DNA of 64,000 nt from Raillietiella orientalis (Eukaryota): positions 2,480,001 to 2,544,000 of the forward strand of contig JAYWIR010000025.1 in the NCBI GenBank assembly GCA_036172245.1. Reading direction: 5' to 3'. The position numbers were made by a program, and so were the translations under genes. A model generated the notes under the pieces. The model made no database searches and was not told the DNA's origin. It saw only the letters and a program-made list of their open reading frames with translations. Below are positions 1 through 64,000 of this stretch, one piece after another. The stretch's first letter is position 1; each line of letters opens with the position of its first letter.

Positions 1-430
1 GGTGCTCTCCAAGAACTGGGGCGGAAACTGTCTAGGAGCGCCGCTGCATCGGGATACACGGCGACGGACTTGCTGCGACGCTTCTTCGCACGCGATAGGC
101 TTTGGCATGGCGCGGTGGTTGCAACGATGGGTGGTTGAATCCGCGCCATCGTCACGACCTGCCATGTTCTGGAGTCTCGGGCGCAACGAAGTCAGGTCAT
201 CGAGATGGCAGCCGCCTACATGAGGACAGCTGCGAGGTGGCCTCACCTGGAAGAGGAAGCCGTCATGGAAATCGCTGGCATTCTGCGCCGGTTTTGAGAA
301 TAAAGGAGGGTTTCAAACTGAATGACCTCTGACCTACGCGCTCCCTTTTTTTTTTAATTTACTGTCCTCTTCCCTTCCTTTCCGAAATTCCTCAGCAACC
401 GACCTGCATGTCGGCGAACTTTCCCAACGA
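1..430 (+). mobile_element. 3' end relic of L1/Tx1-like LINE (ORF2 C-terminus + 3' UTR)
   Basis: IGFGMARW resembles the LGIVAAW C-terminal motif of sibling copies. It is followed by a T/pyrimidine tract and the family 3'UTR hairpin CCGAC-CTGCAT-GTCGG at 399-414. Confidence 0.5.
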
Positions 431-439
431 ACTTCTTGT

Positions 440-1750
440 TTCACTTTGGGAGCGGCGTTCCCAAAGACTTTGTTTATTGTTTTAACAAAGGACCCCGGGT
501 AAAAAAGAGTGACGTGAGTGGACCTGGTCGTGACCCTAGCCTTCCTACTCCTGTTACCGAGTTCATGGATGGTGTTTCCTCCGTCAGCGTCACATCTCAG
601 GCATGTGATCTCTGGGGATCAGACTGTGTGGGTGCCGAAGTCCACGACAAATCCACGTGTGGATGCGCCCTGTTCTCCAGACTGTCTTCGGAAAAGCTAG
701 GACGAATTGAGAAAGGGGGGGGGGGAGAAGTTTCCAAGAGGCACCCTTCTAGTCACCGTTGTGCCTCTGCTGATTCCAAAATTTGGATGGCTATTTCTTA
801 TTTTCATTTTGGTTCGCTTTCCGCTCGATCTATGCCACCCCCATCACTGAAAGAAGTCCAATACACCTGTGAAGTTGAAAAATTTCCAGCTGGTGCTTAT
901 CGTATCTTTGGAAGGAGGTAGCATCAAGGAGAGGGCAGCACCCCCTGAAGCATTATATTTCCTCGAAAACTTAGAACTTTGTCTTTGCGGGACCATGGAT
1001 TGCAGCATCAGGGTAAGCTGGAGCTTGACGAATCTCCCGCGGTATGTCCTAAGATGGAGTTTCTAGGCGTTCTCAGTGGAAGCTTCGAGATACTGGGATT
1101 CTTCATCGACGTCTCCGCCCTTCTTCCACGACACCAGCGGACTGCTACCTTGCTGGCAAGTCTGGGCTCTCCGCGAAACGAGAAGCGCCACTACATCTCT
1201 GCGGAAAGAGAGCATCCAAGGAGCGTACCCAATGTGGGATAACGGGGACCATACCGCACGTGCTTCTTGAATGCAGAAGACTGGGTCAGGGATGGAAGCT
1301 CATAGTTGAAGCGCTTCAGTCCGTTGATGTTTCCCTGTAAGGCCTGCTTGAAGGAACCTCTACTTCTCCAGGCTTACCGGCTGCCTTCTCGCCGGCGACC
1401 TTCTGCCACATTTCGCAGCAGTGACCACCAAAATGGAAAAGGGAGTGTCGCTGACATGTCTTGGAGAGTCATCTGCAATCCCCTTTGCCTATTCGAAGGC
1501 AACGAAGTGGTCCAGTCTGGTATATGAGATGCAGGATTTGGGCGGATTAACCGGACACTGGTGACCGCACCTCCACTTCCGTTCCTCCTCTGCCCTCTGG
1601 AATCGTGTTCGTTACGGTGAGGTCGATCCATTCCATTATCCATCTATTTATTTATTCATTGTTTCATCCTCTGTACCCTTCACTCCTTAGTCCCTCTAGT
1701 TTCGGATCGGCGCGTGTAGATCCTTCACTGTATGAATTTATCTTACTTAC
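440..1750 (+). mobile_element. degenerate LINE ORF2 3' portion
   Basis: SLEGG (EGGLG-like, ~905), PCKACLKE Cys motif (~1335), then a pyrimidine/T-rich tail. Heavily decayed. Confidence 0.3.
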
Positions 1751-1759
1751 CGGTCTAAA

Positions 1760-3950
1760 TAGCCCGGAAATCTGGGATGAGGTCTCTGCTGACCTAAGAA
1801 ACAGTCCCTTTTGTTTTCCTTAATAAGACAGCATAGAATGCACTCCCCACCAAAGTTATCACTCGTCTCCGGTCCTGCGTGCGGATGGCAAGGTCGGTTA
1901 GGGGAGCCTTCAGTAGGTCTATTCGACATCCGATCTCCAGTCGCGCCGGAGAGTGACAGTACATTTCCTCGTGATGCTTGATGTGCGTTTGTTTCCAATC
2001 GCGGGCAGTTGTTTCAGTATTCAAAATGAGTATTCCCCATGAATTCTTCTGCGTTTACCTCCTCTGCTGGTCGGAGAGTTCCCACGTCTTCGCCCCTCTC
2101 GCCGCATCGTTCTCCGCACTCCTGAAGGACGGTCGGGTTAATGATCTTCATCCACCTCCCGATTCTGCAAGACTTGATTCTGAGAGTCCAAGGGTTCCTT
2201 TCTTCAGCTTTGGGCTCCCCGTCTGAAGCTCCTTCCTATTCCGGAAGGGAATTACTCTACGGGCTGAAGCTACCATGTCACCTGACAAGGTCGCAGACAG
2301 ATCAAGCGAAGGAACGACGGAAAAGAATGAGAGAAACGCGGGCTTCGCCGAAGGAACAACCACAAAGTGCCACAGGCACGAGAGCTGCCGATCTGTCTCG
2401 TCCAAACCTACCCTCCCTCTACTTCCTTTTTGTTCTCATTCCACAGGAGTCACTCCTTCGTTTCGGCCACCGTAGGGAGGAGGGTTCATACAATCCATCT
2501 CATCGTCTAGAATTCCATCGTCATCTTCCTCCTTAGATCATTGCCTGATGCTTGAGCACCCACACGGAACGGACTCTGTCGGACTCTGTCGCCCACAAGT
2601 CTTTCACGCTTAGGACAAGGAGCCTCAGCTGCGGACCCATCAACCCGGCTGATGAGAGGATCGTCAGAGAGGATCGATTCTGTTAGACGAGTTCCGCTTG
2701 AGTGAATCCCCGTCATTCGCTGACATCATTCAGCGCGAATGCCTCGCAGTCCAGGACGCGTTGCTAGGAAGAAATGCAGCAGCAGCAGCAGCACATACAC
2801 CGGATGACACTTTGGTTCCCTCGCCCCCAGCTCTTCTCTCGTAGGGCACAGAAAAGGCGCGAAGCTCCCTCGTTTCCATGGCGAGTGGGAGCACCGACAG
2901 CCGGAGATTATGGTCGCCGTTGAAATGCGCCAAATCTGGAAGCAGAGATCGAGAATCTGGCGTCCGGCACATTTCTCTTTGCTCGCTGGTCGTTTCCGGA
3001 GATGCGCGCAATTTGTGCGTCTCTCCAGGAACGCCTTCAGTGCAGCCTCCCAGAATCGATTGGGCAGAGACGCTTCGGAGGCAAACCATGGCTTGCCGCC
3101 CACGAAGCGGCTTGGAGGAGAAGCCCTGGCACTGCACAACGTGGCCGCCGCTTGACGTGACACGCACGAAGTGATACTTGCAGGTGCGGAAGCGTTTGAT
3201 TGGAGGCGGGCGGCACGGCGGTATCCTTCCGCGTCCGTTCTGCAATGTAGATTTTGTAGGGCAATTCTTGACCTTTCCTTTGACGTAAGAGAACCACTAA
3301 GCTTTGCACAGATTTCCGATTCGAGCGTGAGATTTACGGCGAGAGCGGCGTCCGGCCCGAGTCCATCCCTCAGCGGGCAAAACGAGCCTCCAGCTGTTGC
3401 TTTAGTGCTGAAGGTGGCAGCAAGGTGCTTCCTATTCAGTGTTGCACAAAGAGGAGCAGCAGCACACGAAATGCGGTAACGGAGGTAAGCAGTCACCCAT
3501 TGACCGTTCCTCAGGGGGATTTTCCCGAGCGGGCCACACCTTCACGAAATTACAGGTCGTGCGACCGGAGCCAGCCGGATGTTTCCTACGGAGATCCCCC
3601 GAGAGGGTGCACTGAGGAAGGGGCACGGGGATTTCGCCTCCGGCTCTCTCTCAGAGTCATGTCCCGGAGATGGCACGCCGGAACACCTCTTCCTGAGCCA
3701 CTGGAACAACGTGCTGTAACAAGCACTGAACGCGGGAAGCGAAGGGAACATGCGGAAAGCTCCAACCAGGCAGATCCTAGCGCGGAGGGGTCTCGAGCGG
3801 ATGGAATCCTCAGACCGATTGCGTTCGGTTGTCATGGGGAATGCCACCATCTCGATGACAGGTAAATTGCAAGGTGCCTCTCCGCTGGAGGGGGAAAGAG
3901 CGAAGAGAACATTCACATGGAATTTCGCCTTCGGACCGTTGCCCTATCCC
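1760..3950 (-). mobile_element. degenerate LINE ORF2 (APE endonuclease to start of RT)
   Basis: Collinear relic motifs: LET (~3795), TAYL (YAP-like), GGSFC (GGDFN-like), FWEAALKAFL, GASDGEP (PGPDGLP-like, ~2220). DNA similarity to 32583-32620. Confidence 0.5.
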
Positions 3951-5799
3951 AGGCTTTCCCGGTCGTCAGCTGGACTACCGCCGGGTTTTTTTTCGCCAGC
4001 TCTCTAGGCAAACCGAGACGTGGCTAGAGCAGAAGCTGTTCATCTCCAGGAGATCCATCTTAAATTGCGTGAGAGGGTCTGTTCCATCTCCTCCCGGCTT
4101 AGATGTCTGGGAGACAACAAACGCCAGGAGATTCGATAAGTGCAAGAGATGACCTCTGCTTTCGTTCGCCGAAGAGTTACTCATCAAGCCCAGAAGTCAT
4201 CCGACGCTCGCTGAGGACCCCCAGAGTCGGATATTAGGTAATGCTTGATGGTATGAAAGTTGAGAAAAGCCAAAAAAATAAATGCACTTCTCGTTGCATG
4301 GTCTTGGGGGGAACCTGTCTACATCCACCCATGTCGCTGAGCGCGCGTGTGCAAGCGAAACTGGATGCTCCGAGGAGCAGCAGGATGTGCTGCTTCAGCT
4401 GCTTCCCACAGGAATCGATTTGAAAAACGAGTTCTGGAAGGAGGGAAGATCCTGCCGAGAAGGTCGAAACCACCGTAGGGAAGGGAGTGTGGGACATCTC
4501 CAAACCGGTTCGCGTTTGCAGACCCCCGTCGTTTCACTCGACCAGTCCCCCCCCCCTTTCCTCCTGCCGAGAACTCTCTTGGATCGCAAGCAGGGGGATC
4601 GAAGCAAGCTGAGAGAGGGAACGAGGACACAAGGATCTCAGAGCAGTCGACGCAAGAAGTCTGCGGAACACCGCGACCTTATGAGTCTCTCACGTCCTCG
4701 AAAGCTTGCGTGGTGTCGCACATGCTCGGAAAAATTCGCGAGCTCTTGCGGAAGCGTCCCGAGATCTTTTGACTCACTGAGATCAGACTCAGTGCCAGGA
4801 CGGGGCACAACTCGTGAGAGGCGTCAGCAAACTCAGCACACCGTGTGCAAAGCTGTGCGTGTTACTTCGACGGGGGGGAGGGGGGAAGGATGCGATTTTT
4901 TTTTTTTCTGGTCGTGGAAAAACGGGAAGCTGGGAGGTGAGCCAGAAGAATCGCCGAATTGTCTATGCCTTTGATCACAGCTTCCAGGAGAATGTAATGA
5001 ATAGAATGCTCCACTCTCTGTTGTAATAGAGTCATCCTTTCCTGAATCGAGACAAAACAAAGATACGAGGGATGCGATGGTTTGCGACAACCATCCTGAA
5101 AGTGCTGAAGTGTAGCGCAAGAGAAGACGCATTGCCTCAGGCTGTCCTCTCTTCTGATAAATGGGTATCCGCTTCTCTAGAGCATCCGGTGCGCAACTAT
5201 TCCACAAAAGTTTGGATTTTCCAGCTGTTTCTTCTTCGTACGGCTGGTAGATACCTGGTAACTGCATCGCGATCTTTACCAATCTACATTTTCCGTTCAC
5301 ATCTTGTTGTCTGCAGACACGCTAAAATGGGAGGGGGATGGAGCAGTGCAGACAAACAGAAGGGGAGGAAAATTCCCACCACCTTCGCAGAGTTTCCTCC
5401 GACTCGCACTCAGATGAAATGCCAGTTCCCGGCAACCCGTTCGATGCTTCCAGCACAGAGTCCGGGAATCCTAAATGCTGGAGCAGGCAGCTTCCTTTTT
5501 GATGATCATCGTGCTTCGGAATCCTCCTTCAGCTCACTGTGACGCGTCGTTCATTTACAGGATATCAGCATCTTAAGAATCCATGGTGCAGCAAACGTTG
5601 CTAGCGTTGAGAGTAATCCTCTGAAGGCGAAGAGGGCAGCCAGGCCTCTTCCGGGTCGCTCTCTTCCGAGCTTCTGACTCTTCTAGTGTCGCCGCTGACT
5701 GGTTTCAAGGACAAAGGATTTTCATCTTCCAACATCTCGAAGCATTTCCTTTACACTCCAGAGATCTGGATTTGTTTCCTAAACTGCCTGCTCCTACAG

Positions 5800-8500
5800 T
5801 TCCAAAACTGCCTCGAGAACCCTTGAGGGAGTGGTTGGAGTCCTCCGCCACGCACTCTCTGTCTGCGCTTAACCAACATTCCACAGATGTTTACTTACAG
5901 AGTATTTCTTTCTTCTTCGGATGCCGGTGCATGGAGATCAAAAGCAAGCAGCTGATGTGGCTGGCGTGAAGATTCAAACGTGGCCCTAGAAAACCTACTG
6001 CTCGAACATTCAGATACCATGCACTCCTCTCGAGAGAGACCCACTTCGTTTTGGTTTTCCTGATTTTTAAAAAATTCTCGAAGTTTTTTTCTACACTGTT
6101 AGATGTAGATGTACACATGTAGACGAATGTAGATATACACATTTCATCCTATGCTTGGGTTATTCAGACCTGCCAATGCCTCGAATGCGGAGCAAACCAT
6201 AGCAACCGAGACCCGTACGTAGATACGCATTAAAATCGACCTCTTGACCTTGCAGTTTCAACGAAAGCGTAAAGAGGAAGGGAAAAAAAGAAAAAGAAAC
6301 GGTAAGAGAGTTGTGGAGTCGGCCAGCTTGTTTTCTCTTATTCGAAACGTTGCTTTATTGCGATGAAAGAAGAGGCCAAATCAATGCTTTTGTTTTTTGC
6401 TCGTCGTTCTTTCCTGTCTAGATCACTTTAAAAACTGGCCGTGGCTTCGATCGGAAGGAGGACTGCTGCACACGGCGGCAGTTTCCAGTCATGAGTTTCC
6501 CAACTTTGAAAATGAGTGATTTTTTTTTTTTAAATTTGATCACATTGAAATCTCCACAGCTTGGAATCTCCATTACTGGTCCTGTGGTTACTTCATTCCC
6601 CATCTCCCCTTCTGATCACTCTTCCTCACCTTTTTTTTCTTTTTTTTTTTAGCGAGGATTTAGAGTCGTGAGCAAGGTAAGTCATCCTGAGCAGCCTTAT
6701 TTTTCCCTGAAAAACGAGGTTCTGACCCAAACCACACTCACCGTAATTAACGCAGAAGAGCTACTGCTTGCAAAGAATGTCGCAAGGGCAAACAAAACTC
6801 GCAATGTACCCGCGCAATCGAGACGCGCTTGTTTAGCAGAGTACATCAGTAGTTGCAAGATTTTCGTCGGTTTGCTCAAGTCGGTAATGACCCCACTTTG
6901 CTACTATGGAGCCACTTGTTTCGTGATGGATGCAGGGAATCCACTTGATGACCACAGCTGGTATTAGAAATCCAAATTCACTGTTCCATGTGAGAAAAGA
7001 GAAGATGAAAGATGAAGCGTCCACCATGCTAAGCTGTAGAAAAAAATCTTGTCCACGGGAAGAATGTGCCGCAACAACACGTTTGCTGCTCTCGAAATCC
7101 AGCGCAGTGCTTCAACATTCTCCTGCTGGGATGTGGACAGTTGACCTCGTTCCGTTCCGGTTAAGACCTTTCAAAAACGTTCTCAACGTATGTAATGCAA
7201 GTGCTCGCAAACAGCTACACAGTCCTCTTCCTCTGTCCCAGGTGGTTGTCTCCCAGCTGTCTTGCTTTCCACATCCCGACAATGACGGTATCAGTGCGAG
7301 AGGCGTCAACTGATGAGATCCCACTTGCGTTTCCTCATCTTTTCTGCAACGCAAAATGCATCTCTTCTTTCCCGTCCTTTTTTTTTTTTCATATCACAAA
7401 CAATAAAATGAAGTGCACAGACAACCAATGGGATTATTTGTCGACTTTAGCGCGGTAAAAAGTCTTCAGCTCTCAAAACTCACCCACCTCCTAGGCGATC
7501 TTGATTGCGAATCCGAAATTCACTTTTGCTCGATGTAGCGCTCTCTTGCATGAATTATTGCCGCAGCTTGAGATTTCCTCGTTCTTCTCCCAATCCTCAC
7601 ATCAGATACTTGCTTTTGCCTCTTAGATTTTTTAGTCACTCAGAAGCCGTGAATCTAGAAAGGATAAAAACGTAAACAATAAAGTACGTCTGAACATGAA
7701 TCAGAAGAGAGAATACAGCATTCTTTCTAGCTCAACCTGGAGGTTAAGTCATGGAATCCGTACCTACGAAGAAGAGGTTTCAAGGATGAGGTTGGCGTTT
7801 GTTTCAACAAACGGGGGCGTAGGCGTGCACTTGAGACCGCTTCCCTCTCAAGAGTGAGCATAAAACTGTGCTTGGACTCGCCTACGTGTTGCCATAAAAA
7901 GCACCCCTCTGTGGTAACCGAAATGGGCTTTAAGGGTACCTTCATATCGATTTTTAGCAAATTGTTTCTCTCAAGAGCTACAAGCCTGGTACCGGTCTGC
8001 TTCATTCGGGAGATCCTAATACGAAATTCCTCCTCAGATCTTACTCAGTCGACACTCGAGAACAAACGTGATCTCTGAGATTCTCTCCAATACGGCTACT
8101 GAAGTCTCATGCCAAGTGGCCAGTGCACTACCTCCATAAACACCTTTTCCCGCCTACTTGACTGGCTCAAGATGAAGATGCCCGTGCGTGGTCATGTGGT
8201 CCTATTGCCGTGTGCAACGCACGCGCTGGAATCGGCTGAACCAACAGAGCCTCCAAACCACGCAACTGGAAGCTAAAAGGTCCTTGCGGATGCAACCAGC
8301 AACCTTTTCCCCTACGCATCCGTCTTCCGGACTTTTCCTTCTCTCTGAGGTTCCCAGGTTTTTCCTAACTTTGCCCGTTGATGCCTACGGCGGTTTCTCC
8401 ACTGCAATTGGGCACAGAGCTTGCTTTAACAAGGCTTCCAAAGGTTGCGCTCAGTCCATTTCTTCAGGACGTACGCTCTGTCGACAATGATTTACTCATT
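5800..8500 (+). mobile_element. possible decayed DNA transposon (MULE-like with Ulp1/C48-like remnant)
   Basis: W-MQGIHLMTTAGIRNPNS (~6925-6980; TTNxxExxN-like) and QDEDARAWSCGPIAVCNA (~8168-8222; Ulp1 Q..SCG-like). Weak, by-eye motifs. Confidence 0.2.
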
Positions 8501-8599
8501 GAGCTCATTTCACACCTTTACTCCGATATACTTAGTGCATGTGATTTTTTTTTCTTTTTTTTCAAATGCACTTCGTGCTGACCCACAGAGCAGTTTTCG

Positions 8600-10960
8600 C
8601 AACCCACTATTTCCAAGAATGCCAACCGGAAAAAAGAGGCGATCTAGAGATGCTTATATCTTTCGTCATTCTAATGTCGGCATGAAGACCGAAGTCAAAA
8701 GAACGAAAGGAAAACGGGAAATCCTTTCTTTTCATCCTGCAGCAGCCCACCTGGCGAAGCCACAACGGATAACCTTCCGTTCTTTTCCGCCGCCACATGC
8801 CTCACTTGCACCAAAGCCGAACTGTAAAGATTTCACTGCAGGTTCTCCGAGTTTTGTCCCAGGTCAGCAGCAGATCGCAAAAGCGGCGGCCTGTTGGATC
8901 GAAACCTTTTCGAAGTCTTTGAGCCGGGAAGAGCAGAATGCATTGAGGTCCGAACTCACCCGGCACAACAAGCAGCATCCGTGGCTTGATGCGAACTCAG
9001 CATGATCGCCTTCCCGTCCCAGCTTTCAGCTCCGGGCCCACTCCCAGGGGAGGCTGATTTAAGGCCGTGAGACTTCCTTGTATGCTGCGACAATCGCTTG
9101 TATAGCGGAACTGAGGAGGAGTGCCTCCTGACCCGGGCTGCCAGTCCGCCATGCCCTCCGGAGATTGTGGTTTTACATTGCTGACACTGTGGTTGAGGGG
9201 TAGACTAGGGATTCTTCTCTCAGGAACGCATCCCTCTGCGCATGCGATCGGCGTCATCCTTACTGGACGGTGCCCGCACATTCGGCCTCTCAGCACTTAT
9301 GAATCGTAGCCCTCCACATATGAGGTGTTGTGAATTGAACAGAAAGTATCTCCACGCACTAAGCCGCGTAACACAGGACACTGCTTCTTAGTTCACGACC
9401 TAGGAAAAGACGGTCTGCAGCAGCAAGGAAGGAGGTGGCCCAGCCCGCGCACGCTTTTTTTGCAGCTGTCAGACCAGCGATCCAAGGAGGACTGCGGTAC
9501 CAAAGTGGTTGCCTCCTGGAGGAACAGCGACAAACGGCCTGAAGCACCCATCCACCTGTATTATCTCAGAAGGAGGTTCATGAGCTAGGAAAACTTACCC
9601 GTCCTGATAGATCTATTTAAACTGAGGGCATGACTGTCCTCGGGATGTTCGGTTCCCAGTAGCGAAGATCACGAATGTCTGCGTACGGTCTCGGCAACCC
9701 CATTTCTTCACTCTCGAGTTCGCAGGAACCAGGGCAGCAGGACGGTGGAAGCGCGAATGGACGCACGCGTTCCTCAGGCGATGGGCAGCAGGGTGGCCTG
9801 CCTACGTTTCCCTTCCTTCTCTCGGGCCTGCTGGAAGCCGTCTGGGATGCTGCTATCAGAGCAGCAACAGACCCACCTCGATGACAAGTGCGCAATCTGT
9901 CTTTCCAGGAGCCAACCAAGTCGTCCAGATAGATGACCCATCTCCTCCTGTTCGATGAACACTTTCCGGATTCTCGTCGTGCCGAGGAGAACACAGACGA
10001 GAGTTCCTCGTGGGGTGGGTTAGAGTGTGAGACAGTGTCTCGTCCCATCGCCGGCAGCGGCAAGAAGAGCCCTCGGCCAGCATCCTTCCGGCATCTCTCC
10101 GTATGGCGAGAACGCTGAGAACTTGAACAGATTTTTATTTCTGATGCAGAGGAAATGGTCCCCTCCCAGGTCAGGTAATGTTGGGAAAAGTCGCAAGTCG
10201 GGCCCCCCTCTTACCAGGATGGATCATCCTTCATCGAAGGATCAATTGGTCCTCATGGAGGAGTACCATTCCCTCCACTAATCTATGGATTGCTGGTCCA
10301 CGCAAGAGTATCCGCGTTGTCCTCGGGCACGAATCTGACGAGACAGCTGCAGGATCCGTTTGCTCACCATCGCCCTGAGTTTTGGCCCATTGGTGTCCGT
10401 CCAACCGAAGAACCAGTCGCGCGCGATTCCAGAGATTCGGTGTCGAGTGTCATCCATCAGGGGATAACCGTAGATCTACGCGACTACGGAAATTTCGGCG
10501 TTTCAGAGGAGGCCGCCTTCCCGAAACGGAAGGCGAACCTCCTGGAGGATAGCGATTCACCACCCCACCATCCCACCCCCTCCCACGCATCCACCGAGCC
10601 GAAAATCTGAACTGAACTTCGGGATGGAGGTTCACGGCCATCCTCTCGCTGACAGCTGTCGAAGAGATCCCGGAGGAGCTCCCTGAGCTGCGGGTTTCGC
10701 AGCCGCCCACGTCCCGCTGGAAATCGGGATGCCGTGAGCAAGAGTGCGTGTTCGCCCTGGCCTAGCCTTTCCTTCCAGATGCGGCAGCGAATGTTGCTCG
10801 GCGAGAACCTCCTCCCCTTCCGATACAGCTGCGGATTTTCCGCCTCTCCTTTTCCTGAAATTCCTTCCTGCCATCGCAAGAAGAGGAAAAACAGAAGAGG
10901 CGAGTGTCGTTCTTCTTCATCGCCGGGACGAAGAGGCGACACTCCCAAATCGACTCGGGA
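8600..10960 (-). mobile_element. degenerate LINE RT region + 3' UTR
   Basis: FIEQEEM (LDQEKAF-like, ~9950), KRRQATLLP (VRQGCPLSP-like, ~9800), PYADI (YADD-like, ~9680). 3'UTR hairpin TCGGT-CTTCAT-GCCGA at 8677-8692 (minus). Confidence 0.55.
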
Positions 10961-10969
10961 GATCCGCCC

Positions 10970-11707
10970 TGGCCCGCGTTGGCTGCCACGTGACACCAAG
11001 CGTCGCGGGTTCGAATCCCGTCCGGGGAAGGACCCACGGCGAGAACGGCAAGGGAGGGAGGCGCTGCGGACCCGAGTCTCCCCCTCCCGTAGGACGACGA
11101 CGCCGGTTGGCTTCGGGCGGCCTCGGATGCGGCACCGGCAGAAGCAGCCGGATGCCTGGCCAGAATTGGAAGTCGACCCATTGGAACGTCCGACTCTAGG
11201 GGGCTTGCGTTGCCTCTGCAGAGTGTCAAGAAGCGCGCTGCTTCCTCCGGGGAAACCTCTCTAGAGAAATTTGGAGGCTTCCCTTCAGAGTTCTCTCTTC
11301 AGAGAAAGAGGATGCAAGGAGAGGTTTCCTTGAAGGTTACCTCCGGAGAAGAAACTCCAGGAGCGGATCCCTTCCGGGTTCCCTTTGGAGAAGAAACGGG
11401 AAGCGGTCCCTGGTCAGAGGGTTCCTCCGGAAGGGGAGAGGAAGCGGTTCCCTCCGGGGTTCCTCTCCCAAACGCTAGAGGATCGGACTCCTTCCACAGG
11501 AGCCTTCCCACATTCAGAGGGTGTTCCCTACGGGGTTACTGCCTATGAATTGAAGAGTCACAGGCACTCTCAGGTGCCGTGGACAGCGCTGAAGAGCTTC
11601 TCGGGACCATCGTAAGGAGGTTCTTCAGCACTTGGCAGAAACCGGAAAAAAGAAAGAAGCTGGAAGGAAAGCGGCGAAAACAGAGAAATCCCAAAGCTTT
11701 TCCATCA
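10970..11707 (+). mobile_element. tRNA-headed SINE-like structured repeat, copy 1 (divergent)
   Basis: T-arm/B-box GCGGG-TTCGAAT-CCCG (11005-11020). Hairpin-array body homologous to the 20558 and 58628 copies. 3' stem GCTGAAGAGC...GTTCTTCAGC (11588-11629), then A-rich tract and shared tail ending TTTCCATCA. Confidence 0.8.
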
Positions 11708-11709
11708 CA

Positions 11710-12560
11710 CATATCCTCTACCCCCCTTGCCACAGTGTTGTCCTTCCGAAGGGAGCAAAGCAAGGGACAACGCGATCTCGGCAGGGTGGGAAGTGACGTG
11801 CTGCATAGCTGCAAAGAAGAAAAACTATCGAGTGCCTGGACAACTCGGGAAGTGACGGATGCTGCGGCGCCGAGTGTCCCACCCCACGAACTTGTACGCT
11901 CAGGAGAGCTGTTGGGAATCCCTCCGGAGGAGGTGAAGTGCAACCCTCCCCCTCAAGTGGGGAGAGTTGGCGTCGTTGCATGTGGGAATCCCGTGCAAAG
12001 CGCGATTCCACCAATGGTTGTAGGGGAACGTGGAAATGCCAAGTGCGACACGTGCGGGAAGAAGGAGAACCTCTCTCACCTGCTGCTGCACTGTGTTGCC
12101 CTCCGACCCCTTTGTGATCCTGGCAACGATCCTAGGAATCCCGGCGAGCGGTCTCAGGAAAACTCTTCTTCGCGCTTGCTGCCAGCCGCGGCCCTCGCAC
12201 TCCTCTGCTACGTCCTCGGAATCGTGGCAGCCTGGAACGCGGGAAGAAGAGGCCAGAATGGCAGGGACGCGAATCTTCCAATGGGTGCGAATCTTCCTGA
12301 GGACCCCCTCGAGAACCAGGCAATATCCGCACAGAACTTGCCAGCATCCTGAACAGGATGCCGGAGACGTCTGGCAGCGAACCGTGATCCGTTCCTCCTC
12401 ACCCCCTTCCTTCCCCGCCTATCGATTTCCCTCCCCTGTTTCGTTTGTTTCTCTTTTTGTTTTCCCTCCCCCCGCGCTGCCGAAGAGCACCTCGCCGGTC
12501 TGCGTACCGCCTTTTCGCAAATTCATTGTGCGTGGTTGAACCAACGGTTCTACGACAAAA
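11710..12560 (+). mobile_element. LINE 3' fragment (ORF2 C-terminal zinc-binding motif + 3' UTR)
   Basis: CDTCGKKENLSHLLLHC (CxxC..E...H...C, zf-RVT-like), LCYVLGIVAAWNA, pyrimidine tract, hairpin CCGGT-CTGCGT-ACCG at 12495-12509. Confidence 0.7.
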
Positions 12561-12599
12561 ATGTATTTTCATTGCTTTCCGTAAGAAATGCCCTGGCAT

Positions 12600-14300
12600 A
12601 ACCGGGTGTTGCGATCTTCATCCTTGCTCGTTTCTCAAGAAAGCAAGGCAAAGAGGAAGCAGCTCTCGATGGTTCAGCAACTTTCCCGTTGTGCCGGCAG
12701 TACTCGTGGCACGCCGTTGGCAAGAAATCAAAGCAGTGTCGCTGGGTACAAAATTCGACCCCCCTCTGCTGCGGGTGTTTGATACCGTGCACCCCTTAGC
12801 TGATCCGTCTCTCCGAGGCTCGCGTCCCATCCCCCGCCATCAGCAGCTAACCGTCGTCACCATTCGTAACTGTGCGGACTGGAAGCAGCTCTGGGTACAG
12901 GCAGATACAGCCGGAAGGGTTCGTGCTTGAGGCGCCAAGCTCTGACGTGGCGCCCGCAGCTTCGACCTTCCTCGGTTTCAAGAAGCGCTTGCTGCCGACA
13001 GGACCATAGCGCGTTCACGGCGGGACTCCCTCGTCTGCCTGAGCACCTTCCGGTCTGCCCCCATGAGCGGCTTCGCTGGGTGGGCGCGGGTGCTCCGATT
13101 CGAAGACTCGACGACGTGCCTGGCAGCCATCCCGCCTCTTAAAAGTCCTCCACCTCCAGGCTTCCTTCTCTCCGTCAGACGAACAGAGGCGCCTCTCTGC
13201 TTTGGTGGGCACCCGCCGCTACAGCAGCGAGCGAGCGGGATCAACGCAGCCTCCCGCGCGTCGCATGTCCGTCTTCCCCTCTTCCGGTTCCGCGGGAGCG
13301 ACTCTCGCCCAGGTTCGCGTCCAGTGACGAACGCGAAGACCAAACGGGCCAGCGCCCTTTCGGTGTAACGGAAAGCCTGTCGTTTCCCCTTGTTCCCTGA
13401 CGCGTCGCACCTTGCCCGGGAAGACAGCGAGCGGCCTTTGGTGCGCCGCGCTGATCCTAGAGGTGCGGTGGAGACACGGCCGGGAAAGCTTCCTCACGTC
13501 CCACCAGTCTCGGTCAGTTCCCACTTGCTCCCCGAAATCTCCCGAGCATCCTGGCCGGGGGAACCTAGTTCGGCGCGCTTCGCAGGGGGATCCAGATCTT
13601 CTTCGACTCCATCGTGGGAGCGATTTTTCCGGGAGTCCTGGAAGTCGAACCGATTGTCCATCCGGTCGACGTCCTCCAGCAGACATCTCCATGCAACAGA
13701 TTCACAAAGGCAGTCACGAGTCGCTCCGTTTCCTCTGCTCGCAACCCAGCAACTCGTCGTTTTGTGGATCGAGGACGTCCCACCGCCAGGATCCTTACCA
13801 CAGCCCCATAAGTCTCGTGGCTGCGTCCCGTCAGTCTCGTCATACTTTCTCCGACATGTCGAAATGCTGCGCCCGAGCTCTTCCGTGGCGCCTTGGGAGC
13901 GCGTTAGGGGAGCCATCTCCCGCCAACAGCCCTCTCGATGTGTGCTTCCTGGCACTCTCTAGGCGTCACGCCTTTCCGAGTACAGTCGGGAGTGACGTCA
14001 CGCAGCCATTCGGCATGCGAGGCAACATCTCGTAACACGCCTGGCGTCCCCTGCAGGAAAGAGTTGTTGCTCCCCGCGCAGCTCCTCCGATCGGGGGACG
14101 TCAAGGATGAAGCCGCAAGCGAAGGAGCCATCGTCGTGACAGGCAAGCGGGGTCACGCTCGGTGTGACCTATCCCTGGTTCTTGAGATCCCTCCCCCCCC
14201 CCCCCCCCTCATCTGGCGACCCCACACCGCGCTACGCTGGGTCGCGAGGACGCACCACATGGAGTTACTCCGCTCAGTCGAGAGCGGAAGTCGTTTGATG
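12600..14300 (-). mobile_element. degenerate LINE 5' part (ORF1/endonuclease), probably upstream half of the 8600-10960 element
   Basis: KVRR (NVRG-like, ~13410), AALIPL (GVAIL-like), GGDF-like DNA at ~13140. Same strand and in register with the RT relic beyond two nested insertions. Confidence 0.35.
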
Positions 14301-16899
14301 CGCTGTTGACCTGCGACGCTCTCCCACCGAAAGCTCGCCCATTCGCTGAACCTTTCGGTTCGAAGGGCCATTTTCGTCAGGTCACGGCGGGATTCGACGG
14401 TCCAGCGCGCGCGCGTTCATCCCATCTCACGCCCGTCTCCCCTCCGTTCAGAGACCGCGAACGTGTTCTGTCCACGCCGCGGGGCAGGTATGCCCTCCGT
14501 ATCTTTCGACTGCGCCGCGGCCGAAGCGACCATCGCGAAAAATCCGCGCGAGGTCTGCGAAGGCGAAGAGGTGCCGGGTCCCGCTCCCCCTCGTCCTCAC
14601 CTCACCACCCGAACACTCCCGTTCTTCGCCGCAGAGGAAGGAGCGAAGAGCGGCCGCTGTTCGTTGGCCGGGAGGAGGGCCGCGCTGCTGCCGAAGCTGC
14701 AGGGAGAAGGAGGTCGGCGGTCCCGTTTGTCTCGACCTTCCGCTCGCCACGCCTGTTGGTGCGCGTCACCTCGGCTGTTGATGCGCGGTGGTGGCGAGGT
14801 TGGCGCGTGCGACCTTCTGTTCCGTCGGCGGCTCCAGTGTGCCGTAGGTGCGCGCGTCTCAGAGCCGATGCTTCCGGGTCGGTCGCCTTGGGGTTTCGGG
14901 CTGGTCCTCTCCAGCGTTCTGCCGGTCGGGAAGAGGTCTACGGGCATACCGGGCATCGTGGGCGCTGCCGAAGACGTGGAAGGTGCGCCGCGTCTCCCGG
15001 AAAGGACGGCGACCCGTTTCAGCTGCGCTATCTCCGTTCGACTGCCCAGTCTCTGTATCGCTTGCTGGCGCACAGAGAGTTGAGACCGGGCACTTCGTAG
15101 GAAGACTTGATGGTCGGTTGCGTTTACGAGAGAGATGGGTGCTTGAGAATCTCGGTGGCTGCATTTCCCTAGTTACGCGGAAGGTGGTGTAGTGCTTCCC
15201 ATGCGCAGCACGCACAATCACAGGGAAGTACGGTGTTCGGGCACGCGCTTCCCGGTTACCTGAAGGTGCGACTCAACCTGCAATCCTCGGACAGAGGGAC
15301 GAATCGGGGAGAAGGGTGGGGAGCCATGCAAGAACGGAGATCAAGGAGAAGCTCAGTCACGCCAAGCGTAAGCTGAGAAAAGCGTCGCTAAGCTACTCGC
15401 GTCCACTTCCAGGTTTCTAGGCGGAAACACCGGAAGTCTCCGAGACTTTTTTCTTCTTCCTGATCTTCTTCTTCTTGCCTGATGAATAGCCGGATGCCCT
15501 GGGTCGCGATTCGCTGGACCTTTCGGTGTTTCGGAATTCTCCCGTCCGCCAGGCCGCCTTCTCTGCAAGAAAGTGATGTGCTGAAAGTGTTCGCCGATCC
15601 GAAGCGCACGCGCCAAGGTCTTCCGACGACCGCCTCCGAGGATGAGCGGAGCGAGAACTCGTGTGGTCTCTCTGGACGCGAGGTGTGAGCTGGTCGGGTA
15701 AAATCCAGAGAAAGTATTCCACCGGGCCGAGGGCTGCGGAGGTTTCCACTTTCCCGGCTGTTCGTGTCCCCTTCGACTTTCGTCACCCGAGCCCCATCGC
15801 GAGCGGGCCGGCTCCGGCCGACCCCAACTCAGCAAAAGGCCGCGAGAGGCGGACCCCTTTCTCTTTCTTCGGCGCGGTCCACCAGCCTCTTTGCTGTTCC
15901 GTGGACCTCAGCCACGGATGAGTGAGCGAACGGACGCTCGCTTCCAAGGGAGAGCTCCGGGAACCCGTTGCGGCTGCCACGCGCAGCGATCCTGCGCCGT
16001 CCCTCCCAGACCCCGGCGCTCGTCCTCCCGGAAAGCAGGAAATCCCGCTCCGGGAAGACGCCCACGCCGCTGTCCTCTCCGTCTCCATAGAGGGTGAATT
16101 CCTCGTTCTGAAGGCGAGGAGGACGAGGGTTCCTGCCGGGGTGGTCTTCGAGTCCGCGGCTTCCGTCCGAGGTGCCGCCGATGCCGCCGCACCTGCGTAG
16201 GTGGCGCCCCCGGGACGCACGCGGGCCGCTGCCTCCTGGCACACGTGGAAAGGAAAGCGAAAGGGAGGGAGCGACCTCCGCGCCGCCGCCTCCTGCCGGA
16301 ATCGGCGGCCGTACCCGGGTCCCTCCCTCACGCCCGAGTCTTTCGTGCTGGGGAGCCGAAGTCGGGAATGGCAGCAGTGAGGAGGGGGGAAGCAGTCGGC
16401 GGCCGGAGTGTGGGCAGCAACAGTGGTAGTCCCGTCTGTGGAGGGAGGCCGCGGCACGCCCGCAGCGCTCGGACGGTCTCTCGTGCTCCGGATCGAGCGC
16501 GCGAGGCCCTGCAGGCCTCTGGAGGCAGCCACCACCACTTCTTCCGATTGGCATCGCTGACTTGGTGCCGGCCCGCCTGCCCGTAATTGTCCCTTCTTCG
16601 GTGCGGTAGGGCCATCGCGCGACGCCGAAGGTGCGCAGCCTCTCCCGGAACGGCTGGCCACCCACTTCACGGATTGAGGACGGCCAACGGACCGGGAAAC
16701 GGGAGACGACTGGACGCATGCGTGGACCTCCACACATGCACGCACTCTCCACACTCGTCTCCTTGTTCTTACTCCACAGCTTGTGCGTTCCTCCTTCCTT
16801 GCTCGGAGTATTCTCTAGCCGCCTGCCTCCGGTCCTCTGGAGTTCTCTCTTCGGGAGGGTTCTTTCTCGACTGGGCTCGGAAGAACGGAGTCTGCGGAG

Positions 16900-19348
16900 T
16901 CGCTCTCATCCGCTCCTTGCCTAATTCCTGAGGGAAGCATCCCGACTCCGGCCACTTCCTCCTTCTGCAGGCTGCTTGCTGGTGCCAACGTGAGCAACAG
17001 CGAGGTCAGAGGGTTCTCCCTTCCACCCACATGGGGGCAAACCTCCATTAAGTTCGTGAGAGCGTAAATGGCTGCTGCTTACGTCTGTGGAAGGCAAGCA
17101 CCTTGAAAGTTCATGGGAATGCTCAAGCGTTGACGTCACAGCCGCCGACAAGAGCAGCGACGGCCACCGTCCGATTGGAAGGCAGGGGAGCTCAGCATGA
17201 TAAAGGAATGTCTTCGCCGCTGCCCCTCTTCTTGACTCTCTCTGGCGCACAGTCATCATCGCTTTCTCACCTCCTCCCCCCCTTCGTCCTCCTCTTTTCC
17301 TTCTCTTCCCTCCCTTCTCTTCCCCAGGGAGACCTTCGGGTTCAACCGTCCCCCCTCCCCCAGCCCTCGCCACCACCACCCCTAGACTCCGTTTCGACGA
17401 GAACCGAAAGCTCGTCGGCAAGGACCCTTTTTTCCCGGTATCTCCAGGGTTGATGAGGCGTGCGGCAGGAGGTGCACGCTGACGGCGCCATGACTTCGGA
17501 TGTAGATGCAGGATCCTTTCTCGTAGCATTCATCGAAACAGAGCAGAAGCGGCATCTCGCGGAGATTCGCTTCGTGTCCTTGCAGTTCCCCGTCTTCGGC
17601 TTCCCCTCGGGCCTTGGATCACGCTGAGAGGGAAAAGTGAGCTGGGTACAGCTGCGCGCGCTCGCCAGCCAATAACAGGCATGTCCGGACGGGGGCGGTC
17701 CTTGAACCTATCTCCTACCTGAGAGTCTTGTGCTATTTCAGGTTTCTCAGACACCTCCCTCATCTTCCTAGCCTCTCTTCTCCAGGTCCTTGCGTACGCG
17801 GCCGATCGATTTCCGGAGGACTCACCTTCGGATGAGGACCCCGGAAATTCGGCAACACGTTACTTTCTCCGGTTACGATTCTCACTTTGCAGCATCCTTG
17901 TTGGACTCCTTGTCGCTTCTTTCGCGCTTTGTTTTTTATTTTCTCCGGGCGAGGACTCTGTCCTTTCCCTTGAATCTGCTGACGGCCCAGGTTCCACAAA
18001 TCCTCCCTTCTGCCTACCCTTCCTTCTCGCGAAGATGAGCAGCCGGGCCTCCGTGTCCGCCTTACTCCGCGGATCCGAAGAAGAGGAAAGAAAATCCACT
18101 TCAGTGGATCTTACCAGTGCAGCGCGGGTGGTGCACCCGAGCAGGAAGGCACGCGTGCTGAGCGAGCTGCCGTGGAGCACGTCGATCCGCAAGCGGACCC
18201 ATCTGCAGCTCCCTTGCACCTGGACTCCGCGTCAGCCGAGCCATCTGGGTGAAGTTCGAAGAGATCCACGGCCATGCAGCTGCGAGGAACACCCGAGTGC
18301 AGCAGCAGCAGCAGTGTGCTCCCGCCGTTGCTGCGGAGGCTGTTTCGGGATTGGGGGGAAGGGGGACGGGTCCCACTCCGCCTCCCTCCCTGGTCGGGGC
18401 TTTGCCCCCTACGGGCAGCGAGCTCTGCGCTGCAGTTTGCACGGCACGCTGAGCCCATCCTCCTCCCGCAGCGTCCCGACGCAACCCAGCACTGCTTTGT
18501 CTTTCTGTAGCGGAGACGGTGGCGGTGGCAAACTCGATCGCTGCCACCACCGTCGCCGTTTCTGGAGACTGCTCCTGAGAGTGTCTTTGCACGTGTTCCC
18601 TTCCAACCCATCTCCAGCTGCGGGCACGTCCCCAAGGCAGATTCGTCGCCTCGGGTGGTTCCCGCTCCCAGCGTTCCCCTTCGCAGATTCTTCAGGTCTG
18701 CTGCGGGCGGTGTGGACCATATCAAAGCGTTCGTGAGTCCCCTGTAAAGAGGTGGACGATTCTCCAGCACTGGACGCTGGGTCTGTACCGCAAGTGCGGA
18801 GAGCAGGAATTCCTCCCGCTCCTCCTAGTTCACTTTGCCCTCCGACCCCTTTGGGGACGCTTTGCTGCGACCCTTGGAACCCCCGGCGGCAACGCCATAG
18901 ACGTTTTGAAGCCTCTTCCTGCGCAACGTTCTCACTCCGGCCGCATCCCTAGCAGCCCTTTGCTGCCTACTCGGGATCATGGCTGCATGGAGCAACGCCA
19001 GAGGAGGCCAGGACGATAGGGAAGCCATGTATTTTGCGGTGTATTTTGCCATGTATTTCTCTCTTCCTGAGAACAGCCCATCTGGGAACAGTGAAACAGG
19101 AACTTGCCGGAATCCATACAAGACATGCAGAGGACATCCTCCAAAACGCAGTGATCCCTTCCTGCCCCCTTCCCTTTTTTTGTATGTTTCCTTTTATTTT
19201 TCTTTTTGTTTGTCTCCCTTTCCCGTGTGCTGACGAGGCGAAACCCGCTGGCCTGCGTGCCAGTTCCTGATGACTTGTGGTTATAGTAACGTGGCAGGAT
19301 CAAACGTCCTTCCACAGACGTGTCCGTTTATTTATTATAAATAAACGC
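16900..19348 (+). mobile_element. degenerate LINE RT-zinc motif-3' UTR
   Basis: HVRTGAVLEP (VRQG.LSP-like, ~17680), VLAYAAD (~17786-17806), RKCGEQEFLPLLLVH (~18789), AALCCLLGIMAAWSNA (~18955), hairpin CTGGC-CTGCGT-GCCAG (19248-19263). Ends ATAAATAAACGC. Confidence 0.65.
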
Positions 19349-19349
19349 T

Positions 19350-20500
19350 CCGGCGTGATCGAATGTCAGCCCTTCGGAGATTCCTGGTCTTTGCAGCGAC
19401 GACAGTTCCCCGCGCCCGTCTAGAGGACGCTGTTCCCGTCCGCCACGGGCCGCGTCCGGTGACCTTCCCGGAAATTCAGGTTGAAGTGCCGAAATCGGTC
19501 CGCAGTCGGTTCCGCGATGCAGCTCTGGAGACGAGGCACTTCTGCATCACTTGACCCCTGTCAGGGGATGCGCGGCTTCTCACACATCTCCAGAGCGGGC
19601 GGGCACCAAGCAGGCGCGTTCGCGGGGCGGCAGCCCCCACTCTGCATCCGCAGGTGAGACGGGCTGAAAGGGGGAACGCCTCAGACCGCGAAGGCATCGC
19701 CGGAAACTGGGAAGGGGAACGAGAGGAGGGGGAAGACCAAGATCTGCGGGGAACAGCAGCGTGACTTTTCCAGCGGCTCCGGAGAACTTCGAAGAAAAGC
19801 GACCGAGCGGCAAGAGGGATGGGCAGCATCCCCGTCAGTAGCAACACCAGCAGCAAGAGGAGATTCAGAGGTACGTCCTCCTGACGAAAGGCTTCAGAAG
19901 AAAACGGTTACAAACGAAGGGAAGTCGAGCTTCCGGCGGGAGCGCGAGAGCGCTCCTGAAGAAGAAGATCCGCGGAAGATGCGCCAAGGATGCGTCCGAC
20001 CATCTTGAGACGGTATTCGTCCCGGCACGCCGGCTCTTGGGACCGGAGAGTACCCGAAACCGGTGACCAGCAAGGAGACCGCGAGCGCATTCGGCATCCA
20101 GGCAAGTCTGCGAGCAGTGTGATCCGAAGAGGAAGTCAGGAGCGCTGACCGAGGGATGCAGATGCTCACCGGGACCGAGAAGCAAGTAGCATCTGACTGG
20201 GAGAAGGGGGTAGGGGGAAGGGAGGGAGGTAGCGATGATGATGTGCGGGAGAAGAGCTGAAATGCGCTCGCGCACAAGCAAGGCCGTCTTTCGGCGGGGC
20301 GAGCAGCTTCGGTTGCTCCTGACGGGATTCAAGAATTCCATAAAAGCAACAGAGCCAACCCTGACCTGGAGGCAAGCGCCTTGGCCTCCTCTCCACAAAG
20401 CCCAACCGCGCTCTTCAAGCCGAAGCACACAAAAGACAAACGGGACGTGGATTGCCCTTGAGCTACATCTGGTCATTTTTTGGCCATTCGCTCTCAGATA
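19350..20500 (-). mobile_element. LINE 5' relic (ORF1 zinc knuckles + start of endonuclease)
   Basis: GSHCSQTCLDAECARGLLAGHRFR resembles tandem degenerate CCHC knuckles. LQS (LQE-like) at ~19525. Confidence 0.35.
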
Positions 20501-20557
20501 CAAAACAGAAAAAAAGCCGTCTGAAATTTGAAAAAAAAGAAAAAAAGACAAACGTGT

Positions 20558-21369
20558 TGGCGGCAGCCGTGTGGCTGCCGTCTCCACCCCTGGAGATACC
20601 CAGCGTTGTAGGTTCGACTCCCACCAGGGGGAAAGGATCGACGCCAAAAACAGGTTGTGGGTTTCGAGTCCTCCCCCTCCTTCCGTGGGACGGCGCTGGT
20701 TGGTCTGTAGGCTTCAGGTGCGGTGGCACTGGTGAATTCCCCGTCGACTGGCCAGGATCGGGAGTTGACCCTCCGGGGTCTTTCCAGGAATCAAGGGGTC
20801 GGTCCAATCGAGGTTGCTCTCCGGTTGTGACAATGGAGCCGGTTGATACCCCCCCTCGGTGGGATTGCCTCTCCAGAGTGTCTGGAAGCTCTCTGTTCCC
20901 TTCGGGGAACCTCCCTTCAGAGAGAAATTGGACAGCGTCCCTTAGCGGTTCTCTTCGGAGGAGGAGGATGCAAGGAGCGGTTCCCTTGCGGGTTCCCTCC
21001 GGAGAAGAAATTCCAGGAGTGGATCCCTTCCGGGAGCCCCCTTCGGAGAGGAAATGAGGACCGACCTCACAAACTGGATGGTCCTTCCGGATAGAACAAG
21101 GAATTGGTGGTTTCCTTGGGGGTTTCTCTCCCAAAAGTAAGAACGGACTCCTTCCCTCTGGAGTCCTCCTGGATTCAGAGGGTGGTCCCTTCCCTGAGTA
21201 CCCCCGCTAACTCGGAAAGTTGATACGCGCCCTCGGGTGGTGTGGACAGTGCTTAAAGAGCTTCGTAAGCTCCCCCTAAGGGGGCAGACAGTTCTTCAGA
21301 ACTTCGCTAACCAAAAAAAAAAACTGGAAGGAAAGCAGGGAAATAAAGAACCTCAAAGGATTTCCGTCA
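20558..21369 (+). mobile_element. tRNA-headed SINE-like structured repeat, copy 2
   Basis: B-box GGTTCGACTCC (20611-20621). Near-identical over hundreds of bp to 58628-59370 and to the reverse complement of 62414-63230. Hairpin array, 3' stem-loop, A-tract, tail ending TTTCCGTCA. Confidence 0.9.
20611..20621 (+). promoter_or_regulatory. RNA Pol III type-2 B-box
   Basis: GGTTCGACTCC matches the GGTTCGANNCC consensus, with an A-box-like TGGCGGCAGCCGTGTGG upstream at ~20558. Confidence 0.6.
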
Positions 21370-21699
21370 TCCTGGACCAACAGTAACGATCTCCCTGTGA
21401 GTTTGCTACTGGCCTTTCCTCAAAAAAAGAAAAAGAAATGCAAGAATCAAACGCGGGACTGGAAGAAAGCATACAGGACAACGTGGAAGCCTCGGGCCGT
21501 CTCGCTCCTGGCGTGCGACCCCCTTTTCCCGGCAGGTGCAACCAAAGCACCATCTGCAATATTGCAAGGGATCAGACCTCCCCTGCCTTTTAGCCTCAGC
21601 GAGACCCCAAATCTCTGCTCCTCCTGGTTCACTCTTGCCCTTTTCGAGAGCCCGTCGAAGGGTTTCCGACCCAATGCTCTGTTACCGCTGTCACTCGCC

Positions 21700-23600
21700 T
21701 TCCGTGCTGAGCATCCCGACTTGAAAGACCTCGCTCTTCAGAGCTTTCGGATGACCCGTTGAGACACCAGCTGATTATTTCACTGATCACGTAAAGGATT
21801 GGTTCTTCGGAAATGAACTGAACCAGTGACCCACTGCCATCATGCTAGTAGGCTCAAGCGGATTGCCGCAGACACTTGGGAGACGTTGACTACGAGGAGA
21901 CGCCCGTCTTCTCTCTCCCAGAGAGAAGACGGGCGTCTGTCTTCGATTTCCGAAACCACTGCCGACTGGAAAGACTCGCCTTATCGAAAGTGGCATCTGC
22001 TGGAGTCCGAGAAGTCTAGAAAATGCTATCAGTAGCAACAGCAGCAGCAGCCTATCAGTTTGTCGGGAACCAGTAAGAGGAGATAGTCATTCGGGAGGTC
22101 TTTCCATGGCGGGTTCAGAGGCTTGCGTAACTTCGATGCGAGTCTCCATAGTGATGCCTGGAGTGCGATCGCACAGCGGTTCAATCAAAGCACGTCAGCG
22201 AAGCGAGATGAGAGCATGAGCTCACGCCTCCCATCTGGTAACGCTGCGAGCGCACCCCGTTCCTCCTCTCCCCGTCTACCAATAGACGCAGTCCATCGGG
22301 AATCACGTTCGCCACCGTGCATCATATTTCCTATTTATTTATTTATTTACCGTCTCTCCGTTTTTTTTCTCTTCTCCATACGTAGTTCTGCCCTAAGTGA
22401 GAATCGGTTCCAGTTCCTGTGGTTCCGGTCCGGCCCTCACTTGTTGCACAGTTTTACTTTGTTTTCAATAAATGGCCCGGCAACTTTTCTGGGCAGAAAA
22501 GGTCACGCAGGGACGTTGGTTCTTCCCTGTCAGTACCGCTGTCCGGCGCGTATTTGATACGGAGAAAGAGGTCTGGAGCTACAGGAGAAGAAGGAACAAA
22601 AATGGATAATGGGGAGTAAAGGAAAGGTCACTGGGCTCCGCTCTTCATGCTTTCAGTCCTTCTGAAACGCAGACAATGCCCTCCTTCTCTTCTTGAATCA
22701 GCTGAGGTTACCTCTCCGCTCTCTGCTTCGTAGCATGGAGACGGCTAGGAGAATGACCTCTCTCCACCTCTGCGCAGCTCCTTTCCCAAGGCAGGTTGTA
22801 TCGATGCTGTGAACGCAGCACAAAATGATGCAGACGACAAAAAGCCATCTGGGACGAAGAACGCCTATTAGGGTCAGAAGAGTTGTCTGGGTGAAAGAGG
22901 ACCGTCCTCTTTCTGTGCTTTTTTTCCCGAAAGGAAGAACGCAGTCCGGACACTGGATCCTCCCGGTTTGGGGTGCAGTCCTTGCGCGGTTTGCCTCGCG
23001 GTCTGTTAATGGAGGCACCTATCGCGCATCAGGCCTCTGCGTATCTCGTGCCGTTGCTGCGCCGGACATCGGAGACAGCCGCCACCTGGCAGAGCGGACC
23101 TTTCCTAACAGCCCGCCGCATGAGAAGGTGTGCTGTTTCCTGGAGAAAGAGTCCTTCCCGTTGTGGGACCGGCGCCATGCGGGAAACCGACTGGAGCTTC
23201 CGGCGGAGGAATTTCCTCCAGGCCCTTGCGTGTGGCAGCGAGGAAAGGCTGCGAGAACGCTAAGGAGCTGCTCTCTCGGAGCTGAACAAACTGCACTTGG
23301 GGGCGGAGCTGTCTTGATCCCTTTGCTGAGGTCTCGCCGATCGCCTGGTTGCGCCGAGTCGTTCGCTGCAACGAAGAATAGAAAAGTAAAAACCATTCGC
23401 ACCTCGGCATTCAGTCAGATGAGTAAGCGTGGGAAAGTAGGAACTCTTCCAGAACAGGAGTCCCTGCTTAGCGAAGACAACGAGAGAGCGGGAATGGCAG
23501 CACCCACCGCGGGGCGATTCTCTGGCTAGGTCTGATTTGCCCCGTGCCCCGAGCTTGCAGCCAAATGAAGCAGGTCATGCAGGGAAGCTCTGAAAGAAGG
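21700..23600 (-). mobile_element. degenerate LINE RT relic
   Basis: SKGIKTAPPPSAV (RGVRQGCPLS-like, ~23290-23330). Boundaries uncertain. Confidence 0.35.
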
Positions 23601-24299
23601 GCATGGCTCGCTGGTCAGAGTCTTCCCCTTAAAATGCACACAGAAAAGGAGAGCGGAAGCTGCGAAACACTCGCGCCGTCAAAAATACGACCTTAGACTC
23701 AAGGCGACGGCTATCTCTGATCAAATCGGAAGGCGAGAAGAGAAAACTCGTCGCAGTGCTGAGACGATGGACGGACGATTGGGAGAGCTCTGGCGGCGGC
23801 AGACAAAAAACCAGGCGCGCTCGCCCCCCTTGCATAAAACATTCGCAACATGAAGACGAAGAAGAGGGATGAGTGGAGAGCAACGCCTCGCAGAGGGAAG
23901 GCGAGGATGGGCACTCCTGGCGCTTGGGTTCATGAGCACATGGATCGCCGAGGTCGATTCTCCTCGTGCCTCCCCACCCTTCCTTTTTCGCCCCCAGCCC
24001 TCCTTTTGATGCGCAAGAGGAGGAGCACGCCCACACGCCTCCAGCTCTCTCGTTTCTCTCGCTTGTTGCAGGCGGTCGAGTGGAACGCGGAAGCCTCTGA
24101 GACCCAGGGCGATGCAACTACCGGTTTGGAGGTGTCGAGACATCGGAGGCTGTTCTCGTTTGCAGAACTCACCTCCCGAGATGCCTCCCGAGGAAAGAGA
24201 GGGGGAGGAAGTGCACCCGGGGTAAGTCCCCGGACGGGCCGCCGTGGATGCTGGCGAGGAAGCCTTCGAGGCGATTCGCGAAGCGAAGAACCCCGACGT

Positions 24300-27200
24300 C
24301 ATAGGACCTCCAAGATTCGCGCGCCCCAGAGTCCTCGAAAGAAGAACTGACTGGGACAGTGCCGAGAAAAGTCTTCCATCTCAGGTATCCCGGGATGCCC
24401 CCATCGTACCCCCCTCCCCTCACTCCCTTTGCCTCTGAGGAAGAGATGGAATTCCCCTCCTGCGGCATCGAATCGAGAAGATGGAGGGCAGCGGCCGATG
24501 CGTTTTTTTTTCCTTCTTCTTCTTCGAGACTTCCATCTGCCGCCCAACGACAACCCACTCTCCGTCTTGCAGCGACACCTCTAGAGGAGGAGGGAATTCA
24601 GACCAGCGGCACCTCAAGGGAAGCGCCAGAGTGCATGTCCCTTTCCCGGGAAAGGGAAGCGGCGGGAGTGAGGGGCCTTTCCTCAGGAGGGCAGGTCAGC
24701 CTGTTCGACGGGATCGTCTGAGGCGTGCGCACCTTCAACCGACCGGCCTGCCGAGCGAAGGTGGCTTCCTCGAGCCGGAAGCGGCGAAACGAACCAGCGA
24801 CCCTGTCGCAGCCGAGGGTGGTGAACGCGGGAGCAGTGGCCGTGTGTGACACTCGGGTCCCCGGCGTAAGAATGGAACAATGTGAATCGAAGGAAGGGAC
24901 AGACTCCTCTGCTCCAGCGACCTGTCGTTCAAAGAGCTGCGGACGCTCCGGTGGCGAGTACGCACGCGCGCGTCTGGTCCGCAGCTGCAAGGAGTTTCCA
25001 TCCACCCACCCAAGCTTCCCTCCTTCCCCCCTTTTTTTTCCCTCTCGTGGGGCTAAGGGGCTGCAAAAGAGCCGATGTCACTGCCGCCGAGGAGAGCAGC
25101 GACGACCACCGTCCCTGCTGTCAAAAATTCCCATCTGCTTTCTCGGAGCTACCTGACGTCATTCTGCGTCACGAGGCGTCTCCGGACCTTTGCAAGAGAG
25201 AGGGCGTTACCCCGAGGAGCGCAAGGTGGTGGTAGTGCGGACCCTCCCACACTCCACCGCAGGATGCGCGCGGTCGGACACCCCTCGAAGGTTTGGAGTA
25301 GGATTCAATCCTTCCTCACCCCTCTCCACCAGGGCTCCTGGACTCCGTTTACAGAACCGGAATCTCCTGCGTCGTCGGGAAAGACAGTTCCCTCCCCCTC
25401 ACCCCAGCATCTTCTGCGCAGGGGAAAAGGAACATGCCGACAGTGCCGCGACCCTCGATGTGGACGCGGGACCCGCGTTCCCCTCACCCCTCCCTGCCCC
25501 GCGACCGAGCAGGCTGGGTGGGGGGTGTCGGGGAAAAGCGAGAGAGGGACTCAGCCTGAGAAGGGCACTCACTGGCAGGCGGCAGTTCCTCCCCCTGGAA
25601 AGCTCGGAAAGGATCGGCGCGTCATTCATTCCTCCCGGGAGGTGAGGGAGCCCAGAATGCGGAAAGAACATCGTTGCCGCTTCCGCCTTTCTTGGCTCTC
25701 TCTGTGGTACACGGCCATCATCGCTTTCCCACCTCCTCTTTCCCCCTCCCTCCTCCTCCTCTTCCTTTTCCCTTTTTCCTTCTTCTCCTTCCTCCTTTCC
25801 CTTTTCCTCCTCCATCTCCCCAGTGCGACCTTTGTCTTGGAGAAGAGGGGGAAGATGGCCGACGAAATGTCTCCACCGGCTGCTGGAGGGAGGGACTTCA
25901 AGAGGGTCACGGAACACTTCACCCCGAAAGCCCGACGGCGGGAAAGACAGCCACGGCTCCTGCCTGCCGTCTCTACTCCGGGCTTCCTCGTCCGCCGAAG
26001 ACACAAGGCGTCCGCCGATCCGGGAAGAGAGGGCGTCGCCTTCGCGTGGCAACCCACGGCGCGGGGGTTTCGGATGCTCACGGGAGAAGGCAGGGGGAGG
26101 CTCCGAGTCCCGGAACTCCCTCTCAGTCGCCGGTGGATGTTTCAGCCCCTCGGGGAGTAAAAAAAAAAGGGGGGCGGAGGGGGACGTACGAGCGCGCGCG
26201 GCGGCCCCCGACCCGCGTGAGCACCGCGCAGCGCGCACTGCGCTGGAAAGGTGACTCCTGTCGGTTGTTCACTGCCTCTCAAGGTCACGCTCCTCCGCGG
26301 GGCAGCGCCGGACCTGTCTCCGAGCTAGGGAGGCAGACCACACCCTCCGCAGTTGCCAGGGGGGGATAAGGAGAATTTCCGAAGTCGTTCTTCTCCCCTG
26401 CAGGAGGGTTAAGCTCCCTTCCCTTCCCATCCCCTTAGAGGGGCGCTCCCGGAATCCAGATGGTCCATGAAAGTTCGCCTGAGCGCGTTCTGGAAGCCTC
26501 CAGGATGCTGTCGGCTTCTTTCCTGCTTTTTTTCTCATTCCCCTCCTTGCCCCACCCCTCACACCAAAAATCTTTCTCAATAGGCGACTTCGCCCCCGGG
26601 GGATGACGCTTGGCAACACACGCGATGACGGATGGTGGACAACGCCATCGGCCATTGCACGCACCTAGGGTCGTCCCTGGACATTTCGATGGAAGAGGAA
26701 GAGGGAGAAGGTTCAAGGGAATGTCCTCGCGGACCCGCGCGTTCCCTTTTTCCCCCTGTCCCTCCGGGCAGCAGCACGAAACCGCATCGAGGCGGGAGGA
26801 TGGCACGCGCGTCTCCGAGCGGCCATTTGCCGAAGCGCATCGCCCTATGTAGCTGGAGGGCGGAAACCGCCGCCGCGGTCGCCACCCGGAGGCAGGAAAG
26901 GGAGGAGAGAGTTCGGAGATTCGGAGAGGATGTGGGGGCGTCATCTCTTCCCTGCCCTTTGTTTCCCCTGACAGCACCCCCAGAGCCGGGTGGCGACCCC
27001 ATCCGCGCAACGACCCGCATCGTGAGTTGTGCTGCGAACTCCGACCAAATGGAAATACAGGCGAGCGAGCGAGAGAGTGCGAAAGAATGAAAGACGGATT
27101 CCCCGCTCCGCCTTTGTTAAAACCGGGAAGGGGAAGGGAGTCCCTAGGTGCAGGAACTCTGCCTTCTCGATCACGTCGAAAACGGAGGAGGGAGACGCGA

Positions 27201-29000
27201 GCGCACCCGGCACAAAGGAGCTCTCAGAGAGTGGCGGTGCACGATGGCGCCTCCTTCACCTGAAGACGGAGGGGAGACGGCGAGACAGTCGAACTGTCCG
27301 ATGCACTACCTCCCCCCCTTCCTCGCACACCTTCTGGGAGCGCAGGATGTGCGAGAGAAACAGGCGGAGGAGCTCCGAAAGAATTCTGCGTTTCTGCCAA
27401 GAAGCCGCCGAGATCGCCGGAGAGGAAGAAAAAGAAAAAGAAGAAAAACTCGCGGCGATTCGAAGGTCACCTCGAAATTCCCTCCGGGGGTATTCAAAGG
27501 CAAGAATGCAGCGGCGTCGAACGTCCCTTAGCGTTGGTCTATTATTACGACCAGGGTGCTGCGCACAGAGTCGTCTCTTCGTGCTCCCGCCAGGACTTGC
27601 GGAGAAGAGCTCTCTGGTGACTCGGACCGGGGGTCTGCGGCAGTCCTCCCCCTGCGCGCGCTCAAGGACAAAGGAGCCTCCTTTGCATCTGGTCCCCCTC
27701 TCCGCGCAGGATGGGGAAGCTTCCTCACGGCGAACCACTGCACCCCAGGCCACCGGCCGCTCTACTCCCGCGCACACGCGGACGCCGTTCCCACTTCGGC
27801 GTCCACACGACGCTAGAACCCCCTCGGGAGCGAAGGGAAGGAAGCCGCGGTGGTCGGTTACGCTTTGTCTCCTCCTGCGGGGGGAACAGTCCCCGCACCG
27901 CCTCCTCTGCAGTGCCCTGCGCAGTGATGGCGCTCCTCCCCGGATGCGAGTGCCAGCGTGCCGGCACCATCTCGGCGTCTCTCTCTCCACCAACAAGCCG
28001 TCGGAGAGGAGCAACGTCTGCAGGACGACTGTGCCCACGCACGCGCTCGGTGCGTGGGGAGAAAGAGGGAGAAAGAAGGAGGCGGGGAGGGATGAAGGAA
28101 GAACAGCCCGCGGAGGTCGAAATCGGACAGGAGGAGGAGGCCGCTCCGTCAGTGCTCTTGCGGGCATCGGAGGCAGCCGCTTGACGATGGGAGAGGGAAG
28201 GAGGGGGAACATGCAAGTACCGGAGGAGAGGGATCCACCGATCGCGTGCTCGGCGAGCCCCCTAAAGCGCCTTTGTGGGCTCTCTTCTGGCCTTGGTCCG
28301 TTCCTTGCATCCATCTTCCGGCAAAGGAAGCCCGAAGTAGGATGAAATAGAGGGAGGCGGAGCGGGAGAGCGGACGCTTCTGCCGCGTTCTCTTCCGCCC
28401 GGAGAGAGACCAGGGTCTCCGAAGGAAGGATTTCCCCCTCCTTCTGAGGTCCGGAGAACCATGTCACGGGAACCAAGGAGCTTCGATGCCGACTCCACGG
28501 GAGGTGCCATTGACCCCTGAGTCACGGGGAGACAGAGGAGGATTTTCGATCCTGCAACCCGAACGGGTCATCTGCCACTCCGCCGAGGACGGAGCGCCCG
28601 CTCGCTCCCGAACCGTTTCCCGGCCTGTCATGGTTTCGTGTTTTTTCGAACGCTGCGGGACGAAAGCAGGCACTGCGGGTGTGCCCCTGCCTTCCTTCTC
28701 CCGGTTCCTCTCATTCCTCCTCCTCCTCCTCTCTCCCTCCCCTGCAGCCAGCCGTCTCCCCCTCGGCTTCTCTGAGGTCCTGAAGAGTCGGGGCGCACTC
28801 GAAGGAGTGCAGAGCGCTGTCCCGGGTCTTCCAGCCGGTTAGGTCGCGTCACTCTCTCAAGGAGCAAGGGAGACAACGAAGTCGTGTGTCGAGGCGGCAC
28901 ACCTCTCGTCACGTGCGCCGTCCGTTTATGCATCGATCCCATCTCCCGTCCTGACGGACTGCGAGCTGCGGACGCCCTTGTGAGCGACTCCGGAATCCGT
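24300..29000 (-). mobile_element. near full-length degenerate LINE ORF2
   Basis: Collinear relics: SGCRIE (SRID-like, ~28555), SDH-like (~28465), DDPRCVQWPMALS (DP..NWRPI.L), SRVLPSVI, HLDSGSA (LD..KAF), YADD-position relic at ~26040, IEGRG (EGGLG-like). Confidence 0.55.
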
Positions 29001-30555
29001 CAGTCAAGTCGACGGAGGGTCGAAGGCTCTCCGAGCTTTGCTCAGCTTCTCAGTAGGCAGCACAGACCCCGAGGGCTGGTGCGAGGCGGGGGGCTGCTCG
29101 GTCACCTGGAGACAGCTTGGCAGCCGCTACGCCACAGCCTCCGGAGGATTCGATCATCGTCCCTGGTGGGGCCGAATGATCCGGATCTGCTGTGCGGGCT
29201 CGCATCTCGAGAGGGAACGGAGTTGTCTGATGGTCGGGCTACGCCTGCGGCATCCTGGAAGATGAGACACCGCACGGATACTCTCACCGGCGGAAGAGAT
29301 ATGGCTGGATCTTGGCCGACGTCGCGACTACGAATTTTCCAAGAAGACTTCAAAGCCGGTCTTCCGTGGGCTGCCGATGCCTTTAGAAGACAAACCTCCA
29401 CAATATGCTGCGGGATTGACCTTCTGTCGGCGAAGGGAGGAGAGCCCTCCAGCGCCTGTAGGAGGCTCCCTCTGTCTGTGAGTCGAAAACCCTCTGGGAC
29501 ATACAAGATGGAGCATCGGCACTGACTTCAGCCTCCTTCTTCGACCCCTCAAACTGGACCGGACTCTGGAGAAAGCAGTCCCCTCCCGCCGGGAGATGGA
29601 AAGATGAAATCCGAAATCCTTCGAGATGTTCGAGGCCAGTCTCCTAGGGACGCGGAGGGTAATCGGGAAAAAGAGGATTCGGGGCACACTCCGGTCCACT
29701 TCTTCCGTTCTAGTAGCGACTGTCATTTCCTTGGGGACTCTCCGAACCGAGTCCAGAGGCGCTCGTAGGCCGCAGGGCTCATAATAACGCAAGGAAGGTG
29801 CCAGGAGGTTGACGGCCGCCTGCACGGGAGATTTCCACTCGCTTGCCAGAAGGGCTGAGTTCACCTGACCCCCTTTTTTTGTTTTCCCGTTTTTCCGGAC
29901 TCGAACCGACTCCCGCACAAGGCCAGCTCGGAAGTGATCTCCAAGAAGGATGGGCACTTCGCTCCGCGTGATCGACGGCGCGCGGGGACCGCGTGTGCGC
30001 CGACACTCCGGAGCTGCGTGATTCGGGATAAGTCAGCTCCTCGTGTTGTTGACACTGGGACTTTTTTTTTTTCCGTGACGCAAAAAGTGGGGCAGGTTGC
30101 GCAACCCTTTCTCCGTGGAGAGGCGGGCGTCCCTAATTGCTACTCCACCTTCCCCTGCACTCGCTTGGGGATCCTCGAAGATCTCACGCATTGGACGAGG
30201 GTCTCAAAGCAAACAGAGGCGAGTGACTCAACGGGGAGGCGCTTCCCCCTCTCCTCCCCCTTTCCGCGCGCGACCCCTGCGCGAACTCTCCCTAAGCAAG
30301 GGGGTTGCGAATCTCATCTGACTGTTGCCACATTCCAACGTCCAAGAGCGTCTGTCACCATTAGAAGCAGACTCCTAGGGCATGCGTGACCGAGCGACCC
30401 GAGCGCAGCCTGAATGAAAGCGCGTAGTGTGGCTCGGTCATGTGGTTCGCGGCTCGCCTCGGAGGCGCAAAAGGCGAGTGGCGCATCCGAAGGAAGCGAC
30501 AGCAGGATAACTAGCAAAGAGAACAAGCAGGAATGCCGCAGCAGCGGCACCTCGA

Positions 30556-32930
30556 GGCGTTTATTTATAAATAAAATAAACATTTTCAATTTGTATGGTT
30601 TTCCCAGTGGTCCAATCCCGTCCTTTCTAGATCTAACCAGCCGCGTTACCGGTTCGCAGACCGGTGAGGTCCATCACGGCAGCGCAGAGGGGAAGGGGTA
30701 AACAAAAAGGAAAGAAAACTGAAATAAAAATAAAACAGTTTTGGGGTGCGGGAAGGGATCACTGTCTTCTAGGGGCAGTCCTCTGCATCCTTTGGAGGAT
30801 GCCGGCAAGACCTTGCTGGATAGTCCTGTTCAGGTAGGATCATAGTGTTGCCGTCTTGATGAAGCGGACGGCGAAGTGGATGTGGCATCCCTATCGCTGG
30901 GGCCTCTATCGCTGCGACGCATGAGGACCCTATCGCTGGGTCCTCTTGCGTCGCTCCAGGCAGCGACGATCCCACGTAGGCAGCACAGCGCTGCTAACGA
31001 GACTGTCGGCCGAAGGGCATCGCAAACGAGGGGTTCAGAGCGTCCCTGGAGTTGCCGCAGGAGGTTCCCAGGGCCGCGGCAAAGCGTTCCAGATGGACCG
31101 GAGGGCAATGCAATCACAAGCAGGTGCGGGAGAGATTCAGATTCCCCGCACCTGGCATGGTTCGGGTCCAACCCCCTTCCCTGTGATGCCGACAGGCGTT
31201 ACACGGGAAGGCCCAGTGCAGCAGCAGCAGCGCCGACTCCTACCACTTCAATGGGAGGGTGCGTCTGTCCAGAAGCACTGGATGCCACTGCAGGTCTTCC
31301 TCCGGAATACCCAGTAGCTCTCCCCAGCGCAAAAGTCCTCGTGGAAGAGAACACTTGTGATCGCAGCTTCCGTGAGCTGACCCGCAGGCTGAAGGGAGTC
31401 TCGGCAGAGCCACCACCAGTCCCCCTGGGGCCGCGAATCCGACCAGCTTCCCGTTTCACTTGCTCCCGCTCCAGAAACGAGCTCTTTTCCGTCCTTCGCA
31501 TGGATCCACCCGCTTTCCTCTCTCCCGTCCCTCTCGCGATTTATAGCCGGACATTCGCTTCCCGGCTTCCCGGCCGCTGACCCCTTTGCCCCCCTTCCAA
31601 CCGCATTTCGGTGGGATTTCGTCTCCGAATTTCCCTGCCCCTTTCCTTCCCTCTGCTGTGGAGATTCCTCTCGTCGCAAAGGTCTCGTGCGAAACAACAG
31701 CCGTCCCTGCTTTCGCCCAGTGGGGGAAAGATGGACGTTTGTGGAAGAGGGAGACTCCATCCTTACTCGGGACGACCTGGGTCCCTTCCGCGCTGCGAGG
31801 GAGAACGAGACACTTCCTCCGCTTCCGGTCGCGCCTTTCTGCCCCCTGTGAAGGCAGGCTCCGCGCGAGGGCGAACTTTGCTCCCCCCTCGGACTCGGTG
31901 GCGCACTTTGGCTCCTGCTGAGCAAAACTCCTCCAGCTCACGAGTCCCTCCCCCGCGAACTGGGCGGTCGACCTCGGCCTTGAAGACTTGCCACAGTCGT
32001 GACTGCTTTCAGTCTCAGCCTTCGGTCAGATCAGAGCTCCTCTTCTTCGCTCTCTGGAATCGATGAGTCATGCTCATGACGCTCTCATCTCTTGGACGAG
32101 GGCGGGCCGCTGGCACCACCGCTGGAATAGGAGAGGAAGCCCTTGGATCCTAGCCGGCTCTGCTCCTGCCGCTTACTCCCGCCGGAAGAGTCTCCCGTCG
32201 TGGCGGCGGACGGGCAGGAGGTCAAGGAGTTTCCGGCGAGGAGAAGGAAGGGTCACGCACCCGCTGAAGATCCGAAGGCTGCTGGATCCTCCTCTTTCAG
32301 GAGGAGCTCAGCGATCTGCGACGAGCGAAGGTGAGGCCAGCTCTGTGGTGATCGACCGAGCCGAAAGAGGAGGCGCCCCACTACCTCAGGATTGCATGGA
32401 GCAGGAGACACACCCCTTCCCCAAGGGAGAGGGGGAGAAGGCCCCACTCGTCTCTCTGAGGGAGGCGCCACTGAGTGCGGAGGATCCAAGTGCAGCAGAC
32501 ACTCCCGTTTCTGGAAGCGCGTAGTGATCCCGCTGCCCCAGGCTGCAGACGCAGGAGACGCTTGCGGCGTTTCAGGCGTGGGTGATCCTGAGCGTTCCCC
32601 AGGGGGATTTCCCCGAGGAACGCTTCCTTGGGAGGGCTGGAGAAAGGAGCACCGCCGCCCGACTGCCGACAGCCTCCCGGAGGAAAATGCGCACTCCCGC
32701 TGCGCCCGAGGCCCCGTTGTTTGTCCAGAACGAGGAGGACGAAGGAGTTTGGCCGGTGTGGCTGCTGCCTCCGAGATTTCTCCACGTCACGAGCTACCCG
32801 GCGCTCCCGGAGACCAAAGTCCTCAACCTCCGCCTCTGCGCTTCCCGGTCAGGAAAATCCCTTCTGGGATCGTCGAATCCACCGATGAGGATCCCGGGAG
32901 AAGTAATTAGGTTCTCCGCTGAAGTCCCGT
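30556..32930 (-). mobile_element. internally deleted LINE (EN ... zinc motif, 3' UTR)
   Basis: SFWTNNGASGAAGVRIFL (endonuclease), PRGTGG, ARCGESESLPHLLV, AALCCLRGIVAAWSDA, hairpin ACCGGT-CTGCGA-ACCGGT (30648-30665). Ends ATAAATAAACGC like the 19348 copy. Confidence 0.65.
30914..30954. repeat. 17-bp inverted repeat (fold-back duplication)
   Basis: GCGACGCATGAGGACCC-tatcgct-GGGTCCTCTTGCGTCGC, 1 mismatch. Confidence 0.85.
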
Positions 32931-33899
32931 GAAGGAAAACTCGATGGTCTTCTGCCCTCCCTCATATCCACATGTACCCTGGAGAAACGGCGCTTATCCT
33001 TACGGTTGAGAGGCTGCGACGATCTGAAGGAAGATACCTCCTGGCACGACGCGTGGGCTCTTGCCGGAAGGCATTTGACCACGGCATAGGAAATGCCTCC
33101 TTCCCGTCCGTCTAGTCGTCCATTCGCATGCAGCCGTCGCAACCTCCATCCATATGGTGCGGACGAAGAGGCGAAGCGAGCTCTATCACGATGGCAGGGA
33201 CGAGCCTTGGTGATGCACAAAAACTTCGACGCGCCGCAACTCTTTCGTCAAGATGTCCCCCCCCCCAGAAAAAAAAAAAAATCTCTTTTTCTTTCCGTTC
33301 CCTCCGCTCCCGTTCCCGCTCTTTGGTCTTCGCTGAATTATTTCGAGCTTGGGGAAGGTGCAGAGCGCCTTCCCAAAGCCGCCACACCGGAAACAGGGTT
33401 GCCAGCGCGAGCCGCGAAGAAGCAACCTGGAACAGTCTTCGTGGACAGCGCATTACAGTTTTGGAAGAGGCAGAGCTCTCCACAGCAAAGAATGGTCACG
33501 CGCTCGCAAGGCATCGCTTTTTTGGAGCCACGAACATCTGAAGACGGGGAACAAACTGATGAGCAAAAGCACCGACAGCTTAAAATCAGAAGACCAATGA
33601 GAATCGGGGAAACCCATTGCATCAGCAAGCCGATCGCCATCGCCGAGGAAGACAAAAACAAAAGCCATCGGAACGTTTACTTTCGATCCAGATCTCCGAT
33701 TTTGGAAGATGAGGGGCTTTCACGAACTTTCTAGAATTCCAGAGGCTGCAGTTTGGAACCGAAAGTCAGTAGCCGAAGAGACTCTCGATTGTTCATCGCC
33801 CACCATTAGACTGTACCGGGCAGAAGAAACCTTCGAGCACGCAGTGAGGGGGACCAGTTTCCAGGGAAACCGCTGAAGTGTGTCCGCCGAGCCGGGTGA

Positions 33900-36800
33900 G
33901 TCCAGAAAACTCGGTCTCAGGATTCACGGGAATCCGGCCAAGCGGAACCAAGCAAAGAAGGGTTGCAGCAAGAGGAACGCAACCTGGTGAAGGTGCATGC
34001 AGGAATTCCTCCCGGCGCAGCTGGTCACTTGTGCAGGCGAAATTTTGCTGAATGGACTACCGAAAGTGAAAGATCGGAAGAATGGAGTCATCAGCTTGCG
34101 GTGAGTGTCTGGAGCACTTTGGTGACCTAAAAAGGAGTGGGAGGAAAAAAACATAATAAGAAACTGACTCGTTCTTCTATCAGAGTCTGCCAGATTCCTC
34201 AAAGACAAGGAAACGCTGCCTCCTTCTTAAAGCCGATGATGCAAGTATGAGGCCACTGTGTTTCGCATTCTTTTCTCCCGACGTCTGCTTCTCGAAAGAG
34301 TTGCTTGGTGCTCCGATTATTCCGGAGGCGTCAGAAGAACGCTCTTCGCCTGGATCTGGAAGCTGCAGCGACCGGATGAGTAATGTGGTTTCGATTCACT
34401 GCCGACTGCCATCCGATCTTCGGTGGTGCTCATCTTCAGGGTTTCGTAGAAAATCACCTCTGCTCCACTTTCAATCAAACCACGAGCTTCGGAAAGAAGA
34501 GATGAACTCGACCTTTCAGCTGCGCGCACAGATCGATACGATGGCGAAATTTTCACCACGAAGATGGCCACTTTGACCTGCGGACTAGTCCACGGGGTCC
34601 AGATCTCTGAGATCCGAACTCATTGGTGATTGCTCGATGGCCAGCATCGGGACAGACTTCATCGGCCCGTGCATCTGAGGCAGTAATGAAAACAAGGTGA
34701 AGATGAATGAAGAAATTCAGATCGTCCCATCAACGCAGCGTATTGAAGAAACAAAAGATTTTCATTTTTTTTTTTTTACTGAAGCGTAAACAAGCGGTAA
34801 GAGGCCGACTGTTTGTTTAGTGGTCTGACATTTGTTTACCCTCCGAACCGACCATTTCGACCTGCCGGGAAAGATTCCACTGGACTGGAAAAAGCTTGGC
34901 TTGAGACCTGTCGGAACGTCCGTCGACCAATCCTCAAGCAGGACTTGCTCCCGAGACTTCTAATGGTTCCTGGAAATTGAAGGGTAAAAGCGTCACACCG
35001 CAGATTCCACAGGACTGACGCCCTCAGGTTTCACGTGGGACCGATATCGGCTCTCAAGAGCTAGTCACCCGGAAGCTTACCGTGGCAATCCGGCAAGTGC
35101 TTTCCTACGGAACGATGGACGATAAGTTTTCGCAAGAGATCGAAAAGGGGGTCCTGAATTTTCGCGGCCGGATGCCGCCGACAGCACTGCTTCAGGGTTT
35201 CCACACGTTTCGGATTTGGAGGACACGAGTTCACGAATCCTCTCCGAAGCGTTCTTGGAAGACGAACCTATAGATCATCTTTGCAGGAACGCTGCGCAAA
35301 CATCTTTCTGATTGCTTTCAGCCTGAATCCTCAAGAGGCGCCTTCCCTCTGTTTTGAGAACGCAATTTGCTTCTCTCATCTTTCTGTTTCAAAAGCCTCC
35401 GCGGTCAAAAGCCTCCACACTTCCACTGTGAAACTTCTGTGCAAGAAATATCCAAGCATTCCGTCAAAGAGAGAGAGAGAGAGAAATGGTCGGTGACGAG
35501 ATTTTTGTCATCACCCTTCACGTCCGGAATGCTCATCGGTGCTGGACTCGTCAGCAGCTTTCGTGGTGCTGCAGATTGCATTCTGCGTGGTGCGCAGTTT
35601 CTTACTTGAGCATTCTCCAGCGAATAGACATGCGTGCACGAGGCAACGACTGAGCACCATTCTGAAGGAAATCTCCGATGTAGCGGTCGGCCCTTTTGAA
35701 CCACTGACAGAGACACATCATCGTTATGAATCAGCCAGACGAGTTCCGGTCAGCTGAAGACGCGACGGATGCATCGGTGTGGTGACCCCAAAGTACATGC
35801 AAACTCATCAGAAAGTGTTGCAGCAGTACACCAGGTGAAAAGCACATGTGGCACCTCGCTTTTCCCATGAATGGCTTTGCTTATCGGTCTTTTCTTGCCA
35901 CTATCCCAACTTGCTGTTGGTTTGGGATGCCTGTGTCCCTGATGGGCACTTATTGCTGCTCGTGGCGGAGACAGACAGACAGAGGAACATCCTTCCAGTC
36001 GTTGGTTGCGTGACCGGCGGAGGCCTGGGATCAAATCAGTCAACTCGTTATTCCCCTGGGACTTGTGAAATCGGGAAGTCTAACCGGCGTTCCTGCCAGT
36101 TTCGTTCCAGAGTGAGAGTGTGGCCTGTCGAAGGGCGGCGACGCTTCTACGCAGAGGGGGGCGGGAAGCCACGAGACGCTGTTTACTACAGGTAAGATTG
36201 CACCCGTTGTGATGCAACGGTCGCCGGATCTACGGCTCACGGGGAGCTGGTGAAAGCCAGAAAGGGGAACGGACCTAACAGCAGATGTAGAGAGAGGCAT
36301 CTCGCCTTCGAACGGCAGCCACGGGGATAGAAGGAGCAAGGAAGGCCGCCGTGAAAGACAGAGGAAGACAAGGAAAGGGATTGTGGAGGCTTGCAGACAT
36401 TCAAGGCCCGAGCGCCAAGTATGTCAGCAGCTATCACTGACCCCCACTTGCAGCAGCGCTGTCGGCGGCATCCGGCCGCAAAAATTCAGGACCCCCTTTT
36501 CGATCTCTTGCGAAAACCCATCGTCCATAGCTCCGGCAGAAAGCTCTTGCCGGATTGCTACGGTAAACTTACAGGTGCCTGGCTTTTGAGAGCGAATTGA
36601 GGCGGGATTGATCCCACCTCTTTATCAGCAACAATGCTTCCGTGTTTGCAATGATCTTACATACCACGGCACCGTGCTCTGCAGAAACGCATCATCAGAT
36701 CCTCAGCAGAAGTCGGTAGTATATGCTGGTCGACCAGGAAGGAATCCAGGTGATCATAGGAGCACCAGATAAGTGTGCACATAATCTGCTCCGCACCAGG

Positions 36801-37620
36801 GGGTGGATGCGGTGTGCCGCACCCCCGCACCCAGTGCTTGCGGCAGAGCTAAGCCGCCTCCCTTCTCCCCCTCCGCGGAGCTTTCCTGTTTTCCTGCGCC
36901 GCCGTTCCCTCTCTGGCTATCGCCAGATTCTTCACCAAGCCGCGGGTTTCTTCTCGCCCGGAGCCCCCAGGTGCACTTTTCAGGTCCGAGCGGGGCAACC
37001 GCTCTGTGGACCAAGCCGCAGCGTCTCTTCTCTGGACGGGGAGAGGTCATCTTCCTCAGCGCAGGTGCGCATCGTTGACGGGCTTCCCTTCGCGAGCCTC
37101 GCGCGCTTGGAATGGTCTTCGATGAGGCGTTTGTCTCCGCTCTCCTCCCTTCCCCAGTAGGCAACCATCAAAACACCCCGAAGTGCCTCTTTGTGCGGAC
37201 TGCCTGGTCGCCATCTGCCTCAGCCGCAGCTCCTTGCTGACTCCACGTGGAGCCTTAGGCTTTCAGGAACCACGCCGAGAGAGGACGACACGACAGGGGA
37301 GCCACCGCCCTCTTTGCCGCACGGTTTTTCCCGATCGCCCAGATGCTCAGTTGTCGAGAGGAGCTCACTGCCGGCATCCTGCAAGGGATGTAAGCTGCTT
37401 CGTCCAGCTGGGAGCCACTCATCTCGTGGTGTGATCCCCGAGATGCGCGGCCCTTATCCCTACCATTTGAACAAACTTTTGCTGTTATTCCTTTGTTTTT
37501 GTTTTTTGTTTTTTCCTCTCATTGTTATTCCTCTCATTCCTGACCCATCCCTCCGTGATGTTATGGACCTCGCAGAGGCTCGCCAACAGATGGCCGGACT
37601 TGGTGGGACAGGACCTCACC
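33900..37620 (+). mobile_element. near full-length degenerate LINE ORF2 + 3' UTR
   Basis: CMQEF (CLQET-like, 33994), RKNGVISL, PSDLR (SDH, ~34410), PG.DG-like at ~35005, SAEDAT (YADD position, 35750), T-rich UTR with GGACCTC. Confidence 0.6.
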
Positions 37621-37649
37621 GATTCCTGTCTATTTTTCTTTCCGATTTC

Positions 37650-39700
37650 TGTCTTACTGCTGTTGTTGTTGTTGTCCTAAAAAAGTTTTTGATTTTACCC
37701 GGCACAACCGGGCAAAAATCTTCGAGGAGGCGAAGATCGCGGTGGTGCTTCCTCAGCAGCAGACATACGCTTTGCACGCGCACTTTTCCTGCAGCTCTCT
37801 CTCCTTCTGCCGAGCTCCTCACACGACTTTCCCAGGAGTTCCTTCAGTCCCCTCATCTCCCAACCTGAAGGTTCCTCCGAGGAGCTCCGGGAAGAGAATC
37901 GCTGACCAGTAGGACAAGAAGGCGAATTCCACGGGGAGGTCCGGAAACCTTCCAGCGACTCCCCAGTCCTTCCTTTGCTGGTGAGCGTCGCAGGGACTTG
38001 TGCGGCCTCGCACGCCAAGAGATGCAGGGGAAAAGAACGAGCTCCTGCCCTCCATCGAGGGACTCTTTCTCGAGTGGCTCGGGGAATGCCGCGCGACGCC
38101 CTCTCTCGCGGGTGCTCGCGCCGAGCAAACATGGAAGGGTAGAAGGACCCAGAGATCCCGATGCTCACTTCACCAGGCCGGGGAGGCCTCCGCGCTCCCT
38201 GGCCGCTCCATTTGCCTCTGAAGGCACCGTCTTCTCTCATTCGTCTGGAGCACCAAAAGCCGCGGTTTCGGATCCTCTTCGTGTGCTCCGTTGTTTCACT
38301 GCTCTCGGAGCTTCGTCCAAGGTCGCGGACCCTGAAGCGTTCCGTATCTCGGGATAACCAAGGGGAAGTTCTCTGCGATGCTCCAGTCTTGGATTGCATG
38401 CCGATTCGGTGGCACGCGCAGAAAAATGACTGCCAACAAGAGCAGGGATTCGCCTGTCCACCCCCACATCCACCCCGTTGGCGCCCGCGTGGCTGCGGTC
38501 TCCGCACGAGGTACCGAGCGCCGCAGATCCTTCCCTCCCGGGGGGGAAGGATCGACACCGAGAAAGGGGGATGCGTCGTGGGTTTCGAGTCTTTTCCTCC
38601 CGCAGGGTAGACGCTGGTTGGTCTCGGGTGGCTTCGGGTGCGTCCCCGGTAAACACTGGTGCGTCCCCGTCCACTGGCCGTGATTGGAAGTTTCCGGGGA
38701 CCTTCTGGGAATCAAGGAGTACTTTGGGGTTTCTCTCCGGCTGCGAAAATGGAGCCACCCTCGGGGAGGATCCTCCATCGCGTATCGTAAAGCTGGTTGA
38801 TGCCCCCCTCAGGGGGTTGAATCTCTTAGAGAAGGGCGCTGCTCCCTTCGGGAAGCCGCCCTTCAGAGAAACTGGAAAGCATTCCTTCGGGGTTCTCTCT
38901 TCAGAGGAGAAAACCAGGAACGGTTCCCTTGCGGGTTCCTCCGAAGAAGAAATAATGGAGCGGCTCCCTCCAAGGAACCCTCGGAGAGAATAATAAAGGG
39001 ATTCGTGGTTCTTTCCAGAGACAATCAGGACGAGAGTTTCTCATTCCTCCAAAATTAGGAGGAAAAAAGGACTCCTTCCTCCGGAGTTTTCCTGGATTTA
39101 TAGGTTGGTCCTCCGGGGTTACTCCCGACAATGTGAAGAGTCTCACACACCCTCAGGTGGCGTGGGCAGTGCTGAAGAGCTTCGTGACCACACCCCAAAG
39201 GCGTGTAACGGCTCTTCAGCACGCAGCTAACCAATAAAAAAAAATAGCTCTGCCTCTTGCTGTTTTTCCAATCTCGTTCGCCGTCCTGCAGGAAAACTTC
39301 GGAGCTCCAGGACTGCCTTTCCTCCTGCTGGCCGCTCGGAACCTCGTTGGATTCCCTCACGCCTCCTGGTTCGCTCTCCCTTCCATAGTTCCTCCGCACC
39401 CAACTGGATGCAGAGCAGTCTCGGTCCGTCCCACTCCGTCCAGCTGAGATGGCAAACATCAGCGTGCTTCCCTGGAACGCCTTCCCCCCGAAGGAGGGAA
39501 ATGCCTTCTTCCCCCCTCCCTGGGTCCTGCACAGGTCCTCGATCCTTGCCTACCTGGGCTGCTCTTCTTGCGCGCGTGGGCCCCCGACAGCGCCTCAACG
39601 GTGACTGCTCCTTCTGAATGCGTGCCCACCTCGCATACGACTGCGGTTCTTCAACCTAGAATTCGAGGGTGGCATGGATTGTCCGCTTCTGGTGGAGTGA
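37650..39700 (-). mobile_element. LINE 5' relic (ORF1 knuckles + EN start) interrupted by SINE copy 3
   Basis: SLGVRG (SLNVRG-like, ~38010), WSAILF (GVAILF-like). Knuckle relics CHL...RDC and LCR...GEEG at 39410-39540. Confidence 0.4.
38479..39245 (+). mobile_element. tRNA-headed SINE-like structured repeat, copy 3 (divergent)
   Basis: GATCGACACCGAG...GGGTTTCGAGTC...GACGCTGGTTGGTC domain and hairpin array. Perfect 12-bp stem GTGCTGAAGAGC (39169-39180)/GCTCTTCAGCAC (39211-39222), then GCTAACC and A-tract. First B-box decayed. Confidence 0.8.
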
Positions 39701-40859
39701 ACGGTTCGCTCAAGACTCGCCGATTCAAAGCTCCGCTGGTTCGTTTCTGCATGCGATGTGCCCGATCCGAGTGGAAGGGACGGAAAGGTCAGAGGTTGTG
39801 GGAAAGCTCTCAACAAACAAATGGGGCTCGATTCTTTGACAAGTGATCTGGAGTCATAAAAGCCAAAATAGTTTTCAGCGTCATTTTTTACCTGACGCTG
39901 CTTCTTGCGATTTTTCTCATCAGCTCTTAAAATTCTGGACCTCTAGAAACAACACACTGTCAGGAGTGCCAAAAGTCTTTTTCACTTTTTTCCCTTAACT
40001 TTTTTTTTTTTTTTTTTATGGAGTTCTTATTGGCTGCTCAACGGACACCCTGCAGCTGGTGACTCGAAACTCTGCTTCGATTGTGTCCCCTACCGCTCTG
40101 GTGCATTTTTCTGTTCCTCGAGTCAGAGGAACAGAAAAATTGCTTTCCGTTGTTCGTCGCCTACATGAGCGCGCTCTTTTTTGTATGTGAAGATCCCCCC
40201 CCCCCTACGGAAGTCCAGTTCTCCACCCGCTCTTGGATTGCGCATCTTTGGTACACCATCCTTTTGCGGCCTCCGAGATCCACATCCTCCGGTCTCTGGC
40301 GGAAGCCTCTGGCAGCCGTGGCGCCTCCGCGAACATCTCGGCATCTCATTCTGATCCGCATTCCGCAGAACGTATCTTGATGTGCCCGTGCGTGTGCCCG
40401 CCTCCCTGTGGGCGCGCGCTCGTGCGTGTCTGTGCGCGTGTGTGCGCGGCCGTCCGTGCACATCATTTCCGTGAGTGCATTTTGGTCTGTCAGAAGTGCA
40501 CAAACGGTTCTTTTACACACCCTGAGGAAGCCTGCTGACCTCGGGCGTCCCGGATCGAACTGCTCGACTTGGCCGAACCAGGTCACCGGCAAAAATCCCT
40601 CGCGGGCCAAGAAGCCCCCTTCTGGGAACCCACCCAGGAAGAATCGTCGACTTTGCGGGAAGGAAAGAGTCTACAGGCCAGCAAGTCTATCCCAGTCGTC
40701 ACGGAGAATCCGGCCACCGGTTCAACCTGAGGAAAGATGGCAGCGGAAAAGAAAGCTGCAGCAGCGACTGGCAGCGGAACTGGTCTTCTGAGTGATCTTC
40801 CCTCCCTTACCTCCTCCTCCTTTGCCTCAAGAGCGTCCCTCCCCTTCCGGCCGCTCCCT

Positions 40860-41345
40860 GACTCCTCGTGGGAGCGACGGGCTGCTGGAGCACGGAGTCT
40901 GGTATTTTTACCGGCTTCGACGGTGCCACACAGGCGGGGTATCCATGGCAGCGTCCGCGGCTATTTTTGCCCCGCGATGCTGCGCCGTTAATCTCGGCGT
41001 GTCAGCACGCACTGCTGGAGCGAAGCAAGAGTTTTTTCTCCAGCTTCCGGGAACACCTGCATCATTTTCTGTCGCTCACTACGCAGGGGGACCGATCTTC
41101 TGCACGACTTTCCTTTTTTTCTTTTTTTCTCACTCCGACTGCCCACAGCCCCAGGCGAGAAATTCCCTCTTCGGCTGCTTCTCGACTCCTCGTGGGGACG
41201 ACGGGTTGCTGGCGTATGAGCTCCGCTATTTTTACTGCCTTCTACGGTGATGAACAGTCAAGAGAAGGGGGGGGAGGGAGAGACTTTGTCACCATGGAGT
41301 CGGCAGCAGGCAATGGCTATTTTCGCTGCTACGCCGTTATCACTT
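40860..41345 (+). repeat. diverged direct duplication (~325-bp spacing)
   Basis: GACTCCTCGTGGG..GACGGG.TGCTGG...TATTTTTAC...ACGGTG...CCATGG...GGCTATTTT...CGCCGTTA occurs at ~40860-40990 and ~41184-41340. Confidence 0.7.
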
Positions 41346-42779
41346 TCGTCGTGCCGACTCACGCGCGCCGTCGGAACAAGGTGGACATTTGCCTGGCTGG
41401 AGGGTGCTCCTTGCTCCGTTTCCGTCGAGGATCCTGAACGTCCAGGTTTCTTCTTCTTCTTTCCTTCGTCTGCCTACGTGTGGTCGTGCCTACGTGTGGT
41501 CCACGTGGATGGATTCCGCAAAATGGTTTGGAGACCTCCCGATAAAAAGTCGCGTGCGGAGTCCCTGGAAAGGTCTGGGAGAGGAGTTGGCCGTGCCGGG
41601 GGTGCTTCCACGACCGGATACTCTGCCTCTGTGCTCTGCCGAGTTTTATTCCCCTCCCTCAGCCTCCCTTCATTGCTCTTTCTCTCGCGCGCGCTCTTTC
41701 TTACCCATCCTTCCTCGCACCACACTCGCGCACCGCTGCCGTTGTCAGCATCAAGCCGCAGCGCTCAGACACTTAGCTTTTTTCTTCTTCTTCTTCTTCT
41801 TCTCTTTTCTTTTTCTTCCTTCGTCTCCTTCCCCTTCCCCCCTTCCCCCCTCCTTTCTCCTTTCCTCGCCTTCGCTCTGATCTTCCCCTGCGGTCTCTAA
41901 TCGCTCCCGGTAACGTAGCGACGGTGGAGCAGCGTGCTATTATTATTAGACCCCTAGGCGAGGTCTCGGTGCAGCTGCACCGGTTTTGTTGCGCAAGAGA
42001 GAGATGCTTCTTCTTGCATCCTGCCGTGCCCACCTTGCTGCTCGCAGCAGCGTCTTCTGCTTCTCGAAGGATCACGGAAAGGAGGGTTTCTCAACATCCG
42101 CCCGCACTTTCGCGGGAAATGCAAAGGCTTGCGTGGGCGTGCGCGAGGTTCGGGAAGGAGGGGGAGAGGAGGTGCGGAGATTTCCCTTTCATTTTTTTTT
42201 CTTTTTCCTTCCTTTGTTTTTCTCGCTTCTCTCCTGCTTTGTTTGCGCGTTTTCAGCAATCTGCTGTCTTCTTTTCTCCTCACCGCTGCTGCTGGTGCTT
42301 CTTCTTTTTATTCCACGGCGTTTCTCTCCCCCCCCCCCTCCTCTCCCCATCTGGACGGCCTTTCGTCATTCTCTCAGCTGGCATGGCCTTCCCGCTAGTT
42401 CGCCACCGGTAGAAATAGGCGAGCGGAAAGGGGAAGAGAGGAAACAGCATAGGGGATAGGAAGGAAGGACCACCTCCTCCTCTCTTCCTCTTCCTCCGCT
42501 AGACTGATCCTACTTCTACTCCAGTCACCCCTCCAGAGAACAAGCAGCAGCTCCCAAGGTCCTTTCATAGTCATCTGCTTTCTCAACCCTCCCCTCCCCT
42601 CTACTCTGCATCCCCATATCAACCTACTCCTACCGCGTTCAGCTTCCTCGCTCCTCGGATTATCACAGAGGCGGCGGCGGTGAAGCGTTTCGTCGCCTCC
42701 CCCCTCCACCGTCTCCTATCAACCGGGGTTTTCATCCTGATTTTTAACACCAGCTAAGGACGGAGGAAACCCAGTCTGA

Positions 42780-44770
42780 GCTACCTAGTCTTCTCTCCAG
42801 CCTGAGTCTCTCCAGGAGGATAGATGTTTCCTCTCTTTTCTCCTTTCCCGAGATGCAAAGAAGAGTCCCGAATAGGATCGGCGGAAAGAGGAAACTGAAT
42901 GCCTACTCTCAGGGGAACTCGACTCCAAGCTCCCTTACCCCACATTACCCTCTGGAACCTCTCGGAGAGTGATCTCAGCAGTCTTAGTGCGCCGTCAGTC
43001 AAAGAGCCGTGGTTCAGACGAACGGGGCTGGGAGGGACGGCAGCTGGAAGCGGCCGTCCATCTCCTTCTGTCCTCCCTTTCTCGTCTCTTCTAGCGCTAG
43101 TTTGTCACAGCATGGTAGGAGGCTGTGGTTTTTTTGCTCTTCCTGGAAAATCGGAAAGTTGATGGAGAACTTGAGAGGAAGGGCAGAAAATCCTTCTCCT
43201 TTTTTTCTTCCTTCTTCCTCCATTTTAGCTCGGAAGCACTTGGAGGTCTCTCAAGAACATCTGGAATCTGCAGTCCAAGGATCGAGCTCATCAAATCTTT
43301 GAAACAAAGGTCCTTTTCGGAGCGTTCTTGGGGACAGGAGAGAGAACTGAAGGCGTAACTGATGGTGCACAAGATTCCCTGCTTTTCCTGCAAAGTCTGC
43401 CCCTTCGCTTGCTCCTGCCCGCTGTGGACCTCCGAGACTTCTTCTGATCGATGTCAGGGTCCTTTCCTGTCCTATTCCTTGGCTCTGATTCCTCGCGCTC
43501 CTGCACTCGAGCGCTTCCTTCTTCCCCGAGGAATCCGCTCCTCCTCATCCTGAGTGTCTCTGTTCCTTCTCTCCCGGGAATTCTTTCCACACTTCTCCCT
43601 CTGTAGGCAGGTGCTGACTAAAATTCCTTTTCCGATATCTTCTGGGCTAATCCGGGAAGACTTGTACCATCGGCTCCTGTAGAGCCTTCCACCTTTGGTT
43701 CTGTCTGCGCTTTCTCCCCTTTGCTTTGCTCCAGGTTCCGAATGGCTACCGACCTACCTGAACCCTGGCACCACCTCGCTACTCACCACCCGCTCTGGCT
43801 TCGGCACCTCTTGCCCCGCGACTGGCTTCCCGAAACATCCTCCACAGAGTTCGCTCCGGATGAACGGGACCACTCGTAATTTCAAACGACACGTAGGGCT
43901 AGGAGTCTCGTTCTTCCTCGAGACCGATCGTTACCGAGTTGAATCCTTGACTCTGCATCCTCACTGTTCTTCTTTAGCCTGCTCACCAAGAACGTACCTA
44001 GAACGTAGAGCTTTGGCATTTGGTGCCAGTGCTGGTGAGCGTGTAGCTGCGTTTTCCACATGCGACGCTCAGTATCACGGGTTCTAACGTCCGTAAAGGA
44101 CCGACGCCCTTTACGGGTGTCCACCAGTAGATAAGGGGGAGTGCGGCTTCAGACTATTCCAGGTGCAGGGAACAGGAAACCTTCCCGCACATGTTGTTGG
44201 ATTGTATCGTTGCCCTCTCGAGCGTCTGAGAACGGTTAGCTGCGGTCCTTTCGCTCCCGATGACAACGGCAGAGAGGTTTTGCGGCGCCTCTTCGCGATA
44301 TCGCCTGCAGCTTCCTCCCTTACAGTCCCGTGCTGCCTGCTTGAGATTGCGGCGACGAGAAGCGCTCCGAAAGAGACCAGTCGAATGACGAGATCATCGC
44401 AGTTGTCTGCTCTTTCATGAGGAAGGCGACAAGATGGCCGCAACTCTGCCAACAAAAGGAGGAAGTTGCCAACATCCTCCAGAGGATGCTGAGAACGCCA
44501 GAAAGAAATCTGGGATCCCTTCCCCCTTCCCCCTCCCCTCCTTCCTTAACATTTTTTTAAACTGAACTTTTATTATTGTTTTTTTGTTTTTGTTTTTGTT
44601 TACCCTTCCTTTCCTCACTGCTCCTGTGAGGACCTCATCGGGGAGCTACTCACGAGAAGCAGCTCCTCCCAGGCATTTCTCTTCGTAATGGTGCTGCTGT
44701 GAAGCCACCACGAAGAAAGACATTTTTATATCTGATATGACTTTTTTTTTATAAATTTTTTTTACAACAA
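42780..44770 (+). mobile_element. degenerate LINE RT-zinc motif-3' UTR
   Basis: TDGAQDSLL (GV.QG.PL-like, ~43357), SRCREQETFPHMLLDC (44158-44205), CCLLEIAA, pyrimidine/T-rich UTR with GGACCTCA. Confidence 0.6.
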
Positions 44771-44779
44771 ACGTCCCTG

Positions 44780-45220
44780 CGTGACCGGGTGAAAATAAAG
44801 GAACGACTCCAGAAATGGGGTATCGTGAGTTTCGAGTTCCCCCACAGGACGCTGGATGGGGGTGGGCCTTTGGCTTTATGTGCAGCATGGGAATGAAATT
44901 TGCACACGTTGGAGACCGGATACCCCTGGAGACTAACCGGAATTGGAAGCTGACCTTCCGGGATCCTTCCAGGAATCATGGAGCCGGTTCCCTTCGGGGT
45001 TCCGTTTGGAGACAACCAAAGAGGGGATTCCCTCCGGAGTTTCCTGAAAGAGTAGAGAGGAATAAATCCATGCTTCGGGGACATCCTGGATTATTGGGGT
45101 ATTTCCTCCTGGATTCCCCCCTGGCTGAGTTACACATACCCACAGTTGGCGTAACAGTTGCCTTGTGAGCCCCTCCGTGACGGCATAGTCGAGCCTCTAA
45201 TGGAGTGAACTGGTTCGTGA
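44780..45220 (+). mobile_element. SINE-like structured repeat, copy 4 (short array, head decayed)
   Basis: GTTTCGAGTT...GACGCTGG, GGAAGCTGACCTTCCGGGATCCTTCCAGGAATC, GGTTCCCTTCGGGGTTCC hairpin, closing TCCTGGATT. Confidence 0.6.
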
Positions 45221-45229
45221 AAACTTAGA

Positions 45230-47150
45230 GGGCCGAGAGCCTAAGGCAAGTGTTGTGGATGAACATTACGAGCATCACCAAGGCTGCTGAATTTCAGATG
45301 CTCCCCTGACTTGATCGGCAGCGGGAAAGAGTGCTCGCGAACTCTTCTTTTCGGAAAACCATTAGTCTCAAAAGAAGAATGGGGTGGAGAAGGAAGAAGG
45401 TGGAGAAATTTCTGACTCTTCCTGGTGTGGCTGCTTTCAGGATCTCAGCAGATCCCTCCTGGTTCAGCGCAACCACTCAACGCAGCCTGCTCCTTGAGCC
45501 AATCAGAGCAGTCGGAGGTGCCATCTTTGCGTGCGCTTTTAGCATAGCATGGTCTTATCACCAGCGTGGCATGGATAATCTCAGTCTGGCCTTCTTCCAA
45601 GATGCTGCTTTCCTCCCTGGAAGCAGGAACATCGGGTGGCGAACGTCAGGGTAGGTCATCCACGAAAGCCAACAGCAACTGTAGCCAATCCAACATCTTT
45701 GATCATCATGGTGGTTCCTTGAAAATGTGTGTCCTTTCCCTTTCGGATCGAGCAGCAGCGCCTTCGAGACCGATTCTTCAAGGGGTTTTTGCCGGCGTTA
45801 TTCGGCATTCCAAGGTTCTCTTAAGTATCAAACTAGTTACCAACATCGGAATTCGCTGGCTCGATGTTCCAAGATGCAGCGATTGTCTAAAGCCTCTTGT
45901 TTACTCGGCAGAATTGTGGATTTTCCGCTCTCCGTCATCGGAAACAACGTGTAAACAACTAAGCTGATCGCATCCAATAGTGACCCCCGTCTTCTCCATG
46001 AATTCGTACTTTTATCTGTCGCATTACTTCATAGAAGGGAATTTGTCAGATGAGTATTCATTACGATGATACTCAGCGACTATCAACGTTCAGAAAGCAG
46101 TGTAGAGTCACGAGTGCCGGAGATTTATGGCGTCATTGTGTTGCATAAAAAACTTTTTGTGTTCCGCGAGCAGAAATTTAAGCAAACATCGTGCAATATT
46201 GATTAATATACTGGCCACCAGACAGGTGGCGTATCAGATAGTGAGCTGATAAGAACAGATACTATTCTTTGATCTTATAAACTATCTACACTTTATAAAG
46301 GAATATTGATTCCTTTATAAAGGTGGCGTATTTTTCGAAACAATGCGGTTCTGAATGAAGTCATTAATGAGTATGCTTCTAAGTGTGCATGTGGAACCGA
46401 CTCTGGACCACGCATCAAAGCAACGACGGGTGGCACCATGCGTCGCGGGAACGAATACTCCGGCAGAAACTGACGCCACTGCGTCGTTGGTTTCCGAGTT
46501 TCTCCTGCAATGGCGCTGGTTGGCCGATGACATTCGGGCGTGGCACCGGTGGCCGTTTAAGCCGGAGGCCCCTGATGAAGGCCGGAACAATGGGAATCGA
46601 CCTTCGGGTCCTTCCAGGAATCCAACGAGTGGAGAGTTCCCCCTCCAGTCGTACAACAGAGAGAGGACCCACTTAGCGGGAGTGCCCTTCCGGTTTCAAC
46701 ATGGAGCAGGAGCCCTCGCTGGCATCTCTCCTAGTTGTTCGATGGAGCCGGACCCCCCTCAGCGGGGGTTACCCTCCTAGTGGTCGCCTCTTCACAGAGT
46801 GCAGGAGTGCAAGGAAGCAAGCGAGAGCGATTCCCTGAGGGAAGCTGCAGCGCCCCTTCTGTCATTTCGAACTTTGATTGGAGCAGTAGTGAAGCACAGA
46901 ACCATGCAGCAATCGCCCTGCACTTCGGAGATCCCCATACGTCTTCGTATGTGCGTATGGATTTCTCCACGCACTTGCGATTACGCGTTTTTCGTTTTGT
47001 GTGCACGCAGTTACTTGCATCAAGAACAAGCATGGCTTTATATGATACTTCATTCAATTGCTGAGCATTCTTGTACATGCACCTTGGTTCAGCAGCAGCA
47101 GTAGTCACTTTATTTTCAATCATTTGTCTTTGGTCTTGGAAGGAAGATGA
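45230..47150 (-). mobile_element. degenerate LINE of a different (AT-richer, possibly RTE-like) family, interrupted by SINE copy 5
   Basis: LLLAFVDDL (LAFADDL RT motif, ~45652-45680), RRQKPL (RQG.PL-like), LVLDASNC (GDFN position, ~47020). Confidence 0.45.
46400..46790 (+). mobile_element. SINE-like structured repeat, copy 5 (highly divergent)
   Basis: GCGTCGCGGGAACGAATAC (decayed T-arm), stem GCGTCGTTG/CAATGGCGC followed by TGGTTGG, GACCTTCGGGTCCTTCCAGGAATC, several GGAG...CTCC hairpins. Confidence 0.55.
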
Positions 47151-47429
47151 CTCCAAAAGACTTTTATGTGCTCAGTGGAGGAAAAGATGTATTATACTCA
47201 TGAATTATGTGAAGGATTAAGTATTCGATGAAAAATGCACGGCTCCCACCACGATGCATCTATAGGAACGCATGATTTTGAGCACCGCTGAGTGCAACCT
47301 TCGGGTACTGAAAGGGCACTAAGGAGCGATGAACCTCCGTTCATCAAAGACTCCCTCCGTAATAAATAAGAAAGCTATCTATAAATCTTGAGAGAACACT
47401 GCAGGCCATTCAAAACCATCCCGGAGTAC

Positions 47430-48620
47430 TTTGTTCAATAGATTGAAGAAAGGTACACCAAGTACACGGATATTAGCTTGTATATTACGAGAGAACCAGT
47501 CTCTAGAGCTTTCGATGTGATAACTGGTTCATTTATTTTAGATGGAGTGTTGGCCAATACTGTAAAAGCTAGATCCTGTAAAATTAGGTGGTCTATTGAA
47601 AGAAAACGCAAAGATGACGACGAATACGCATTTCTGTTTTTGACTTCCATCTGTGTCACCTGCTTTCGATATTATAATCATTCCGACACATGGCAAGACT
47701 ATTTGTTAATCCTCCCAGTGTGGACCACTCACAGAACTTGTTCCGCCCGATTACCGCGATGATCATCGATCCGGATTTATGTAAGGTTGAGGCTCACGCA
47801 GAACTTTCACCAACAGCAGTTATCTTGATGATTTCGGTTTCAGATCGCGGTTGGGAGCAGAGAATGTTTCTGAAGTTTGGAGACCCATCTGCTATTAGCG
47901 CAAGAGCTTGACTTTTATGAAGTGTGGCCGTCAAACACGTATTAACGATTCCAACTGCTGATCAGGATCCAGTCTCTTCAACCATATTACGTCAATCGTG
48001 CCCATCACGTTAATTTGTTTGGTATTGCAGGTTCTGGTGTCTATCTGTTTTTCATGTACCTACAGTTCCTCGGACAACGTCTTTTTCACACAAATCAGAC
48101 AGTTTTTTTTTCTTTTTTCCAATAAAAAATTGGTAAAGAGCCACCGGTCTGGGTCCACCGTTCTGCGATCCTTCATCCGGTACTTCATCTGCTGAAACCT
48201 TTTCGAAAACGAAGCGCATATGAGCCATGGAATAGGGACAACAACATATCCGGTAAGTGGAAATACAGCAAGGAAAAATAAAGACCGTTAACCATTTGGA
48301 ATCAAAATGAGACAAACACGAAAGAATTCAAGTGAACGATCATGAATAGATCGTGCAGATTGAAGGCAGGTTCACGGTCTTCATGAACCCGGGACTGGAT
48401 CCGGCGACAAGAGGATAAGATTTTCGTCAAGTGACGAGGAAAAAAAAAAAAACTTCCAATCCCAGCAGCCGTGAGATGTTGGATCTACAAACGTATTGTG
48501 CTTCACCGTATGTGCTTCAAAAGAAATTTGTATGTCAGGAGCATCTGAATTGATTAGGTCGATAGAAAGTGGTCTAAGGTCAACATCGGATTCCTGCTGC
48601 TCTCTGAAACAAAACACTAA
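47430..48620 (-). pseudogene. possible cadherin-repeat gene relic
   Basis: VSADEVPDEGSQNG...Y (AxDxDxGxNG-like), AVFPLTGYVV, KRLDPD, LIADGSPNF (DxNDNxPxF-like). Stops and frameshifts present; by-eye only. Confidence 0.25.
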
Positions 48621-49550
48621 AAATTATGAGAAAAGCAGTTCACTTTTGCGATGGGAATGGTGAAACCCACAAGCGACGAAACCAGAAATACCAGAAACCT
48701 GTTTACAGTGGATTTTTTTATAAAGAATCCACTCGAGTGAAGGCATTAAAGATTGAATATAAAAAAAAAACTATAGAAATACTCAGAACACAAAAAGAGG
48801 GAACGAACTGTATAAATTAACTACCATTGATCAATAATTTTTTGTTCTCTAGCTGAAATTAAGACTGAAGGCTCAGAAACATGAGGCATGTGGCAGGAAG
48901 TGCAAAGCATACTTTTGTGAACTTGGAGGGAGATTCAAAGTTAGTGAACAAAAGGGAAAAAATGCATACATAAATAATTATGGAAGTGTTTATATTTGTG
49001 CGACAGCTTTCCTTCACAGGAATCAGTCTGTGAATCAGTGAAGAATACGTATAGGGTTGAAATGAGGTATCAGTTTAAGTGGATAGCGCAATCATTAGAG
49101 ATGCGACAAATTATCTGAGATGGCAGAGGTATAAGAGAAGTATGCTTCTAGCAGTTTGCATAAATCTGGAGTTTGGGGAAGCACTTCTTTTTCTAATTTT
49201 CTATTGAAGAAACAAATGTGGACTTTTCTGGATAAACAAATAGTGCCATGGTTTATGAATTTAGAAGATTAGGTTGGTGTTGATGTTTGTTTGGAGTTTA
49301 TTGGGGTTTGGATATGAGACTATTGATAAATTTTATTTTATAGTGATATTTAAAAATTCTAAAAAATATTTAAGTAAATGATTTAGAAGTACTAGTAATT
49401 CGTGTTTTGTTTTATTAGAGTGAAATTGACATTAATGCTAGAGTACCTTGTAGAACATTTGAAGATGACATTACTTCAATTTGTCTTTATTGATAGTTGA
49501 TTGAGACTACATATTTTATTTTCCAACTAAAAAGAAAAGCTCCTTTCCCC

Positions 49551-51414
49551 TTAGTATAAAGCTTTTTTACTGTTAGTGGTATTTGAAAATGAAGATGGGA
49601 TGCAGGCACATTCACATGTAGTTATTGTGTTGTAATTAGTACGCCAATGGGAAGTCTTGAATCTTGAAGTTTCTGCTATTCCTGCTATTCCATAGGCTTC
49701 CATGTATACCATAACTTGAGAAGGAAATGCAGCCAATACATGCTTTGCCAATTCATCCTAGTTAGCCACATTTTGTTTGATGAAGTTATGCATTGCCTAG
49801 GAAAATGTAAAACAATCACAGAACCAGAGATACTTACAAATTGCGTTATACCTCTCGAACTGAATGCTTTAAATGGATCATCTGCATCCAGTTCCACCAT
49901 AACAGAAAAATCTTCCTCACCTACACCTATAACAATCAAGGAAATGGGTAGAGTGGAAGCTTCCACCAATTTAGCCTTAGTTGCAAGCAAACCTATGGAA
50001 ACTCATCAATATTTACAGCTTTCCTAGCTAACCTGAAATAACACCGTCAGTTAAGATAAGTAGAAGAAAATAATGCAGTCCTCCTGCATAGCTACAAGTA
50101 AAGGTAATCACGTGATCCACAGAGCAGAGCCATCTGGTAATAGTCTAGCTCCAAGCCAAAGGCAGAAAACAAACGATTTGCTGCAAAAGTAAAACCTCTT
50201 CTAAATCTCAATCATAGTCTTCAAGAATACTGCCTATAGCTCAAATGGCTGAAGAATAAGCCTTCTATGGAACTATGGTACTGCAATGATCCAGGATCAC
50301 TTGGATTCCCATTAGATTCTGCAAAATCCACTGCCACAATATGAATTTGTAAACCTTGGTGAAACAAATCTACGAAGGTTGTGTGTCGCTCTACTTGTAT
50401 CTTAGCCAAAAAAATGCCTCCAGAATACTTATATTTCTTGTTCTTGACCCTTTGAGGATGAACAGAATCTTAAATGGTTTTGGGACCAGGACTGAAAATA
50501 AAGCAGTCAACATGTGCATGAAACATGCCAATTAATCATGATTGCCACCAGAATCACAATCAAAACATTCAATCAAGAAATGTTGCTTATAATCTCCATT
50601 GCATAATATGTGGGCAGGTATTGTGAAGGCTTTCCAAGTTGGGGAAAGGGTGTTAGGAACAACTTCAGTGTATAAACAGTCACAAAAGTGTCATATGTAA
50701 CTGGTTTACTGAGTACAAGAAATTGATAAATTTTTTTTAAGCGATTTTTTTCTCAAGATCGAATGCAGCAAATTGCAATGTGATACTGGACAACCAGAAA
50801 CTTCCTCAGCCTGAACAGGGATTTGGCGGATTCTGGTTAGTTCCAATTGGAAAACTGATCTAAATAGATGAAATGAAAAGACGTTTTTCATGTTACTTTG
50901 TTTGAAAAAGTTTACCTGACACCCTTTTGATAACAGAATCCCCAGGGACACTTCTGCTTGCCCTATTAAATCTTGTTCTAACACTACAGTTGCAGGGCCA
51001 ATAGCATAAATGGCAATTTGAAGCACCTAGAAAGGATTACTATTAAGTTTTCTTATAAATGGAAACATGTTCACTGCAAACATGCTTCAAATTTTTTACT
51101 ACTGAATGCTGTACAGTGAATCTCAAATAAAGTGCCGACGTAATTTCCAAGAACTTGTTTAGCATGATAACTGCCGATAAACGGTTTACCTCTTTTTCTT
51201 CAAAGCAACATGGAATAATACATTTCCAGCAGAAATTCGGCGAGGCAGGATTGCTAATTACTCTTGTTCGTCCTTCTTCCTTATATTCTTTGTTTCCACT
51301 TAGGTGAACAGCGGCAAATGGATCATACGATGAATCAATACCCCTCTTTGGAAGATTGCTGCAATTTATACATTTTAAGGGTGATCTCTTTAGGTTCGGT
51401 CCCTTTTCTATCAT
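49551..51414 (-). pseudogene. CPNE: copine (C2A-C2B-vWA) unprocessed pseudogene
   Basis: Copine motifs in order: NCSNL..YDPF..EGRTRVISN..PNF..FEEKE; QDLIG; TEVVPNTLSPTWKAF..LCNGD..IECFD; KKYKYSG; VAVDFAESNGNP..SL; ILEDYD; LLILTDGVI; ASTLPISLIVIGVGEEDF..LDAD..QFV; LAKHVLA..PSQ..YM. GT-AG introns at 51027-51189 and 50860-50915. Multiple frameshifts and stops, plus an apparent vWA deletion. Confidence 0.9.
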
Positions 51415-52549
51415 TATTTTCCCGTATAAATTTTATAACTTCAAAGTTGCATTATTCGAAGGATCTAAAATCTAATCCCGCTTTCTGTAGCTGCGAAACC
51501 GGGGTTGTAATTTAATTTCCCAATTAGTGACGGTTGAGGCTAGTAGCCCCGGTTGAAACCTCTTGGCATGGGCAAAACCTTGTTCCAGCTTGCAGGCCAT
51601 CATAACACTCAGACACTGATGGATGCAGAGGTGATGAAACCACTAACGCGGAACGAAATGTTATCAAAAGCAGTCCTTTCGATTGAACGTGAGTGGCAAA
51701 CACTCCGTTTTTAGATCAAGATCCTTGAATCCGAAATTCATTGGAAATAAGTGTGCATATATGTAATCTTCTCTAGTGCATACATTTCTCTCCCCCCCCC
51801 CTTCCCCCATTGTCCAGAGGACAAGATGCACTTCTATGTATCGTTCCTTTGTTCCAAAGAATAGCCTGTTGCCGCATGAGGTGGCTTTTGCAGGGGATTC
51901 GATTACTACTCAAAACAACTGAATAAAAGCTTTCTTTGGATGATACGAAGCTTCTTTGGATCTCCAAGAATACAATGATGAAGGACGAATGCCTCTCAAG
52001 TGGATCATGTGTGACTGAGTATTTGTGGGAATTCCACTTCCAACCATTCCACGTAGGGATTTTCCCATTCAGATGCTCACTATTCTATGAGATGCCCTAT
52101 AAAGTAGCAATCTTTCAAAACAATCTTCTGGTTTTATCGTAACCCTTTTCCGTCCTTTTAACTATCTGCTATTGCATGAATTCCGTTATCCATGCAATCG
52201 TGCAATTTCGTGAATAGGCCTTGTGAGAAGCATCAAATCTCCCAAGCAATAATCATTCGCGTCTATTAGTCTGCAGGAAAATGGGATAGTAAACTGCTTT
52301 TGAAATTACAAGATGCAATTCATTATGTCATTGGTATTGAAAAAAATAAATTTTCCGCAATTCGACTTTGAAGGTGTAAACAAAGAAGAGGGTTTTTGCT
52401 CCCCCCCCCCCCGCCTCAAGCCATCTTTGGTATTACAGAAATGCCCGAATTTTTTCTCGACCATCAAGCTTGAAATCATGCAAAGAAAGGATACCTATAT
52501 TCGTTTTGATTTAAATTTTCCCTGATTAAGCATACAGAAATTAACACAT

Positions 52550-54900
52550 GGTATGGTGTGTGGAAACTTTCTACCACGATCAGATTTGCAAAACCGAACG
52601 AGGAGCAGTGTACTCTGCAATGTTTTTTCTTATCAAATTAGGCAAAGATGGCATGAGTGTAGAAAATAGAACGAAAAAGTCCAAATCGGACGATTTCCAC
52701 GTAAATGGAATCGAGTGTTTTGCGCTGTCAGGCTTGAAGGTCACTTTGGATGTATGCTGCACTCAAGAACCAATGTATGTACAAAAGATGCAACATGGCA
52801 CATGGAAAATTAGTGAAAAAAAACAAAACATTGTGCAGATGATACAGGTGCAATACTATGTACAATGTCAGTGACATTTCTCTAATGTGTATACTGAAAG
52901 CTTGTTAATAATGCAAACTGAATTTGCAATTTTTAAGATTTTGGTGAATAACGCATTTTTTCTTTCCTCCAGACAACTTTGGAGATAGTTGACCATTTTT
53001 GATAGGTTACTCTCTTGAAAATACATACCGATTTGTGGATATTGGAATTTTAATGTTTTCACAACGTTTTCAAATTCATTGCTGGCACATTGAGAGAGAC
53101 TCACTCTACGAATGCAGCGAACGTCCGTGCAGTCGACGAGAATTTTTGACTGCCAAGACCGAGCCCCCAGCAAACTAAGATGCTGGCTATAAGGATAAAT
53201 CGAAAAGCTCGTAGCAACAGCAGGAGTCCCACATAGTACCAGAATACGCTAACAAGAGAACCCTGTACAAATAGTATGGCTAGATGGACTTCTTTGGCAT
53301 ATATGTTCTTCTAATGTCAGCGCTGTGATATTACACGCTTGCCACATTGCATGCCTTTCCTGCCGATGTTTTATGAAAGAATGTAAACATTTGCAGTTGA
53401 GATTGATGTGAAAGAAAGGTCGAAAAGAACAAATATGGCAGTGAGAGGAAAAACTGCAAACCAATGACAAAGGTCAAACTCACTAAATTGTTCGATTCCC
53501 CACCCTTGGTATGTCTAAAGGAAATGCCTAATTCTTCATTTATTGTCATAGTATTGCGTAAATTCGAAGAGGCCGCTACTTTTGACTGCTACGACCAATG
53601 AAAATTAGAATAGATCTCCGTTTATCATAGGGGCAAGGAATTGCATCCACCGAACCAAAGATCAAAGATCCACCCTATTCCTTGAGTACAGTGTAGTTTG
53701 ATATGCTTCTCCATGGGTGGTACGCATTTTCTTGGAAGCACTTGCACATTTTCTAAACCAATGAAGTGTATCCACTCTCAAAACCAAATATGATTGTCTA
53801 TTCTGATTCTGTGTTTCAGCTATCAACATGCAGGCCCCAATGATGCTGAAGAAGCTTGTAGAATACACTAAGAATTCCCAAGCCGATTTCTGATCAGCGG
53901 GGCAAGGACTGCACTCTTCAGCAGATCTGGCAGAATCTATATCCAAGATCTCGTGCTCGAAACGACAGTTTCCTTTGATCTGAAATGTTGCTGAAACTTC
54001 TTTCTATGCTTATTTACTGAACTGGGGAAAAAAAACTGATAGTGATCCATTTCCATGTTCACATTCCTCCTGAAGAAGGAACTGTGCTCTAATAAGAAAG
54101 ATCACAGAGATATCGGATCAGAAGGTAAAGGACCGAGGTTCTTGTATAACTTTTCTATCCATGTGTGTTCAGTGAGTGGCCAGACGTTCCACATTTTGTC
54201 AAAGAATTCAGTGCATGATTCGATCGATGAAAACACAACCAAAGGATAATGTGTCAGTTGATAAAAAAAAAAAACTAACTCTAATCGTTGCAAAGACACC
54301 TTAAAGTACTTTCATTAATTACTAGTGCTTAAACTGAACGTGTATGATCTTGTGTTACTCGTTCATTATCAAGAAAAAATGAGTTGGAAGATTGATTGCT
54401 TCATTCATCTCCTGGTGTTGTGTTTAAGTAAACCCAGGGGCTCATACCTGCTGGCTTACGTCCATCTGTTACGAGAAGTAATAAGATGGTACGCAGTCAG
54501 TAATCCTCCCATCCAAATGTGTGCAGTCTCTGGAGCCATATATGCTGAGGTATGCTGAGCTTCGTAGGAGTTGTAAAGAGCTAACATAGTTTGGCACGTT
54601 TGGTTCAGCCCTACTTGTAATGTGCTAATATATTGAATACTATTAGTGCTAACAAGGTACAATAAGACACACAAACACAAAATGCAATGGTATCTTCAGA
54701 ATGGCTTTCTTTATCGATCTCTTTCCAAACGGCGATGAATGCCGGACTCGATCAGGCATTCATCGCCTTTTGGAAGTCTTCTGGGATCTTCAGGGTGTAA
54801 TAGATCTATGAAGAAATCTTCTCTTAGCCTCAGATGCCTATTTGTTTCTTCAGGAAGCTCTTCAAGAGGCTGCTCACTTCCTCCTTTTCTCATTTTTGTT
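52550..54900 (-). mobile_element. possible decayed MULE-like transposase
   Basis: In order: VGLNQT (DxT-like), EFFDKMW...W, frameshifted N..IERSFS (NxxE-like), NCKC...RHA (SWIM-like). Very degenerate. Confidence 0.2.
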
Positions 54901-55099
54901 CTTATTTCATCAAGATACTGAAGATAAAGAAAGAGATTTTCAATCTTTCATCGGATTGTAAAGAGCAATCCTCTGCCTTCTCCACGTACAATCAAAAGTT
55001 CCGGTGGTTTCTTGTGCTCGGCTTGTCACTGTCTTTACCACTTCCCTTTCTCGAGCCACTTTTCGGAAAGTGAACAAGTATTAGTCATTTTCAGATTCT

Positions 55100-56930
55100 C
55101 CACATGTCTGGCCAGAATCCACCTTCAGGATTACCTATCCACCACCTAAATGAAGAGATAGTCTGGTATCTCTGGAGGCAGGTCAGAACTCCACAGCGAT
55201 GTTCCAGCTGTCGAAGAACGGAAGCTGTGGCACATGAAGATCATTCTGACTTTTTCTAGGGCATCCTGCACAACATTAAATTTTTCAGTAACAAGTTCTT
55301 TATTTTCCTCTTTGATATGGAATTACTTAGTTATTGTGGCTTTTTACAGTTAGCGCGTCTTGATGGCCTTCCATCTTGATTTCACATGTGTGAGTACACT
55401 TTGTGGATGTCACTCCTGAAGTCGAACTGTTCAGGCCTGTGGAATGACCCTGTATGGTTAGAGCAGGACTTGCATCGGGCAGGGACAGGGAAGGAAGGTG
55501 GGAGTGTGCTCTCACCGGTTTTGGGTTAGTCTGCTCACAAGGCATACGAAGCTTCCCTCGTACTCTACTGTCCAGATGGGTTCGTTCCATCTCCCTTAGC
55601 ATTTAAGCGATGAAGATTGCAAATGGCTCTCTGGCACGTCAGTCTCCGTTCTGGCAGCTGCTGTTGCTCATACGTGACACAGTATCGTCAGCAACGAGGA
55701 GACCGGCAATTCTGGAGAGGTGAATAGTCGTCTAAGCAGGTCTTCCGAGGCGGCATCGTGGAACTGAAGTGCTTCGGAGATGCGCTCCCATCCCCGACGC
55801 CGTCATTGCAGACACTCTCCCCCAGAATGCAGAATAGTGCCTGCACTGCTCCGCAGTGGGGCATTCCCTGAGCAATCTCCCCGTTGAGTCATGTTGCCTT
55901 TCCTCATTTCGGAGAGTGTTGTACCAGCAAGATGGCAGTCTGCTAGTATCGAAGAGGGAGGATGGACGCGCAGACCAGAAAACATGGGCTCTCATGGTTC
56001 TCCAGGGGAATCCCTAGAGATTCCATCCATCCCTGAATTGGAACTTCTGGAGTGGTCTCGTAAGCAGGAAGCAGGTTTTCCACTGGCTAGCGGGCTTGAT
56101 GACCCCGAAAATACAACTGTCACCTCCTACGCTACAAGAAGATCGTATTTCGGCTGATAGCAATGATGAATTAATGAACGCACGGCGTCTTCAATGTTAA
56201 ACACTGAAATCTGGGGAGTAGTCTGGCATTTTGTCTAGTTTTGCCAGTATCCCTGCAAAAGGAAGTTTCCCCAGACGATTGATGACACTGCTGTTCGGGA
56301 GGGTTGGACTTTGCAACTGCATTTATGTTTCCGGTAATCACCTTTGCCAGACACTCCTGTTCAGTGGGCAGCAGGATATCCAGTCACGTGCTTCCATCAA
56401 CGACGCAAACGGACGAAGTGGATGACCCAGTCCTTGCTCTTACCTGTAGTTTTTTACATTCTTTGGGAGAAAGCTCAAGGGAAGACACCACTGAGTGCTC
56501 CACAGTCTCGTCATGGGGACCAACCTCCTGAACGGCGTCCGCACCTGCATCCGTTCGGTGGAGAATGCAGGTCCTCTCCTCTTGGAGAGGGGGGAGTGAC
56601 CTTGGAGAGTACAGGTGAAAACGCATCCTGTCCGCAGATCTCACACATGGAGATAGAAGTCGAGACTTGGTGAGATATGGAAACACAGAAGCCACCGTGC
56701 GAGGGTGCCAGCGAAGCAGCATCTGGGTTGAGGAAACAGAGAGTACTCACCCTCAGGAGATGGAGGGACGGAGGTCTCGCGCACGCCCTCACTGGAGGAA
56801 GAGATGGATCATGTGAAAATTGTCTAGCTTATGGATCATACCTTATGGATCATGTGAAAATTGTCTAGCGATAAAGAATTCAAGTCATCCAGATCATGAG
56901 ATATGAGCTGTTTTTCTAAAAAAAATGGTT
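55100..56930 (+). mobile_element. degenerate LINE RT/3' relic
   Basis: QGIRSFP (GIRQG.P-like, ~55540), IEEGGW (EGGLG-like, ~55950), PFGGE Cys-motif relic (~56550). Confidence 0.3.
56804..56869 (+). repeat. 25-bp perfect direct repeat with partial third copy in the spacer
   Basis: ATGGATCATGTGAAAATTGTCTAGC at 56804-56828 and 56845-56869, spacer TTATGGATCATACCTT. Confidence 0.9.
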
Positions 56931-56999
56931 GGCACAAGGCCAGAGCCAAACAGGTCAAGGGCATGTTGACGCCCTAGCACGGGACGTTAGACGGCCAGT

Positions 57000-58500
57000 C
57001 GATGGTAGCAGAAACCCAGCGGCACTGACGTGGATCATCGACCCCGCATTGCTTGCTGAAACTTCAGAGGGATTTAGATTACTTGACCTTGAAGTCAGTA
57101 GCACGGCGACGAAAAGAAGACACGCTGCGGAGGAAACCCCGAGTCAATTCACCTCGCACTCCTCCAAGAGATCCACGAGATTCCCTGGGAGGGGGCTGAG
57201 GACATCGAAGGCAGCGCTGCATGAGCGTTCACACAGGGTCGCCTTCCTGTTGAATCCGGACGTGCGGCCTGCATCGCGCGGCATTTGTCCCGCCGAGGCT
57301 CATCAAGTAGGTCGGCCTGTCCTCAGGTGGTCCGCCCCGATCGATCTCGTGGTGACGAACATCTGGTTGCGCCAAGCGGCACGCCGACCGGCAGACTTGG
57401 CGAGACTCCGGAGGCCAACCGCTTGGTTCCGACAGCCCCAGCCTCATCGCTCATTCGACATCGGGGCAGACCTTGACTTCCGCGCATGCTTTCAGACGAC
57501 AAACGGGAGGGGAGGCGAGCAACCCGCAATGGTCGATTCTTATCTCGGACTCGTGCAAGGAGATTGCTGACCCGCGAACTCGTTCCGGAGGATACGACCG
57601 ACAGCATTTCCCTCGTCTACCAGAGGCTGTTTGCGGAGCGCGGATCGAGGTGCCCGAAGGCAGAGGAACGGCGCACTGACTTGCGATCTCAAGGTCTGGA
57701 TTCCCTCGGAAGCCGGCAGCTCGACAGTTCTAGTTTGACATCTGCTGCACCTCCTATCCTCTTCCTCCGAAGAGGGCGTGGGAAGCGATTGTGCCTTTTT
57801 GCAGATGTGCGGATGTTCGAGACGCCTGGCCGGATACAAGACCAGGGTCGAACGACAGGTCTGGCTGTCCAGGTCAGCTTGTCTTCTGGATGGAGTTGGA
57901 GAAGCACGCAGCCCCACCTCGTGCACAGAGAGCGATTCGATGTCATGCCCCCCTCATCCTCCTCCCCTCTCCTCCTCCTCCTCCGTGCAGCTTTCCGCGG
58001 TGACAGCTGTTGGCCGGAGAGTGAGCTCTCTTCGAGAGGAAGAGAGAGCGAACACCTCGACGAGCCTCCTCCTTCGATGGCAGAGATCACCCCCACCATC
58101 GGTAAACTCCAAGAGATGCGACGCATCTCCAGAGAAGGTCCAGAGAGGTCTTCGGAGGCCACGGCCGGCTTTTCGGAAACCCACCGAGCTTCTTGGAGGC
58201 AGCCCCTCCTTCTGCTTAGCAGAAATGCCTAAGACCTCTTTGCTCTTGGTGTTCGCGAATGGATTGGGAAAGAGGATGCTGCACCTACTTGGTGAACCGC
58301 AAATCGATTTTCAGCACTTGAGAGCTCGGCTGAGAACTCGGGCAGGCACGGCGCTGCTAGAGAAGAGAAGCCTCTTGGCTTGAAAAGAGCAGCCATCTAT
58401 TTTGGAATATCTCATGGATTCTGGCACTTAGCTTCCCAAACCATGCCGAACTTCACAATGAAGTCAGTTCTAAGGGAAAAACTCAGGTCTTCTTACCCAG
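57000..58500 (+). mobile_element. degenerate RTE-like LINE (EN to pre-RT)
   Basis: SAPIDLVVTN (S.ID endonuclease motif) and LDEPPPSMAEITPTIGKL (PPT..EV..AI..L, typical of the RTE ORF). Confidence 0.4.
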
Positions 58501-58627
58501 GTCTTTAGCTCCGGGATTGCTGAATGCAGAATCCGAATTCGGATGCAGAAGCGGATCGAGGAGCTCAGATTGGAAAGCTGATTTGATTTTTGTTTATTTA
58601 TTTAAACAACAACCCCACATCCAGCTC

Positions 58628-59370
58628 TGGCGACCGTGTGGCTTCCCGTGGAGCCACCAGGAGTTGCAGGTTCGACTCCTACCCGGAGAAAAGATCGACA
58701 CCGAGAACAGGATGGGGCGTTGTGGGTTTCGAATCCTCCCCCCTCTTTCCGTGGGACGACGCTGGTTGGTCTGTAGGCTTCAGGTGCGGTGGCACTGGTG
58801 AATTCCCCGTCGACTGGCCAGGATCGGGAGTTGACCCTCCGGGGTCTTTCCAGGAATCAAGGGGTCGGTCCAATCGAGGTTGCTCTCCGGTTGTGACAAT
58901 GGAGCTGGTTGATACCCCCCTCGGTGGGATTGGGATTGCCTCTCCAGAGTGTCTGGAAGCTCTCTGTTCCCTTCGGGGAACCTCCCTTCAGAGAGAAATC
59001 GGAAAGCGTCCCTTAGGGGTTCTCTTCGGAGGAGGAGGATGCAAGGAGCGGTTCCCTTGCGGGTTCCCTCCGGAGAAGAAATTCCAGGAGTGGATCCCTT
59101 CCGGGGCCCCCTTCGGAGAGGAACGAGAAGCGACCCCACAAACTGGATGGTCTTTCAGGAGAGAACAAGGAAGTGGTTATTCCCTTTGGGGTTTCTCTCC
59201 CAAGAATAAGAACGGACTCCTTCCCTCCGGAGCCTTCCTGGACTCATAGGGTGGTCCCCGTCCGGGATGACCCCTAACTTGGCGAGTTGACACACCACCT
59301 CTGGTAGCGCAAACAGAGTTAAAGGGCTTTGTGAATCCTCAGCCGAACGGTTCTGAGTACTTAGCAAGCC
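58628..59370 (+). mobile_element. tRNA-headed SINE-like structured repeat, copy 6
   Basis: A-box-like TGGCGACCGTGTGG, T-arm GCAGG-TTCGACT-CCTAC, ~10 hairpin units. Near-identical to copies 2 and 7. Confidence 0.9.
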
Positions 59371-61099
59371 CCCCCCCCCCCCCGAAAAGAAAACCCCTCA
59401 TCTTGGCCAGGAAGATGTGCTCATATCTTGAAGATATGAAAATCCAGAGATCGCGAGCCGAGAAAGAAAACAGTCTCCCCGCCGAGTGTACAGATCCTTC
59501 CCGTGTGTTTCTTATTTAGAGGACCGATCGAAATTCAAGTTCGATCTACTTCCTGAGCCTCGAGGGAAGCCTGGAGAAAGCGTTCGCCATTTGCTTCCCG
59601 CGTATGTCTTGCGTGGAAACGCCCAATAGCGTGAAGCACATCTTGAACCCGATGGAACAAGCATTTGGAATTGTCAACACCTTAGCAACTGGACATATTC
59701 CAGCCAGATTGGTCCGACCGTGTCCTTGAAATGCACGCACGCGGAACCGCGTTAAGCCCGCTTTTTTGCTTCATTCCCATGAGTGGACTTTCTGCTTCCT
59801 TTCTTCCCAACCATAACTTTCATCAAGGGAAGACACCTACACGCAGATGACATGGCGAATAAAGCAATCTGATTTCCCAAGACTGCGGTGCCCCCTGCCA
59901 ATTCTCTGAACCTGCGCGCACGATGACACCTCAAAAACAAGTGAGCCACCCAACGTCTCGAACGTGCATGGTGCCTTGCCTTCTTCTATCTGCAGCGTGT
60001 TCATGCGCGCTCAACAAGAGTCTCGAAGATTCCCAAGCTATCCCTATCCAGGAGTGAGTTCAGTGAAGAACAAAGAGAATGTTCTGAGAAGGACTTTGAG
60101 ATAAGTACGGTGTGTGTGTGCACTGCATTGGCTAGGTTGGTCGCCGGCTCATCTGAGCTCGCTGCCCAGTGGACGGTGCGCGCTTCCGGTGCTTCCTCGC
60201 AGCTCGAGGGGACGCCAAGAGTTCATGGACTGGGCCGGCGGGCCGTCAATACGTTCTTGCGCTGCCGCTGGTCGAGCCTGAAATCGCTCCCTACTTTCCC
60301 ATCCTTCCTTTCCAGCCAGCACTACATACTAGCGTGGCCTGATCAGTCCCAGACATGCAGCCTGGTCCCATTCCTCTTCTTCCCCTTGGCCAGGATCAGG
60401 CTCCACACACCTGAACCTGGCCCGCTGCCTACTCTTCCGGACGGATTCGTCCTTCGGCCTCAGGAAAGGGTAGCCGATCGGTCCATACGCCCGTCCGGCG
60501 GTCCGAACGACAAGCGGACGCGAACGCAGGCATTCTTTCAAGAAAGAGCATTCACCAGCAAAAGGACTCCCGTCCCCGACTCAAGAAACACACAAAAAAA
60601 AAATCAACCCAACAACATAAGAAGTCTGAACCCCTGTTTTGAAGATGCATGCCTGCAGCAAACACGACCCACGCAGAAACGGCTTCTTGCAAGTGAACTG
60701 CAGGTGGCAGTCAGCTGCGCGACTCTCCTTCCGGGCAAATGCGCGGCTCTTCTCCGTGATTTTACCAGTGGGGGCCTCCTTCAAGACCTTCGTGGAAAAA
60801 AGGATCTGAAAAAATTCCAAGGTGTATTCGTCCTCGTTTCGTTATGTCAGGGAGTGCAGCCGATGACAGGGAGATGCCTCATCATGCCCGGTCATCCCCC
60901 TCAATTCCAGGAGACAGTGAAGCACGGAAGGATACATTGTTTTGCATCCTCCCTGAAGAGTTCTCGGATAGAAAGAACGGCCTCGGCAGGAGCAATGAGG
61001 GTTACGATTCCCGAAACTCGGTGGCCAATAAAAGGTAGAGCACATAGGGAAGATGGCACACTCCAGGAGCGAGACACCTTCCAGGGACACATCTGTAGT

Positions 61100-64000
61100 C
61101 ACCAGCCAGGCTGAAGCAACCACCAGATGACTTCCGATTGAAAATCTCTCAGAATCCTGCCGAACGCACCTGTCGCCAATTGGAACGGATTCCTCTCGTT
61201 TGCCGGTGATTGTCGGCTGAGATCTTCCGGTCAGTAGCATCATGAGCCACACCTGTTTGGAATGAAGCTAAGCACTGCTCACCCCTATCACGACAGGCAT
61301 TGATGCAGATCGGATGTAGCAGCGCTTCTCAAATCCTGTTGAAGCAATTGAAGCAATGGTCTCGGCTGACGAAGAGCTGACGAGGAATGGGAGCGCTCAA
61401 AGATTCGAGCAGTTGCCAGGCATCATGCGGGAAACCAAGAGACCCGTTCCTCCCGGGAGCAGCCTGTGGGTTCTGGCGCTTTTTTGTGTTCGGAAGAATC
61501 AGATCGCAAGATGTGGGAAAAAGCGGTGCTTTCCAGAAACGACAAACTTCTCGGGGAGATACACGAAGGGGCCGAACCGAAGAACCCACAGTGACGTCTG
61601 GGAGTGCAAGGGGGTCTTGGGGAAACGCTGGAGTTGAGTGAAGCGGAGAAACAACCCTGTACCTCCTCTACATTATGCAGAGCCGGAAGTGCACAGCTTC
61701 TGTCTGGGAGCACAATCCACAAGCGTTTATCTTCTAGGGTTGGTGGTGAAGGCAGCGGAGTGGGTCCTGTGGAGACAACGCCTCCCGCAGGTGTCGGAGG
61801 TGGTGTCCTCTCGCCCTCCTCTCACTGCGGAGGAGATGCCGACAAATTCCGCTGCAGGGACAGCTTTGACCTGATCTGGTATCCAAGCAGCGGGTTCACC
61901 GCGCACACCCACTCGTGCATCCCCTTCTCGCAGACGGCCTGCAGCAGGTAGACGCACGTGGGTGTGACGATGCTGAATACGAAAGGCACCCGCCGCAGCA
62001 GCTCCTCGAAGACCTCGACGCGCGCCTGGGCCAGACTCATAACGTCCCTCTAGACGAGGTCGCGCTCTTCCCAGAAAAGCCTGCGCACCACCAGCCAGGG
62101 GCATACTCCGCGGCCTTCCATCATGAGGAAGGCGTAGCCCCTGTCCTCTGCTTACCACTCACAATGGAAAAAGAGTTTTCCCCGGTAAGGAAAGCCTCGG
62201 AGCTCCACATACCAAGAGGCCTCCCAAACGCCCTTGAATACTGCGAGATGCAAAAGTCCTTGCTGTGTTCGAGAGCCCTCAAATTGGCCATCATCCGGAA
62301 TTCGGCGCTGCTGTCTTGCTTCCTTCCCTACGTTGCCAGTTGACCATTCATTCTCCAAGGTGCAGCCAGCTGATCTGTCAGCGAACGTGAGCACCCCCTG
62401 TGCTCACATTTGCTGACGGAAATGACAGAAATCCTTCGGGGCTTCTCTGTTTTCTCTACTTTCCTTTCAGGGTTTTTTTTTTTTTGGTTCGCTAAGCATT
62501 CAAGAACCGTTCGCCTAGGGGCTCACGAAGCTCTTGACACTGTCCATGCCACCAGAGGTGTCAACTCGACAAGTTAGGGGTCATCCCGGACGGGGACCAC
62601 CCTATGAATCCAGGAAGGCTCCGGAGGGAAGGAGTCCGTTCTTATTCTTGAGAGAGAAACCCCGAAGGGAATCACCACTTCTTCGTTCTCTCCTGAAAGA
62701 CCATCCAGTTTGTGGGGTCGCTCCTCGTTCCTCTCCGAAGGGGGCCCCGGAAGGGATCCACTCCTGGAATTTCTTCTCCGGAGAGAACCCACAAGGGAAC
62801 CGCTCCTTGCATCCTCCTCCTCCGAAGAGAACCCCTAAGGGACGCTTTCCGATTTCTCTCTGAAGGGAGGTTCCCCGAAGGGAACAGAGAGCTTCCAGAC
62901 ACTCTGGAGAGGCAATCCCAATCCCACCGAGGGGGGTATCAACCAGCTCCATTGTCACAACCGTAGAGCAACCTCGATTGGACCGACCCCTTGATTCCCG
63001 GAATGACCCCGAAGGGTCAACTCCCGATCCTGGCCAGTCGATGGAGGCATCCAGCTTCCACCAGTGCCATCGCACCCGAGCCTACTGACCAACCAGCATC
63101 GTCCCACGGAAAGAGGGGGGAGGACTCGAAACCCACAACGCCCCATCCCGTTCTCGGCGTCGATCTTTTCCCCGGGTAGGAGTCGAAACTGCAACTCCTG
63201 GTGGCTCCATGGGAAGCCACACTGTCTCCAACGCAGACGACCACCGATACGACACGAGCGCCATCCGTCAAGACGAAAGAACACACGACGTACGCGGAAG
63301 AGAGTTTCTTGTCCTGTACGCGCAGAGAGCAACTAGCAGATGTCCAGTAGTTGAGATCACGGAACCTGAAGACGCGTTCCATGTCTTTGCCAACCGTGCG
63401 TGGAGGGACGGAAGCTCTCGTTACGGGAGAGCTATCCAGACGAAAAACCCGGATTCCGGCAGTTGACGCGGAGGAGATCAGCCGATCTAGAAGCTCAGCG
63501 GAGATCGATCTCTTGAGTTCTTGCTTCTGCCCTCGAACAGTCTACACGACGAGGAGCAGAGACTGAGAGCTTAAGCAGCTGAGAATTTCGAGTCCCTTGC
63601 AAAGCCGGGCATCGTCTCCTCTTCGAGACGGGGCTCATTCTGGTGAACGGTCGTCAAGAGAGGCTCACATGAAGCTGCGATCACTCCAGTAAGCAGTCAT
63701 CTCTAGATGAATCACCTGTCGCTTAGAGATTCAAGGAAGAGAGAGAGCAACCCGCCATCATCACGGGAACACCAGCGGAAGCACATCCACCTTGTGAGAT
63801 CACCGCCGAACGTTAGAGTGAATGGAGGCCCTTCACGTGTTGAACAGAGGAGTCCAGTCGTTTCTGTGCCTGTGACTCCCTACCTAGCTTGAGTCCAAAG
63901 GAAAAACACATGACGAGCTTGAAAAGAGGATCGACATCCTTTAAAGACTTCCAGAACGACACTTCCAGATCAATACTTCCAGGCAGAACAAACACAGCTT
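61100..64000 (-). mobile_element. degenerate LINE ORF2 interrupted by SINE copy 7
   Basis: SLSDR (SDH-like, ~63720), LPHDGRPR (~62120), PDQVKAV (LDQEKAF, ~61870), EEVQGCFS (VRQGC.LS, ~61655). Confidence 0.5.
62414..63230 (-). mobile_element. tRNA-headed SINE-like structured repeat, copy 7
   Basis: Reverse complement nearly identical to 58628-59300. 3' stem TCAAGAGC/GTTCTTGA, A-tract, tail ending TTTCTGTCA-TTTCCGTCA. Confidence 0.9.

What the first reader, a model, noticed from the sequence alone, without database searches (positions are those of the whole stretch)
58628..59370. Dispersed tRNA-headed non-coding family with conserved multi-domain RNA architecture (7 copies in 64 kb)
Seen: copies at 10970, 20558, 38479, 44780, 46400, 58628 (+) and 63230 (-). 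The longer copies share the domain order tRNA-like head with B-box, second stem domain, hairpin array, closing helix, 3' stem-loop and A-rich tail; copies 4 and 5 are partial. Copies range from near-identical (2, 6, 7) to highly diverged (1, 3, 4, 5) yet keep pairing, and no ORF is conserved. Known: tRNA-derived A/B boxes define SINE2 elements transcribed by Pol III. Inference: this is a long (~800 nt), long-lived SINE or Pol III RNA whose structure rather than sequence is selected. I do not recognise it as a described family.
Basis: partly seen in the sequence, partly recalled or inferred. Interest (0 to 1): 0.8.

Follow-up and report, generated by a model that had tools for sequence, protein, structure and literature searches.

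The report
Dispersed non-coding SINE-like repeat family
This is a real family of about 800-base non-coding mobile-element copies scattered through a eukaryotic genome, probably an unusually long SINE, and I found no good evidence that its RNA shape is under selection.

Summary
Identity ranges from 92.5% (c6/c7) to about 44-57% (c4, c5). No reading frame is conserved.

- **Head:** it carries an exact B-box (GGTTCGANNCC) in 3 of 7 copies. No tRNA model recognises it, and there is no A-box in c1-c3.
- **"Hairpin array":** this is a degenerate ~43-nt tandem array. The two oldest copies lack about 210 nt of it.
- **"A-rich tail":** it is not terminal in c1, c2 and c7, where a ~50-nt tail ending in TTTCYGTCA follows.
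- **Folding:** it is no better than dinucleotide shuffles.
- **Conserved-structure signal:** it is at least as strong on the reverse strand.
- **Compensation in old copies:** it is not significant.
- **3' stem-loop:** this is the only feature that stands out.

Most likely this is a composite SINE-type retroposon. No target-site duplications, partner LINE, genome, transcripts or Dfam/Repbase check were available.

The parts
58604..59399 (+). copy c6 (the reported copy), long form. It ends after a C15 run plus GAAAAGAAAA and lacks the ~50-nt tail.
   Evidence: nhmmer; no tail homology downstream
62414..63262 (-). copy c7, long form with an A13 run, the ~50-nt tail and two terminal 9-mers (TTTCTGTCA, TTTCCGTCA)
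   Evidence: 92.5% identical to c6
20536..21370 (+). copy c2, long form with an A11 run, the tail and one terminal 9-mer
   Evidence: 85-86.5% identical to c6 and c7
38457..39257 (+). copy c3, an old long form (68-69% identical to the young copies). It ends at the A-rich run and has the strongest 3' stem-loop.
   Evidence: stem-loop 39166-39232 has z -5.3
10933..11708 (+). copy c1, an old long form (65-67% identical to the young copies). It has an ~80-nt deletion upstream of the array, and the tail is present.
44758..45248 (+). copy c4, a very old short form lacking about 210 nt of the central array
46410..46865 (+). copy c5, the oldest copy and a short form. It ends in TTCTGTCAT and lies 125-144 nt from a divergently oriented U2 snRNA gene.
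58669..58679 (+). B-box match GGTTCGACTCC inside a T-arm-like hairpin of c6. It is also exact in c1 (11008-11018) and c2 (20611-20621).
   Evidence: 4 matches in the window against 0.77 expected; 3 of the 4 are in copies
58725..58736 (+). second T-arm-like motif, GGTTTCGAATCC, about 56 nt downstream of the first. It is conserved in c2, c3, c6 and c7, and with 2 mismatches in c4.
   Evidence: autocorrelation peaks at lags 43, 86 and 127-128 exceed the 95th percentile of shuffles in c6, c7 and c2; unit alignment; TRF finds nothing at score 30
59310..59368 (+). 3' stem-loop. It is degraded in c6 and forms a 10-14-bp stem in c3, c1 and c7.
   Evidence: z -5.30 (c3), -3.25 (c1), -2.22 (c7), -1.11 (c2), -1.04 (c6), +0.02 (c4)
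59369..59394 (+). C15 run followed by GAAAAGAAAA. The corresponding place in c2, c7 and c3 is an A9-A13 run.

Best explanation
The seven segments are copies of one non-coding, non-autonomous interspersed mobile element. It is most likely a composite SINE-type retroposon of an unidentified eukaryote. Shown: it is a discrete unit of about 780-850 bp in the long form (c1, c2, c3, c6, c7) and about 460-490 bp in the short form (c4, c5), it has unrelated flanks, and it has no coding capacity. Its fixed order of parts is as follows: a ~160-nt head with two T-arm-like motifs (the first an exact Pol III B-box), a ~200-nt middle part, an array of ~43-nt units, a 3' stem-loop and an A-rich run. In c1, c2 and c7 a ~50-nt tail follows, ending in one or two copies of TTTCYGTCA; c5 shares only the terminal motif. 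The copies fall into several age classes, from 7.5% to about 50% divergence, so the family has been active over a long time. Inferred: a master copy is transcribed from the internal B-box by RNA polymerase III. The sense strand of the three young copies has no T4 terminator for about 960 nt or more. The RNA is then copied into new sites by the reverse transcriptase of a partner LINE, which probably recognises the 3' stem-loop and tail. The central array grew by tandem duplication in the master lineage. The shared 'RNA architecture' is explained mainly by common descent, GC-rich composition and the repeated hairpin-bearing unit, not by demonstrated selection on structure.
For: The family and its boundaries are shown. 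It is non-coding. The B-box is exact in 3 of 7 copies, with 4 matches in the window against 0.77 expected; c7 has one mismatch. No T4 or longer run occurs on the sense strand before position 962 (c2) or 989 (c7), or anywhere in the 1080 nt read for c6, while A4 or longer runs are present. A-rich runs of A9-A13 occur in c2, c3 and c7, and an interrupted run in c1 and c6. There are no terminal inverted repeats. No element-type domain (reverse transcriptase, integrase, gag or transposase) appears among 283 ORF queries to Pfam. The 43-nt periodicity is shown, and the short forms lack about 210 nt of the array. The 3' stem-loop is strong in old copies. The SINEBase definitions allow repeats shorter than 1 kb, internal duplications and complex multi-module SINEs (PMC3531059, section 'Definitions', read).
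Against: No tRNA, 5S or 7SL similarity was detected. ARAGORN at default settings finds 0 genes in the window and 0 of 7 copies. Only at 80% thresholds does it call weak tRNA-Gly-like folds at the heads of c1 and c6, together with 6 calls elsewhere in the copies. The Rfam tRNA model gives no hit at E up to 10 in c6 (1001 nt) or in the c1 head (201 nt). No A-box within one mismatch of TRGCNNANNGG lies in the heads of c1-c3 (the rows for c6 and c7 were cut from the listing). No target-site duplications were found for 5 of 5 long copies tested. The A-run is internal in c1, c2 and c7. No partner LINE is present in the window. The long form exceeds the 75-662 nt range of the 175 SINEBase families (PMC3531059, passage seen). 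SINEBase states that A and B boxes are an indication and not a proof. Copy number in the genome and transcription are unknown.
Confidence: 0.55

Rival explanations
1. It is a non-autonomous deletion derivative of a LINE, or another Pol II-transcribed non-LTR retroposon. Its 5' and 3' ends would come from the parent element, as in RIME/ingi or NARTc/L1Tc (recalled from knowledge, not checked here). The B-box would then be a chance or relict motif.
For: The length of about 800 bp is above the SINEBase range. No tRNA model recognises the head. The 3' stem-loop plus terminal 9-mer repeat resembles LINE 3' ends (the resemblance is recalled). No target-site duplications were found.
Against: All five long copies start at the same 5' point instead of being 5'-truncated. 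There is no reverse-transcriptase-bearing relative in 64 kb. The B-box is conserved across copies that are 60-69% identical overall.
Confidence: 0.2
2. It is a non-autonomous element of another class, such as a solo or terminal LTR, a Helitron-like element or another DNA transposon.
For: There are no target-site duplications, a hairpin lies near the 3' end, and 6 of 7 copies share one orientation.
Against: There are no terminal inverted repeats. No pair of copies flanks a shared internal region. The termini are not TG...CA with 4-6 bp duplications and not a Helitron-type end, as read. The hairpin lies about 100 nt from the end where the tail is present. Six of seven copies in one orientation is not significant (two-sided binomial 0.125, my arithmetic).
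Confidence: 0.12
3. It is a family of functional structured Pol III RNA genes, or a SINE whose multi-domain RNA fold is itself under purifying selection.
For: The consensus fold is more stable than column-shuffled alignments (z -3.66, 0 of 63 shuffles as good). The tool's 3'-letter shuffles give 26 pairs with a two-sided change against 11.6 +/- 2.7. Pairs predicted from the young copies are kept slightly more often than the null in c3 and c1 on the + strand (71-73% against 69-71%, p 0.085 and 0.088) but not on the - strand. The 3' stem-loop is well kept in c3 and c1 although its apical sequences differ.
Against: Single-sequence z-scores are +0.39 for the whole element and mostly between -2 and +1 by domain, with similar values on the reverse strand. 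The RNAalifold covariation term is +8.05. In the fair null, compensatory pairs number 25 against 19.4 +/- 4.4 on the + strand, while the reverse strand does better (29 against 20 +/- 3.1, z -4.78). Copies carry large deletions (c1, c4, c5) and decay like neutral insertions. The array is a tandem repeat, which creates look-alike hairpins without selection. Only 5 sequences were available, 3 of them close relatives.
Confidence: 0.08

Closest known systems
tRNA-derived (type 2 promoter) SINEs as defined in SINEBase (PMC3531059; 'Definitions' section read, other passages seen)
   Same: It is a short (under 1 kb), interspersed, non-coding repeat with a modular order of head, body and tail. It has a B-box about 65 nt from the 5' end, an A-rich 3' region, subfamilies that differ by internal duplications or deletions, and many copies of different ages.
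   Different: The head is not recognisable as a tRNA by ARAGORN or the Rfam tRNA model, and no A-box was found in c1-c3. The long form (about 780-850 nt) is longer than any of the 175 SINEBase families (75-662 nt without tail). No target-site duplications were seen, and Pol III transcription is untested.
Complex or quasi-dimeric SINEs and SINEs with variable internal repeats (the CHR families mentioned in PMC3531059; the Twin SINE of Culex and SVA are recalled, not checked here)
   Same: Two T-arm-like motifs lie about 56 nt apart, which suggests a duplicated head. There is an internal A-rich linker, and a central repeat array whose unit number differs between old and young copies.
   Different: The units are ~43-nt hairpin-bearing repeats of unknown origin. 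It is not shown that the second motif derives from a tRNA.
SINEs with a LINE-derived 3' region ('stringent' LINE/SINE pairs such as UnaL2/UnaSINE1, and CR1- or L2-mobilised SINEs; recalled from knowledge, no paper read here)
   Same: A conserved 3' stem-loop is followed by a short tail that ends in one or two copies of a short direct repeat (TTTCYGTCA), and there are no obvious target-site duplications.
   Different: No partner LINE is available for comparison. An A-run lies between the stem-loop and the tail, and c3 and c6 lack the tail.

Membership tests
SINE (SINEBase formal criteria, PMC3531059) | Short (<1 kb), interspersed, non-tandem genomic repeat | tested here: met
   Seven dispersed copies of about 460-850 bp with unrelated flanks
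SINE (SINEBase formal criteria, PMC3531059) | [quoted passage not shown] | not testable with these tools
   No genome is held. No matches were found in metagenome or viral collections. Only 7 copies in 64 kb are known.
SINE (SINEBase formal criteria, PMC3531059) | Head at least 60% identical to a tRNA, 5S rRNA or 7SL RNA over at least 60 nt | tested here: not met
   Proxy tests were used. Rfam tRNA, 5S and 7SL models give no hit at gathering score in the window or at E up to 10 in c6 and the c1 head. ARAGORN at default settings finds 0 of 7; weak calls at 80% thresholds appear for c1 and c6 only, amid 6 other calls. The literal pairwise test against host tRNAs could not be run because no host tRNA genes were available.
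SINE (SINEBase formal criteria, PMC3531059) | Internal Pol III promoter (boxes A and B); an indication only | tested here: inconclusive
   The B-box is exact in c1, c2 and c6 and has one mismatch in c7. No A-box within one mismatch lies in the heads of c1-c3.
SINE (SINEBase formal criteria, PMC3531059) | Transcription by Pol III and LINE-dependent retroposition | not testable with these tools
   No sequencing run was listed, and no LINE is present in the window. The sense strand of the young copies lacks T4 runs, which is compatible but weak.
Non-LTR retroposon insertions in general | Target-site duplications flanking the insertion, and a 3' A-rich or simple-repeat tail | tested here: inconclusive
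   No duplication of 8 nt or more (one mismatch allowed) lies at the boundaries of 5 of 5 long copies. An A-rich run is present but internal in c1, c2 and c7, and a terminal 9-mer occurs in one or two copies. The exact ends are uncertain without more copies.
TIR DNA transposon / MITE | Terminal inverted repeats | tested here: not met
   The only inverted repeat in c2 plus flanks is a local 15-nt hairpin in the head.
LTR element (LTR or solo LTR) | Copies occur in pairs flanking a coding interior; TG...CA ends with 4-6 bp duplications | tested here: not met
   No shared interior lies between copies. No gag, reverse-transcriptase or integrase domains were found. The flanks show no 4-6 bp duplications (read).
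Described structured RNA family (Rfam 15) | Match to a covariance model at its gathering score | tested here: not met
   The only gathering-score hit in the window is U2 at 46115-46285, outside the copies. The best hits within c6 have E 0.88 or worse.

The most novel reading that the evidence does not exclude
The element is an exceptionally long (about 800-850 nt) Pol III-transcribed retroposon whose RNA fold is functionally required and maintained by compensatory change over a long period. The required parts would be a duplicated T-arm-like head, an expandable hairpin array and a 3' recognition stem-loop. That would make it a structured SINE RNA beyond the known size range.
Probability: 0.08. 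Interest if true: 0.6.

Novelty: new member of a known kind. Interest (0 to 1): 0.27.

Why it matters
If the SINE reading is right, this family would be longer than all 175 SINE families tallied in SINEBase in 2012 (75-662 nt without tail; PMC3531059). It would also be an example of a SINE body growing by amplification of a ~43-nt hairpin unit. That is of interest for repeat annotation and for finding the partner LINE of this unidentified genome. It does not open a new kind of biology, because the evidence here does not show a selected multi-domain RNA. For genome annotation the practical point is that about 8% of this window is this one family and should be masked.

Tried and rejected
- **Genome-wide collection:** no genome is held for the window.
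- **Public sequencing runs:** none was listed for 58300-59700 and no RNA holder was listed, so expression could not be examined.
- **Earlier scan notes:** none were found by place, sequence or words.
- **Other collections:** a conserved 23-mer with two degenerate positions had 0 matches in metagenome contigs and 0 in viral contigs.
- **Protein databases:** the translated 220-aa ORF of c6 had no homologue at E up to 1e-3. The copine exon ORF had none at E up to 1e-5 among longer proteins.
- **Identifying the organism:** this failed. The protein atlas only confirms the Copine family with mixed eukaryotic taxa.
- **Literature:** one search on GC-rich elements and AT-rich genes gave nothing relevant. 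One search failed on syntax.
- **Tandem Repeats Finder:** it found only the C15 run in c6. The 43-nt periodicity therefore rests on autocorrelation and a unit alignment.
- **Coding element:** rejected.
- **RIP or CpG-decay signature among young copies:** not seen.
- **c6 tail displaced by an insertion:** rejected, because alignment scores do not clearly exceed shuffles.
- **The shared CCCCACATC upstream of c6 as a target-site duplication:** rejected, because c3 and c1 carry it too, so it belongs to the element.
- **G·U against A·C counts as a strand test:** judged biased, because the structure was predicted on the + strand.

Full report
**Setting.** The window is eukaryotic. Rfam finds one U2 snRNA gene at 46115-46285 on the - strand. 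Exons of a copine-like gene (C2 and Copine domains) lie on the - strand at about 49.7-51.4 kb. They sit in an AT-rich island (36-39% GC at 48-54 kb), while the rest of the window is 50-63% GC. Pfam searches with 283 ORF queries gave only these gene hits at or near cut-off, apart from two sub-cutoff chance-level matches. No reverse transcriptase, integrase, gag or transposase was found. ARAGORN finds no tRNA gene in the window. I could not identify the organism.

- The copies are c1 10933-11708(+), c2 20536-21370(+), c3 38457-39257(+), c4 44758-45248(+), c5 46410-46865(+), c6 58604-59399(+) and c7 63262-62414(-).
- Pairwise identities are c6-c7 92.5%, c6-c2 86.5%, c7-c2 85.2%, young-c3 68-69%, young-c1 65-67% and c3-c1 60%. 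c4 and c5 are 44-57% identical to all others.
- There are therefore at least four age classes. Copies 2, 6 and 7 are similar, not near-identical.
- The family occupies about 8% of the window.

**It does not code.** Every copy has stops in all six frames. Substitutions relative to c6 are spread evenly over the three codon phases in c7, c2, c3 and c1. The translated 220-aa ORF of c6 has no homologue in the 5.8-billion-cluster protein set.

**Anatomy** (c6 coordinates unless stated).
1. **5' end.** c1, c3 and c6 share a CCC(A/C)A(C/A)ATC motif there, so it is part of the element and not a target-site duplication.
2. **Head.** A T-arm-like hairpin carries an exact B-box, GGTTCGANNCC, at 58669-58679. 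It is also exact in c1 and c2 and has one mismatch in c7. The window holds 4 matches against 0.77 expected, and 3 of the 4 lie in copies. A second, similar motif (GGTTTCGARTCC) lies about 56 nt downstream in c2, c3, c6 and c7, and with two mismatches in c4.
3. **Is the head a tRNA?** No detector calls it one.
   - ARAGORN at default settings finds 0 of 7 copies. At 90% thresholds it makes one antisense call unrelated to the head. At 80% it makes weak tRNA-Gly-like calls at the heads of c1 and c6 only, beside six calls elsewhere in the copies.
   - The Rfam tRNA model gives no hit at E up to 10, either in 1001 nt around c6 or in a 201-nt scan of the c1 head.
   - No A-box within one mismatch of TRGCNNANNGG lies in the heads of c1-c3 (the listing was cut before c6 and c7).
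   - SINEBase states explicitly that A and B boxes are an indication and not a proof (PMC3531059, 'Definitions').
4. **Centre (58955-59248).** This is a degenerate tandem array of about seven ~43-nt units. Autocorrelation peaks at lags 42-44, 85-86 and 126-128 exceed the 95th percentile of the maximum over shuffles in c6, c7 and c2. c1 exceeds it at lag 42, and c3 does not exceed it. The units align to each other. TRF does not report the array.
5. **Short forms.** The two oldest copies, c4 and c5, lack about 210 nt, roughly five units, at this place. Either the array expanded in the master lineage or it was deleted independently in both. The data cannot decide between these.
6. **3' stem-loop.** It has a 10-14-bp stem. 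It is strongest in the old copies c3 (z -5.30) and c1 (z -3.25), present in c7 (z -2.22), weak in c2 and c6, and absent in c4.
7. **A-rich run and tail.** An A-rich run follows the stem-loop: A11-A13 in c2 and c7, A9 in c3, and interrupted in c1. In c6 a C15 run precedes GAAAAGAAAA. This run is not the end in c1, c2 and c7, which share a further ~50 nt ending in TTTCYGTCA, twice in tandem in c7. c5 ends in the same motif. c6 has no significant tail downstream, and for c3 only the A-run aligns.
8. **Hallmarks not found.** There are no terminal inverted repeats. No target-site duplication of 8 nt or more was found at the boundaries assumed for the five long copies. The true ends remain uncertain.

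**Is an RNA structure selected?** I tested this in several ways.
- **Single-sequence stability.** The c6 MFE z-score against dinucleotide-preserving shuffles is +0.39 on the + strand and -1.11 on the - strand (20 shuffles each).
- **Stability by domain.** I folded four domains in five copies on both strands, with 100 shuffles each. Sixteen of 20 + strand values lie between -2 and +1. The exceptions are the c2 head (-2.70), the c3 array (-2.15) and the 3' domain of c3 (-2.98) and c1 (-2.45). The reverse strand behaves similarly.
- **Consensus fold.** RNAalifold on the five long copies gives -145.9 kcal/mol with an unfavourable covariation term of +8.05.
- **Tool controls.** The pair-count tool shows 26 pairs with two-sided change against 11.6 +/- 2.7 in its 3'-letter shuffles, and far fewer in slid controls. 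The structure was derived from the same alignment, however, and the tool warns that this inflates the result.
- **Fair null.** I shuffled alignment columns within classes of equal gap pattern and conservation and re-ran RNAalifold. The + strand gives z -3.66 for energy (63 shuffles) but 25 compensatory pairs against 19.4 +/- 4.4. The reverse-complement alignment gives z -4.78 (48 shuffles) and 29 against 20.0 +/- 3.1. This null does not preserve dinucleotides. The signal is not specific to the proposed RNA strand. It is what local GC palindromes inherited from a common ancestor would give.
- **Independent structure.** I predicted local pairs from a consensus of the young copies only and tested them in c3 and c1. 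On the + strand 71.2% and 73.0% of pairs are kept against nulls of about 69% and 71% (p 0.085 and 0.088). Compensated double changes number 8 of 19 and 9 of 17 against a null of 5.7 +/- 2.0 (p 0.175 and 0.088). On the - strand about 64% are kept (p 0.60 and 0.22). This is a weak trend in favour of the + strand and not a demonstration.
- **Conclusion.** With five sequences, three of them close relatives, the claim that structure rather than sequence is selected is not supported. The 3' stem-loop is the one element that looks maintained.

**What it most likely is.**
- **Other element classes.** A discrete, non-coding, multi-age interspersed unit without inverted termini, LTR context or coding partner is a non-autonomous mobile element.
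- **Pointers to a SINE-type retroposon.** These are the conserved B-box at the position expected for a type 2 Pol III promoter, the absence of T4 terminators on the sense strand of the three young copies for about 960 nt or more (a weak argument, since about one T4 run per 800 nt would be expected by chance), the A-rich 3' region and the 3' stem-loop plus short terminal repeat.
- **Fit with SINEBase.** Its working definition admits repeats under 1 kb, internal duplications ('quasidimeric') and complex SINEs. Its 175 families span only 75-662 nt without tail, so the long form would be an outlier.
- **Weaknesses.** The defining head homology to a tRNA was not found, target-site duplications were not seen, and neither a partner LINE nor transcription could be examined.
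- **Odds.** I give the SINE reading about 0.55, a LINE-derived or other Pol II retroposon about 0.2, another element class about 0.12, and a selected structured RNA about 0.08.

**Novelty.** I could not compare the element with Dfam, Repbase or the SINEBase sequences. Rfam has no match. The statement that it is not a described family is therefore untested. As it stands, this is a new or unrecognised member of a known kind (interspersed non-autonomous retroposons). Its modest points of interest are its length, the duplicated T-arm-like head and the expandable 43-nt array.

Noticed in passing
window 46115-46285 (-) and 46410-46450 (+): A divergent U2 snRNA gene (52.6 bits against a gathering score of 46) lies 125-144 nt from the head of the oldest copy, c5, in divergent orientation. 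The head carries a degenerate B-box-like motif. snRNA genes that use an upstream divergent tRNA-type A/B box are known from trypanosomatids (recalled). Here the arrangement may be coincidence.
   Followed up: partly
window 48000-55000: An AT-rich island (36-39% GC, CpG observed/expected 0.59) holds the only recognisable protein-coding gene. This is a copine-like gene on the - strand, with C2 at 51046-51432, a weak C2 at 50535-50690 and Copine at 49688-50002. The surrounding 55-63% GC sequence gave no Pfam hit. Genes that are AT-rich amid GC-rich repeats are an unusual composition pattern.
   Followed up: partly
window 59369-59383: Copy c6 has a run of 15 C exactly where c2, c7 and c3 have an A9-A13 run. 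It could be a homopolymer change, an insertion or an assembly artefact.
   Followed up: no
window 35050-35194 and 36449-36593: A pair of 145-bp inverted repeats, 87.6% identical, about 1.25 kb apart. They may be the termini of a small DNA transposon.
   Followed up: no
window 19103-19230 / 30684-30809, 40840-40925 / 41164-41249, 17132-17172 / 25074-25114: Other short dispersed or local repeats (72-88% identity) unrelated to the family.
   Followed up: no
window 29897-29907 (-): A lone exact B-box match (GGTTCGAGTCC) outside any copy. The surrounding sequence shows no similarity to the family.
   Followed up: partly
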